A DNA stretch of 64,000 bases from Eledone cirrhosa (Eukaryota). Where the stretch lies: assembly GCA_964016885.1 (NCBI GenBank), contig OZ024740.1, positions 333,684,001 to 333,748,000 of the forward strand, given 5' to 3'. Positions 1 through 64,000 of the stretch are shown here, piece by piece; position 1 is the first letter of the stretch; each line of letters starts with the position of its first letter. A program made the translations under genes and the position numbers. A model generated the notes under the pieces. The model saw nothing but the letters and a program-made list of their open reading frames with translations. It did not search any database and was not told the origin of the DNA.

Positions 1-192
1 AGGCCCTTTTCAAATTCTCTTAACTCCCCATAACCCATCCCTTTTACAATTCAGACAACTAATATAAAAGAGCTCCCTTAGAATATAGACCCCAAATATA
101 CAAGCGGAGCTGCTGATATATACCACAATTTCAAACTGCTAGTCTTAAGTGATACGTTGATGTAAATAATGAACTTACAATCACATGTTATA

Positions 193-239
193 TGCCTTGA
201 AAAGTCCCGCCATATGGTCGGACGAAACGGCTGTCGGCA
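193..239 (+). ncRNA. Type I hammerhead ribozyme (U3:A8 core variant) at the 3' end of a PLE-type terminal repeat
   Basis: tgcc-TTGAAAA-gtcc[cgccatatggtc]ggac-GAAA-cggctg-TC^ggca. Stems I and II pair perfectly, predicted cleavage is after C235, AATAAA follows at 239-244, then a (TA)n tract. Confidence 0.75.
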
Positions 240-859
240 ATAAACTTGTTATAATGTTATAATAGTTCCTTTGTTCTTTTTCATTATATATATATATATA
301 AACGTTTGAATATGTGTAATAAGGCCAAGACAATGCAGGTATGGACATAGAAAAAAGAATGCAATAGTGAAAGATATTGATGTGAATTCGTCTTTCACCT
401 TGAATTTATTTAAATGTCCTTAATTTTCGAGATAATATCTCTTCTTCGGAGGGAAGTAAAGATCTCAAACCAGCGTCTTTAAATCTCTAGCCAAGCCATG
501 CTGACCGGAAATAGTATAGAGTATCTGTTCTAACTCTAATATCAAAGAATTAAAATTAGGTGGATAAAGAGTAGTCTCCCTTTAAGAGGGGTTTGTTTAG
601 GTTTTTTTTATTTTTTTTATTTTATTTTATATACGTGCCTGTATATGTGTGTGGGAGAATGCATGAAGGTGTAGGTATGTGGGTGTGTGTGTGTGAGTGT
701 GGGAAGATAGGTCTAATCGTAAAAGTGGGGGGTAGGTGTTATCTGGTGTTAGAACTGGTTTTGTGTGTGTATGTGTGAGAGAGAATAAGTGGAGGTGTAA
801 GCGTGTGTGTGTGCGCGTGCGTGTGTGTGGGGGGTGTAAAAATGGGGCTAGAGGCCCTA

Positions 860-2571
860 TCAGGTTATAAATTGGGTGTTGAGCTCTAGTCTATTATTGA
901 TTGGTGGATGTGTTCTATCTATAATAAGTGCTTCCTTAATTCTAAGATTGCCGAGGTTTCTTTCCTTAGTTTCTATTCTAACTGTTATGTTTTTATCGGT
1001 GTTTTTGCATTTAACTAGGTGTTTCTTAAATGAGGAAGCGTTAGTATTGCGGTGTTCTTTTATTCTTATGTGGAGTGGTCTGGTGGTGCTACCTACGTAG
1101 AAGTTGTTGCATTTGTCACACTCTAGTCTGTATACTACGTAAGCCTGGTGGCATAGGTCTGTGTCGTTGATAGGGCAGTTGGCTAGTCTGCAGCAGTTGT
1201 CATGTCTGGTGGAGTGTCTCTTAGCCAGCCGTCCGCGCAGAGAAGGACCCGAGTGGGCCAGCTGGATATCCAGTCCCTCTCGTCTGATGGCTCTGCGGAT
1301 GGCTGTTGTTGTTTCTTCACTGAAGTGTGAGAGCTTCAGGAATCAAGTGTTAGTGCCTCGGGTGTGGTGTCCTCTGTTCTTTCTGGCACGGTTTGTGGTG
1401 GATGTCGTGTATCCGTTCAGTTTGAGTACTTCCAGGAAATGTGTGGTGTGTGTGTCTCGGTCTCTGGCGTCGGTGCATTTGTTCTTGATACGTGCCAGTT
1501 CGTTCTTTATGTATCCGAACTTGGCACCGAGTGGGAGGGCCGATCTGAAATGTACGAACAGGTCCCTGCTGGCGGATTTTTTATAGAAGCAGGTGTGGAT
1601 GTTGCCTTCCTCTGTTACCCTGAGTTGGAAATCCAGTAGGGATAGGGATCTGCGGTCATCGGGGTGTTCCATGCTGAACTTTATACTGGCGTCCATGCTG
1701 GAGAATGTTGTGTATATTTTCTCTGCCTCCTCACGGGATGATGTAAGGATGAGTATGTCATCTACATATCGGGTGAAGAAGGCATGGGAATGGCAGGTGT
1801 TGAGGGTTCGGCATTCTAGCTGGTTCATGTAGGTGATGGCCAGCAGGCCCGAAAGGCTGGATCCCATGGGTAATCCTGTTGTCTGTCTGTATGTGTGGTG
1901 GTGGAAGGTGAAGTACGTGTTGTCTACTGTGAAGGACAAAAGCTGGTGTATGTCCGTCGGGTGGAGGCCGTAGCAGTGGATGTTCTCTGCGACCACGCAG
2001 TCCGTCAATAAATCGACAGCTGGGTGAGCGGGGACTGTAGTGTAGAGGGAGACAACGTCGAGGCTAAAAGCGTATTTATTAAGTTTAAGTTGTTCTGGCT
2101 GGAGTTGGTGTAATCTACGTATAACTTCGTCGGAGCTACTGAGATGTCCGGGGAAGGTGGAGAGTAGAGGCTTGAGGACCTGGGAGAGAAGCCAGGAAAT
2201 GTTGTATAGGGGTCCTTCTATGCTAGAGACGATGGGTCTTATTTGCGTCTTAGTGCTATTCTTGTGGGTCTTGATGAGGTGGTAGAAAGTGGGCAGTCTG
2301 CTATTTCTAGTGGTGTAGTTGAGTTTAATTTTATTCGGGAGTTGTCTTCTCCTACAGATATCGAACCAAATGGAATTGGTCTGTTTTTCGATTTGTGCTG
2401 CGGTCATGTCCGGGATCACTGTGTACAATTCACTGTCGCTTAGATGTTCGAAGGCTAGGTTATTGTATGTGGCTTGAGAGATGACGCAGAACTCTTTACC
2501 TTTGTCGGATGGTAAGTAAATAAGTTCCTTATTCCGTAGGTTCTTCAAGGCGAGTTGTTGTGTCCTGGAGA
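860..2571 (-). pseudogene. PLE reverse transcriptase + GIY-YIG endonuclease, inverted copy, one in-frame TGA
   Basis: RT motifs RPIVS, FSLDVVSLYT, GLPMGSSLS, RYVDD, LLD. TGA at 1343-1345 (TGC in the other copy). The frame continues to VVYRLECDKCNNFYVGSTTR...RIKEH...EALII and stops at 860-862. Confidence 0.9.
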
Positions 2572-4746
2572 AAATACGCCTAACGCAAAAATTTCTCAAA
2601 CTCAGGACGGCCAACTGTCTTAACTACATCCCAACGCTAAACACCAACAGAGGCGAACAATACGTTACCAACAGCGAACCTAGCGGCACCCCGACCAACA
2701 ACACACCTGACGCAAAACACCTCGTCACAGACTTGACAGGATCCCTCTCCCGAGAGGAATTAGACCTCCTCAGCATGGATCCCAAGTTCATATTGAAACA
2801 GAGACTGGACTACAGACTATGGCTCGACATAGAAACGAATTTCTGTCGGACTGCCTACCAACTGAAATGGATATCGACTCTCGACAACAACACCACGGAA
2901 TCCACCACACACAGATTCCCGATATACCAACTAGATCGCCCACTCTATCCACCGCCCGCCAACCGCGAGCTGGAAGAAAAACTCTCGAGACTAAAACATT
3001 CCGTATTTAACATCTTACGGAAACAGAAGAAGATGGCCCCTAACCTCTCCAGGACACAACAACTCGCCTTGAAGAACCTACGGAATAAGGAACTTATTTA
3101 CTTACCATCCGACAAAGGTAAAGAGTTCTGCGTCATCTCTCAAGCCACATACAATAACCTAGCCTTCGAACACCTAAGCGACAGTGAATTGTACACAGTG
3201 ATCCCGGACATGACCGCAGCACAAATCGAAAAACAGACCAATTCCATTTGGTTCGATATCTGTAGGAGAAGACAACTCCCGAATAAAATTAAACTCAACT
3301 ACACCACTAGAAATAGCAGACTGCCCACTTTCTACCACCTCATCAAGACCCACAAGAATAGCACTAAGACGCAAATAAGACCCATCGTCTCTAGCATAGA
3401 AGGACCCCTATACAACATTTCCTGGCTTCTCTCCCAGGTCCTCAAGCCTCTACTCTCCACCTTCCCCGGACATCTCAGTAGCTCCGACGAAGTTATACGT
3501 AGATTACACCAACTCCAGCCAGAACAACTTAAACTTAATAAATACGCTTTTAGCCTCGACGTTGTCTCCCTCTACACTACAGTCCCCGCTCACCCAGCTG
3601 TCGATTTATTGACGGACTGCGTGGTCGCAGAGAACATCCACTGCTACGGCCTCCACCCGACGGACATACACCAGCTTTTGTCCTTCACAGTAGACAACAC
3701 GTACTTCACCTTCCACCACCACACATACAGACAGACAACAGGGATCCAGCCTTTCGGGCCTGCTGGCCATCGCCTACATGAACCAACTAGAATGCCGAGC
3801 CCTCAACACCTGCCATTCCCATGCCTTCTTCACCCGATATGTAGATGACATACTCATCCTTACATCATCCCGTGAGGAGGCAGAGAAAATATACACAACA
3901 TTCTCCAGCATGGACGCCAGTATAAAGTTCAGCATGGAACACCCCGATGACCGCGGATCCCTATCCCTACTGGACTTCCAACTCAGGGTAACAGAGGAAG
4001 GCAACATCCACACCTGCTTCTATAAAAAATCCGCCAGCAGGCACCTGTTCGTACATTTCAGATCGGCCCTCCCACTCGGTGCCAAGTTCGGATACATAAA
4101 GAACGAACTGGCACGTATCAAGAACAAATGCACCGACGCCAGAGACCGAGACACACACACCACACATTTCCTGGAAGTACTCAAACTTAACGGATACACG
4201 ACATCCACCACAAACCGTGCCAGAAAGAAGAGAGGACACCACACTTGAGGCACTAACACTTGCTTCCTGAAGCTCCCACACTTCAGTGAAGAAACAACAA
4301 CAGCCATCCGCAGAGCCATCAGACGAGAGGGACTGGATATCCAGCTGGCCCACTCGGGTCCTTCTCTGCGCGGACGGCTGGCTAAGAGACACTCCACCAG
4401 ACATGACAACTGCTGCAGACTAGCCAACTGCCCCATCAACGACACAGACCTATGCCACCAGGCTTACGTAGTATACAGACTAGATTGTGACAAATGCAAC
4501 AACTTCTACGTAGGTAGCACCACCAGACCACTCCACATAAGAATAAAAGAACACCTCAATACTAACGCTTCCTCATTTAAGAAACACCTAGTTAAATGCA
4601 AAAACACCGATAAAAACATAACAGTTAGGATAGAAACTAAGGAAAGAAACCTCGGCAATCTTAGAATTAAGGAAGCACTTATTATAGATAGAACACATCC
4701 ACCAATCAATAATAGACTAGAGCTCAACACCCAATTTATAACCTGA
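2571..4746 (+). pseudogene. PLE reverse transcriptase + GIY-YIG endonuclease, frameshifted
   Basis: Same protein as the inverted copy with extra N-terminal sequence. An 11-nt deletion at ~3741 removes the GLPMG motif, CGA>TGA at 4246-4248, terminal TGA at 4744-4746. Confidence 0.9.
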
Positions 4747-5157
4747 TAGGGCCTCTAGCCCCATTTTTACACCCCCCACACACACGCACGCGCACACACA
4801 CACGCTTACACCTCCACTTATTCTCTCTCACACATACACACACAAAACCAGTTCTAACACCAGATAACACCTACCCCCCACTTTTACGATTAGACTTATC
4901 TTCCCAAACTCACACACACACACCGACATACCTACACCTTCATGCATTCTCCCACACACATATACAGGCACGTATATAAAATAAAAAAAATAAAAAAATA
5001 AAAAAAAACCTAAACAAACCCCTCTTAAAGGGAGACTACTCTTTATCCACCTAATTTTAATTCTTTGATATTAGAGTTAGAACAGATACTCTATACTATT
5101 TCCGGTCAGCATGGCTTGGCTAGAGATTTAAAGACGCTGGTTTGAGACCTTTACTTC

Positions 5158-5192
5158 CCTCCGAAGAAGAGATATTATCTCGAAAATTAAGG
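5158..5192 (+). ncRNA. Atypical minimal hammerhead-like motif (mirror copy at 418-452, minus strand)
   Basis: cct-CCGAAGA-a-gagata(t)tatctc-GAAA-at-TA^agg. U4C core, one extra A before stem II, only a 3-bp stem I. Lies in the PLE terminal repeat, where HHRs are expected. Confidence 0.45.
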
Positions 5193-5351
5193 ACATTTAA
5201 ATAAATTCAAGGTGAAAGACGAATTCACATCAATATCTTTCACTATTGCATTCTTTTTTCTATGTCCATACCTGCATTGTCTTGGCCTTATTACACATAT
5301 TCAAACGTTTATACCTCATTACACAATGCTTCAAGTGAACTATAACCTCCT

Positions 5352-5395
<44 letters not shown>

Positions 5396-5402
<7 letters not shown>

Positions 5403-6533
5403 TGAAATTGTCTGTGTGTGTGTGTGTCCTCATTTTTGCAAAGTCTATACAAATCGACAACATTTCTACTCCGATTGACTTCAAACTTGCATTTATATAT
5501 TCCTTGCGGTCTAAAGATATAAACTACAGCTTTTATTATTTTAATTTTATGTTTTTAAAGGGGTGTTAGGCGCCGGTTATCGATCACCGTCGTGCCCCTA
5601 TAATATCTGTCTGTACGTCTGGCTGTCTGTATTACGACATTATGACAAACATTGATGACGTATTATCTTCGCTATTTTCCGTTCATTGCCAGGGAACGCC
5701 TTCACGAACCAAAGTATCGTCTTCCTGTTTTCCTTCGGTTGCGACGTTTTTCGAAATATTTAGTATTGCGTCCTCATATTGATTTTTTTTTAGTTTCAGA
5801 GGATCCCGTTAAGGATGAAAGCAGCGATTCTTAGCTTAAATTTTAATCTGTTATTTTAATATATAATATAAGCGAGGCAAGCCAGCGCAGGTTAACAATT
5901 ACACTTGAGAATACGTTTCCGACGGTGGGCTTTCATATTTTTTGCAATACTTCCTGAGACATAATCACTTACCCCCCGTTGCACATATTATTATTGGTGT
6001 CTGTACGAAGCCATATGCCCCATTACGTACATAGATAGAAATAGTGGATCTTTTTAAAAAATCACCGCCAAAATATCCCCACACCTATGATAAAATACGT
6101 ACGCTGACGTTAAGCGGACATTTCTTTTTTTCTTTACCAATTACCAACCAAGAATAAATGCACCGAGTGGAAAAAAGTGCGAATGAACTTTTGAGGTAAG
6201 TAGCCTACGCCTTACTACTATGACACTGGAAACTTCTGCCAATTTAACCTGTGACTTTTTTTCACATTTACTCCAATCGGCCAAAACGGAGTGGAAACAC
6301 CGGGGGACAACTGTCACAGACGGAGTATGAAAAGAAGGGGCTCAACAATATTTCTATGAACAATGCATGTAGACAGATATATTGTACTTTCAACTTCTTA
6401 TTTTTCTCGAAATAAAACAACTTTCCTGTCGGTATATTTTCGTATGTTTTTAACAGGCACTTACAAATAAACGTTTCTCATTGGAGTGCTATTACCAATG
6501 TTCTTACCGGTGCAACACCGGGATACACTGCTA

Positions 6534-6534
<1 letters not shown>
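5396..6534 (+). mobile_element. Non-autonomous Helitron
   Basis: 3' hairpin ccggtg-caa-caccgg (6507-6521) followed by CTAG|T (6531-6534). The 5' end tatataaaagtgaaattgtctgtgtg is Helitron-like. Related copies at 17049-18850 and 33796-34215. Confidence 0.7.
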
Positions 6535-6566
<32 letters not shown>

Positions 6567-6571
<5 letters not shown>

Positions 6572-7230
6572 CAGGATACTATTTATGGTTATGTATATTT
6601 TAAACTTTTTATAGTTATGTATATTTTAAACCTTAAACAGCGAAGGTCAGTGATTTATTACTACCTTAATACCAGTAAGACGAATAGCTCAATGTAATAA
6701 CATCAGTTGTTCTACAGAGCAGTTACAGTTATATAGAATTCACAAGAATCAAAGCTATGTTCAAAGCATTTATTCACTTACACATGTTTCATCCAAACCT
6801 AGGCTTGGTGTCTTCGGAGCCTTTTTCAATGTTTGTATATATAATTGACCTCCTATGCAACGCAAGATAATACAGATACATATATATATATATTGATGTA
6901 CAATGGAGTGACATATATTATACTATACTATCTTTGTACAGCAATTCAAATTTAAAATCAAAATCAAAATCAAAATTAAAATACATTCGGCAGATAACAC
7001 AGATAATGCAAGAGGATAGTTTTATACTCAGATCTAGTAGGTAGTGTATGCGTTAGTTACACATGGAGCATGTAAGTGTGTAACTAACCCATGTGTCTCT
7101 TGCGTTGGATAGGAGGTCAATTATATGTACAAACATTGAAAAAGGCTCCGAAGATACCAAGCCTAGGTTTGGATGAAACAATTGTAAGTGAATATATGCT
7201 TTGAACATAGCTTTGATTCTTGTGAATTCT
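6567..7230. mobile_element. Small fold-back element, probably PLE terminal-repeat derived
   Basis: ~133-bp inverted repeats (6735-6867 / 7098-7230) with a one-sided tail. The arms contain an HHR-like motif gct-CCGAAGA...GAAA-caattg-TA^agt (7145-7189). Confidence 0.6.
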
Positions 7231-8147
7231 CTCTCTCTCTCTATATATATATATAGAGAGAGAGAGGGGGAGAGTGATCGTGTGCGAGAGGAAAGTGTGT
7301 ATGTGTGTGTGTAGTAGGGCACATTTTCATGTTACAGTGAGACAGAGTTCTAGAGAAATTGGTATTGGTCTAAATAAAAGTGACCCAAACAAAGACATTT
7401 GGTAATTAAAAAAAGTGTGTACACAGATGTAATGTGCTAATATTACTTATTTTATATATTTTACATGAATGATAAGATTATGACTGCACGTATACTTTGA
7501 GAGAATTATTGTTTGGTTACGACCCAAGAATATAAAAAAGCCTTGTAGTGATTTTCAGAGTACAGCGTATAAGTTGTATTTCACTACAATCATCTAAGTG
7601 ACAGCATTACTCAAACAGTTGATTTCTAACGCTCGCCAAGTGTCAAAACCATCACCATTGCAAGGCAAATCTTATATAGTAATCAATTTGCATATATCTG
7701 CAGTATCTATTGGCGTGTGTAAGTTATTTGATATTCTACATTGCAAAATAAGCAATCATACAGACTGACACTCAGACACATATACAAATATACCTGTATG
7801 CATATATACACACATGCATGCATGCAATCATACATACATAGATATACCTACATATGCACAAACACGTACGCGCATAGACACACACACATATATATAGATA
7901 TCCAGTAATTTGTGTAGTAATAAATACAAATACCAATAATGAATATATCGACATATTCAATATTAGAAAAAAAACAGTGATGTCATTTATTATCAGAACA
8001 GATTAAAAGATTCACAAATATTTCCTGGTTACATGGTAATATGTTTATATACAAAAGTCCAGGTAAAAAGATGAACGTAGTAATTCTTTGCTTTACTGTT
8101 TAGTGTGTTAAATATATATATATATATTTGTGCGTATATATATACGT

Positions 8148-8267
8148 ATGTTGATGCCCTAAGGGCAGACGCTGATCTGTTGGAGATGCAGGACATGGCA
8201 GCGATAATGAGGGACAGAGACCGCTGGAGAGAACTCGTCCATGGATCTCGAGAATTTTACCCGCCTT

Positions 8268-8270
<3 letters not shown>
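8148..8270 (+). mobile_element. Probable RTE-type LINE 3' fragment
   Basis: Encodes ...[16 protein letters not shown], resembling the 'DR..WR..V' C-terminus of RTE ORFs. Lies between TA tracts. Confidence 0.4.
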
Positions 8271-8338
<68 letters not shown>

Positions 8339-8350
8339 TGTATATATATT

Positions 8351-8405
<55 letters not shown>

Positions 8406-8408
<3 letters not shown>

Positions 8409-9799
8409 GTCAACAACGACACTATTATTGTGTCTTTCGATGTAGTGAATCTCTACACAACGATCCCACACCAATACGGACTAGAAGCAATAGGATTCTG
8501 GCTAGAGAAATATCCCAATGAGATACCTGACAGAATAGGAAAAAAAAAGCTTCATCACCGAGGGATTAAAATTCATCTTACAGAACAACTTTTTTGATTT
8601 CGATGGCAATACTTACAAGCAAATATCGGGGACTGCGATGGGTACAAAAGCCGCTCCAACTTATGCCAACTTAGTCATGGCATACTTAGAAGTCCAGATA
8701 TATGAACAGTCCAAATCAAAATACGGATTGAACTTCCACAAATATTTATCAGTGAATTGGAAACGCTACTTGGATGATTGCCTAATTCTTTGGTCCCACA
8801 CACTCGACCAACTGAAGGATTTCAAAAACTTAATAAACGGCATCAATAACCACATCCAATTCACAATGGAATACAGCCAAGATCAACTCCCATTTCTGGA
8901 CATCTTAATCTTAAAAAAAGACACAGATATCGAAACTGACATACACTACAAACCAACAGATTCCAAACAATATCCGCTATTCACCTCCAACCATCCAAAG
9001 CACACGAAGACGAACATTCCTTTTAACCTAGCAAGAAAATTTGCACAATTGTCTCCAATTATGAAACGCGAAATAACAGACTTCAAGAATTAAAGGAAAT
9101 TCTACCCGAGAGAGAGAGTACCCACTATTACTAATAAATAATGTAATAGAAAGGGCTAAAGCAATAGGCATTGATGAATTACGGAAACAGAAACAAATTC
9201 AAGGTACGTCCAATATTCTATCATATATCTCAACACACAACCTAAGAAATGCGGAAGCTTACAACACTATTCACAAGAACATCCCACTACTAAAACAAAA
9301 CCCAAGATTGAAAAAAGCCCTTGAAACACACAAAATAATCAAAAGCAAAAGACAACTGAAATCACTGAAAACATTACTCACCAATGCCAAATTACCTACC
9401 ACAAACCCACAACCAAGTATCAAAAAATGTGGTCGCTCTAATTGTGGAACATGCACTCACCTCATTGAAGGCAACACGTATACATTTAAATCAGGACAAA
9501 CTTTTACTGCAAAAAATCACTTCACTTGCTCATCAAAAAATCTAGTTTATGCCATTAAATGTAAAGGATGCAATGAAGATTATATAGGACAAACTAAACT
9601 CACACTCAGAAACAGAATGACAGTTCATCGCCAACAATTACGAGATCCAACCACGAGACAGATACCACTAAGTGCATATCTAGACATTTGCGCAAGTAAT
9701 AAGACACCCAAATTCCAAGTCTTCCCATTTTACCTTTGCGCTAACAATACAACAGAACAAATACGAATAAATAAGGAAAATATGTTTATTCAAAAATAA
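8406..9799 (+). pseudogene. PLE RT + GIY-YIG, 5'-truncated and frameshifted (second family)
   Basis: [40 protein letters not shown], a Cys linker KCGRSNCGTC, and LVYAIKCKGCNEDYIGQT. Confidence 0.9.
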
Positions 9800-10013
9800 A
9801 ATATAGACCAGCATTAAATAAGGTTTAATATACATTATGTCAACACCATAATATGATATACACACAAACACATAACACCTTCTACTTTAGAAAATAAAAA
9901 CCCGAACTAAATAAACCTTAACATACGTTTGCACTGACAATACAACAGAACAAATACGAATAAGTAAGGAAAATATGTTCATTCAAAAATATTCCTACTA
10001 AAGGAATCATTTT

Positions 10014-10065
<52 letters not shown>

Positions 10066-10204
10066 ATATATATATATATGTATTCTCTTCATCTTAACAT
10101 GCTAACCATACTCCCACACATATAACACCCATACACACACATAACACCCATATACACACACACACAACTCCCTGCCCCATTTCTACTAATCATCTTCCAA
10201 TACA

Positions 10205-10850
10205 CACACACACACACACACAAGCACACAAATAAACATACATATCTTTACTTCAATAGCAAATCTGAACTCTGACACCCCAGCGAACTAACCATATTCA
10301 CTGTACGAGAACAATTCTCCCAATCCCATTTCTCTTGACCACTATCTTTCCCTTGTCATAACATTCTCTATAAAGGCTACAGAATAGATTTCCAAATAAG
10401 GGCGCAAAAATGTAATGAAAACTTGTTCACGTGACAGCCAAATTTCATTTATAACCAATCACATGACGTTTATTAAAAAAAAGCCTTCGTGAGCCACCTT
10501 TTTTTAAAGTAAAGAAATTGAAACACACACACAACACACGCACACACACACGCAAATAAACATACATATCTTTACATTCTTTATTCAATAGAAAATCTGA
10601 ATTCTGACACCCCAGCGAACTAACCATATTCACTGAACCAGAACAATTCTCCCATCCCTTTCTCTTGACCATTATCTTTCACTTATCATAAAATTCTCTA
10701 AAAAGGCTACAGAATGGATTTCCAAATAAGGGCACGAAAATTTAATGAAAACTTGTTCACGTGACAGCCATAATTTCATTTATAACCAACCAAAAAAAAG
10801 CCTTCGTGAGCCCCTTTTTTCAAGTAAAAAGAAATTCAAACACTCATATA
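10205..10850 (+). repeat. ~330-bp tandem duplication in the PLE 3' region
   Basis: aatctgaa(c/t)tctgacaccccagcgaactaacc...gtgacagcca recurs at ~10263 and ~10594. A second ~60-bp duplication pairs 9735-9797 with 9927-9990. Confidence 0.8.
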
Positions 10851-11057
10851 TGAAAAAACAACCTGTGACAACCCCCCCTCTTATTCGAAGAACTATTGTA
10901 ACGCGAACTGGCGCGAAATTTATTATAATTATTGACAAACCAATCAAATTAATTCTCGAAAAACCTGGCATTTCGAGCCACTTTTTCCATATAAAACAAG
11001 TAACATTCAGAGACCAACCAGATGTGAGAAAAAGCACAGACCCTCCATCTCAACTCA

Positions 11058-11095
11058 CCTTTTGAAAAGCAGAAGTACTGCGAAACCGGTAAAGG
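11058..11095 (+). ncRNA. Minimal type I hammerhead ribozyme (U3:A8) ending the second PLE
   Basis: cctt-TTGAAAA-gcag(aagta)ctgc-GAAA-ccgg-TA^aagg, palindromic stem III accggt, AATAAA at 11101. Confidence 0.8.
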
Positions 11096-11231
11096 AACCA
11101 AATAAATATATATATTTTTTAAAAAAATAAGACTTCAGTTGCATTTTCGATTTCATCTCTTTTTCTTTATACTTTCACTCGTCTCGTGTAGGACACCTTG
11201 GTTATTTTTCATTTTGTAAAAAAAACCGCAC

Positions 11232-11320
<89 letters not shown>

Positions 11321-11409
11321 CATATATATATATATATACTTATGCATATATGTATGTATATATATAGTATATATATGAATATGTACATATATACACATAT
11401 ATATATATG

Positions 11410-11488
<79 letters not shown>

Positions 11489-11786
11489 TTCAAGAGTAAC
11501 CAATCTTAGAGAGGGAGATGGAGATAGGAGAGGAGAGATTGGTGAATTAGTTAGAAGCCAAAGCGTAAAGGCATCTGTTAAATGTACAATATGCAGTAGA
11601 AAGAAGCTAGGTGACTGGCTTCATGCAGAAGTTAGGTGCACAGAGCTGGAAATATTCATTAGTTAAGAAAAACAAGACCACAAATATCACAAGGAAGACA
11701 TTATTGAAAGATTGTCAACATATTTTACTTTGATGTAAGGAATGTAGAGAATAATAATAATAATAATAATAATAATATTAATAATA

Positions 11787-11900
11787 ATTGTTTCTACTTT
11801 AGGCACAAGGCCAACAATTACCCAGTGCATTACTGGTACTTCATTTTATCGACCCTGTAAGGATGAAAGGCAAAGTCAACCTCGGCGGGATTTGAACTCA
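11787..11900 (-). mobile_element. Truncated tRNA-derived SINE inserted in the (AAT)n of the left PLE repeat
   Basis: Matches the 3' part of the SINE at 33519-33706 and is absent from the right repeat copy. Confidence 0.8.
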
Positions 11901-12479
11901 ATATTAATAATAATAATGTCCGTTTACAATTGTTTCGCTACTCTATATGATCTTTCTGGATCAGATGACTATATATCATAAGTGATCTTGTTCAGTTGAA
12001 AATAATTAACCTATGTGAAAGACAGAGCGATTCATCGGAACTTCAAAGGAATATAAATTAAAATAATGAGAGAATGTTACATAATATAATGTTCCATATA
12101 TTGGTTTTCACTATGGTGTCTTGCTTGCATCAGTTTTCACCCATAATCAAGCAGTATTCATCTATCGAGGCTCGATTGTGTAAGATCTTCCTATGGGTAA
12201 CAAGATGGTTGCCAAAGGACATATTTACCTTACTAATTAGAGGGTGGTTTCAGGGAAGTAACTCCTCGAGAGATTAGAAATTGTGGGTATTTATACTTAT
12301 GTGCTAATTTTTAAATGTTTTAATTGAGAGACAATGTAGGGGAGGTAACTCATAATTATCTAAGTTGTTCATAGCTATTTAACTAATTAGCTACAAGTAA
12401 AAATGGGGCTAGATGACTAAGTTGGGTCAAATATTCTATTGGCGAAGGAATTAGCCCTTCGATGTTGACAGCTAATAGT

Positions 12480-14725
12480 TACCTCCGTTCTATAGTTAAT
12501 CGGTAGAGGTCCTGATAGAGTTATGTAATATGCTTCGGTAATACAGAGATCACAAGATTTTCTTCGTCCATTGACCGGTTGGGCCCTAGACACGATATCC
12601 CATTTTAGTGAGTGTTGAACGTTGCTTAATTTAAGGTTTTTAATGAGCCTAGCTAGCGATGTCGAACATCTGTTGCTAGGGTCTCGGAAGGAAAAAGAGC
12701 GCGCGTTATAGCGTACTTTAAAAGGGTTAGAGGTAGACCCGATATAAGAGCTGGTATTCGAAGCAGTTTTAACCGTGCATCTATTGACTATGTTGGGTGT
12801 CAGGCAGTGTCCATTTAATGAGTATGCATTGGGGTAACGGCAGTTGCTTCTGCGGTTAGTGAGAGTAGGGTAGTTTAACCTAAGCGGTAGGTCACTGCTA
12901 GAATGATTAGATGGGGGAGGTGTGCTACTAGAGTAATTATTGGTGTAGTGGCGTGGTGTATTTGATAGGGGTGGTGGTACCGCGGTCTGGGAGTTTTACT
13001 GTCTTAGTTTATGATGGTTACTGAATGCGATGTGGCTAGCTAGGTTAGGTATTGTGGAGAATGAGATTTTAATGTTATTTTTATTAAACAGTTTGTAATA
13101 TATATGTGTGTGGAGGGGGGGGTGTTTAGATAGGATAGAGAAGAAGCGTTTGGGGATATTAGTGGCTAGATTAGATGAGAATGGGGGGGTTAAGCCAGGT
13201 GATATTTCTAGGTCTATTCCTTCTAGGGGTTCTAGTGGAGTTGGTAGGGGCCTTCCTAGGGTTATTATTACCTGGGCATTTGTTATTTGTCATCCCATTT
13301 CTCATTCTTATTCTAGGGTTGATTTTTAGTTTGCTACTTGGAGTGGGGAGCAGGCCGCTGCCACCATTAAACTTCCATGTATAGGTGCTGTTACTGCTAA
13401 AATTCCTGCGAATCTGGCTATATGCTAAGGTATTTCTAGTTCTAGTGTTAAGTTTATTATGGTGAATTGCTGTGTTATGGCATTTAGGTGTGTAATAAAG
13501 TGATTGTTCATAACCAGATTCAGAAAGAGCCTTATTATAATATTGTGCATGATTTATAAATATCTCCTCATTTGCTGATAGCATTGAGATCCTATACGAG
13601 AGTTTTGATTACTGCTCTGATGACTGCCGGTGGGTGTTTAGAGTGTGGGCTAATATATGTGAGTATTTCTCCTGGTTTATGGTAAGGGTAATATAGGTTA
13701 TTGTTGAGATCCAGGGTGAAGTCTAGGAAGTTTACTACTTTATGTTTCGGCTCGATGGGGATAGAGTGACCGTTATTTTTAAAGAATCTATATAATTGTT
13801 TTTTTAGCAAATCGATGCCCCGATTAGTGCAATTGTTGACTGCAAATAGGGCGTCGTCCCTGTATATTCCGCCTTGCAAGGGTTGGATTTCGGCTCTGAT
13901 GTTATGTAATATGTAAATTCCAACTAAATCGGTGATTTGCGCGGAGGCACTTGAGCCCATCGTAATGTCAAAATTGTCCGTTCTATCTTTTCTAGTCCAG
14001 AGTGCTCCGTTGAATTCAATGATAGTCTGCCTAGCCATAAGTATGATGTTAATTTCCTTATTGGTTATGTCCGAGTTGGTGCTGGCTAGGGTTAATGCTT
14101 TGTTGAGCAGTTCCGGGGTTATTGACGCGTAGCTGTAGATGTCAAATTGGATGAACTTCATAGATTCTTTGGATCTTAGATCGGAGAACCATCTAATGAG
14201 TTGGCCGGTGTTGGACCAAAAATTGTAGGTGATATCATCCCGTAGCCCAGGGATTATCCTATCAAGGATTTTCTTACTGATGCGGCCCAGTTCAGATGTG
14301 GTTGGGCTTATAAGTCTAATAGATGGGTTCTCTATAAAGTTTGGCTTATGATCTTTGAGAGAGAACCTTGGGGTTGTTGGTACATAAGGGTGGGTAAATC
14401 TATCCAGATGCAAGTCCTTAACCAAAGCCTGGGCTTTTCGGTTAAGTACGTTTACACTGGAGGGTATAGTTTTTTTATAGTTTCTATTGAGTTCTTTAAG
14501 AAGGAAAGAGTTGTAAGTTTCAGGAGTCATGGTGTATAGATTTTTAGTTTTGTCAGACATAACATGTAAGAGGTGGCTATCTTTAAATTTTGTTATAGTT
14601 GTTGCTAATTTAGTGAGGAAATTATTATTGTGTCTATAATGCTTTTTAAATATAATGCTCCTGACGAAGTTGAATAGATCTTTCTCAAAAGGGTCCAGCA
14701 GGATTTTGTGTGGGGGGTTCTTGCA
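12480..14725 (-). pseudogene. PLE RT + GIY-YIG, degraded
   Basis: SIRLISP, FIQFDI, ITMGS, GIYRDD, VNFLD. The endonuclease reads NGHCLTPNIV...SYIGSTSNPFKVRYN...LKWDIV...CDLCITE. Confidence 0.88.
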
Positions 14726-14947
14726 TTTACTTCCCCTGAAACCACCCTCTAATTAGTAAGGTAAATATGTCCTTTAGCAGACATCTTGTTACACATAGGC
14801 AGATCTCACACAATGCAGCTTCCACAGATGAATACTGCTTGATTATGGCTGACAACTGATGCAACCAAAACACCATAGTGAAAACCAATATATGGAACAT
14901 TACCTTATGTAACATTCTCTCATTATTTTAATTTATATTCCTTTGAA

Positions 14948-15067
14948 GTTCGGATGAGCCGCTCTGTCTTTCACATATGTTAATTATTTTCAACTGAACC
15001 AGATCAATTATGATATATAGTCATCTGATCCAGAAATATCATATAGAGTAGCGAAACAACTGTAAAC
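14948..15067 (+). ncRNA. Hammerhead-like motif with ~95-nt extended stem II region (mirror at 11922-12041, minus)
   Basis: gtt-C(G/C)GATGA-gccgctct...agagtagc-GAAA-caa(c/t)tg-TA^aac. Stem III is the palindrome acaattgt in the left copy. Confidence 0.5.
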
Positions 15068-15204
15068 GGACATTATTATTATTAATATTATTATTATTAT
15101 TATTATTATTATTCTCTACATTGCTTACATCAAACTAAAATATGTTGACAATCTTTTAATAATGTTTTCCTTGTGAAATGTGTGGTCTTGTTTTGCTTAA
15201 CTAA

Positions 15205-15261
<57 letters not shown>

Positions 15262-15269
<8 letters not shown>

Positions 15270-16300
15270 AAGTAGAATTGGAGCTCTGAAATAGCAATAT
15301 ATAATTGGATGTATATATAATGTATTTTGCAATACACTTGAAGCTTAATTATAAGCATTTTGAAGACCGTATGCTATTGTTTTAGAGTAGTGACAAATTC
15401 ACTTACTTTAATCTCAGCAAACAGGGGAGATTTAGTTAAGCAAAACAAGACCACACATTTCACAAGGAAAACATTATTAAAAGATTGTCAACATATTTTA
15501 GTTTGATGTAAGGAATGTAGAGAATAATAATAATAATAATATTAATAATAATAATGTCCGTTTGCTGAGATTAAAGTAAGTGAATTTGTCACTACTCTAA
15601 TAGTCTTCAAAATGCTTTTAATTAAGCATAAAGTGTATTGCAAAATACATTATATATACATCCATATATATATTACTATTTCAGAGCTCCAATTCTAATT
15701 TTTAATTTCTGCCTGACCAACAATCGCTCTGTATAATCAGTTCCTGATTATTTACTAGAATTCTATAAGAATATAACATCAGTAATCTCAGTAGACAGGA
15801 GGAGTAGTTAGCCTTGATAAGCTTCAACAAAAGCGAAACAAGGACTTGTCTGCTTATCTCGCCTGTTTGCTGAGATTAAAGTAAGTGAATTTGTCACTAC
15901 TCTAAAACAATAGCATACGGTCTTCAAAATGCTTTTAATTAAGCATAAATTGTATTGCAAAATACATTATATATACATCCATATATATATTGCTATTTCA
16001 GAGCTCCAATTCTATTTTTTTTATTTCTGCCTTACCAACAATCGCTCTGTATTATCAGTTCCTGATTATTTACTAGAATTCTATAAGAATATAACATCAG
16101 TAATCTCAGTAGACAGGAGGAGTAGTTAGCCTTGATAAGCTTCAACAAAAGCGAAACAAGGCCTTGTCGGCTTATCTCCCCTGTTTGCTGAGATTAAAGT
16201 AAGTGAATTTGTCACTACTCTAAAACGATAGCATACGGTCTTCAAAATGCTTTTAATTAAGCATAAAGTGTATTGCAAAATACATTATATATACATCCAT
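15262..16300 (+). repeat. 318-bp tandem repeat (~2.3 units) with one hammerhead per unit and an inverted 5' segment
   Basis: Units run 15564-16300 with period 318. 15262-15430 is an inverted unit fragment. Flanked by (TA)n. Confidence 0.88.
16128..16172 (+). ncRNA. Type I hammerhead ribozyme (U3:A8); mutated sister copy at 15810-15854
   Basis: agcc-TTGATAA-gctt(caacaa)aagc-GAAA-caaggccttg-TC^ggct, palindromic stem III acaaggccttgt. Confidence 0.8.
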
Positions 16301-17070
16301 ATATATATATATATATATATTTATTTATATATATATTTACGCAAACACTTCATATCTGTTCGACACGCAGTGACTAACAACAGAATGTTTTAAGACTGCG
16401 TTTTTGACATATATGCGTAGCTTGTCAATAAATAAATTTGAAGGGGTGTCGCTGGTCGTGGTGATGATCGCTTCCAAACATGTTTTGTAATGTATCGTCT
16501 TATTGGTTAATCTCATCGTCTTATTGGCTAATCAACCAACGATAGTAAGTGTTGCTCAAAAGCATCCGCCATTTTGTTTGCACGTTTATTTATCGTTTCG
16601 CTTTCGAATCTTCCTACTTTATTTCGTCGGTTATCATCGAAATATTTTTCTCGTTTGGGTAAGTTATATTGTTAATTTATATATGATTTTTAAAATTTAT
16701 ATTAACTATTTTTTTTTTCAGTTCGTTATAACATGCTTATAATATTGGTTGTATCATATTTACTTGTATATTTGCCCATAGTATTGTTCTTTTTATGTTA
16801 GTTATTTTATTATTATTATGTTAGACTATTTGTATGTAATATTTAATTTTATAAATTCACTATAACAATTATTATGTAAAATATATTTATTTAATATTGA
16901 TTGTGTTTTGTAGTTGTTTATATTAAGAGTGTGCAAATATTTTTATACATCTTACAATAATATTTATAACATCATTTATAAAATAACAATTATATAATCT
17001 AATTACATTACAACGATAATGTATTATTAATATATATATCATGTTTAACTAGAGTTATTACAAGCGTTGC

Positions 17071-17536
17071 CTTAAAACAATATGAAACTAGACCTGAAAA
17101 ATGCCCAAGCTCAAAAGAGCCACAGAATGTTATAATACACCTTAAAATGTGTGGGACTAGAGTTGTTGCTCAAAGATATTGTAAACATTATCTATCGTAC
17201 ATTCTGTCGCATCCTTTTATAAAAAAGAGACTCATAACGAACTTAAGACGACACGATAATTATTTAAGTGAATTTATAATATAGAGTTTAAGTGCTATCG
17301 TATTAATCATTACTAAACATCTAATATGAGATATTGAACATTAGCTTAAATAATTATCGTGTCGTCTTGGGTTCGTTATAAGTCTCTTTTTTTTATAAAA
17401 GGATGCCACAGAATGTACGATAGATAATGATTACAATATTTTCGAGCAACAAATCTAGTCCCACACATTTGAAGATTTATTATAACATTCTGTGGCTCTT
17501 TTGAGCTTGGGCATTTTTCAGGTCTAGTGTATATAT
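17071..17536. mobile_element. Fold-back element with ~180-bp inverted repeats
   Basis: 17087-17268 is the imperfect reverse complement of 17345-17528. Confidence 0.75.
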
Positions 17537-18469
17537 GCACGGGTAAGAACATTGGTAATAGCAACTCCAATGAGAAACGTTTATTTGTGAGTGCGTGTTA
17601 AAAATTCACGAAAATATACCCACAGGAAAGTTGCTTTACTTGGAGAAAAATAAGAAGTTGAAAGTACAGTTTAGCTGTCTACGTGCATTGTTAAGAGAAA
17701 TATTGTTGAGCCCCTTCTTTTCATACTCCTTCTGTGACAGTTGACTCCCGGCCCTTCCACTCTGATTTGGCCTATTGGAGTAAATGTAAAAGAAAAAGTC
17801 ACAGGGTAAGTTGGCAGCAGGTTCCAGTGTCATAGCAGTAAGGCGTAGGCTACTAACCTCAAAAGTTCATTCGCACTCTTTCCACCACTTTACTCTTTCT
17901 CTCTATCCCCTCGGTGGATTTATTCCTAGTTGTTAATTGCTAAAGAAAATAAAAAAGTGTTTTGCTTAACGTCAGCGTACGTGATTTTATCATAGGTGAG
18001 GGGATATTTTGGTGAGGGCTTTCTAAAAAAGATCCACTATTTCTGGCTACTGGGGTTAGTGGAAATGACTCAGGATATGTTATCAAAAAAATAGTAAATG
18101 GCACTTACCGATTGAAAAATAATCCGATCATCGGAATGGTAATCTCAACAGTAAATGGTAACCTGGGCTGGCTTTCCTCGCTTACGTACCAAGATACATA
18201 GAAATTACCGCTTAACGCCACCGTATGTGATTTTTAACATAGGTGTGGGGAAATATTTTGGAGGCGGCTTTCTAAAATGATCCATTGTTTCTATCTAAGA
18301 ACGGGGCATATGGCCTGATACTAACACCAATAACGATTAGAAGTAAATATTTCGAAAAACGTTGGAAAACCGAAGGAAAATGGAAGGCGATACTTTGGTT
18401 CGTGAAAACTATCCTTGGCAATTAACGGAATAATACGTCATCTATGTTTGTCATAATGTCGTAATGCAG

Positions 18470-18660
18470 AGAGCCATGGATTGGCAGAATCGGTAGAGAG
18501 TCGGACACTATGCTTTCAAGCATAGAGTTAAGCCACTTTATGATCTGAGTTAAAATCTCGCCGAGGTTAAATTTGTCTTTTATCCTTACGGGGTCGATAA
18601 AATAAAGTACCAGTAATATACTGGGTAATTGGTGGCCTTGTGCCAACAATAGAAACAATT
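18470..18660 (+). mobile_element. tRNA-derived SINE nested in the Helitron
   Basis: A-box-like tggcagaatcggt, B-box-like gagttaaaatc, and the core ...ttatccttacggggtcgataaaataaagtaccag. Confidence 0.8.
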
Positions 18661-18846
18661 ATAAGGGCGCGACGGAGATCAATAACCGGCGCCTAACACC
18701 CCTTTACAACAGAAAATTGAAAACTAAAAGCTGCAGTTAATACATTTAGACCGCAAGGAATATATAAATGCAAGTTTGAAGTCGATCGGACTAGAAATTT
18801 GGAGATGTATAGACTTTGCAAAAATGAGGACACACACATAATTTCA

Positions 18847-18918
<72 letters not shown>

Positions 18919-18920
<2 letters not shown>

Positions 18921-21620
18921 ACATTCCCCAATGGATACAGTGAATACGTCACTGTTAACAATAAAGCCAATGACCTGACATTAGTTGGGCTCTATAGGCC
19001 GCCACAAACACCCATAATCTGCTTAAAAGAATGCCTCAACAGTTTTAAATGCTTTATTAAACAATGCCATTCTAGCAACATACTTTTGATAGGAGACTTT
19101 AATCTACCCTGTGTCGATTGGTCTACATGTAATTTGAAACCAGGCACCACAACCTAAACGACTGACAAAGAATCGTCAAGTCACTTCTTGACATCATGAA
19201 TGAGTGTTTCTTGTCCCGACTTGTCCTTCCACCAACGAGGCAGCAGAAGAACATTCTGGATCTATTGTTTAATACATAATATTACAGTGGAAAAAAACCC
19301 TTCTCTCAGACTGACATGGTTGTTTGTAACCTGAGATTCCACCAGCCGAAAGCTAATCTCAGGGTCCTCTTTCCAGCCCACCCATTTGATAACATGGATC
19401 TCTACCATGCCAACTGTGATGCAATTATGAAGGAACTATCACTTGTCGTTTGATCTTTTACACACGCACCTACTTCCAGCAACATCCAAATATTTTGGCA
19501 GTTCTTTGTAGACACTGTCACAAATATATGTACAAAACACACCCCACCAAAACCTGTGATCAAAACCAAGTGCAGTATCCCCCAAAACAGAAAAATAATT
19601 ATCAGAAAAATAAAAAGAACAAACAAAAATATTAACACACTAAATTACTGCCAACAGCAACACACACATTCGATGGCTATTGCCCTGCTTGAGTAAAAAA
19701 AATATAACCTCCAGCAATGCATCATGACCATCATCAATAACCGGAGAATAGCAGAAGAGAGGTGGGCCATTGAGAAAATCAAACTCAACCCCAAAGAGTT
19801 CTTTTCATTTGCTAAAAAACACAAGGTCACCGTCTCCACTGTTGGCTCTCTAGTTGATGAAAATGGCACACTCCAAGACAATGCCAAAACCATTGGCGAG
19901 ATACTGCAAAAACAATACTGTTCTGTTTTCAGCAATCCTGATATGGCCGATCTGCGCTGTATTAGTGATGTTAATCCCGAACACACTATATCAGACATAA
20001 CGTTTGGCGCCCCTGATGTCTTAGCGGCAATATACGAAATTAAACACAATTCAGCAGTAGGCCCCGACAGGTTCTCTGCTTGTATTCTGAAGGTGTGCCA
20101 ACACCAACTTGCATCTCCTCTTGCTAATCTGTGGAGGAACTCACTGGACATTGGCTATATTCCTGAAAACTTTCTGTCCCATTCCGTTGTCGCAGTCATC
20201 AAAAAGGGAAATAAGTCCCTTGCTGTGAACTACCGTCCGATCTCAGTCACCTCGCATATTATCAAGGTATTTGGGAGGGTGGTGAGGTCACGAATAACCC
20301 ACTTTCTTGAAAACAACGGCCTGCTGAACTCCAACCAACATGGGTCCCGTAATGGAAGGGACTACCAAACGCAGCTCCTGCATCATGTTGACGTTGTTTT
20401 GAGAGCCTTGGGAGAGAGCTCCAACACTGATGTCATCTACCTTGATTTCAGCAAGACCTTTGACAGGGTTGATCATAAGTTTCTACTGAAAAAAACTATC
20501 CAATGTTGGTGTCTCTGGAAGGTTATTACAGTGGATCAAATGTTTCCTGACAGACAGAACCCCACATGCTGTAGTCGAAGGAGTAAAATCAAGTCCTGCC
20601 AAAGTCAGCAGTGGCGTCCCACAAGGCACTCTGTTGGGCCCACTTCTTTTCATCATCTACATTAATGACATTATTGACATCATCACGCACAGCAACATAA
20701 GAATCTTCGCAGATGATTCCAAGCTCCAAAGAGTCATCAATGAGGTGGGTGACCGGATTTGCCTTGAGTCAGACCTACAGTCTGTTATCCAATGGGCATA
20801 AATGAATAATGTGCTGTTGAATGAGGATAAGTTTTAATTAATCCACTTTGGAAAAAAGGATGCCCTGAAACTACCATACTCTCTTCCTTCGGGTGAAACT
20901 CTAGTGGCTTCCAATAACATCAGAGACCTGGGAGTAATTTTGGACAACAACATAAGCCGGGCCACTCATATAAACAGCAAAGTTGATATGGCCCGCAGAA
21001 TGTGTTCCTGGATTCTCAGAACTTTCCAGTCGAGAGATATCCACACTGTTATCCTTCTCTTCCACACGTTTGCCCGACCCCACCTTGAATACTGTTGTCC
21101 ACTGTGGTCTCCCCACACGAAATAAAGTATCATGAAAGTTGAAGTACCCCAAAGGTCAATTACAAACCAGAAAGATGTAATGACAGGCCATGACTATTGG
21201 AGTCCATTAGAAAAGCTCAAACTTTATTCTCTCCAACATCGCCGTGAGCGCTATATCATCTGCAATGTGGAAAAGATTCCATCAGCTTTGCCCAAATGAT
21301 GTTGGCATCACTGTTAGTATACACCCAAGGCTCGGGCCCCGTGCTTTCCGCCCACGACAAAAATCCCACTCGCATCTCATAACAACAATATAGCACAAAT
21401 ATTCCACTTAAATTGGCCCTGCTCTCTTTAACATTACACAAATACACATCAAAGCAGATATAGACCCCATCAAGTACAAGAAGTCTTTGGATAAATTCCT
21501 TCAGGAAATCCCCGATAAGCCTTCTACACCCGGATATGACTCCGTAAACAATAACTCTCTGCTCGAGTGGGCCATGGTGCCCAAACACTGATTTGTAAGA
21601 CTTCGCCAGTTATCAAAGTT
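18919..21620 (+). mobile_element. CR1-group LINE ORF2 (APE endonuclease + RT), degraded
   Basis: LVGLYRPP, ILLIGDFNLPCVDW, NYRPIS, YLDFSKTFDRVDH, SGVPQGTLLGPLLFIIYIND, FADDSKL, RPHLEYCCPLWSP. Several stops and frameshifts. Confidence 0.92.
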
Positions 21621-21633
21621 ATATATATACAGT

Positions 21634-21752
21634 GAAGGCGTGTGGCTGAGTGGTTAGAGAATTGGATTCGCAATCCTAAGGTTGTGAGTTCGATTCCTGG
21701 ACCAGGTGATGCGTTATGTCCTTGAGCACGACACTTTATTTCACGTTGCTCC
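21634..21752 (+). mobile_element. tRNA-derived SINE, second family (V-domain-like)
   Basis: A box tggctgagtgg, B box gttcgattcc, then gtccttgagcacgacacttt. Confidence 0.7.
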
Positions 21753-21849
21753 TTCTACCTGGAGTTGCGACCGATAGATAGTATTAGCAATTGGAAAGAC
21801 CGACGGAAACATTGTTCCCTTGGTCCGATTTGACGAAAGTCGATCGTTC

Positions 21850-21898
<49 letters not shown>

Positions 21899-22538
21899 CG
21901 TCTAACCCATGCTAGCATGGAAGAACGGACGTAAAACGGTGATGATGAAGATATATATATATATATTTATATATAGATAGATAGATATATACATATATAT
22001 AGAGAGACAGAATTAGAACACTGGAGGGTAATATCCGTATGGCCTCTCAAAGACTCAGGTATAGACAACTCCATTCAATGGAAAGCTATCACTAAGCCCA
22101 AGCCATACGTAAGGGGCAATCCGTCTTGCGGACTGTGTATAAAAGGATAACTATTCTAAGGAGATTACGCAATAGCGATTGCCTAAATTGAAGAAATGAA
22201 ATCTTCTCACGTTGGCCATATCTGGAAATATGTCTTGCATAACTGCAAAGCTCCAGATTGAATAACAACAACATTCTAATTTTCTAATCAACTCGAACAT
22301 ATTATTCCCGACACTCGCAGTGATCTGCCTTACACTTTTCGCCTGTGGTTTTGTATCGCCTGGAAGAAGTGACCGTTTCTGCGCATGCGCGTCCATACGG
22401 TTGTTCTTCCTATTCTGTATAACCATTACCAGTCCGAGCCGAAGTTCCGTTTAAGGTAAAGCAATTGTTCTCGGTATGGTGAACTAGATGTTGTGTTACT
22501 ACATCTATCTATCTATATATATATATATATATATATAT

Positions 22539-23284
22539 CCCCTCTTCCGACCAATCTCTTCACGGATTACACATATGTGAACCTTGATCCAGAGAATCCA
22601 CCACATCCCAGGATTTTACTAAGCATTCCACCACATCTTTTTACGGAATTACCTTTATGACTCACCCCACACACACACCCCAAACAATGTTTTTCCCACA
22701 CGCCACCTACATCCACAACACGCATAAACACCACACGCACACGTGCGTACCACCACATATTTACACATTCAGACTCCGGAATCCTCTCCCCCACCCCTCT
22801 ATCCACAGACGCACACCCACTCCGACCTACACCCCACCCCACATACCTTTTCCTGAACATGCAACCCCGTTCTTCCCTCAACCCTTGCTTTCACATACAC
22901 ACACACACACACGTACACCTACACACACACACCACCTTCAGCCCTCCCCTCTCGGACACCCCGTCTCCCTCTCCTCACTCCACCCGCCACCACCCCTACA
23001 CGCCCAACACCCTTCCACCACCTGTTTTACCCCATTTTAATTTTATTTTGATCATGCCTTTATTTTTAATTTCATTTGCACCGTTACCTCTCACCCCCTT
23101 TTTGCTATATATCTCTCCACCACTCCCCTACACACCCTTTGAACTCTCCTCCCACACACTTTTCACCTGAAGAAGGGTTTATGCCTGAAACGTCGTTCTC
23201 CACCACCACACCACTCTCAAGAGCGTGAAATGAATAAACATTTGTTTGTACTGCTTCTCCGTTTTGTTCCCGTTCAATTTTTCA
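22539..23284 (+). mobile_element. PLE-type 3' remnant with degenerate hammerhead (23165-23196)
   Basis: C/A-rich UTR-like tract ending in CTGAAGA-agg(gtttatg)cct-GAAA-cg-TC (stem I decayed), AATAAA, then (TA)n. Confidence 0.55.
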
Positions 23285-25699
23285 TTATATATATATATAT
23301 ATATATATTGTATATATATATAGTATATATAAATACATATATATATAGAGAGAGAGAGAGGACAAAGAGAGAGAGAGAGAGAGGAGGAGGAGGAGAGAGA
23401 AAATAATGGATTGGAAGCCCCTTTCCGATAGGAGGCTTAATATGTGATTGCTCCTAGAAGATACCTTTTCGCGGCACATGCCCAAGTTTTCTGGAGGAAG
23501 AAATGCAGTCACTCGAGCACTCTGTATCTCACCTCTACACGCTATTAATGTAGTTCAATAAAAAATCAAAACTGATACTAATTTGCAACAGCAACGTAGA
23601 AACTAATTTGTCCAGCCTTTTATCTATATATATCATACAGTTACAAATGTACGAAAAACGGTTGTCTATGCTTTAACTTGATTCGTCATACATACATAAC
23701 TCTTAATGAAATTCATAATTTAAACTCTTTATACGTAAAACTGTTTTACATTTATAGATCAGACTGTGTTTTCCAATTCTAAACTCCCTATAGCAAAACA
23801 TATAACATTATAACATTCATATAACTTCATGTGGACATATGAATTATTGTTTTTACATCATCTGAACTGATATATATGCATAAACGCACTTGTATATCGT
23901 TGTGTATGCACAGTGCCACATTATGATATATACAGTGTTGTAAAGATATTCACTCAAAGAAATATTTTCTTGCAGTGCAATTAATCGATATTTGTTTTGC
24001 AAAAACAAAATCATAACACTTAAACATTTTGGCTTTTATCCAATATTTTCAGATCGGTATTCTATATTTTATTCTAATCCTGCTGTTACTTACTGGGGAT
24101 TAGGGCAATGACATATTGCCTGCTCATCATTTTCGTATGGTCGCCTATATAAAAATTGATTTTCATACTTGATGTATAGAGATAAGTATATGCGCATCAA
24201 CGTGTATTCTCCTAGTGCAGCCTCAATATTATATGATTTTATAAAATTATTCTTACATTCGTCGGTTTATGACTGGTTTAATGATACATTTACTACTCGC
24301 AGTTAAATCGACATTCTGAGATATCTATTTAATTCTCTTTTGTATAATACATGTTTGTACCTGTAAATATACGCGTTTTTTATTGACCCTTCTGGAATTG
24401 TCCTCAATTGGACGAGATATCTGAAATCTCTGTTTATTAGGAGTTCATGTTAAACTAGTTCACAAAAGCAGGCAAGTATTTTCTTACAATTCTACAATAG
24501 AGAGGTCCATCCTATGTAGGCTGAATCCAGGAGTAATACCGTAAAACTTGCATCGTTTTCGTAAAACACAGTTTTCTGCCTCCTTATAGATATATCCAGA
24601 AGACCATTGAAATTTTCATATTTTCTTTTGACATTACTTGACTGATTCTATTTTCAGGTTCAGTATTCTCCAAAAAACTCTTCACAATATATTCCCATAC
24701 CCTTTTAATCGCAACAGGATTTTTAGTATAGCAGGTATTTCTCAATTTCTCTAGGTTGATTTTTCTCATCATGCGAAACAATATTAATTGCCTATGGATA
24801 TGTTAGAAATATTCTATAACATAACGTATAGTTTGTTAGTGGTGGCTTTACGCTGAAGGAATTCGATATCCCTATGCAAGTTAACTTACGTATACATCAC
24901 TACAATATTTGTATCCCAGATGACTTCATACGAATCGATTTTACAGTACAGCCACTTAATACCAACTAATGATGTATAAAATTGAAATTTTTTCAATCTC
25001 AGAATCTCATAGGGAATCATGAAGGAACTACCATATACTTTAACATCACCAACATAAATAGTTGTTCACATTTAAACAGTGCACATTATATTTTCGAAAA
25101 TTAAACTACAGAAGTAGGTATAGGCAAAGCTACGGCAATATGATTGACTACAATGTAATTGGCTATGGGTTTAGTTTCCATGCGTGGAAATTCGAAAGCT
25201 TGTTGATTAATATATATATATATATATATACATAAGAAAACATTATATATACATATATATATATGTGTGTGTGTGTGTATTAAATATTTCCGTGGAAAAG
25301 GTAAAGGAAAATAGAGTGCTGTATGTGTAGTACAGAGCTATTTAATTACATAATAATCATCACAATATATAATTATTCCCTTACCAAAGGCTTTAACTAA
25401 CTAGACGATCCACATAGAAATGTCCTGCTCATTCATCAATTGAAAAAAAGACTATTCAATCTGATGAGCAGGCCGGGCGTTTCTGTAAGGATCGTCTATT
25501 TTCTTGAAACGTTTGGTAATCGTATAATTATATATTGTGTTGTTTATTTTGTAATTAAATATACTAGTAGAAGAACTACCTCTCGGTGGTTTTCTGTTAG
25601 CATATATAGGGTGCGTATTGGTATTATACGAAAATATATAAGCATATAGATATATGTAAATTGAAAAGTAAATTGGCAATATCTTCTTCGCCCACTTAT

Positions 25700-26095
25700 T
25701 TCTTGGCGGGTCGTGGGGCAGAGTCCTCCTCAAACCCTCCTTCCAGCGAGTCTGTCAGAAGCAAACATCTCTAATTGATCCAGCGTGATCGCAAAACTAT
25801 CTTTCTCAGGGTCTACCTCTGTGACTCCTGCCGGTTGGTTTTGCCTGTAAAGACTGTCCAGTGATTCTTTCCTAAGAACATGTCCATAGTATCGGAGATG
25901 TGATCTCCCAATCCAGAGAAGTAGCGGCTCTACCTGGAGTGACGGTCTGATCTTCGAACTATGCACTTTATCCACTAAAGTTACTCTAAAGACCCTACAG
26001 AGGAATCTCATTTCGGCTGCTTATGTTCGTGATTGTATTCTTTCGGTCAAAGTTGGCATGAATACCGAATTGAAGATATCGAATTTGGCTTTTAC
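25700..26095 (-). mobile_element. RTE-clade LINE 3' fragment
   Basis: AAEMRFLCRVFRVTLVDKVHSSKIR...LRYYGHVLR, typical of an RTE ORF C-terminus. Confidence 0.75.
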
Positions 26096-26603
26096 ACCTA
26101 CCTCATTTATTATGGTTACCCTGTGACCCTGGTCAAGAGGTAGGTGCCTTATCCGTGATGCCTCAGTTAGTCACTCTTTTGCATCTTCTTTGATCCTGGA
26201 TGCAGCGGTAAAGTGATGCTCTTGAGGGCGCTTGGGTTTTCCAGCACACAGCCCCGCCATCACCAGAAGTAACGCTGCGAGTGTGCTGGCTTGCCTCAAA
26301 AATAATTAGAGATTTTTCCTAGTACTCCTCGCGATATTGATATATTTTGCTCTAGCAGAGGCTCGTTTGTCCAACCCTTTCGCCTGACCTTTGTTGTATG
26401 TGGTCCTAGATGTGTGTGCTTGCTTCAGTGTTTTTCTCTTTTTTCCTTTCCTTTGAATATATTGTATATATTTGTGTTTTCGTTCTGTAAGCATTATATT
26501 ATTATTTTTTTATTTATATAAATGCATGTATATGCACATAGGCACACATATATATTCTCGACAGCGTGTTGAAAAATGCTAATCTCTTCATCTTTCTTTT
26601 TCA

Positions 26604-26736
<133 letters not shown>

Positions 26737-26761
26737 TATATATATATATATATATGTATAT

Positions 26762-26962
26762 GAAAAGATTCAGGACCCCGACAACTGAGCTCCAGCCGTT
26801 TCGACAGCTAGATCCTAATTCAGTTCGGATCTAGCTGGTGTTCATTTTGCAAGTTTCCGGTTATCGAACCAACCAACCCACCACCGATCCAAGCAGAAGC
26901 TTATAATAAGTTGAAGTAAAAATCAACAGGTGGGTGTGTTTTTACAGGCAGCCTGACCTTCT
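26762..26962 (-). mobile_element. Fragment related to the HHR-bearing repeat at 36978-37170
   Basis: The minus strand has stem cagctagatcc/ggatctagctg then tc-GAAA-cggctggagctcagttg-TC^ggggt. The 5' core is not recognisable. Confidence 0.45.
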
Positions 26963-28709
26963 CAAATATAACACACGTTTTCAGATAAGAAATCTCGCAA
27001 AACAAATTCAAAAAACAAATATATATATGTGTGTGTACGTGTGCGTGTGTGTGTTAGTGTGCGTGTGTGTATGTTCGTGTATGTGTGTGTGTGAGTATGT
27101 GTGTGTGTAAGTGTGTGTGAGTGTGTGTGTGGATGTGTGTGTGTGCGCGCGCGTATATCTGTATAATGATTAGTACATTTAATATTTTCAATAACGGCGT
27201 AGTTCAACACCATGTTTTATATATATCATATAATCCGGTTTGTTGCCCTCCATGTTCCTGTTGTGTGATAGTATTTTATATCAGGTGTGGAAATTTTGTA
27301 CAACGTATATGAAATGCATTTGTCCTATGTTAGTAAATGATGTTTACATTGGCGATGTTATGGTTTACGACTTTTTTATGTTCTGACAATCAATAATTTT
27401 TTCCCGCTCTAGTACCTATAATGTGTTGATTCATGTCTCCACAGTAATTTTCAGAATATTTTGCCACAAATTTGAAATACATTTTAAGCCAAATATGTCA
27501 TATTTTATCAATTCCGCTTGCTTCTTAGTAGCTAGTCATGTTAATTACATTGGGGAATTGCCTGCTAGAAGTGTTGGGATTTATTTGCATTGTTACCAAT
27601 TATTTTGACTTCTTTAATTTTAACCCATTCAATACTTTGATAGCTCTGATTCGTTTCTATTCCAATTTGGTAATGATAGTCTCAAACAGACTGAAGCAGT
27701 TTGTAAGATGATGTCTCTGGAGACTTTTAATTTTGATTTTCTTGAAGGAATTATATCATCAATAAGGAGACCTACAGTTTAGTTGTTTTTTTTTATTACT
27801 TACGAAACGTCATATCAATTTATATTTCTTACTATTTTATATCTATGAATTGAATATATTTATTGCCTCATCTCACGCATCCTGGCTACTACGGTAAATG
27901 AATGTAGTTATATTCAAGCCCGAGAGGGCTTGATAAGATGGATACCATACAAAATACATGGACTATTAATGGAATGAACGTATTCACGGATTAATTCTTT
28001 AAACTGTTGGTCGTAAAGCAGCAATAATGTGTTACATTTAAAAATTATATCTGTTATGTCACGAGAAAGTGGTATTGAAAAGAAGCAAAAGTGTTTAGTT
28101 CCACATAAACATACTCAAACTATCTTCTGACACGTTTATACGAAATAGGATAATATGCAATCTAGAAAATATGTTCTTTGTGAAGAAAGAATGCATTGGA
28201 TTTCTCTATATCATGCACTTGATATCAAGTGCATTGAAACCATACGACTTCTAATGAATTCCATATTTATCAAAAAAAATATTAACTTACTTATCTCATT
28301 TATTTCTATTATTTCGCAAGATACATGAAAATGAAATGAAACAGTATTCAATTAATTAATATAAATATTATACGGGAAAGAGACATACTATTTTGAAGGT
28401 GACAATAAGATGATTTGCACTGCAAAATTTCCTTTATTTTAATTTTAATATGATTTTCTGACCTCTCTCGAAAACTAAATTCGGAGGAAGAAAGCCGTAA
28501 CCTACAATATATGCCTGTAATGAATTATTTTTATATCTAAATTTCTCAAATATTTTTTGAAGTGGTAGATCATATTACAAAGTGTATATATAGAAGAGGT
28601 TCGCTTTACATACTTGTTCTAAACATTCTGGTAGTGCCATCCCTCTTACTATCGCATGTGAATATCTTGTTTTGTAAGTTGTGATCACTTCTCGTGTATA
28701 TTGTTTGCC

Positions 28710-28752
28710 TGAGAAAAACGAGAGAGAAAGAAAAACGAGAGAGGGAAAGAAA

Positions 28753-28806
<54 letters not shown>

Positions 28807-29621
28807 GAGAGAGAAAAAACGAGAGAGAGAGAGAAAAACGAGAGAGAAAGAAAAACGAGAGAGAAAAACGAGAGAGAAACGAGAGAGGGAGAAAAACGAG
28901 AGAAAGGGAGAGAAAAACGAGAGAGGGGGAGAGAAAAACGAGAGAGAGGGAGAGAAAGAAACGAGAGGTGAGAACCAAGCAATAGAGAGGGAGAGAGAAA
29001 ACCGAGAGAGAGAGAAAAACGAGAGAGAGAGAAAAACGAGAGGGAGAGAAAAACGAGAGAGAGAGAAAAACGAGACAAAAACGAGAGAGAGAGAAGGGTT
29101 GACAGAAACGAGAGAGAGGGGAGAGAAACGAGAGAGGGAGAGAGAAAAGAGAGAGGGGGAGAGAAACGAGAGAAGGGGGAGTCAAACGAGAGAGGGGGAG
29201 AGAAACGAGAGAATGGTGGAGAGAAACGAGAGAAGGGGAGAGAGAAACGAGGGAAGGGGTGAGATAAACGAGAGAAGGGGGAGAGAAACGAGGGAGAGAG
29301 GAGGAAAGAGAAACGAGGGAGAGAGGATGAGGGAGAGAGAAACGAGAGAGAGGAGGAGGGAGAGAGAAAGGAGAGAGAGAGGGGGAGGAGGATATATAGA
29401 GGGATGGGGGAACGAGAGGGTGAGAGAGAAACGAGAGAGAGGGGGAAGAGAGAAACGAGATAAAGGAGGAGGGAGAGAGAGAGAGGGGGGGGGGAGAAAC
29501 GAGAAACGAGAGAGAGGGAGCGAAGCGAGAGAGGAGGGAGAGAAACGGGAGAGAAGGGGAGAAGGGGGAGAGAAACGAGAGAGAAGGGAGAGAAACGAGA
29601 GAGAAGGGAGAGAGAAACGAA
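28710..29621. repeat. Purine-rich minisatellite built on gagaaacgagag
   Basis: Dozens of (GA)n-AAAC-GAG units, with almost no pyrimidines on the + strand. Confidence 0.9.
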
Positions 29622-30327
29622 AATAAGATAACATTTAATGTTACTATGGTATTATAAACTACCTATTCCAAGCAAAATGCCTGCTCTATTCAGGGAAGTT
29701 TACATATCAGAACTGTGATATCATTAAACATCCCCCACAAGACTAATTTACAAAAGTAAAATCTATCATAATTATAAAGACTCGAAACGAAGGATTAAAT
29801 TGGAATAAATTCAAACAATACATAGAGGTCGTTACTCTAAGAGGTTTATGTAAAAAAAAAATAGACAAAACTCTTTAAAGATAATTCTTCAAAATATCAA
29901 ACTGACGTATTTTATAAAGTAACTGCCTACATAAACAGAAAATGATGTACGTAAGGTCTGATTCTCTAAAAGACAAGATGGCGTAAATTAGAATAAAGAC
30001 GAAAACAGCAAACAAAAATAGTTAATGAAGAGATTACAGGGTATGGATAACGAAAGGGCTCTGTTAGTGATCATGACAATTACCAATTAAACAACCATCG
30101 CCACACCTGCATAAACACACCGGGGCACTGATGTCGTCGAAGTAGAAGGCAACAGTTGATAAAGCCTAGTACCATTGACTTCGAAACACATTTCGACAGC
30201 CGAGTACACTGGATACGTGAAAGAAAGTGCCTTGCTCGAGGATACAACACATTACCCGGAGCAAATCCAGCTTTCTATCTACTTAGTCATGAGCCTTCAC
30301 CGGAAGTAGAACAATATATATACACAC

Positions 30328-30363
<36 letters not shown>

Positions 30364-30364
30364 G

Positions 30365-30400
<36 letters not shown>

Positions 30401-30671
30401 GATGGCATTTAAACATCTATTTGAAGAAATTGCATTCATTAACTGTTACATATAGTAATTCAGATGTTTTTAAAATGTAAAGAACAGGTGTTGCAAGAAC
30501 TAAATTTGAACGTATGGAACCGTCTTTCTTTTTGATATTGATACTCAGTCTGTTGTCATATATGTAATACCTTCGATACACTTAAATGTGGTGTGCTTAC
30601 TTTTGATCAAACCATAGTTGGTTGATTGTGTGGATCAACTAACACTGATTATTGAAACATATATATATATA

Positions 30672-32595
30672 TGGAGAAATGTCTCCCTAGGCCCACAAGT
30701 ACCATAAAATATTCAACAGGCAGACGGTGAAACTTTCCTACTCAACCACACGCTCCGTAGCCCAGCACATAGCTGGCATACATAGGAATAGGCTCAATGC
30801 ATCTAATACCACCGTAAACCCCGGATCCACCCAGCAGAACCAGCGCGTGGGACGCAACGTAACCCGGACAGGCCCAACTAGCACACCGGAACCCAACGAC
30901 CCTGTGCTGATTACGGAGGCTACCCAGCCAACCCTGAGTGATGGTAACCACGCGATACATGTGGTGGGCTTAAGAATTCATGTAATTGCAGAGACCCATC
31001 ACTGTGCCCCCTTAATAATGAATGCATGACGAAAAACATGGTCTACATGTGCAAGGTCACAACCCCTAACTCGGAGCACCATTACATAGGATCCACAGCG
31101 ACGAGCTTCAAAGATCGGTGGTATAACCATCGCCATTCCTTTAACAGAATATATAAAAGGAAGTGTACGGCCCTTTCTGAATTGATCTGGAAGCTCAAAC
31201 TTTAAAATACCCCGGACTTTCTGGTCTGGTCCGTGGTTAGAAAGGTTCCCCCAGACAGAGGCGGGTCTGGAATTTTCAACCTCTGTCTTAGTGAGACACA
31301 CGAGATTGTTCATGGCGGAACTAAGTTATTAAACAGAAGTGCGGAGTTATTCGGTGCCTGCAGACAATTAAGGACGGGAACTTTCCTCAAGCTATATGGA
31401 TAAACCCCGGTTACGGCCTCCCACAACGCTCCCTCCCATGTAGGTCCCCTACACCCTGTACTAATGACCAATGGACAACAACAACCACCCATAGTTTGTG
31501 GTCCCTATGGTGGATGGTCCACCGGATCCTCTACTGGTTAGGAGTCATCTAAACCACGTTTTATTGAACCTGATTTTATATATATATGTATATATGTATC
31601 ATGTGTATATATATATATTTTATATGTGTATATATGTGTACTTTATGTATGTATATATATGTATATATATTATATATATATGTATATGTATGTGTATTTT
31701 ATATATATATATATGTATGTATGTTTTATGTGTGTATATATTTTATGTATGTGTGTATTTTATGTATATATATTTTTTTAATATTTTTATATCTATATAT
31801 TTTATATATATGTATGTTCTGTGTATATATGTATATATTTTATATATATATATATATATGTATGCTTGTGCGTACATACATGCATGCGTGTATATATATA
31901 CACACCTGTATGGATTTGTGTGTGTACATGTGTGAGTGTCTGAGGGGGGTAGGTGTGAGTGTATGTACAAGTCAACCAGCATAAACCTTTTATTTCTAAA
32001 TTTTCTAAACTATCTAAGTATTGGACTCTAACCATTATTTTAAGTATTACTCCCCACCCCCTTTTGTATGTGTGGATGTGTGTCTGTGAAGGTGGGTGTG
32101 AGTTTAGTGCAAGCCAACCTACATAAGTCTTTTCATTTGTAAATGTTCTACTCCAACCATAAATTTCAGTAGCACCACTCCACGTAAATTCCTAAATTTA
32201 AGAATGACCTGTAGTATATATTAATACTATTAACCCTAATTGAATATATATCTGACCAGGAATGCCTTTTGTGAAAATCAGTCATATGGAACTATTGTCA
32301 TCTTGCCTGACGGTTTGAACTTTACAAAACCACCTGCCTCTTTGAGGTCAAATACCAACCCTTCTACCATCTACAAACTGACCAATGAGAATCAAGACTA
32401 TTGCTGCTGACAATATTGATTTATTCCTAACAAGCTCATATGTCCCAAGGCTCTGATACCATCAACACTATAAACACAGAGCTGGCATATCTAAGAACTG
32501 ACTAACTGCCTGATGAGGTCATAGCCATTCAATGGCTATCATCGAAATATATATAGCAGTAAATAAAGGATAAATTGACTTATGTTTCGTCACTA
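30672..32595 (+). mobile_element. PLE 3' fragment (GIY-YIG domain, long 3' region, hammerhead)
   Basis: KLSYSTT...CNCRDPSLCPLNNECMTKNMVYMCKV...HYIGSTATSFKDRWYNHRHSF at ~30730-31145. HHR near the end. Confidence 0.8.
32505..32560 (+). ncRNA. Canonical type I hammerhead ribozyme
   Basis: actgc-CTGATGA-ggt(c)atagccat(tca)atggctat(c)atc-GAAA-tatata-TA^gcagt, AATAAA directly downstream. Confidence 0.85.
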
Positions 32596-32615
32596 TATGT
32601 ATATATATATATATA

Positions 32616-32834
32616 CAGTTTCGGACTAGGTCTGAAATATTGGTTGCCAGGAGATGAAGGGGCTCACCTACATATAGAATGCTATCATTTACTTTTTATA
32701 ATGAATAAATAACATTTTCGTAAAATACATAAGTGGAAACAAAACAGCGCAATCAAATTTTTGCGCAAAATATCTTACTTTCTTCAATAAAAAATATTAT
32801 GTATTTTGCGATATCCAGAGACTTTCAATAATGA
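32616..32834 (+). mobile_element. Left end of the hAT-like DNA transposon family seen at 37256
   Basis: High similarity to 37256-37473. Confidence 0.6.
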
Positions 32835-33518
32835 CCAGAAGTCGAGCCTAAATATTAGCAATAGATCTAGGAGAGCCATGAACGCGATGCCGCAACTTTT
32901 TAACTTTGATTTTGAAAGTTGGTTTATATTTATCAATTTTCAGTATACTTTGGTAGCTGTTTCCATGGCCCAGGAATCATAGACGGTGGTGAGCCTGGTC
33001 TGAAGTTCGATCCTTGTAGGGAGTAGGTTTCCCAGTAAGCTCTTTCAGTTTTTTGGTGGGGTTGTAAAATAAAAACGTTTACATGTACCTCTTGACCAGT
33101 ATTGAAACAAAGTACAGAATCTCTACTGTCTCTTGTACCTACCGCTAGGCCGCAGAGACAAGTACGAAAATCATATGAAAATTCATACAAATATACCTAC
33201 TTTCAAATTTTTCAAAACAAAGTGTTGTGGTTTCGTTCATTCCTTTCTTAATGTTATTGCTCCTACTTAAGGTTGACTTCTAAATCATTTGGGTGTTCTA
33301 TAAACTACGTCCTCGTTTTTTTTCACATCTATCTAGACTATATTTTAACTTGTGATCCATGTTTAATTTCTGTTGCGCCTCATTGCTCCCCTATCCCTCT
33401 CTGCCTCTCGGTGATATGTAAATCTACTATGATTTGGGCTTGCTTTATTCATATATATATATATATGTTTTTGCATGTCAGATTCAAACTTACAATGATC
33501 GGCATTATATGTATATAA

Positions 33519-33702
33519 GGGCGGTGGATTGGCAGTATCGGTAGAGGGTCGGACGCCATGCTTTCCAGCATAGTTACGTCCCTTTACGATCTGAGTTCAA
33601 ATCCCGCCGAGGTTGACTTTGCCTTTCTTCATTACGGGGTCGATAAAATAAAGTACCAGTAATGCACTGGTGAATTGCTGGCCCTGTGCCTAAAGTAGAA
33701 AC

Positions 33703-33706
<4 letters not shown>
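33519..33706 (+). mobile_element. Full-length tRNA-derived SINE (Meta-domain-like core)
   Basis: A box tggcagtatcgg, B box gagttcaaatcc, core gactttgcctttc..ttacggggtcgataaaataaagtaccag. About nine copies in the window. Confidence 0.85.
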
Positions 33707-33795
<89 letters not shown>

Positions 33796-33798
<3 letters not shown>

Positions 33799-34215
33799 TA
33801 AAATAACAGATTAAAGTTTAAGCAAAGAATCGCTGCTTTCACCCTTAACGGGATCTTCTGAAACTAACAAAGTCAATCTGTAAACGCAGAACAGGATATT
33901 TGAAAAAACGTTGCAACCGGAGGAAGACAGGAAGACGATACTTTGGTTCGTTGTAACGTTCCTGGCAAAGAACGGGAAAAAACGAATAATGCGTCATTAA
34001 TAGGAGCGGTGAAAAACAATTACGCGCAAAGACAAAACCACGTTTATGGTATAAAGGAGGTCGTAGACTAATGTTCTCTTAGGTGGTGCATAGAGACGTT
34101 CTCTGGCAATGAACGAAAAAACGAAGATAATAAGTCATATGTGGAGCGTGGAGAACAACAGCACGCAAAGACAAAACCACGTAAATGGTATAGCAGAAAT
34201 CGTAGACTAAAATTC
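33796..34215 (-). mobile_element. Helitron-family internal fragment with ~140-bp tandem duplication
   Basis: Reverse complement of ~5650-5860. 33955-34072 repeats at 34096-34210. Confidence 0.6.
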
Positions 34216-34794
34216 TAACTAGGAGACCAAATGAATCTCCGCTACAGGGTTAAGAACAAAGTAAATAAATACAATACAGAAGTAATAGAAACAAATAAAT
34301 ACATACACGCAAACAGATACGTACATACACAAGCATACGCAAAACCTTACCATGGGTATACAAAACCACGCACATATAAATATGTGTGTGTGTGTGTATG
34401 CTTGTGTACAAATAAATAAATAATTATATAAACGTATATAAGTCAATAAATACGTATATAACAAGCGCACACGCATACCTACATATAAATACACGAATGT
34501 TCGGAGACGTAAGTCAACTAAAACAAGAAATACACATATACACCCACCCACCATACGTACGAACCTGCACACTCACGCGGACGCAAAACTCCCGTATACA
34601 CATAGCCAAACCCTAAATACCAAAATATGTAAAAATTATACGCTATAACAGTCAAATATACGTACGAGAAGGTATACATACCTTCACAAAACATACGGGT
34701 AATATATACTTACCTATGCAAATAAGTAAAGGAATAAACAAAACATATACTTAGCTACCACATCAAGACGTAAAATATCCACGTATAGATCGTG

Positions 34795-37170
34795 CTATCC
34801 GTTAGGGTATAACGTGGGGCTGTAATACAGGAAAGTTTTGTGCAATTTATGTTTACAAGCCGAAATTGCCTCAGAATTTTTGTTTAAGATGTGGTCTGTA
34901 GCGTAGAGTATTTCCAGGGCCTCAGCGGCGCAGAGGTCACATGGTCTTTTATTTTCGTTATACGATCTAGCCCTAGCTAGGATCTCCCAGTGTAACTTAT
35001 ATTGGGTGTGGTTGTCTTTTAGACTCCAGATATAAGCTGAAAGTGACGTCATATTCCTTCTTAAATTTATCCTGGTATTTAAATAGCCGAGCTTCTCAAG
35101 GGGTAATTCCATATATGGTCAAAGTGATTGTCAAAAGGATTGGTCACAAGTTAGTAGTAATTCTGTGATGGCAAATTAGTGGGGGAAGAGGTAGCTAAAC
35201 CTGCCAGTAGGAAAAAAAGGGGAGGGGGTGGAGTAGACCCATTCATGCGTTGGTAGTGCCGGCTACAGCTGGGCGAGAGGTCAAAGAAGATACTAGGGAG
35301 GGGGAGGGGGAGGAAGTCGAAACGGTAGGTAGAACAATGAAGGGTAAATATATATAAATAAAAAATACTGAGTGATAAAAAGCGAATAAATGTAAAGAAA
35401 AAAATAAGCAATTTCTACGACCTAAGTCTCTCGCTATTGCTAGGCTAAATAAATAAATAAATAAGTAAATAAAAAAAAAAAATAAAAAAAAAAAATAAAT
35501 AAATAAATAAACTAGGTGGGACGGTATAAGAAGGGACCCTTTTAAGAGTTCTAAGTACGTATATCATATGGTGACGGGTCAACAAGGGGGGGGGGGGGGG
35601 CAAAATACTAAAGAAACTACCACGAAATAATTAATAAAGGTTTCTACCCAGGCACAAGGCCAGCAACCACCCAGTGCAGAAAAGTAAATTAGAACGAAAT
35701 AATAATTCAGAGTCCCGAAAAAAATATACTAATGCTGACTCTAAGGGTACCGCCACGCTACGAAAGTTCTTATACAAGCTACAAGAAAGTTCGTACGAAG
35801 TAAAAGTAAAATACGGAAAATTAATTCAGAATCCCTCCCCCCCCCCCCCCCCCCCCCCCCCGCCCAAAAGAAAAGAGAAGTAAGAAATACTGAATAAACG
35901 AGAAATTTAAAGCAAAGATGCCACTAAGAGATATAGAAGGTACGGAAATAAAGGGGCAGCGGTCGGATAAGGGGGCAAGTATCCGAGGTCTAACACAACT
36001 GCTATAAAAAGCGGAGTCCGCCAAATCTATCATAGAATAGGGGAGGGGGTGGGGGTACTGAGGCTACAAGGGGCCGAGGGGCTGCCTCGAGTGAGCGAGA
36101 AAAAGACGCCGACAAAGAAAAAGAACTGGGGTAGAAGGACTAGGGAGGGATGGGGAGAAGAAGGAAATATAGAGGAAGCGATAAAAGAATATAAAAGAAG
36201 ATCTTACGTCTCCCTTGGCAAGCAGGAATTACCCATTACAAAATCGGCAAGTGGGGTGTTATAGCCCTAGTCTACCCCCACCCCGGGTCATTGTGGAGTT
36301 TGAGGGCGAGGTAAGTCCTACGCAATCTGTGTTTACATGCAGTAACCAGTTCATCTTTTTTGTTTAGGAGTTGGTCCATCGAAAACAGCATTTGTAAAGT
36401 TTCCTCCGAGCATAAATTGCACGGACAGCGTCCTCCCGTGTAAGAGTTGGCTCTGGACAGTAATCTCCAAGTGAGATCATAGGTGATGTTGTTGTCCTTG
36501 AGGTCCCATTATTGGCCCGAAAGTGTAGTGGCGTGACACCGGGCCGGGTTTCGGAAGGTATGTCTGCGTTAGTATAGCCGGGTCTTGAAGTCACATGCGG
36601 TTAATCCTATATAAGCTTTGTTGGAGGTGTCCGTCCTCACGTTGCACTGGTAGATCACATTACGGTCTCTGCATCTGTTGTCGAGGGGGAAAATGGATCT
36701 ATCAGGACAGTTGCACCTCCTGGTCGGCTCTCCACTGCTATTTAGGTTATTTCTTCCATCGGGGTTGAGTTTTTTGTTGTTGGAGAAGACGATGTTTTGT
36801 GCGAAGTTTGGTGTAGTGCTGTAAGAGAGTTTGTTGGTATTTTTGTTAATTATGTTGTGGTAGCGGTGTTGTAGTGGGAAGTGTTTTTCAAAGAGCCTAA
36901 AGAATAACTTCCCGATGGGAGTTGTCACCTTTGCGTTGTGGGGAGGATTGAACCATGTTACAATGCGTGAGCGGCGGTGACAATCACTTTGACCATATAT
37001 GGAATTACCCCTTGAGAAGCTCGGCTATTTAAATACCAGGATAAATTTTCATTTAGTCCATAATTAGCCGTCGAAACGGCTTGAGCTCAGCCGTCGGGTC
37101 TTACTGGTTCCTATTACCCACTCTACTACCCTAAGTATTGAGTACGTTGGCGCGTTATGGTCCACCTGGT
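34795..37170 (-). mobile_element. Composite PLE remnant: two GIY-YIG fragments plus an inverted terminal repeat
   Basis: CNCPDRSIFPLDNRC..NVIYQCNV..AYIGLTACDFKTRLY (36569-36928) and TSLSAYIWSLK..WEIL..CDLCAAE (34795-35065). A ~80-bp inverted repeat pairs 35065-35133 with 36978-37047. Confidence 0.8.
37008..37098 (+). ncRNA. Type I hammerhead ribozyme (U3:A8) with enlarged stem II and long stem III
   Basis: ccc-TTGAGAA-g..cggcta[loop]tagccg-tc-GAAA-cggct(tgagctc)agccg-TC^ggg, predicted cleavage after 37095. Confidence 0.6.
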
Positions 37171-37190
37171 TCCTTACCACATTTCCTTCG

Positions 37191-37255
<65 letters not shown>

Positions 37256-37258
<3 letters not shown>

Positions 37259-37748
37259 TGGTGGACTAGGACTAAAAATATTAGTTGCCAAATGAAGGGG
37301 GCCAACTACATATAGAATGCTATCATTTAATTTTTATAATGAATAAATAACATTCTGAAAAAATACATAAGTAGAAACAAAACAGTGCAATCAAATTTTT
37401 GCGGGAAAATATCTTACATTCTCCAATAAAAACATTACGTATTTTGCGAAATCCAGAGACTTTCAATAATGACATTTGGTCTTTCACACTCATTTAATAT
37501 ACACAACGTTCACCACTGATTTCAACTTTTTGCACTATGCAATTTTTGGTTTCGAGTATTTTCCTGGGGAATTGGTTGATCAAATGCTTTGCTTAATTGT
37601 ATTTATTTGTTTGAAAAAAAATTGTATTCTTTAACCTAGATTTCAGATATTTTTTTAAAACAAAGCATTGGGCCCTAAAATAGTACCGTGTGCCAGCTGG
37701 GGACCACATGCTTTTGGGCAACCTGACAACCTGGCCAGTTCGCCACTG
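37256..37748. mobile_element. MITE / non-autonomous DNA transposon (hAT-like termini)
   Basis: Imperfect TIRs cagtggtggact / agttcgccactg, inserted in (TA)n. Confidence 0.65.
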
Positions 37749-37750
37749 TT

Positions 37751-37781
<31 letters not shown>

Positions 37782-37784
<3 letters not shown>

Positions 37785-37976
37785 GAAAAAAGTATGACCT
37801 CGACGGCAGAGCTCAAGCCGTTTCGACGGCTATTTCTGGCCTCCAGAAATAGCCGTCGAAACGGCTTGAGCTCTGCCTTCGGAGTCATACTTTTTCCTAT
37901 TACCCACTCTACTACCCTAAGTATTGAGTACACTGGTGCGTTATAGTCCATCTGGTTCCTTACCACATTTCCTTCG
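37782..37976 (+). mobile_element. Hairpin-plus-tail mini-element derived from the HHR-bearing PLE terminus
   Basis: ~58-bp arms around a 3-nt loop (37840-37842), plus a ~76-bp tail matching 37100-37170. Confidence 0.8.
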
Positions 37977-37977
37977 T

Positions 37978-38035
<58 letters not shown>

Positions 38036-40082
38036 ATTTGTGTGTATGTGTGTGTGTGTGTGTATGTTTGTGTGTGTCTGTGTTTGTGTTTGTGTGCGTG
38101 AGTGTGTAAGTGTGATGAGTATTCTGTGTGTGTGTGTGTGTGTGCATATGCACCTGTACTCTATATACATGTTTGATATATGTTCATGTGATTCTGTCTT
38201 TCATAGCATTAACAGAAGAGCCATCGCTAATGCTATAGACATCGAATCAATAAGAGATTCATGATCGGAAGACGTGGGGTGTGCGTGGCCAGAGTAGGAT
38301 ATGTTAAACGGATAAAAGAATTGAAAGGGAATCCATTAAGAATGTTTACATTGAGACAGTATCATCTTAGATATATTAGAAATGTAATAGTTGAAATGTT
38401 ATCTCGTATTGTAGAATCTGAAATAAAAACACTCTGAGGCTATGATTTGGGAAATGTATTAAAACGTATATCTCTGCCTGGGTATTCGACAGACAAGAAA
38501 TAGCTGGATAGTTCACAGGCTGACCAAGATACTCTCATGGAGTAGTCAAATGAGGTTTATTCTTCAATATAGTTCCTGTAAGGAAACAATGCAGTTATTA
38601 ATATACAAGGTTTCACAGCCCTAGCATCACTCCTTCGTAGTTTCCGTACTAACTTTTCAGCCGACTCTCATATGATTTATCCGTCAAGTTTTACAAAAAA
38701 AAACGTAAATAACAAATCTCTGTGATGATACATTGTTCAATCTACGGAAATTCAGTAATGTTTTGACAGCTTTTATAAATATATACATATTGATGCATAA
38801 ATATTTTTACAACAATGGTTTCAGATTTATAACTTCAGTTAACACGTGAAGATATGTTGTGCTTGTGTGGGTGTAGGTGTTCTGTTTTTATATTCCATAA
38901 TAATATACATAAAACCTTCGAAACAATTCATTTATATTTTGTATATTCTGTCCTTCGATTCTAAAATAAACTTGTTATCTGTTTAAATTTGACGTACACA
39001 TATGGAAGAAATAAGCCTTTTACTTTATGCATCTTACTCAATCCGACATCTCACTAAATTGCTTGTTAGACAAACGTGCCTAATTAAGAGGGTGCCCTGA
39101 AGTATAACCATGAATACACACAATATTCCTGCCCTTAATGCTCAAATTTCTGCATAGTTACACTGTGACAGGTGTATACAATGATATATTTAATCTTATA
39201 TCGCCACCAGCTCTTATACAGACAAAAACAATACTAAGTAACCAAGAATTTGAAGTGCATTAATACGATACATGGGACTGTATTCTGAACTCTAAATTTA
39301 GATGTTGTATTACAATGTATATTGAAATATATGCATTCTGTACTGCATATACATTCAGCATTTGAAACTGGGTTTAAGCATCGTAGATACAACCGAATTG
39401 TACTACGCTATATGTATTGCTAATCTTCTATACTCGTTCACTTAAACGTTTACCAGTCGCCGCTGAAGCCAAAACAAATGTTGATACTATAGTCAGCATG
39501 ATCTGTACTCGATGGTCGAAAAAATATGTTTACAACGCAGTGAATCAAAATGAACAATTAATAATACGAGCACACACCACATATTTTGAGATGCACCTGT
39601 CATTCTATTTTGGTAACGTGTGTCGTATTGATTTTCTTAGTTTGATTTTGGTGTTTGATATTTTTGATTGGATTGAGTATTGCTTATTTTAATAGACTAA
39701 TCACACTCTTTTCGTTCCTACCTATCCATTATTTCAACAGATATGCTGCTGTTCATGTTTCCCTCTACTAATCCAACTACGTCGCCAGCAACTAAGTTTA
39801 ATTTGAGTAATGTCTCAGAGTACAAAGGACACTGTTCATATCCAAAATTATATTTTACCTATAATCACTCTAACAACTCATCAGCTATAGCAACATATCA
39901 GCCACTTCTTTCTCATTTAAAACTCAGATAAAACTCAAATAAAACGGATACTTGAAAAATAGTATTAATATACACAAACATGTATGAATATACAAATACT
40001 TATATCTGTATATTAATATCTCCACATAGACAGAATATTATTGCATACACATATAGATAAACAAACACACACATACACACAT

Positions 40083-40153
<71 letters not shown>

Positions 40154-41283
40154 CACACAGACATATATATATATATAAGACAGAGAGAAAGAGAAACGGA
40201 GGAGGGAGAGATACATAAATAGATGAAAATACGGTCGAATGTCATATATGAAGATTGGTGTATACTAAGAATATATGGTGTAGAATTCTAATAACTATAG
40301 CAACCATATATTAAAATCATTATTCATGTTTCTAGCTATGATGAGTCGAAACAAATCAATTTTAATCGCTGAACCTTAGTATCATCTTCTTTAAATTATC
40401 AGAAAAATCTAGCATATATTGCTGAATAGTTATTTCTATTTGACTTAGGGACCATGTTATATTAACAGGAAGGAAGGTGGAATACCAGGGGGACATAATA
40501 AATGAGATAATACGCTTTGATAACTTTTATATATTTTCCACTTTTGAAGTTATCGATGTGTGTCTATATAAAATATGTCGGTCATAGTGATGCATTGCAT
40601 ATGGCAACTGAAAATGAAGTGATCGTTGAAGCACGCAATCTATAACTGACATTAATTTAATATTGTTTCAAATATCATAGATTCTGTGCTAGATATGAAG
40701 GAATTCGACTGTTTAACGCTAGGTAAAACTCAATAGATACGTGTTTATTTTCTCACTGGTGACTTCTAGGTGATTAGTTCTGTAAATTCTCCACTTGATA
40801 TTTGATTTAATTCATATTTCTATGGCAACTATGTTGCATACCGAAAGCAGAAATAAGAAATACAATTTAATTAAAACATTGGTTTATCTTATTGGATAGA
40901 AAATATGTATGCTGGTGGCTTTTGCACATAATCAATTTACATATACACACACAAATCTGTTAGAGTGTAACTGGCAGTAAGTGTCAAAAGAAAGTATTTA
41001 AATTTGCTAAACTTCATTTGGGTATTTTATTTGTTTATCCTGATATAATCCGAACTTTGATAAAAATCCATAAGCATTTACCTCTTATGTCTTCCTGTGG
41101 GTATGCTATCATGGAAAGCGCGTATCACGCTATACACACACATAAAACGATACATACCCCCCCCCCATATATATATATATATATATATATGTATTTAATT
41201 ATATATATATATATGTATTTAATTATATATATATATATATATACATAGGCAGACACACACACACACACACATACACACACACA

Positions 41284-41360
<77 letters not shown>

Positions 41361-41851
41361 GATGTTTACAAACAATGTTTGATCGCAGCAAATAAGGACA
41401 CAAACGTTCATTAGAAGTGGTTTTATTCTAAACATGATCAAACATCACTCCTTTACATATAGCACTGCATGATATTGATTAAATGCTGTCTGATTCAGAA
41501 CTTAGTACGAACCTCAATGCCCCCTTACATTATTTATTACGGTAAACATGTTAACGTTATCAAAGGGACATATATGGCATAATGGCGAAACATATTACAA
41601 TTATTACTATTGTTATCATTGCGTACGAATGACACGTGTGAAGACATGTTACAAGTTTGCGAGAGAAAAGGCTCGTAAATTTAAGTTGTTTTAAAGTGTT
41701 ACTTTGTCGTTTTTGTTGTTGATAACAGGGCATAAGGTACCCTCCTTGGTCCCGAGGAAGAAAGACAATTCAATATTCGAGCCAAAAAACATGGAACCAT
41801 TTAACATTGAATCTGTAAACAACTTGAAGTTCAAAAGGTAAAAAAAAACAG

Positions 41852-41852
<1 letters not shown>

Positions 41853-41912
<60 letters not shown>

Positions 41913-41934
41913 AACTACTACTACTACTACTACT
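41853..41934. repeat. (ACT)n microsatellite; degenerate (AAC)n tract follows at ~42040-42260
   Basis: Direct inspection. Confidence 0.9.
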
Positions 41935-42419
41935 AACACCACAGACATGTACAATTCTCGTACATGCAGCAGCACTGACCACAGTCTTATCACACAAGGA
42001 ACATTAAACGTTCTAATTTATCACCTCTAACCCCTATCACCACCAGTGCGGCTACCAACACAACTACAACAAGTAAGAAAAACAACAACAACATCAACAG
42101 CCTCAACATCAATAATAATAACAATAGCAGAGGCAACAACAAAGGAAACAACAATAACAACGACAGCAACACTAAGCACAGCAGCAAGAAGAAAAAGCTA
42201 ACATCAAGGTCAACAGCAGCAACTAAATAAATACAGCACATTCGCAGCGGCGGTGGCTGCGAAAACAAAGCGATTGTTTAACGTCGATATTAGGGACAAG
42301 GAGCAACAGTTGGCTCAGGCGTGGAATTTAATTAAATACGAGTAATCCTGGGCCAGCCTAACCATCCCGGAAGAAACAATAGAGACAATGCTGTGGAGGT
42401 GTTTCCATTTTCAATATAA

Positions 42420-44740
42420 TTCGCTGTAGACTCGCAAGGTGGAACTCGCCAGCCAGCCAGCAGTCGAGGCTGCTTCGGAATGCATTAAAGATGATATTGA
42501 ATACAAAACAAGGGCCAGACAGTTCAGCACCATTTCGGTCCTGTTCAAAACTGAGACCCTTGCTATAGAGCACTGCGTGGACCCCTGCAGAACGGATTGA
42601 ATCATTATGAAACCGTCCTACATGGGAAAAAGAACAGCAAATTTCCGCATTCCTAGGATCCCACCAGGAACGAACCTATAGTGGCTCTTGGGATACGTAA
42701 TCGAGGAGAGTACCGACACTACCACCGTAGATATCAAATAAGACGGACAGAGAGGACTGGTTCGAGCTGGATTTGTAAATTCTTCTCCAAAGAAAATAAA
42801 AAAGACCTAAATAACATCCTGGACTTTGTCCGCCTGCAGGACTGGTAACCGATTCAGCTTATTTCTGAAGAGTGTGGGCCGCTCTGCTTCATATGGACAC
42901 ATTACACAACTTCAGGCCCATGACTCTACTCAACACAGAGTTTAGGATTTTGGCCAAGATGTGAACGAAGAGGTTGTCACTTCTTATCGGAGATTTGGTT
43001 GGGAAGGCGCAAAACTGTGCAATCCAGACCAGCTCCATACACGACATCCTCCACCTCATGCATCATAGTGAGGGTAGGCTATAAATTTGGCTTCGCTGGG
43101 CTCTGATCAATTTAGGTCAATCAAAAGCATTCGATAGCGTCGACCATCGATACCTGGAGGCTGTCCTCAAGTCAGCTGGCTTCGGCCCAGTCTTCAGAAC
43201 CTGGATGGCTGCAATGCACACCGGAATCTGCTCGGTGTTCAAAGTTAATGGTACCTCTCGGAACCGTTTAATATCTCTTGATCGGTCCGTCAGTGGTGTC
43301 TTCTCTCCTCCGTTCTGTACGTATTGACTCCCGAGCCTTTACTGCGGAAGCTAGAGCTGTTATAAGCCACCCGCTCGAACCGGGTCGCGGTAAGAGTGTG
43401 TCGAACGACATCACCGTGAAGATTTCGGACAAATCGGAAATCGAGTTTGTCGGCAATCTATTGGACGAATAGGAAAGGTTGACGGGAGAGAAAATTAACC
43501 CAGAAAAGTCGTTGGGCCTGCAGCTCGGCACCTGTAGAGGCAGGTACATGCCGTCCAACAGCGTCATTGGGCGCCTGGCGGATGGACCGATAAAGTTGCA
43601 CGGGTTCCGGTTCGGCCACACCTCAAGGTGGATAAGAATTGGGACGAGAGGACGGTCACGTAAGACAGTCTCACCCAGAAATGGGCTGCGAAGACGCTGT
43701 CATTGAAAGGTCGGGTGGAGGTGATGAATGCGTACATCCCGTCCGTCTTTTACTACCGCCTGACCGTCGTGCCATGCCCCCATCTTCACTTCGTCAAGTT
43801 GGAACGGCTCCTCTTCAACTCCTTGTGGATGGGACAGGTTCCGTTGGTGAGTAGATCCATCTGCTGCCAGCACCCTCTACCCGCAGGGCTTGGCATGCCG
43901 TCGCTAATGATGCACAGACATGCCGTGAGGCTGCAGCATCTCCAGATATTCTGCCGAAACGGAGAATAGGAGTGTCACAGTTTGTCAGACGGGCCTTTTC
44001 GCAGATCCTCTCTTTGACTGAGCTGCAGTCCTGGATCAAAAAGAGACCAAAACTGGGTGACTGGCATCTGGAATGTTGCGAAGCACTCTGCGAGGCTAGC
44101 AATGCTGTCAGTGGAACTTCCACTCGCGAGTTCAATAGACGATTAGTGGTGGGCAAGTTTGACGATGGTTTCGGAGAGTCTTTGGGCGTCGGTGGGCGAA
44201 GTCGAACTGACCAGTCTGTTCTGGGGGACTTTCGAGTCGAGACGATGGATGACTTCCAGATATCCGTCGCTTGACAGTGCTACCGCAGGGCAATCCCGTG
44301 TCGAGGTAAAATTTACAGGCACGGAAGTGCTGGCAGACGGACCTGCCCTAGATGCGTGCAGAGCTGCGAAACCGTTTGGCACGCACTCGTCCAATGTCCA
44401 TTCGCTACTGACTTGTGGAGTTATGTCGAACAGCTGTTGTCGCATGTAGAACGGATGGTATGTAGAACGAGTCCATAGAGAAGACCGACGAACCACCTTT
44501 TTGGGGCCAGGAAGGGCAGGCAATTTTCCTCTGTCTGGAGGCAGTTGCTAAAGAGGTTGTATAGTTGACCATGGTTGAAATAACTTAAAACAGACACTTT
44601 TCTCTTCATCCAATCCCTCAACAATTTTTCAAGTTTCACTTGGAAAGGAAGGTGAGGGTGGAGAGTGAATTGCTTCCTCCCAGTATATTTGCTACAAGGT
44701 AGGTGAATGTGGCAAGAATGGTACGTGTGAGTGGGATGCT
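42420..44740 (+). mobile_element. Tx1/L1-clade LINE ORF2, heavily degraded
   Basis: LINLGQSKAFDSVDHRYLEAVLKSAGFG, GEKINPEKS, LKGRVEVMNAYIPSVFYYRL..GLGMP. Confidence 0.75.
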
Positions 44741-44814
44741 GAGAAACGACCGAAGAAAGGGGGTCATATAGATAATTTCATGCCCATAATTCTGCTAAAA
44801 CGGAATTTAAAATA

Positions 44815-45830
44815 TTGGTGAAGTGGTTAGCGACGGGCTTGACGTTTGTCATTTGTTGTCCGTTAGGAGAGACACAAACGTCCGCAGTTGCGGACAGATC
44901 GATTCATGACAACATCCATCTTATGTCATATATAATAAAGAGGGTCTCAAAGGAACCTGGCACGAGTAGGGCTCTGATCAATTTAGATGTGTCGAACGAT
45001 TTCGATATGGTCGAAAGTTGGGAGCTGGTGGTAGACCTCAGGGCAGCGGGATTCGGGCTTAAATTCAGAGGATTGGCTGCTGTAATGCTCAGAGGTATCT
45101 AGTCATTGGTTAGAAATGAGGACCACCTCAAGGAACCATTCAACATCAAGCGCTTAGTTTTTCCTGATTGTCCTCTTCCGTATCTGTTGTATGTAATGTG
45201 TCTAGAGCTACTCTACAAAAGTTGGAGACTTTGAGAGACAACCCATGTGAACAGGGTGTGGATGATCCGTATCAACATATACCGATGGTATATCCGCAGA
45301 GATATCGAGCAGCAAACAGAATGAAGTGTTCGGCACCACTCTCGAAAAATACGAAGTGATAAAAGGAGCAACAAATACCCAGGAAATATCGGTGAGGTCG
45401 TGACTCAGCACCTTGTGGGGCCAGACCATACCCTCAAACAACGACGGGCACTGGATGTACGGACCGGTTAAATCGCTCGTGGTCTAGTTTCGTCCAAAGT
45501 TCCAAATGGACAACAAATAGGACGAGGTAACAAGCAGGGTGGAGACTGTCAAATAGAAATGGGCTAAGAGGAAGCAATCTCTGGATAGTAGGGGAGAGAT
45601 GGCGAACACGTATATTGCCTTCACCATCTACTACTGACAAACTGTCATGCCTTGTTCTGGATTGACCGCAATGGAACGTTTGCTCTTCCGTTTTTTTTTT
45701 GTTGGAGTGACGCATGCTAATAATCAGGCTGTCTATTTGCTGCGAATACCCATTGAGTGGAGGAATGGGCATACTGTGGGTGGTGATGCGCAAACATGCG
45801 CTCAGCTTATGCCAACTCCAGCTTTCCTTT
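44815..45830 (+). mobile_element. Second Tx1/L1-clade RT fragment of the same family
   Basis: DRSIHDNIHL, ALINLDVSNDFDMV..LRAAGFG, ICCEYPLSGGMG, parallel to 43000-43930. Confidence 0.7.
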
Positions 45831-46577
45831 GTTGGTTTGATGTTCAGAGTTTTCCTTCTATTCTTTAATTATTTTACACGCAAAAACCGGCGCTGTATTG
45901 TTCTCTGGCGTCTGTAAAATGTTCTTAATGTGAGCCTTGTGTGGTTAATAAAGAAATTCATATTATTACTGATATTAATTTTTCGTTGTTTTTGTGCTTT
46001 TTATTTTGATTATAAATCAGACAGTTATAATTTAAGGACTAAAACAAATGATGAATAAAACAAAGTTACGTACGTGCACGCTTAGTAAATTTTAGACACA
46101 ATAAAAAGAATAATACCTACAATAATTTGCTTTCATTCAGCTGCGCAGTTTTCTCTGAACTATAGGTCAATTTGATTATAGAATGAACATCGCGTGGTAC
46201 CAAGACTAAATATTGAAAATTTAATATTGCACGATAAAAATAAAATTTCATTCTAATCAACTAGCAAACATCATGAAAACAGACACTGCTATGATTGGCA
46301 TCGGTAAAAATATTCATTAATGAAAACATATATAATCCAAAATTCAATCGATTTTTCCCTCGACAGCCAATGTCATTTACAATCAAAACATTTTCGTTAT
46401 AAATGTCTAAGACTGATGCTTATGCTTTATTCACCACTACTCAACCAAATAAAGGTTATTTTTTTTTTGTTTTTGTTTTTTCTTCCATGAGTATCAATTA
46501 TTATTTAAATGCCTACTAAATCTCCTGCCGAAAGACAAGTATTCATGTATCAATGTTTCAAAGCATACTCGCTCTCG

Positions 46578-46610
<33 letters not shown>

Positions 46611-46735
46611 ATTCTATCTATCTATCTTTCTATCTCTTTCTCTCTCTCTCTCACTCTATCTATCTATCTCTCTCTCTATTTATCTATCTTTCTATCTCTT
46701 TCTCGCTGTCTCTGTCTCTCTCTATCTCTATATAT

Positions 46736-46928
46736 ATAGGAGAATATTTAACCCCGACGGCAGAGCCCAAGCCGTTTCGACGGCTATTTCTGGTCCAGAA
46801 ATAGCCGTCGAAACATCTTGAGCTCTGCCGTTGGGATTAAACATTCTCCTATTATCCACTCTACCACCCTGAATATTGAGTACTATGGTGCGTTATGGTC
46901 CATCTGGTTCCTTACCACACCTACTTCG
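46736..46928 (+). mobile_element. Second hairpin-plus-tail mini-element
   Basis: Arms 46736-46793 / 46795-46852 with a 1-nt loop. Tail matches those at 37100-37170 and 37901-37976. Confidence 0.8.
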
Positions 46929-46929
46929 T

Positions 46930-47021
<92 letters not shown>

Positions 47022-47501
47022 TAACTTTGTTCCATTAATATTAATTATAAATACATAAATACATTCCCGCCCCTAGAATATATATACATATATGTATGTA
47101 TATATATGTGTGTGTGTGTGTATTTATATATAGTGGAGGAGGTATTTATCTACAAACTTACAGATAACAGTGAATGAGTACTTAATACATATGCACAAAT
47201 TATTAGTTGCTTACGTGCAGGAATTAAATTTTGTTATATAGGTAAGAGAGAAAACAATTAAGAGAGAGAGAGAGAGAGAGAGAGACATTAATGATATAGA
47301 GTTAGTTCCACAACAGATTAACAAACGATATTTAAGTACACTCTTTTAACATAAATGATTCTTCAACTAATGTAAGTTAGAAGCTTCACACTATAACCAT
47401 ACACCAGTGGAAGAATCCGGGTGAAATGCGTTTTCTGAAGTATGGTTTGATAATTTGTTCTGGAACTAACTCTGTCTCCCTCTCTTTCTTTTTCCCTCTA
47501 T

Positions 47502-47574
<73 letters not shown>

Positions 47575-47645
47575 TTCTCTCTCTCCCTCCCTCTCTCTCT
47601 CGCTCTATCTCTCTCTCTCTCTCTCTCTCGCTCTCGCTCTCTCTC

Positions 47646-47681
<36 letters not shown>

Positions 47682-48295
47682 CGAGAGATGGAGAGACAGT
47701 AATAGCAAGAGAAGAAGTGATAGTAATGAAGAGGTAATGAACCTAAACTCGAAGAAAATTTGCAAGTTATAATAAACATAGGATTATTAGCTAGGAATGA
47801 ACCCGAACTGAAATTGAAGTCCAAATACAAAAACTGTAATTACTCATAATCCGACCGAAAAAACACGAAGCATACTAATTTTACATAAATATACTATAAA
47901 TCCATTCCCGTATTAATCAGTCATGTTCCACTGAAGATATCTCCAATCAGAGAGAATTCAACTCGTGCAGACTAACTATTCGTTGTAAGCACTATGTCTA
48001 TATATATTGTCCTTCACAAGCATACATATGAATGAAAACAATGTTTATTACACGTTATAATTTTTTCTCTACGTTGAATAACATAGTTCAGCATTTGATA
48101 TAATTCTTAACTTTTTTGAAAACTATACCTTATACAAACACGTACCTTATACAAATATAGGATACCTATTTATAAAATGTAAAAAGTGACGTACCCAATA
48201 AATCTCCTGAAAAAATTAGAGAATCTCCAGGTAATGGAAAAAGAGCCTTCTATGTTAAGTACAGAGCTACAGTACATTATTATCAATAATAATGG

Positions 48296-49489
48296 TACTA
48301 TTGGTAATATCGGTAGAGGGTCGGACGCCATGCTTTCCAGCATAGTTACGTCCCTTTACGATCTGAGTTCAAATCCCGCCGAGGTTGACTTTGCCTTTCA
48401 TCCTTACGGGGCCGATAAAATAAAGTACCACTAATGCACTGGTTAATTGCTGGCCTTGTGCCTAAAGTAGAAACAATTATTATCAATAATAATAGTAATA
48501 ATAATAATTGTTTCTACGTTAGGCACAAGGCCACCAATTAACCAGTGTATTACTGGTACTTTATTTTATCGACCCCATAAGGATGAAAGGCAAAGTTAAC
48601 CTCGGCGGGATTTGAACTCAGAATGGCAAGGGCCGTAACTCTATGCGTCAAAGCATGGCGTCCGACCCTCTATCAAGACTGCCAATGATTTCTAATACAG
48701 GCACAAGACCAGCAATTAGTGGGGTAGGGAAAGACGATTAAATTGATTGCAGTTCATTACTGGTACTTTATTTTATCGATGAAAGGCAAAGCTGACCGCG
48801 GCTGGATTTGAACACAAGGGATAAAGTGTTGTAATCTACGCCGCGAAGCTTGCTCTCCGACGCTCTACTGATATTGTCGATCCATTAATAATAATAATAA
48901 TTGTTTCTACTTTGGGCAAAAGGCCATCAATTACATCAGTGCATTAGTGGTGCTTTATTTTATCGAACCCGTACGGATGAATGGCAAAGTTAACCTCGGC
49001 GGCATTTGAACGAAAAAGTCCATAATTCTAAACTGCAAACCATGGTGTCTGACGCTTTACCGATACTGCCAATTTCATATAGGAACAAGGCCAACAATTT
49101 TGGAGGAGGGGAAAGTCGATTAAATCGACCCCTGTGCGTGATTAGTACTCTTTTCTAACGACCCGTAAAGAAGAAAGGCAAAGAAAACCTCAGCGGGATT
49201 TGAATTCAGAATGAAAAGGTCCATAACTCTAAGCTGCAAATCATGGTGTCTGACGCTCTACCGATGCTGCCAATCCACAACCCTTAATAATAATAATAAT
49301 AATAATTGTTTCTACTTTTGGCACAAGGCCAGCAATTAACCAGTGAATTACTGGTACTTTATTTTATCGACCCCGTAAGGATGAAAGACAAAGTTCACCG
49401 CGGCAGGATTTGAACTCAGAATGACAAGGGCCATAACTCTATGCATCAAAGCATGACGTCCGACCCTCTACCGATACTGCCAATGCACC
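48296..49489. mobile_element. Cluster of six tRNA-derived SINE copies (one +, five -)
   Basis: + 48296-48478. Minus copies at ~48506-48686, 48688-48885, 48899-49074, 49075-49283 and 49304-49489, with (AAT)n linkers. Confidence 0.85.
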
Positions 49490-49570
49490 AATAATAATAA
49501 TGTCAGGCTGACACTCGGCATGATTTGGGAAAAATGTGAATTCAAAAGAAGATTTATTAATAAAAAAAAT

Positions 49571-49704
<134 letters not shown>

Positions 49705-50558
49705 ATGTGTATATACATATATATATTCATGCTTTCACACATAAACACACATACAAACACACAGACATATATTTCATATGAGAAGAAAAATTGAAATATT
49801 GTGTTTTCAAAGAGTATTATTTTATTTGAATTCACTAGAAATGTTACATGGAAATTTGTACTTTCTGAATATTCTAATTTGAATGAAAGAATATTTTGAC
49901 CTTTACAATTTTTATCTATTTTAATATTGAGAAGAAATCAAAGCCATTTCACAAAGAAATCATTAATTATGCTGTAGATTTTTTGTTAAATTAGATTTTT
50001 TATAAAAAATATTTGTTATATTAAGAAATTCTATTTCTGTATGAATAGAGATAATTCTATTTCACATAACCCATTGGGTATCATGTATTAATTATGGTAT
50101 GAATCGAAAACTGATGTTATGCCAAAAGGCGTTTGTTATTAGATTTTATTAACGCTTTAATCATATATACATACAAATCTACATAAGCGTTTCGGAAATA
50201 GGGATTCGATTGAAGGTATATGAATCTTTGAAATACCTTACTAATTACACTTTTTTTTAACGACTACATACTATAGTTTATCGATCATTTGATTTCTTTC
50301 ATTCGAAACCGTCGAAATATTTTGTTTATTAAATGAGATATATTTTACCTGAGATTACATCAGGCGTAAAACTTTGATATGGAATGAAATTGAAATTTGC
50401 CTCAACAATGTCGGAACATGTTTCTTGAAGATTATTTATCACGTAGTAACGTCTAATCTATGCCCTATGATTCTGGTGAGTTAAGATATAACAAATATAC
50501 CTAGATATTATTTTATGTTCATCAAGAATGAAATTGTAGGTACTTTGCATATACAGGA

Positions 50559-50643
<85 letters not shown>

Positions 50644-52304
50644 ATGTGCGTGTGTGTGTGGGGGGGATATACATATGTGTATAATTTACAAACCCGAAAT
50701 TATTTGATAAAGATTACTGTAAAATGTGACATTTTCAAAAGTCACGTAGCATTTATTTCAAGTCACCTCCTATTTAGCATCAATGCGTGTTACTGTGCAA
50801 TAATTGATTTTGATTTTCAAAGTAAAATTAAAAGATAATTTCAACAATACATTTGATTTTGTACCAATTTAGATATGACTATTTTTTAAATAACCAAACT
50901 GAGGATAAATCGAAAGAATGTCAATTAAAGTGGTAGCAGAATTATCGGAACATATGAAGCAATCAGTTTAGAATAGAATAAGCACTGTTTAGACAGCATG
51001 ACATTTTATTCAACAATTAATCATATTATTATCGTATGATATACTATATGCATTAAGCATATACTTAATTTCGTTACGTCGATGTATACTCTTAATAAAT
51101 GATATAGAATAGCAGATACAGATGTATGAAAGCCATTTACGTTATGGGAATGTAACCAATAAATGTAACCAATAAATGTTAGTTCAAAGCCGCACATTAT
51201 TTAACGAAGAAATCATATAGGAACATAGTATTCAGTAGGGACATTGCAATACGGTTGATTAGTGAAATATTTGTAGAATGAGTGTAGCAACTGTTCCTTA
51301 ATTTTAATTGACATTTGCTTTAGTATCCAATGTAATCATTAGAAGTATTTAAAGTAACCGTAGTTTAAGAAAAGAAATAATCCATGTGAATCACAGAAAT
51401 TGTGTACAAAAAAAGTGTCGGAGTTAGTGCGACATTGCGCCTAGCTACTATCAGAGACAATTGAATGAACATAGTGTCAAATATATGTTAAGGATATCGA
51501 TTCACCACGAGAACTGTGTACAAATCTCTATATCTAACTAATACCTCACTGAATCAGTATATAGAAGGTAACATCAATAACTTTGAAGATACTAAGAATA
51601 TTTTTAGTATAAATCGCCCTTTGGATATCCTAAGGACTGTAAAACCATATGTTCTTCATTGATATCATAGGAAACCAAATTAACACTCTGGTTGTTCCAC
51701 AATGCATTCATGAAAGTGCAATTCAGCATTCCAAACAAGTAATACCCATCGCCCAAACTATTTAATACACAGCCACTGGAATGTGCAGGCGGGTTTCGGG
51801 AAAGTGGAGTATTTAGTCAAAACCAATTCGTAAGTAATCCATGCTATCAAAACGACATGGTTGTTGATACATTGTGCGATGTGAAATCGAAACTTGGAGT
51901 CAGTAAGGAAAAAAAAATCAGAATTTTAGAACATCTTAAATATATAAGGGAAATAGTACCTAATAAGTTAACATTTGAACAACTATCAATCGCTTTTTAT
52001 TTAATATCAAACGGTTAGGATCAAAAATACAATTTATCGTGATATGTATCATTTGAACACTTATCGGATTTGTTATCTATGCATAAATATGGAGGAATTT
52101 AAAAAGCATCAAAGGATATATGTGATAATGAAGAAAATCAAAAGATGCAAGTCAAGAAGAGATAAAAATAATAAAAAAGAGAGGAGAAATTTGAAATAAC
52201 ATTAAAATGAGAAAAATACAATAAAACACAAGAGAATGAAATTAAAGTTACGACACCATTTGACACCTGTTGACAAGTGAAATGTACATACAAACAAAGA
52301 TAGA

Positions 52305-52360
<56 letters not shown>

Positions 52361-52438
52361 CTGATGGTAGCTAAGATCCTTCGATAGGTGGTATACCGGT
52401 TGAGCACTCTATTCTCTTACAGATCAGAGTATGATATA

Positions 52439-52485
52439 ATAGAAAACGAAAAATCAGTGATGCATCACTGATTTTTCGTTTTCTA

Positions 52486-52486
<1 letters not shown>
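52439..52486. repeat. Perfect 48-bp palindrome without spacer
   Basis: atagaaaacgaaaaatcagtgatg|catcactgatttttcgttttctat. Confidence 0.95.
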
Positions 52487-52547
<61 letters not shown>

Positions 52548-53418
52548 TGTGTGTGTGCGTGTGTGTATGTGTGCATGTCACACCTCTATTTTAGAGAGAA
52601 AAAATGCCGACCCGCCTGGCCAAGCGTGCGAAAGAAAAGAATTACGCACAGGTCAAACGGGAAGAAGGAGGAGGAGGAGAGGTAGTAACAGAGAATGAGT
52701 GAGTGAAGAGTGAGGAAGAGGCTAACAGAGAGAGTGACTGCTAGAGAGGGTAAAGATACAGAGAAAGGGGAAGCAGTAAGAACGAAATAGACGGGTAACA
52801 GCAGGGGAAAACATATGTGTAAATATGAGAATAAACGTGCTGCGGGATTGTTAATGGGTTACATATGAATAAAGTTAGTCCTTCATCAGTGATCTTCCAA
52901 CCATCATTGGTATTTCATCGCTTTAAAGACCATATACCTCCGGTTGGTGCGAGCAACGGCTAAAAAAAGCCGTTGGGACACGTAAATAAAGGGGACATGA
53001 GTGTAAACAAACAAAAATGGTGAAGCAACGAAAAGTGAGGAAGAACGAGTCAAGTGCCAAATTTCTATGAATTTAAATTCGGTGAAATCGTGAACGAGAG
53101 AGAATAAAGACCATCAAACCTGGTTTAAATGTGAGCAAGGAAGGAATTTCGCACAGGTCTAACGGGAGGAAGAAGGGGTCTAGTCTGAATTCGGTAAACA
53201 TAAGTTCTGTGAAATGGTAGACGAGAGAGAGAAAAAATGCCGACCGGCCTGGCCAAGCGTGCGGTGGATGAAGTGTTGTATGTGTCTAATGCATCTTTCA
53301 CTGCATTTTGGTGCGTTGACAGCTATCCTTGCGTTGGGTTGTTAAGTTTTTTTCAACTCTCTCTCTCTCTCTGCCTATGTATATACACACACACACATAT
53401 GTATATATATATATATAT

Positions 53419-54870
53419 ATAATTAAGTTAAAGTGTACATCTACATATGTATACGGAAGTACTAGTATGCATATAAATACACACATGCATACATATGTAC
53501 ATGTACTGAGTTTTTCACTAGACACTTTACAGTGAGTGTCCAGCTAGTCTGTATGTAACCACACAGACGGACCGGGTTTTAGAGTCATACGAGTTTTCAA
53601 GGAAACACATTTCCTCTATTCTCCAGAGAGCCAGACAGGAATATTGGACTAGTTTCGATGTTATTACATCTCATCAGCAATATATACCCATCTTCCGGCT
53701 TCTCTAGAGAATTGTAAAAGCACATATCGTTATATGCTTTTTCTATGAAAATTAGTAGTGGGTAGACTAATTTGCATAGAACGTGAGTCATTGTACGCAC
53801 CGGTTCAGCGGAAACGATAAAAACAAATAACGAAACGAAATTAAATTTCGTTTCGCTTCTAACTCACTTTTGTATGACTGACGCTTAAATAATTAAGTTA
53901 AAGTGTACATCTACATATGTATACGGAAGTACTAGTATGCATATAAATACACACATGCATACATATGTACATGTACTGAGTTTTTCACTAGACACTTTAC
54001 AGTGAGTGTCCAGCTAGTCTGTATGTAACCACACAGACGGACCGGGTTTTAGAGTCATACGAGTTTTCAAGGAAACACATTTCCTCTATTCTCCAGAGAG
54101 CCAGACAGGAATATTGGACTAGTTTCGATGTTATTACATCTCATCAGCAATATATACCCATCTTCCGGCTTCTCTAGAGAATTGTAAAAGCACATATCGT
54201 TATATGCTTTTTCTATGAAAATTAGTAGTGGGTAGACTAATTTGCATAGAACGTGAGTCATTGTACGCACCGGTCCAGCGGAAACGATAAAAACAAATAA
54301 CGAAACGAAATTAAATTTCGTTTCGCTTCTAACTCACTTTTGTATGACTGACGCTTAAATAATTAAGTTAAAGTGTACATCTACATATGTATACGGAAGT
54401 ACTAGTATGCATATAAATACACACATGCATACATATGTACATATACTGAGTTTTTCACTAGACACTTTACAGTGAGTGTCCAGCTAGTCTGTATGTAACC
54501 ACACAGACGGACCGGGTTTTAGAGTCATACGAGTTTTCAAGGAAACACATTTCCTCTATTCTCCAGAGAGCCAGACAGGAATATTGGACTAGTTTCGATG
54601 TTATTACATCTCATCAGCAATATATACCCATCTTCCGGCTTCTCTAGAGAATTGTAAAAGCACATATCGTTATATGCTTTTTCTATGAAAATTAGTAGTG
54701 GGTAGACTAATTTGCATAGAACGTGAGTCATTGTACGCACCGGTTCAGCGGAAACGATAAAAACAAATAACGAAACGAAATTAAATTTCGTTTCGCTTCT
54801 AACTCACTTTTGTATGACTGACGCTTAAATAATTAAGTTAAAGTGTACATCTACATATGTATACGGAAGT
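53419..54870 (-). repeat. Inverted arm of the 470-bp hammerhead satellite (~3.1 units)
   Basis: Reverse complement of the downstream array. HHRs at 53641-53683, 54111-54153 and 54581-54623. Confidence 0.97.
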
Positions 54871-57800
54871 GTGTATTTATATGCATACTAGTACTTCCGT
54901 ATACATATGTAGATGTACACTTTAACTTAATTATTTAAGCGTCAGTCATACAAAAGTGAGTTAGAAGCGAAACGAAATTTAATTTCGTTTCGTTATTTGT
55001 TTTTATCGTTTCCGCTGAACCGGTGCGTACAATGACTCACGTTCTATGCAAATTAGTCTACCCACTACTAATTTTCATAGAAAAAGCATATAACGATATG
55101 TGCTTTTACAATTCTCTAGAGAAGCCGGAAGATGGGTATATATTGCTGATGAGATGTAATAACATCGAAACTAGTCCAATATTCCTGTCTGGCTCTCTGG
55201 AGAATAGAGGAAATGTGTTTCCTTGAAAACTCGTATGACTCTAAAACCCGGTCCGTCTGTGTGGTTACATACAGACTAGCTGGACACTCACTGTAAAGTG
55301 TCTAGTGAAAAACTCAGTACATGTACATATGTATGTATGTGTGTATTTATATGCATACTAGTACTTCCGTATACATATGTAGATGTACACTTTAACTTAA
55401 TTATTTAAGCGTCAGTCATACAAAAGTGAGTTAGAAGCGAAACGAAATTTAATTTCGTTTCGTTATTTGTTTTTATCGTTTCCGCTGAACCGGTGCGTAC
55501 AATGACTCACGTTCTATGCAAATTAGTCTACCCACTACTAATTTTCATAGAAAAAGCATATAACGATATGTGCTTTTACAATTCTCTAGAGAAGCCGGAA
55601 GATGGGTATATATTGCTGATGAGATGTAATAACATCGAAACTAGTCCAATATTCCTGTCTGGCTCTCTGGAGAATAGAGGAAATGTGTTTCCTTGAAAAC
55701 TCGTATGACTCTAAAACCCGGTCCGTCTGTGTGGTTACATACAGACTAGCTGGACACTCACTGTAAAGTGTCTAGTGAAAAACTCAGTACATGTACATAT
55801 GTATGCATGTGTGTATTTATATGCATACTAGTACTTCCGTATACATATGTAGATGTACACTTTAACTTAATTATTTAAGCGTCAGTCATACAAAAGTGAG
55901 TTAGAAGCGAAACGAAATTTAATTTCGTTTCGTTATTTGTTTTTATCGTTTCCGCTGAACCGGTGCGTACAATGACTCACGTTCTATGCAAATTAGTCTA
56001 CCCACTACTAATTTTCATAGAAAAAGCATATAACGATATGTGCTTTTACAATTCTCTAGAGAAGCCGGAAGATGGGTATATATTGCTGATGAGATGTAAT
56101 AACATCGAAACTAGTCCAATATTCCTGTCTGGCTCTCTGGAGAATAGAGGAAATGTGTTTCCTTGAAAACTCGTATGACTCTAAAACCCGGTCCGTCTGT
56201 GTGGTTACATACAGACTAGCTGGACACTCACTGTAAAGTGTCTAGTGAAAAACTCAGTACATGTACATATGTATGCATGTGTGTATTTATATGCATACTA
56301 GTACTTCCGTATACATATGTAGATGTACACTTTAACTTAATTATTTAAGCGTCAGTCATACAAAAGTGAGTTAGAAGCGAAACGAAATTTAATTTCGTTT
56401 CGTTATTTGTTTTTATCGTTTCCGCTGAACCGGTGCGTACAATGACTCACGTTCTATGCAAATTAGTCTACCCACTACTAATTTTCATAGAAAAAGCATA
56501 TAACGATATGTGCTTTTACAATTCTCTAGAGAAGCCGGAAGATGGGTATATATTGCTGATGAGATGTAATAACATCGAAACTAGTCCAATATTCCTGTCT
56601 GGCTCTCTGGAGAATAGAGGAAATGTGTTTCCTTGAAAACTCGTATGACTCTAAAACCCGGTCCGTCTGTGTGGTTACATACAGACTAGCTGGACACTCA
56701 CTGTAAAGTGTCTAGTGAAAAACTCAGTACATGTACATATGTATGCATGTGTGTATTTATATGCATACTAGTACTTCCGTATACATATGTAGATGTACAC
56801 TTTAACTTAATTATTTAAGCGTCAGTCATACAAAAGTGAGTTAGAAGCGAAACGAAATTTAATTTCGTTTCGTTATTTGTTTTTATCGTTTCCGCTGAAC
56901 CGGTGCGTACAATGACTCACGTTCTATGCAAATTAGTCTACCCACTACTAATTTTCATAGAAAAAGCATATAACGATATGTGCTTTTACAATTCTCTAGA
57001 GAAGCCGGAAGATGGGTATATATTGCTGATGAGATGTAATAACATCGAAACTAGTCCAATATTCCTGTCTGGCTCTCTGGAGAATAGAGGAAATGTGTTT
57101 CCTTGAAAACTCGTATGACTCTAAAACCCGGTCCGTCTGTGTGGTTACATACAGACTAGCTGGACACTCACTGTAAAGTGTCTAGTGAAAAACTCAGTAC
57201 ATGTACATATGTATGCATGTGTGTATTTATATGCATACTAGTACTTCCGTATACATATGTAGATGTACACTTTAACTTAATTATTTAAGCGTCAGTCATA
57301 CAAAAGTGAGTTAGAAGCGAAACGAAATTTAATTTCGTTTCGTTATTTGTTTTTATCGTTTCCGCTGAACCGGTGCGTACAATGACTCACGTTCTATGCA
57401 AATTAGTCTACCCACTACTAATTTTCATAGAAAAAGCATATAACGATATGTGCTTTTACAATTCTCTAGAGAAGCCGGAAGATGGGTATATATTGCTGAT
57501 GAGATGTAATAACATCGAAACTAGTCCAATATTCCTGTCTGGCTCTCTGGAGAATAGAGGAAATGTGTTTCCTTGAAAACTCGTATGACTCTAAAACCCG
57601 GTCCGTCTGTGTGGTTACATACAGACTAGCTGGACACTCACTGTAAAGTGTCTAGTGAAAAACTCAGTACATGTACATATGTATGCATGTGTGTATTTAT
57701 ATGCATACTAGTACTTCCGTATACATATGTAGATGTACACTTTAACTTAATTATTTAAGCGTCAGTCATACAAAAGTGAGTTAGAAGCGAAACGAAATTT

Positions 57801-60800
57801 AATTTCGTTTCGTTATTTGTTTTTATCGTTTCCGCTGAACCGGTGCGTACAATGACTCACGTTCTATGCAAATTAGTCTACCCACTACTAATTTTCATAG
57901 AAAAAGCATATAACGATATGTGCTTTTACAATTCTCTAGAGAAGCCGGAAGATGGGTATATATTGCTGATGAGATGTAATAACATCGAAACTAGTCCAAT
58001 ATTCCTGTCTGGCTCTCTGGAGAATAGAGGAAATGTGTTTCCTTGAAAACTCGTATGACTCTAAAACCCGGTCCGTCTGTGTGGTTACATACAGACTAGC
58101 TGGACACTCACTGTAAAGTGTCTAGTGAAAAACTCAGTACATGTACATATGTATGCATGTGTGTATTTATATGCATACTAGTACTTCCGTATACATATGT
58201 AGATGTAAACTTTAACTTAATTATTTAAGCGTCAGTCATACAAAAGTGAGTTAGAAGCGAAACGAAATTTAATTTCGTTTCGTTATTTGTTTTTATCGTT
58301 TCCGCTGAACCGGTGCGTACAATGACTCACGTTCTATGCAAATTAGTCTACCCACTACTAATTTTCATAGAAAAAGCATATAACGATATGTGCTTTTACA
58401 ATTCTCTAGAGAAGCCGGAAGATGGGTATATATTGCTGATGAGATGTAATAACATCGAAACTAGTCCAATATTCCTGTCTGGCTCTCTGGAGAATAGAGG
58501 AAATGTGTTTCCTTGAAAACTCGTATGACTCTAAAACCCGGTCCGTCTGTGTGGTTACATACAGACTAGCTGGACACTCACTGTAAAGTGTCTAGTGAAA
58601 AACTCAGTACATGTACATATGTATGCATGTGTGTATTTATATGCATACTAGTACTTCCGTATACATATGTAGATGTACACTTTAACTTAATTATTTAAGC
58701 GTCAGTCATACAAAAGTGAGTTAGAAGCGAAACGAAATTTAATTTCGTTTCGTTATTTGTTTTTATCGTTTCCGCTGAACCGGTGCGTACAATGACTCAC
58801 GTTCTATGCAAATTAGTCTACCCACTACTAATTTTCATAGAAAAAGCATATAACGATATGTGCTTTTACAATTCTCTAGAGAAGCCGGAAGATGGGTATA
58901 TATTGCTGATGAGATGTAATAACATCGAAACTAGTCCAATATTCCTGTCTGGCTCTCTGGAGAATAGAGGAAATGTGTTTCCTTGAAAACTCGTATGACT
59001 CTAAAACCCGGTCCGTCTGTGTGGTTACATACAGACTAGCTGGACACTCACTGTAAAGTGTCTAGTGAAAAACTCAGTACATGTACATATGTATGCATGT
59101 GTGTATTTATATGCATACTAGTACTTCCGTATACATATGTAGATGTACACTTTAACTTAATTATTTAAGCGTCAGTCATACAAAAGTGAGTTAGAAGCGA
59201 AACGAAATTTAATTTCGTTTCGTTATTTGTTTTTATCGTTTCCGCTGAACCGGTGCGTACAATGACTCACGTTCTATGCAAATTAGTCTACCCACTACTA
59301 ATTTTCATAGAAAAAGCATATAACGATATGTGCTTTTACAATTCTCTAGAGAAGCCGGAAGATGGGTATATATTGCTGATGAGATGTAATAACATCGAAA
59401 CTAGTCCAATATTCCTGTCTGGCTCTCTGGAGAATAGAGGAAATGTGTTTCCTTGAAAACTCGTATGACTCTAAAACCCGGTCCGTCTGTGTGGTTACAT
59501 ACAGACTAGCTGGACACTCACTGTAAAGTGTCTAGTGAAAAACTCAGTACATGTACATATGTATGCATGTGTGTATTTATATGCATACTAGTACTTCCGT
59601 ATACATATGTAGATGTACACTTTAACTTAATTATTTAAGCGTCAGTCATACAAAAGTGAGTTAGAAGCGAAACGAAATTTAATTTCGTTTCGTTATTTGT
59701 TTTTATCGTTTCCGCTGAACCGGTGCGTACAATGACTCACGTTCTATGCAAATTAGTCTACCCACTACTAATTTTCATAGAAAAAGCATATAACGATATG
59801 TGCTTTTACAATTCTCTAGAGAAGCCGGAAGATGGGTATATATTGCTGATGAGATGTAATAACATCGAAACTAGTCCAATATTCCTGTCTGGCTCTCTGG
59901 AGAATAGAGGAAATGTGTTTCCTTGAAAACTCGTATGACTCTAAAACCCGGTCCGTCTGTGTGGTTACATACAGACTAGCTGGACACTCACTGTAAAGTG
60001 TCTAGTGAAAAACTCAGTACATGTACATATGTATGCATGTGTGTATTTATATGCATACTAGTACTTCCGTATACATATGTAGATGTACACTTTAACTTAA
60101 TTATTTAAGCGTCAGTCATACAAAAGTGAGTTAGAAGCGAAACGAAATTTAATTTCCTTTCGTTATTTGTTTTTATCGTTTCCGCTGAACCGGTGCGTAC
60201 AATGACTCACGTTCTATGCAAATTAGTCTACCCACTACTAATTTTCATAGAAAAAGTATATAACGATATGTGCTTTTACAATTCTCTAGAGAAGCCGGAA
60301 GATGGGTATATATTGCTGATGAGATGTAATAACATCGAAACTAGTCCAATATTCCTGTCTGGCTCTCTGGAGAATAGAGGAAATGTGTTTCCTTGAAAAC
60401 TCGTATGACTCTAAAACCCGGTCCGTCTGTGTGGTTACATACAGACTAGCTGGACACTCACTGTAAAGTGTCTAGTGAAAAACTCAGTACATGTACATAT
60501 GTATGCATGTGTGTATTTATATGCATACTAGTACTTCCGTATACATATGTAGATGTACACTTTAACTTAATTATTTAAGCGTCAGTCATACAAAAGTGAG
60601 TTAGAAGCGAAACGAAATTTAATTTCGTTTCGTTATTTGTTTTTATCGTTTCCGCTGAACCGGTGCGTACAATGACTCACGTTCTATGCAAATTAGTCTA
60701 CCCACTACTAATTTTCATAGAAAAAGCATATAACGATATGTGCTTTTACAATTCTCTAGAGAAGCCGGAAGATGGGTATATATTGCTGATGAGATGTAAT

Positions 60801-63800
60801 AACATCGAAACTAGTCCAATATTCCTGTCTGGCTCTCTGGAGAATAGAGGAAATGTGTTTCCTTGAAAACTCGTATGACTCTAAAACCCGGTCCGTCTGT
60901 GTGGTTACATACAGACTAGCTGGACACTCACTGTAAAGTGTCTAGTGAAAAACTCAGTACATGTACATATGTATGCATGTGTGTATTTATATGCATACTA
61001 GTACTTCCGTATACATATGTAGATGTACACTTTAACTTAATTATTTAAGCGTCAGTCATACAAAAGTGAGTTAGAAGCGAAACGAAATTTAATTTCGTTT
61101 CGTTATTTGTTTTTATCGTTTCCGCTGAACCGGTGCGTACAATGACTCACGTTCTATGCAAATTAGTCTACCCACTACTAATTTTCATAGAAAAAGCATA
61201 TAACGATATGTGCTTTTACAATTCTCTAGAGAAGCCGGAAGATGGGTATATATTGCTGATGAGATGTAATAACATCGAAACTAGTCCAATATTCCTGTCT
61301 GGCTCTCTGGAGAATAGAGGAAATGTGTTTCCTTGAAAACTCGTATGACTCTAAAACCCGGTCCGTCTGTGTGGTTACATACAGACTAGCTGGACACTCA
61401 CTGTAAAGTGTCTAGTGAAAAACTCAGTACATGTACATATGTATGCATGTGTGTATTTATATGCATACTAGTACTTCCGTATACATATGTAGATGTACAC
61501 TTTAACTTAATTATTTAAGCGTCAGTCATACAAAAGTGAGTTAGAAGCGAAACGAAATTTAATTTCGTTTCGTTATTTGTTTTTATCGTTTCCGCTGAAC
61601 CGGTGCGTACAATGACTCACGTTCTATGCAAATTAGTCTACCCACTACTAATTTTCATAGAAAAAGCATATAACGATATGTGCTTTTACAATTCTCTAGA
61701 GAAGCCGGAAGATGGGTATATATTGCTGATGAGATGTAATAACATCGAAACTAGTCCAATATTCCTGTCTGGCTCTCTGGAGAATAGAGGAAATGTGTTT
61801 CCTTGAAAACTCGTATGACTCTAAAACCCGGTCCGTCTGTGTGGTTACATACAGACTAGCTGGACACTCACTGTAAAGTGTCTAGTGAAAAACTCAGTAC
61901 ATGTACATATGTATGCATGTGTGTATTTATATGCATACTAGTACTTCCGTATACATATGTAGATGTACACTTTAACTTAATTATTTAAGCGTCAGTCATA
62001 CAAAAGTGAGTTAGAAGCGAAACGAAATTTAATTTCGTTTCGTTATTTGTTTTTATCGTTTCCGCTGAACCGGTGCGTACAATGACTCACGTTCTATGCA
62101 AATTAGTCTACCCACTACTAATTTTCATAGAAAAAGCATATAACGATATGTGCTTTTACAATTCTCTAGAGAAGCCGGAAGATGGGTATATATTGCTGAT
62201 GAGATGTAATAACATCGAAACTAGTCCAATATTCCTGTCTGGCTCTCTGGAGAATAGAGGAAATGTGTTTCCTTGAAAACTCGTATGACTCTAAAACCCG
62301 GTCCGTCTGTGTGGTTACATACAGACTAGCTGGACACTCACTGTAAAGTGTCTAGTGAAAAACTCAGTACATGTACATATGTATGCATGTGTGTATTTAT
62401 ATGCATACTAATACTTCCGTATACATATGTAGATGTACACTTTAACTTAATTATTTAAGCGTCAGTCATACAAAAGTGAGTTAGAAGCGAAACGAAATTT
62501 AATTTCGTTTCGTTATTTGTTTTTATCGTTTCCGCTGAACCGGTGCGTACAATGACTCACGTTCTATGCAAATTAGTCTACCCACTACTAATTTTCATAG
62601 AAAAAGCATATAACGATATGTGCTTTTACAATTCTCTAGAGAAGCCGGAAGATGGGTATATATTGCTGATGAGATGTAATAACATCGAAACTAGTCCAAT
62701 ATTCCTGTCTGGCTCTCTGGAGAATAGAGGAAATGTGTTTCCTTGAAAACTCGTATGACTCTAAAACCCGGTCCGTCTGTGTGGTTACATACAGACTAGC
62801 TGGACACTCACTGTAAAGTGTCTAGTGAAAAACTCAGTACATGTACATATGTATGCATGTGTGTATTTATATGCATACTAGTACTTCCGTATACATATGT
62901 AGATGTACACTTTAACTTAATTATTTAAGCGTCAGTCATACAAAAGTGAGTTAGAAGCGAAACGAAATTTAATTTCGTTTCGTTATTTGTTTTTATCGTT
63001 TCCGCTGAACCGGTGCGTACAATGACTCACGTTCTATGCAAATTAGTCTACCCACTACTAATTTTCATAGAAAAAGCATATAACGATATGTGCTTTTACA
63101 ATTCTCTAGAGAAGCCGGAAGATGGGTATATATTGCTGATGAGATGTAATAACATCGAAACTAGTCCAATATTCCTGTCTGGCTCTCTGGAGAATAGAGG
63201 AAATGTGTTTCCTTGAAAACTCGTATGACTCTAAAACCCGGTCCGTCTGTGTGGTTACATACAGACTAGCTGGACACTCACTGTAAAGTGTCTAGTGAAA
63301 AACTCAGTACATGTACATATGTATGCATGTGTGTATTTATATGCATACTAGTACTTCCGTATACATATGTAGATGTACACTTTAACTTAATTATTTAAGC
63401 GTCAGTCATACAAAAGTGAGTTAGAAGCGAAACGAAATTTAATTTCGTTTCGTTATTTGTTTTTATCGTTTCCGCTGAACCGGTGCGTACAATGACTCAC
63501 GTTCTATGCAAATTAGTCTACCCACTACTAATTTTCATAGAAAAAGCATATAACGATATGTGCTTTTACAATTCTCTAGAGAAGCCGGAAGATGGGTATA
63601 TATTGCTGATGAGATGTAATAACATCGAAACTAGTCCAATATTCCTGTCTGGCTCTCTGGAGAATAGAGGAAATGTGTTTCCTTGAAAACTCGTATGACT
63701 CTAAAACCCGGTCCGTCTGTGTGGTTACATACAGACTAGCTGGACACTCACTGTAAAGTGTCTAGTGAAAAACTCAGTACATGTACATATGTATGCATGT

Positions 63801-64000
63801 GTGTATTTATATGCATACTAGTACTTCCGTATACATATGTAGATGTACACTTTAACTTAATTATTTAAGCGTCAGTCATACAAAAGTGAGTTAGAAGCGA
63901 AACGAAATTTAATTTCGTTTCGTTATTTGTTTTTATCGTTTCCGCTGAACCGGTGCGTACAATGACTCACGTTCTATGCAAATTAGTCTACCCACTACTA
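54871..64000 (+). repeat. 470-bp tandem array (>=19.4 units, runs off the window), hammerhead-containing, retrozyme-like
   Basis: Exact 470-bp period (the ORF track repeats every 470). Only isolated substitutions seen. Confidence 0.98.
55140..55182 (+). ncRNA. Canonical minimal type I hammerhead ribozyme, repeated at 55140+470k (k=0..18)
   Basis: atattg-CTGATGA-gatgt(aata)acatc-GAAA-ctag-TC^caatat: 6-bp stem I, 5-bp stem II, palindromic stem III actagt, GUC cleavage after 55176. Confidence 0.93.

Follow-up and report, generated by a model that had tools for sequence, protein, structure and literature searches.

A two-armed hammerhead retrozyme insertion in Eledone cirrhosa, consistent with rolling reverse transcription of an edited circular RNA by a Penelope-like element protein

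Sequence evidence supports the view that the 470-bp array in Eledone cirrhosa is one insertion of a very numerous, non-coding, non-LTR retrozyme family. It is probable that this retrozyme is non-autonomous and depends on a (TA)n-targeting Penelope-like element (PLE) protein, with an ADAR-edited monomer circle being copied from two fixed sites. The retrozyme class itself is known, and the mechanistic record preserved in this genome appears to be new.

The locus lies at the end of the 64,000-nucleotide stretch analysed here (the window). Tandem Repeats Finder recovered the 470-bp unit in both arms: 3.1 copies (99% matches) at 53419..54870, and 19.5 copies (99% matches) in an inverted array running from about 54870 to the window end. 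Beyond the window, the array continues for 8 further full units and then gives way to (TA)n. The whole insertion, of about 14.3 kb, thus comprises a left arm of 1,452 bp (3.1 units) on the minus strand and a right arm of 26 full and 2 partial units on the plus strand (54869..64000, continuing past the window), with 10 differences from its own consensus. The arms meet by their 5´ ends at 54869..54870, with a 2-nt overlap. The initial annotation had described a 470-bp satellite; the tandem 470-bp units stand, but they did not grow in place, being the product of one two-armed insertion.

Unit positions 1–470 are numbered from cleavage site to cleavage site on a reference monomer (55647..56116, plus strand). 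The inner 5´ ends correspond to position 187 in the left arm and about 165 in the right arm. The outer 3´ end of the left arm is placed at about 228 (the "short" end A), and the right arm terminates past the window at about 298 (the "long" end B, with a 70-nt tail). This tail separates end A from end B and contains a 13-bp hairpin; the putative pair of reverse-transcription start sites would fall within 55872..55946 on the plus strand (end A 226–230, end B 296–300). Both ends of the insertion sit within (TA)n, the left in a tract at 53400..53418 and the right about 3.7 kb past the window, with no target-site duplication (TSD) discernible there. The unit has a GC content of about 36% and no LTR pair. 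Its longest stop-free frame is 88 codons, with no RT + GIY-YIG open frame, in agreement with the lack of credible coding function noted earlier, and a tRNA search found none. The unit had also been thought unusually long for an animal retrozyme, but 470 bp falls inside the published range of 51–972 bp (10.64898/2026.07.22.740005).

A structure-aware motif scan confirmed 22 identical, intact type I hammerheads in the window, one per unit, with 19 on the plus strand and 3 on the minus strand, representing the two arms of one insertion event. The first plus-strand hammerhead (55131..55189; core 55146-55152) has an extended stem I with an internal loop, a stem II at 55153-55166 with a 4-nt loop, and a stem III of 2 bp with a palindrome. 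Cleavage is predicted after 55176 and then every 470 bp. The minus-strand hammerheads, located at 54574..54632, 54104-54162 and 53634-53692, have predicted cleavage sites after 54587, 54117 and 53647, respectively. The Rfam/Infernal check proposed in the initial annotation returned hammerhead similarity (Hammerhead_HH9, 32.9 bits, E 3.2e-6), but nothing reached the gathering score, which is 52 for this model (clan CL00010); because all core positions are present, the low score bears only on Rfam membership. The miRNA and snoRNA matches in the same scan were discarded as AT-hairpin noise. A separate, unrelated hammerhead occurs in the window at 32510.

Across three subfamilies, 96.6% of cells in the ribozyme are paired and 6 pairs show two-sided changes, a pattern that points to a ribozyme under selection. 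The monomer folds at -165 kcal/mol (z -13.9 versus 100 shuffles), and the circle is predicted to be branched and highly paired.

The family is dispersed through the 3.0-Gb genome, where at least 2,373 insertion ends were counted, along with 9,249 exact copies of the hammerhead core. For end B, searches retrieved 2,373 exact junctions; for end A of subfamily 1 the figure was 331, and the reversed-pattern controls gave 0. Before counting, 8 duplicate loci were removed, and 7 clustered end-A matches on C2 were left out of the locus set; since some longer loci are incomplete, long arrays are under-sampled. The insertions consist of two inverted arms in (TA)n, with ends at about 228 and 298 of the unit. 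One A and one B end were found in 38 of 39 complete two-arm loci. When loci were chosen by end A alone (n = 60), 41 had a B end opposite, 1 had an A end, 15 were single-armed and 3 were not reached. These data bear out the retrozyme identity first suggested (consecutive, dispersed, non-coding type I hammerhead units of 470 bp with GC below 50%) and exclude a single-locus array, with thousands of loci present. The varying start phases that had been anticipated hold for the inner 5´ ends, but not for the 3´ ends, which are fixed at two sites. No match to the unit was detected in phage sequences, nor the hammerhead pattern in metagenome contigs.

The studied insertion shows the "tail" signature of PLEs: a tail at one end, an inverted 5´-truncated arm and a microsatellite target. 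In PLEs, the tail has been described as the stretch between two reverse-transcription start sites, with both DNA strands being extended (PMC11167929). Autonomous PLEs co-occur in this genome with the dispersed retrozyme family. One of them, with intact frames and a 775-aa RT+GIY-YIG protein, displays the same two-arm anatomy in 24 of 26 resolved loci, its ends lying about 66 nt apart. Protein comparisons confirmed the RT+GIY-YIG identity of this candidate without naming its clade; its CX4CxxC linker would place it in the Neptune/Nematis type, following PMC8557442. It carries no canonical hammerhead. Among the loci fetched, no PLE with sequence homology to the unit, or carrying it, was found, and end B shows only a weak short-motif likeness to one PLE end. 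The intact two-ORF PLE has its anatomy in common with the retrozyme, but not its sequence. A survey of (TA)n junctions revealed several other end pairs, with other (TA)n-targeting families having ends 45–90 nt apart, so the tail length does not single out the candidate PLE as the helper. PLE-type mobilisation, as originally proposed, is supported by the fixed A and B ends, the (TA)n target and the anatomy held in common with the autonomous PLE.

At 19 common polymorphic sites, the two arms of an insertion carry the same haplotype in 57 of 62 loci, whereas 3,351 of 3,771 arm pairs drawn from different loci disagree. This comparison supports the use of one template per insertion event. The inner ends are uniform round the unit (190 ends from 95 loci, KS p 0.72), with only 1/190 within 3 nt of the cleavage site, and 397 of 401 junction crossings occur without an indel. 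The reverse transcriptase apparently did not stop at the ribozyme, and the inner ends ignore the cleavage site. An alternative template would be a cleaved, unligated monomer ringed by stem I, with the enzyme jumping from the 5´ end to the 3´ end at each turn. Template jumping is a known behaviour of non-LTR reverse transcriptases, and such a ring would account for unit-identical edits (see below) as well as a covalent circle does. However, the exactness of nearly all crossings argues against it, as does the lack of an inner-end pile-up at the cut, when the autonomous PLE has 24 inner ends within 17 nt of one place; this reading is quite improbable.

The rolling reverse transcription of a covalently closed monomer circle is further suggested by marks of RNA editing. 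Among locus-private fixed variants, A>G changes on the ribozyme strand account for 15 of 38, compared with 54 of 545 singletons (Fisher 5e-6); in subfamily 1 alone, the values are 7/24 and 50/474 (p 0.013). Fixed variants include 15 A>G against 4 T>C (p 0.019), but counting each locus once brings this to 11:4 (p 0.12). Three hyper-edited loci, which are rare in the family, were retrieved with A>G-bearing patterns. In L237, 17 A>G changes are identical in every unit of both arms, and U or A is the 5´ neighbour of 16 of them. Only 3 sites vary among the full units of L237, and no other occurrence of its edited signature was found in the searches. L240 has 11 rare A>G changes common to its 2 full units, its partial third unit being identical where it overlaps, and L241 shows 53 A>G within one pass over the junction. 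The edit sites of L237 and L241 overlap at 9/17 (P 0.11). Mirror T>C searches, run at two sites only, gave no multi-change units (0/7 units; 0 doublets).

The studied locus carries a candidate ADAR edit of its template, an A>G at unit position 159 (55805, plus strand), present in all 30 exact-matching units of both arms and in no other array of the assembly, with 2 stray units elsewhere. More generally, four genome-wide tests looked for a source array of insertion-wide fixed variants; three found none in the assembly, and in the fourth the other array with the variant was the hyper-edited L237. With C>T not enriched (3/38), selection for G–U wobble does not account for the excess of A>G and was rejected; GC-biased conversion was dismissed as well, being strand-symmetric. 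The pattern is consistent with editing by ADAR of a monomeric circle that a PLE reverse transcriptase then copied over and over. Together with the even inner ends and the exact crossings, the unit-identical edits lend genomic support to the rolling mode of copying that the initial annotation had put forward.

Two further explanations are affected by these results. Ordinary satellite or DNA-level amplification of a PLE end, through unequal exchange or extrachromosomal DNA circles and with the hammerhead simply carried along, would be in line with the blocks of common variants that later exchange leaves in long arrays, and the local amplification of PLE termini has been proposed (10.64898/2026.07.22.740005). 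It is confronted by the dispersal of the family over thousands of loci, whose two fixed ends lie in (TA)n, by strand-specific A>G clusters, which require an RNA template, by the compensatory changes in the ribozyme and by the absence of the unit sequence from the PLEs at the loci fetched; this reading is already largely refuted and has a minimal probability. Scarcely more probable is a viroid-like replicon also multiplying from RNA to RNA, whose reverse-transcribed snapshots would be the genomic copies. A strongly paired predicted fold and variants lacking a genomic source would suit it, and register-matched variants (see below) could be copying errors in RNA multimers. However, neither the motif scan nor the Rfam scan found an opposite-strand ribozyme in the unit, and editing, or alleles missing from a haploid assembly, provides a better explanation of the source-less variants. 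Nothing supports the autonomous RNA replicon envisaged at the outset.

Some variants run against a pure monomer template. At the studied locus, a C>T at unit position 144 (54443, minus strand, in the left arm) is confined, in each arm, to the second full unit counted from the outer end. Including this locus, variants confined to the same k-th unit of both arms were seen in 5 of 7 informative loci, against an expected 2.1 (permutation P ~0.005). A monomer circle cannot yield such register-matched variants, so either a multi-unit template or later conversion between arms is needed. In overall similarity, register-matched and unmatched units across arms showed no difference when paired (Wilcoxon p 0.83). 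Variants common to a subset of units occur in some short arms as well as in long arrays, which shows that units were indeed duplicated or converted after insertion. For the 27 junction crossings in the right arm of the studied locus, an origin in the insertion event has about even odds.

These observations are among the grounds for a reading in which the PLE inserts at two sites in the same way, but tandem arrays supply its usual template as transcribed linear multimers that stay uncleaved, or as circles of several units. The ribozyme would then be incidental to copying, and homogeneity would arise from later expansion and conversion. Besides the register-matched loci, the strictly alternating units of L238 favour it, the even inner ends and exact junctions are equally compatible with it, and uncleaved RNA was the main in vitro substrate of a PLE, whose ribozyme was not required (PMC11167929). 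On the other hand, L237 and L241 show that edits vary from one molecule to another, yet the tandem units of L237, and likewise those of L240, carry identical edits, and the insertion-wide variants mostly lack a source array. As the usual route it is unlikely, although it may apply to a minority of events.

In the favoured mechanism, based on the monomer circle, tandem genomic copies would be transcribed on the hammerhead strand, as the strand-specific A>G marks indirectly suggest. The hammerheads would excise 470-nt monomers, probably aided by dimer pairing through the palindromic stem III; counting against this step, 8 of 9 Xenopus retrozyme dimers are reported not to cleave (10.64898/2026.07.22.740005). 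The monomers would be ligated into highly paired circles, presumably by RtcB as described in the literature, and ADAR would edit part of the RNAs, judging from the mutation spectrum. Probably acting as a dimer, a PLE RT/GIY-YIG complex would cut both strands of a (TA)n tract. The two DNA ends would each be primed on a single RNA, at one or other of two fixed sites separated by 70 nt; the anatomy of this priming is taken from the sequences analysed here and its enzymology from PMC11167929. How far each reverse transcriptase travels round the circle would vary, with a median of about 1.2 turns, and 0–4-nt microhomology or short filler would join the resulting pair of cDNAs. At a later stage, unequal exchange also lengthens long arrays.

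We consider it somewhat likely that rolling-circle retrotransposition in an animal germline is recorded for the first time in the genomic copies of this family, with a PLE dimer reading an ADAR-barcoded circular ribozyme RNA several times round from two fixed starts, one for either end of a double-strand cut. In that case, RNA edits would become heritable and feed family evolution, a dead-ribozyme unit would lead to a dimer circle and a period-2 array (L238), and the tandem/inverted structure of PLEs would reflect twin priming on one RNA. In the literature covered, both the use of retrozyme circles as templates for genomic copies and the role of PLE enzymes as copiers are still hypothetical, and the origin of the tandem/inverted PLE insertions is unsolved; this young, numerous family appears to display all three at the level of genomic sequence. 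It also provides exact predictions for an in vitro PLE assay that already exists: a (TA)n target, starts on opposite DNA strands at about 228 and 298, and read-through of the ligated junction. The edit-barcode test is applicable to any retrozyme genome. A-to-I edits would be entering the germline genome, and a compact circular RNA cargo for targeted insertion is suggested.

The unit resembles the metazoan non-LTR retrozymes described in PMC7229834 in its non-coding tandem units of a few hundred bp with GC below 50%, one type I hammerhead per unit, thousands of copies and the presence of PLEs in the genome, and its short palindromic stem III recalls those of newt and axolotl. Circles were proposed there as templates for reverse transcription, the circle-to-DNA step being a hypothesis. 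Unlike those retrozymes, as presented in that paper's main text, where the words "inverted", "tail" and "microsatellite" are absent, the family studied here has two inverted arms whose fixed short and long ends lie in (TA)n, a TSD not being discernible, and its ADAR-type marks recur from unit to unit. No retrozyme report of a tail, inverted arms or ADAR-marked copies was found in the literature covered; subscription papers and the supplements of PMC7229834 and of the 2026 preprint, outside that scope, may show such ends. With the Xenopus and vertebrate retrozymes (10.64898/2026.07.22.740005), it has in common a PLE link, a unit length within their range and dispersed monomers to multimers. Their link is based on co-occurrence and pLTR homology, with the mechanism called open, whereas here no homologous pLTR was found in the loci fetched and the link lies in the insertion anatomy.

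As in the EN+ PLEs (Poseidon_Ac, PMC11167929; Neptune, Nematis and Naiad, PMC8557442), two reverse-transcription start sites define a one-ended tail, accompanied by an inverted 5´-truncated copy and an AT-rich or (TA)n target. In contrast to them, the unit has no ORF, its tail is about 70 nt rather than 30–40 bp, and its template appears to be circular, rather than the uncleaved linear RNA used by Poseidon_Ac in vitro (PMC11167929). The Chlamys elements, such as MRC1 (PMC8557442), are likewise non-autonomous PLE dependants with multicopy head-to-tail insertions. However, their 3´ ends are similar to those of their autonomous partners and canonical hammerheads are lacking in most of them, whereas the unit has a ribozyme and no detected partner homology. 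Finally, although its ribozyme is on one strand, its spread proceeds via DNA insertion and nothing points to RNA-to-RNA replication, it shares with viroids and viroid-like circular RNAs the predicted form of a small, highly paired, non-coding circle that is processed by a ribozyme.

The 470-bp tandem unit described in the initial annotation was recovered as an inverted block at window positions 53419-54870 followed by a + block up to the window end, together with the 19 + and 3 − type I hammerheads claimed for it, all identical within the window. Each hammerhead has a complete core; its 6-bp stem I continues beyond an internal loop, stem II measures 5 bp, and stem III, of 2 bp, lies within a 6-nt palindrome. 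The Rfam search proposed in that annotation returned HH9 (32.9 bits, E 3.2e-6), a match whose score lies below the gathering score of HH9. The predicted fold of the monomer is far better than those of shuffled sequences (z −13.9), and its longest coding stretch does not exceed 88 codons, in keeping with the earlier view that it has no credible coding function. The array continues 8 units past the window and terminates in (TA)n; its full length is ~14.3 kb, and 10 differences separate it from its own consensus. Numbering units from the first base past the hammerhead cut (window 55647), a hot spot of singleton changes lies just downstream of the cleavage site, at unit positions 23-26 (window 55669-55672), with 13 singletons at positions 25-26 across 74 loci.

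The genomic record shows a large, dispersed family in the 3.0-Gb assembly containing the window (at contig positions 333684001-333748000; stretches of the assembly are designated L001-L241). The DNA search for dispersed copies yielded at least 212 matches, on many contigs, from the 38 scored of 1,076 candidates. Exact-pattern searches found 9,249 exact hammerhead cores and 2,373 exact matches to the boundary between one end and (TA)n, with 0 for the reversed controls. A second subfamily has ~89% identity, and a third, more distant one, found in the flanks of L056, L066, L092, L036 and L141, has a co-varied hammerhead with a GUA triplet and the two-end anatomy of the focal family, its ends being ~60 nt apart. 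Over 11 distinct hammerheads of the three subfamilies, pairing is kept in 96.6% of cells, with two-sided changes at 6 base pairs and an invariant core and stem III; as these 11 rows are relatives, the covariation total reflects a few events rather than 11.

Loci consist of two arms joined 5´ to 5´, with their 3´ ends facing outward into (TA)n, an anatomy overlooked in the initial annotation. The outer stops fall at unit positions 226-230 in one arm (the short end A) and 296-300 in the other (the long end B). This pair was present in 38/39 complete two-arm loci, some of which had been chosen via one of the ends. Among 60 loci chosen by end A alone, B was opposite in 41 (37 by pattern, 4 by eye), A was opposite in 1, 15 were single-armed and 3 were not reached. 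The focal locus has end A on the left, end B on the right and a 2-nt overlap at the arm junction. Across 95 loci, the junctions show an overlap of 0-4 nt in 54, filler in 25 and a longer overlap in 16. Arms can be tiny, as in the minimal footprint L233, where both ends are present within ~35 bp.

The two arms of a locus point to a single template. Compared at 19 common polymorphic sites, they are concordant in 57/62 loci, with a one-site mismatch in the other 5; 89% of the arm pairs between loci disagree at those sites. The median arm is ~550 nt (74 complete loci), and at least one cleavage site is crossed in 116/148 arms, at least two in 47 and at least three in 16. The inner (5´) ends of the arms are uniform around the unit (190 ends, of which 5 are alignment splits; KS p 0.72), only 1 lying within 3 nt of the cut, and 397/401 crossings of the unit-to-unit junction are free of indels. 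Taken together, the uniform inner ends and exact crossings rule out the cleaved linear monomer as the ordinary template.

A monomeric circle as the template is supported chiefly by A>G changes, counted on the ribozyme strand. Fifteen locus-private variants, from 12/74 loci, are fixed in each of the two arms and in at least two units. Genome-wide tests found no source array for three of the four private variants assayed: 345G (L225), 149G (L045) and, at the focal locus, 159G, whose only carriers are 30 units of that locus and 2 strays. A>G accounts for 15/38 locus-private fixed variants versus 54/545 singletons, which are strand-symmetric. The fourth test led to L237, where 17 changes, all A>G, are the same in every unit of both arms, with a mere 3 differing sites among three full units. 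This signature is confined genome-wide to its own four units, and its search turned up two further loci. In L240, 11 rare A>G recur in two full units and in as much of a third as overlaps them; L241 has 53 A>G in a single pass over the junction. Double-stranded RNA undergoes A-to-I editing with a neighbour preference, inosine being read as G; a 5´ U or A precedes 16/17 sites in L237 (p 0.012) and 45 in L241 (p 0.0003). The patterns of the L237 and L241 molecules differ (overlap at 9/17 sites, P 0.11). Given this difference, identical patterns in tandem units mean that the same nucleotides were read again, supporting the monomeric circle. The A>G marks show that the ribozyme strand was transcribed and used as a template.

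Several observations limit this reading. In 5/7 informative loci (expected 2.1, P about 0.005), a variant occurs in the matching k-th unit of both arms, counted from the outer end inward, and is absent from the others; the focal locus is among them (144T at k2), and none of these variants is A>G. They are consistent with copying from multi-unit templates in some events, and would also be accommodated if the arms had been converted against each other before later expansion; the overall similarity of register-matched units across arms is not raised (p 0.83). Variants common to subsets of units, found in long arrays and a few short arms, indicate that later exchange occurs, and some of the 27 crossings counted in the right arm of the focal locus may not represent turns of the reverse transcriptase. 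As for the editing itself, the A>G:T>C asymmetry is weaker when counted once per locus (11:4, p 0.12), and substitution polarity is less certain for the 22 loci of subfamily 2. Hyper-edited loci are rare: three were detected, all via A>G patterns. Mirror searches, a control spanning two sites only, retrieved 7 units on the basis of a forced T>C, of which 0 had a second one, and 0 TT>CC doublets; the A>G counterpart gave further A>G in 8/20 units (3/14 loci). At the focal locus, editing evidence is limited to the change at 159.

Alternating units were also observed. At L238:998-3441, X and Y units alternate strictly over 2.7 periods, the Y unit having two deletions and a change within the hammerhead core. 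A dimer circle would give this as its expected output, later duplication of a two-unit block being possible too; the odds of coincidence are roughly estimated at 1 in 5. L039 also alternates, with a change in the stem III loop.

The insertion anatomy can be compared to the one in Penelope-like elements (PLEs), for which passages of PMC8557442 describe an inverted 5´-truncated copy with a tail at one end only. In vitro, according to parts of PMC11167929, this tail is the stretch separating two start sites of reverse transcription, cutting and extension take place on both DNA strands, the protein is a predicted dimer, and ribozyme cleavage is dispensable for priming, the last of these telling against the circle reading. 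A young Neptune/Nematis-type PLE lies at window 8539-11237 (+), and also at the L141-L176 loci; it has frames of 409 aa and 775 aa (RT+GIY-YIG), targets (TA)n and carries a 66-nt tail. Many intact 775-aa frames exist in the assembly, together with 2,985 exact short-end junctions, and 24/26 resolved loci (of 30) show the short-plus-long anatomy of the retrozyme, with ends ~66 nt apart. This PLE is a candidate helper of the retrozyme and only that, because no sequence homology to the retrozyme unit and no canonical hammerhead were found in it, and other families have end pairs at similar distances: across all loci, paired fixed ends with a spacing of 45-90 nt, greater than the 30-40-bp tail in the portions of the PLE literature consulted, occur in seven or more further families that target (TA)n. 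Of the inner ends of the candidate PLE, 24 cluster within 17 nt of a single position, ~150 nt upstream of the short end, whereas those of the retrozyme are spread round the unit; the pile-up suggests a fixed RNA 5´ end, set by a start site or an unknown cleavage.

Other repeats in the window include another PLE with two inverted, 5´-truncated arms and RT and GIY-YIG frames (860-4746) and fragments of a further PLE family (12417-14752 on the − strand, 30984-31385, 34831-35049 and 36326-36721). A type I hammerhead that stands alone (32504-32561, +) and whose stem III is an AT palindrome, with relatives at other loci, some as inverted pairs, is probably a PLE end. A 318-bp unit in 2.4 copies (15560-16308), terminating in (TA)n and including a stretch of three stems that resembles a hammerhead with a non-canonical core, is possibly another retrozyme-like family. 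Elsewhere, five loci (L041, L199, L203, L216 and L232) fuse one retrozyme arm to an arm that faces outward and belongs to a different repeat family, with PLE frames in three and complementary end types (short plus long) in 4/4 scored. These are either mixed-template events, from which helpers might be identified, or the outcome of deletions that joined adjacent insertions.

In the mechanism we propose, transcripts would be cleaved by the hammerhead and ligated, a PLE dimer would prime both DNA ends on one RNA, and the two arms would be joined via microhomology. Circle-templated, PLE-driven insertion has been proposed, not demonstrated, in the main texts of PMC7229834 and a 2026 preprint (bioRxiv 10.64898/2026.07.22.740005), the latter reporting, in disfavour of the circle reading, no cleavage in 8/9 Xenopus retrozyme dimers. 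The tail and inverted arms are not described in these main texts or in the available text of PMC7761336, and a literature search retrieved no report of such retrozyme anatomy, which supplements or subscription papers may hold; other retrozymes may have the same anatomy, unnoticed. The value of the family lies in its mechanistic record, which turns an open insertion hypothesis into specific tests. Its identity as a retrozyme is ordinary, the class being already known: it agrees with the non-LTR retrozymes of those two main texts in its testable membership characters. Compared with PLEs, it lacks their coding capacity and any visible resemblance to them, but carries their insertion signature.

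What the first reader, a model, noticed from the sequence alone, without database searches (positions are those of the whole stretch)
53419..56345. The ribozyme array begins in (TA)n with a 1.45-kb fold-back, like the PLE insertions in this window
Seen: 53419-54870 is the reverse complement of 54893-~56344, with a 22-nt spacer (54871-54892) and a 'gt' microhomology at the switch. The arm starts directly after a TA tract. The protein-coding PLEs at 299-5353 and 11485-15205 share this (TA)n plus inverted-duplicate layout. Inference: the array was integrated by PLE RT/GIY-YIG machinery in trans rather than built only by unequal crossing-over. A near-perfect palindrome this long should also be unstable.
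Basis: partly seen in the sequence, partly recalled or inferred. Interest (0 to 1): 0.72.

Follow-up and report, generated by a model that had tools for sequence, protein, structure and literature searches.

The report
Ribozyme repeat array, Penelope-type insertion scar
A long run of non-coding, self-cutting-RNA repeats begins with the inverted, TA-anchored junction that Penelope retrotransposons leave, which suggests that these transposons paste such arrays into the genome rather than the arrays only growing in place.

Summary
Observation confirmed. 53419-54870 mirrors 54893-56344 (3 mismatches in 1452), with a 22-nt spacer, a GT microhomology and an abutting (TA)10. The 470-bp unit has no ORF and carries a canonical type I hammerhead: a non-LTR retrozyme. 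Both arms point their RNA 3' ends outward, as in the PLE at 299-5353.

Three additions: (1) The window holds other ORF-less inserts with both ends visible and the full PLE layout (TA, inverted arm, main arm, tail): a 318-bp hammerhead tandem (15265-16308, 31-34-nt tail) and two copies of a 195-bp element (79-nt tail). (2) The switch lies 1 nt from the axis of the unit's strongest RNA hairpin. (3) All 7 variants in 22.5 units are private substitutions.

Best reading (0.67): PLE RT/endonuclease primed both strands of (TA)n on a circular or multimeric retrozyme RNA in trans. PLE mobilisation of retrozymes was already proposed (2020; 2026 preprint); I found no junction-level evidence in the papers read. 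Untested: far end, raw reads, partner PLE. A DNA-level fold-back at the same hairpin is not excluded. TA adjacency alone is not PLE-specific here.

The parts
53402..53421 (.). (TA)10 target tract, end of a compound CT/CA/TA microsatellite; last 3 nt shared with the arm
53419..54870 (-). Inverted arm, 3.09 units of the 470-bp repeat; RNA-sense 3' end at 53419 (unit position 228 counted from the predicted ribozyme cut), 5' end at unit position 187
54869..54870 (.). 2-nt GT microhomology at the switch
54871..54892 (+). 22-nt spacer (unit positions 165-186), lying in the loop of the unit's 72-nt hairpin (141-212); switch axis 175.5 against hairpin axis 176.5
54869..64000 (+). Main array, 19.4 head-to-tail 470-bp units, 5 private substitutions, no indels, open at the window end
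55127..55199 (+). Type I hammerhead ribozyme of the first full unit (repeats every 470 bp; predicted cut after 55176, 55646 ...); helix I 6 bp, helix II 4-5 bp, helix III 2 bp with a 2-nt palindromic loop
299..5353 (+). Comparator: coding PLE (RT + GIY-YIG, frameshifted); inverted arm 299-2571, main copy 2572-5353 with 40-nt tail, (TA)n on both sides
11652..15207 (-). Comparator: second PLE (Hydra-clade-like motifs, broken ORF); inverted arm 14727-15207 ends in (AT)n; 11486-11651 unresolved
15265..16308 (+). Comparator: ORF-less 318-bp hammerhead (U3-A8 variant) tandem, 2.4 copies, with inverted arm 15265-15431, 132-nt filler copied from 15064-15204, (TA)n at both ends, 31-34-nt tail
37785..37977 (+). 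Comparator: 195-bp non-coding insert, (TA)n / 57-bp inverted arm / 3-nt loop / main arm with 79-nt tail / (TA)n
46739..46929 (+). Comparator: second copy of the 195-bp family, same two 3' end points

Best explanation
The array is a non-LTR retrozyme (470-nt unit, canonical type I hammerhead, no ORF) inserted by Penelope-like element (PLE) protein in trans. Steps: (1) array transcripts self-cleave to 470-nt monomers that circularise, or persist as multimers [inferred from family knowledge, PMC7229834]. (2) PLE GIY-YIG endonuclease cuts both strands of a (TA)n tract and the RT extends both ends on the RNA from internal start sites [shown in vitro for the anole PLE, PMC11167929; inferred here]. 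The visible start is unit position 228. (3) RT copies more than one unit: at least 3.09 on the left [shown in the sequence], and up to 19 or more on the right [inferred; later lengthening possible]. (4) Both cDNAs end inside the loop of the unit's strongest RNA hairpin, at 187 and 163 [shown]; probably the RNA stem re-forms and ejects the cDNA end [inferred]. (5) The two ends join through 2 nt of microhomology, giving a head-to-head inversion with both RNA 3' ends outward [shown]. A one-cDNA variant, in which the long cDNA folds back on itself and copies 1.45 kb, gives the same sequence and is counted in this explanation.
For: Polarity: hammerheads read outward on both arms, as in PLE 299-5353. 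Unequal crossing-over alone cannot make an inversion (established knowledge). Target: arm end overlaps (TA)10; background 2.6-3.2%. All 6 of 6 other hammerhead-like elements picked up by motif scans that did not use TA (197, 5161 with its mirror 449, 11062, 16132, 23167, 32510) have a TA tract of 5 or more units within 175 nt downstream of the predicted cut, background 15%; the array's distance is 226 nt. Layout in ORF-less inserts with both ends visible: 318-bp tandem with 31-34-nt tail; two 195-bp copies sharing both 3' end points, 79 nt apart. Inverted 5'-truncated copy, 30-40-bp tail and (TA)n bias are described PLE traits (PMC8557442); two RT start sites define the tail and both strands are cut and extended (PMC11167929). 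Tail-less ends share 3-10 nt of alternating TA with the target in the array, both PLEs, the 318-bp element and both 195-bp copies. Variants: 7 of 7 are single-unit substitutions, none shared; left and right rates are compatible with one age (P=0.25); gradual-duplication simulations give 5 of 5 singletons with P 0.04-0.07. PLEs with TA-targeting-type endonucleases (Neptune-like, Hydra-like motifs) sit in the window.
Against: The far end, which would show the second TA junction and the tail, is off-window. No sequence link between the unit and any PLE end in 1-53418 (only microsatellite-like matches), so no partner is identified. TA adjacency is not PLE-specific: a SINE-like copy (33705) and other repeats (5399/18851, 33796) also abut TA tracts. 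The hairpin-centred switch is equally what DNA-level fold-back predicts. The hairpin ranks first among 470 72-nt RNA windows (-30.4, next region -28.4) but is not in the top 8 80-nt windows under DNA parameters. The singleton test rests on 5 variants, a crude model and a partial array; fast expansion or assembly polishing would also give it. PMC11167929 reports priming without homology to the target, unlike the short TA overlaps seen here. The comparators are other families, and the 195-bp element has no complete hammerhead.
Confidence: 0.67

Rival explanations
1. DNA-level fold-back in an array that was already there: a break or stalled fork at the unit's quasi-palindrome lets the nascent strand turn back, copy 1.45 kb and rejoin the flank at a TA tract through 3 nt of microhomology. 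No RT is needed for the inversion.
For: Switch axis 1 nt from the axis of the best-scoring native quasi-palindrome (175.5 against 176.5; about 0.5% by chance, about 2% if any of the top four hairpins counts). Short spacer bounded by short inverted sequence is the described fold-back signature (PMC3907307 abstract; PMC7999016 passages).
Against: Must separately explain the outward polarity and the landing in (TA)n, both shared with the PLE-type inserts nearby. The hairpin is outstanding as RNA, ordinary as DNA. The right-arm variant at 55336 is not mirrored in the left arm, so any copying preceded it.
Confidence: 0.12
2. Insertion in cis: the 470-bp unit is the pseudo-LTR of a protein-coding PLE that lies beyond 64000, and the array is an extreme upstream pLTR tandem with the usual inverted copy.
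For: Inverted copies lie next to the upstream pLTR in described PLEs (PMC8557442). 24 of 57 Xenopus retrozyme families matched annotated TEs, nearly all PLE termini (10.64898/2026.07.22.740005). The far end is not visible.
Against: No coding remnant in the unit (longest stop-free frame 88 codons). The hammerhead has canonical helix sizes, unlike the minimal or variant types of the PLE ends in this window. At least 19 pLTR copies would be far more than the partial tandems described.
Confidence: 0.1
3. Sequencing or assembly artefact: a fold-back or amplification chimera, or a mis-join between two arrays of opposite orientation.
For: Fold-back reads are about 0.55-0.6% of ONT genomic reads (PMC12870357). 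Arms are 99.8% identical inside a tandem array. No raw reads were available.
Against: A folded read would return to the mirrored flank after 3.09 units; the sequence continues for at least 16 more units. The left arm has 2 private variants and lacks the right arm's variant. The centre is pure unit sequence with no foreign bases. All 7 variants are substitutions and none is an indel, despite three 5-nt homopolymers per unit. Diverged inversions of the same layout (89-98%) exist nearby and cannot be read chimeras. Fold-backs are nearly absent from PacBio HiFi data; the platform used here is unknown.
Confidence: 0.06
4. Mobilised by a different retro-machinery (a LINE, by twin priming) or by a rolling-circle DNA element.
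For: A LINE-like RT fragment is in the window (19697-20665). LINEs were named as possible partners (PMC7229834). L1 makes inverted inserts (10.1101/2024.12.14.628481 passages).
Against: No poly(A) or simple-repeat tail at the visible 3' end. Twin priming gives non-overlapping segments of one RNA (recalled), whereas the comparators have two arms starting near the same 3' end. The SINE-like inverted pair at 48344-48640 has 3' ends inward and no TA tract.
Confidence: 0.05

Closest known systems
Non-LTR (metazoan) retrozymes (PMC7229834; bioRxiv 10.64898/2026.07.22.740005)
   Same: Head-to-tail ORF-less units, each with a canonical type I hammerhead; GC 36%; strongly self-paired monomer. PLEs were already proposed as the mobilising partner, and RT on a circle as the source of tandem cDNA.
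   Different: Unit is 470 nt, just above the 150-450 bp of the 2020 paper and inside the 51-972 bp of the preprint. In the parts I read, neither paper describes an inverted arm, (TA)n target or tail; the preprint attributes arrays to local amplification and cites unequal crossover.
[quoted passage not shown]
   Same: Works like one: inverted 5'-truncated copy, RNA 3' ends outward, (TA)n target, internal RT start, hammerhead upstream of the 3' end.
   Different: No RT or GIY-YIG ORF in the visible 10.6 kb; 22.5 or more copies of a short unit instead of a partial tandem; canonical instead of minimal hammerhead; tail not testable.
Non-autonomous Chlamys PLEs such as MRC1 (PMC8557442)
   Same: Non-coding, PLE-dependent, multicopy head-to-tail insertions.
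   Different: Algal; Chlamys elements mostly lack hammerheads; they resemble their autonomous partner at the 3' end, which could not be shown here.
Fold-back inverted duplications (PMC3907307)
   Same: Short spacer and microhomology at an intrastrand hairpin.
   Different: Those arise from chromosome breaks; here the inverted arm ends in a TA tract like neighbouring retro-insertions.

Membership tests
Non-LTR retrozyme | Short head-to-tail tandem units | tested here: met
   470 bp, 19.4 + 3.09 copies; within 51-972 bp, 20 bp above 150-450 bp
Non-LTR retrozyme | Complete type I hammerhead in at least two consecutive units | tested here: met
   22 identical cores; no variant falls in the ribozyme; Rfam HH9 E=3.2e-6, below gathering; helix sizes fit the canonical description
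Non-LTR retrozyme | No protein coding; GC below 50% | tested here: met
   Longest stop-free frame 88 codons; GC 36.4%. PBS/PPT not searched
Non-LTR retrozyme | Highly self-paired monomer | tested here: met
   Linear monomer -165.4 kcal/mol, z -13.9, 0 of 100 shuffles; circular sense z -10.9, antisense z -6.0
Non-LTR retrozyme | Self-cleavage and expression as circular RNA | not testable with these tools
   Needs RNA data; only 1 of 9 predicted Xenopus elements cleaved in vitro
Non-LTR retrozyme | Target-site duplication longer than 4 bp when present | not testable with these tools
   Far end off-window; a TA target would hide it
Autonomous EN+ PLE | ORF with RT and GIY-YIG endonuclease | tested here: not met
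   No ORF of 150 aa or more in 53419-64000. Not filed as an autonomous PLE; sequence beyond 64000 unseen
PLE-type insertion (works like) | Inverted 5'-truncated copy at the 5' end, 3' ends outward | tested here: met
PLE-type insertion (works like) | (TA)n target | tested here: met
   Left end only; not PLE-specific in this window
PLE-type insertion (works like) | Tail: two 3' ends offset by tens of bases | not testable with these tools
   Far end off-window; met in comparators: 40, 31-34 and 79 nt
Non-autonomous derivative of a specific PLE | Similarity to the pLTR or 3' end of an autonomous family | tested here: inconclusive
   None within 1-53418; rest of the genome unavailable

The most novel reading that the evidence does not exclude
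A PLE reverse transcriptase went round a 470-nt ribozyme circle at least 19 times from one nick and 3 times from the other, writing a satellite array of 10.6 kb or more in one insertion, with a hairpin of the RNA fixing where the two cDNAs stop and join. Hammerhead satellites would then be born long by retrotransposition, and the junction would be the direct genomic footprint of rolling-circle reverse transcription in an animal.
Probability: 0.35. Interest if true: 0.8.

Novelty: new variant of a known kind. Interest (0 to 1): 0.6.

Why it matters
Which enzyme spreads animal retrozymes, and whether their arrays are made by reverse transcription of circles or grow in place, is open. The 2020 paper names PLEs as candidates; the 2026 preprint adds co-occurrence and pLTR similarity but explains arrays by local amplification. 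An insertion junction is more direct evidence, and it gives a cheap genome-wide test: fixed 3' end points, a tail, a TA target and an inverted arm at retrozyme array ends. If long arrays appear in one step, PLE RT is very processive on circular RNA, a retro-route to satellite DNA exists, and near-perfect kilobase palindromes are a by-product. The hairpin-centred switch also bears on how PLE inversions form, which PMC8557442 lists as unresolved.

Tried and rejected
Rfam at gathering threshold over the window: 0 matches; the mir-297 and other miRNA hits at E-value threshold are the TA/TG-rich unit hairpin, far below gathering. Unit dimer against 1-53418: only microsatellite-like matches. Pfam found nothing for either ORF of the second PLE at E 0.01; its assignment rests on 58 homologues, many with PF26215, and on DKT, YRDD, CxxC and CxH motifs; the CxCX5C linker was not matched. 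No intact hammerhead was detected in that PLE. Idea that the arm ends at the ribozyme cut: rejected for the array (3' end +228, 5' ends +163 and +187), although both 5' ends of the 318-bp element lie 6-15 nt after its cut. Idea that the hairpin is the strongest in cDNA: not supported. Idea that TA adjacency is diagnostic: weakened. My strict hammerhead scan (5 hits, 0 in 30 shuffles) missed the motifs at 23167 and 32510 found by the looser scan. Paper searches returned nothing relevant. No structure or complex prediction was run.
Full report
1. Observation. The palindrome is real in the sequence. Positions pair at i+j=109763; 53419-54870 is the reverse complement of 54893-56344 with 3 mismatches in 1452, a 22-nt spacer and a GT shared at 54869-54870. 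The arm end overlaps a (TA)10 tract (53402-53421) by 3 nt; tracts of 5, 8 or 10 or more units cover 3.2, 2.6 and 2.4% of 1-53418. The right arm does not stop at 56344: it is the start of a 470-bp array of 19.4 units that runs off the window. The structure is a 3.09-unit inverted arm joined to a long array.

2. The unit. It has no ORF (longest stop-free frame 88 codons), is 36% GC and folds far better than shuffles (z -13.9, 0 of 100). Each unit has a type I hammerhead with an intact core, helix I of 6 bp, helix II of 4-5 bp and a 2-bp helix III with a palindromic loop; Rfam HH9 aligns over its full length at E=3.2e-6, below gathering. These sizes match the canonical, dimer-acting type described in PMC4209133. 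The unit meets every testable criterion of a non-LTR retrozyme; cleavage and circular RNA are untested. The only named protein hits from the window are from octopods (Argonauta hians, 1 of 10 hits; Octopus bimaculoides, a weak partial hit, 1 of 58), so an octopod host is likely but not established.

3. Polarity. The hammerheads read on - in the left arm and on + in the right arm, so the RNA 3' ends face outward and the 5' ends meet at the switch. PLE 299-5353 (RVT_1 E=2.3e-8, GIY-YIG E=4.3e-5) is built the same way: inverted arm 299-2571, 98.3% identical, main copy with a 40-nt tail, (TA)n on both sides. The second PLE also has an outward inverted arm ending in (AT)n, but its main end is 166 nt from the TA tract. 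Inverted 5'-truncated copy, 30-40-bp tail and (TA)n bias are described PLE traits (PMC8557442). In vitro the anole PLE protein cuts and extends both strands, and two internal RT start sites define the tail (PMC11167929).

4. Non-coding inserts with both ends visible. 15265-16308 is a second ORF-less hammerhead tandem (318 bp, 2.4 copies, U3-A8 core at 16132): (AT)n, inverted arm, 132-nt filler, forward copies, (TA)n, with the two 3' ends 31-34 nt apart. The filler matches the neighbouring PLE arm (1 mismatch and one repeat-length gap in 141) better than that PLE's main copy (8 mismatches in 124), which suggests two cDNA ends bridged by copying nearby DNA. 37785-37977 and 46739-46929 are two copies of a 195-bp element with (TA)n, 57-bp inverted arm, 1-3-nt loop, main arm and (TA)n; both copies share both 3' end points, 79 nt apart. 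So non-coding RNAs get the full PLE layout in this genome, with fixed start sites. All 6 of 6 other hammerhead-like elements found by TA-blind scans have a TA tract within 175 nt downstream of the cut, against 15% of random positions. Against this: other repeats also touch TA tracts, so TA alone proves little, and these comparators are different families.

5. The switch. Counted from the predicted cut, the left arm's 3' end is at 228 and the two 5' ends are at 163 and 187. Both lie in the loop of a 72-nt hairpin (141-212), the best ungapped quasi-palindrome of the unit and the most stable of 470 72-nt RNA windows (-30.4 kcal/mol; next region -28.4; median -15.2). The switch axis is 175.5 and the hairpin axis 176.5; chance is about 0.5%, or 2% for any of the top four hairpins. 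Under DNA parameters the hairpin is not in the top 8 windows. My inference is that the RNA stem re-forms behind the RT and ejects the cDNA end, which then joins by 2 nt of microhomology. The same geometry is expected from a DNA-level fold-back (PMC3907307 abstract), which is the main rival.

6. One step or growth in place? Over 19 full units, a 198-nt partial unit and the left arm there are 7 variants, all single-unit substitutions, 5 of them transitions, no indels. Rates are 2 in 1452 and 5 in 9132, compatible with one age (P=0.25), overall 0.066%, against about 1% between the arms of PLE 299-5353. Six simulations of gradual tandem duplication give 5 of 5 singletons with P 0.04-0.07. This favours synthesis in one step or a fast burst, but it is weak. 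Unequal crossing-over cannot make the inversion; it may have lengthened the right arm.

7. Artefact. A folded read would return to the mirrored flank after 3.09 units; it does not. The arms carry private variants, the centre has no foreign bases, and diverged inversions of the same layout lie nearby. Fold-backs are about 0.55-0.6% of ONT genomic reads and nearly absent in HiFi (PMC12870357). Without reads I leave 0.06.

8. Instability. Untested. Inverted Alus stall eukaryotic forks with a 12-bp spacer but not with 52 bp (PMC7999016); 22 nt is between. The array is young, so its survival says little. Older fold-backs with 1-3-nt loops persist here, but with 57-bp arms.

9. What is known. PLEs as the mobilising partner and RT on circles as the source of tandems were proposed in PMC7229834 and, for PLEs themselves, PMC4209133, which also saw pairs of minimal hammerheads on opposite strands 100-700 bp apart. 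The 2026 preprint supports the link by co-occurrence and pLTR similarity and explains arrays by local amplification; 'junction' and 'tail' do not occur in it and 'inverted' occurs only in a reference. Non-autonomous tandem PLEs are known in Chlamydomonas. Searches found no report of a retrozyme array with a PLE-type inverted TA junction; the library lacks most subscription journals and Repbase. What I saw: preprint 10.64898/2026.07.22.740005, parts 1-3 of 5 and a term search, supplements closed and possibly relevant; PMC8557442, passages and section 11; PMC7229834, passages and Discussion, supplements not read; PMC11167929 and PMC4209133, parts 1-2 of 4; PMC7999016, PMC12870357 and 10.1101/2024.12.14.628481, passages; PMC3907307, abstract. 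The 'SINE' label for 11790-11900 and its copies, and the L1 twin-priming geometry, are recalled and come from no call.

10. Verdict. A retrozyme by every testable feature, not an autonomous PLE, with an insertion end that works like a PLE's. PLE machinery in trans 0.67; DNA fold-back 0.12; cis pLTR tandem 0.10; artefact 0.06; other machinery 0.05. New variant of a known kind. Interest 0.6: the idea is in print, the junction evidence appears not to be, and it makes the question directly testable from the far end and from other loci.

Noticed in passing
window 15265-16308: Second ORF-less hammerhead tandem (318 bp) with TA at both ends, inverted arm, 31-34-nt tail and a 132-nt filler copied from the neighbouring PLE arm; both 5' ends lie 6-15 nt after the predicted ribozyme cut. 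A more complete example than the finding itself.
   Followed up: yes
window 37785-37977, 46739-46929, 37057-37191: 195-bp non-coding family: fold-back with 1-3-nt loop, TA at both ends, the same two 3' end points in two copies (79 nt apart); third copy has the main arm only. No complete hammerhead seen; possibly a PLE-dependent short element.
   Followed up: partly
window 6735-7230: 133-bp inverted arms (95%) with 230-nt spacer, each with a hammerhead-like motif reading outward (about 7147 on +; seen by eye, not by the scans); right end meets a CT/TA tract.
   Followed up: partly
window 8407-11237: 5'-truncated, frameshifted PLE with a CX4CxxC linker (Neptune-like) between two long (AT)n tracts; 3' UTR has a 323-bp direct repeat (10199-10846) and a U3-A8 hammerhead-like motif at 11062.
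   Followed up: partly
window 11652-15207: PLE with DKT, CxxC and CxH motifs as described for the Hydra clade; a SINE-like insert sits in its 3' repeat (11790-11900). Hydra PLEs are reported in molluscs only as a few families.
   Followed up: partly
window 197-285, 23167-23286, 32510-32600: Three more hammerhead-like motifs followed 45-92 nt after the predicted cut by TA tracts; probably PLE 3' remnants.
   Followed up: partly
array unit positions 141-212: 4 of the 7 array variants (144, 160, 185, 212) fall in the 72-nt hairpin, 15% of the unit (binomial about 0.013 by hand, post hoc).
   Followed up: no
window 48274-49503: Cluster of SINE-like copies joined through (AAT)n tails, including a tail-to-tail inverted pair with 1-nt spacer (48344-48640), opposite in polarity to the PLE-type inversions.
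   Followed up: partly
window 17087-17528 and 25339-25561: Older inverted repeats (86% and 76%) not abutting TA tracts of 5 or more units; possibly MITE-like.
   Followed up: no
window 19697-20665: RT fragment (RVT_1 E=7.8e-10) that looks LINE-like and not PLE-like.
   Followed up: no
window 52590-52640 and 53220-53265: A motif of about 40 nt occurs twice in the flank just left of the array.
   Followed up: no
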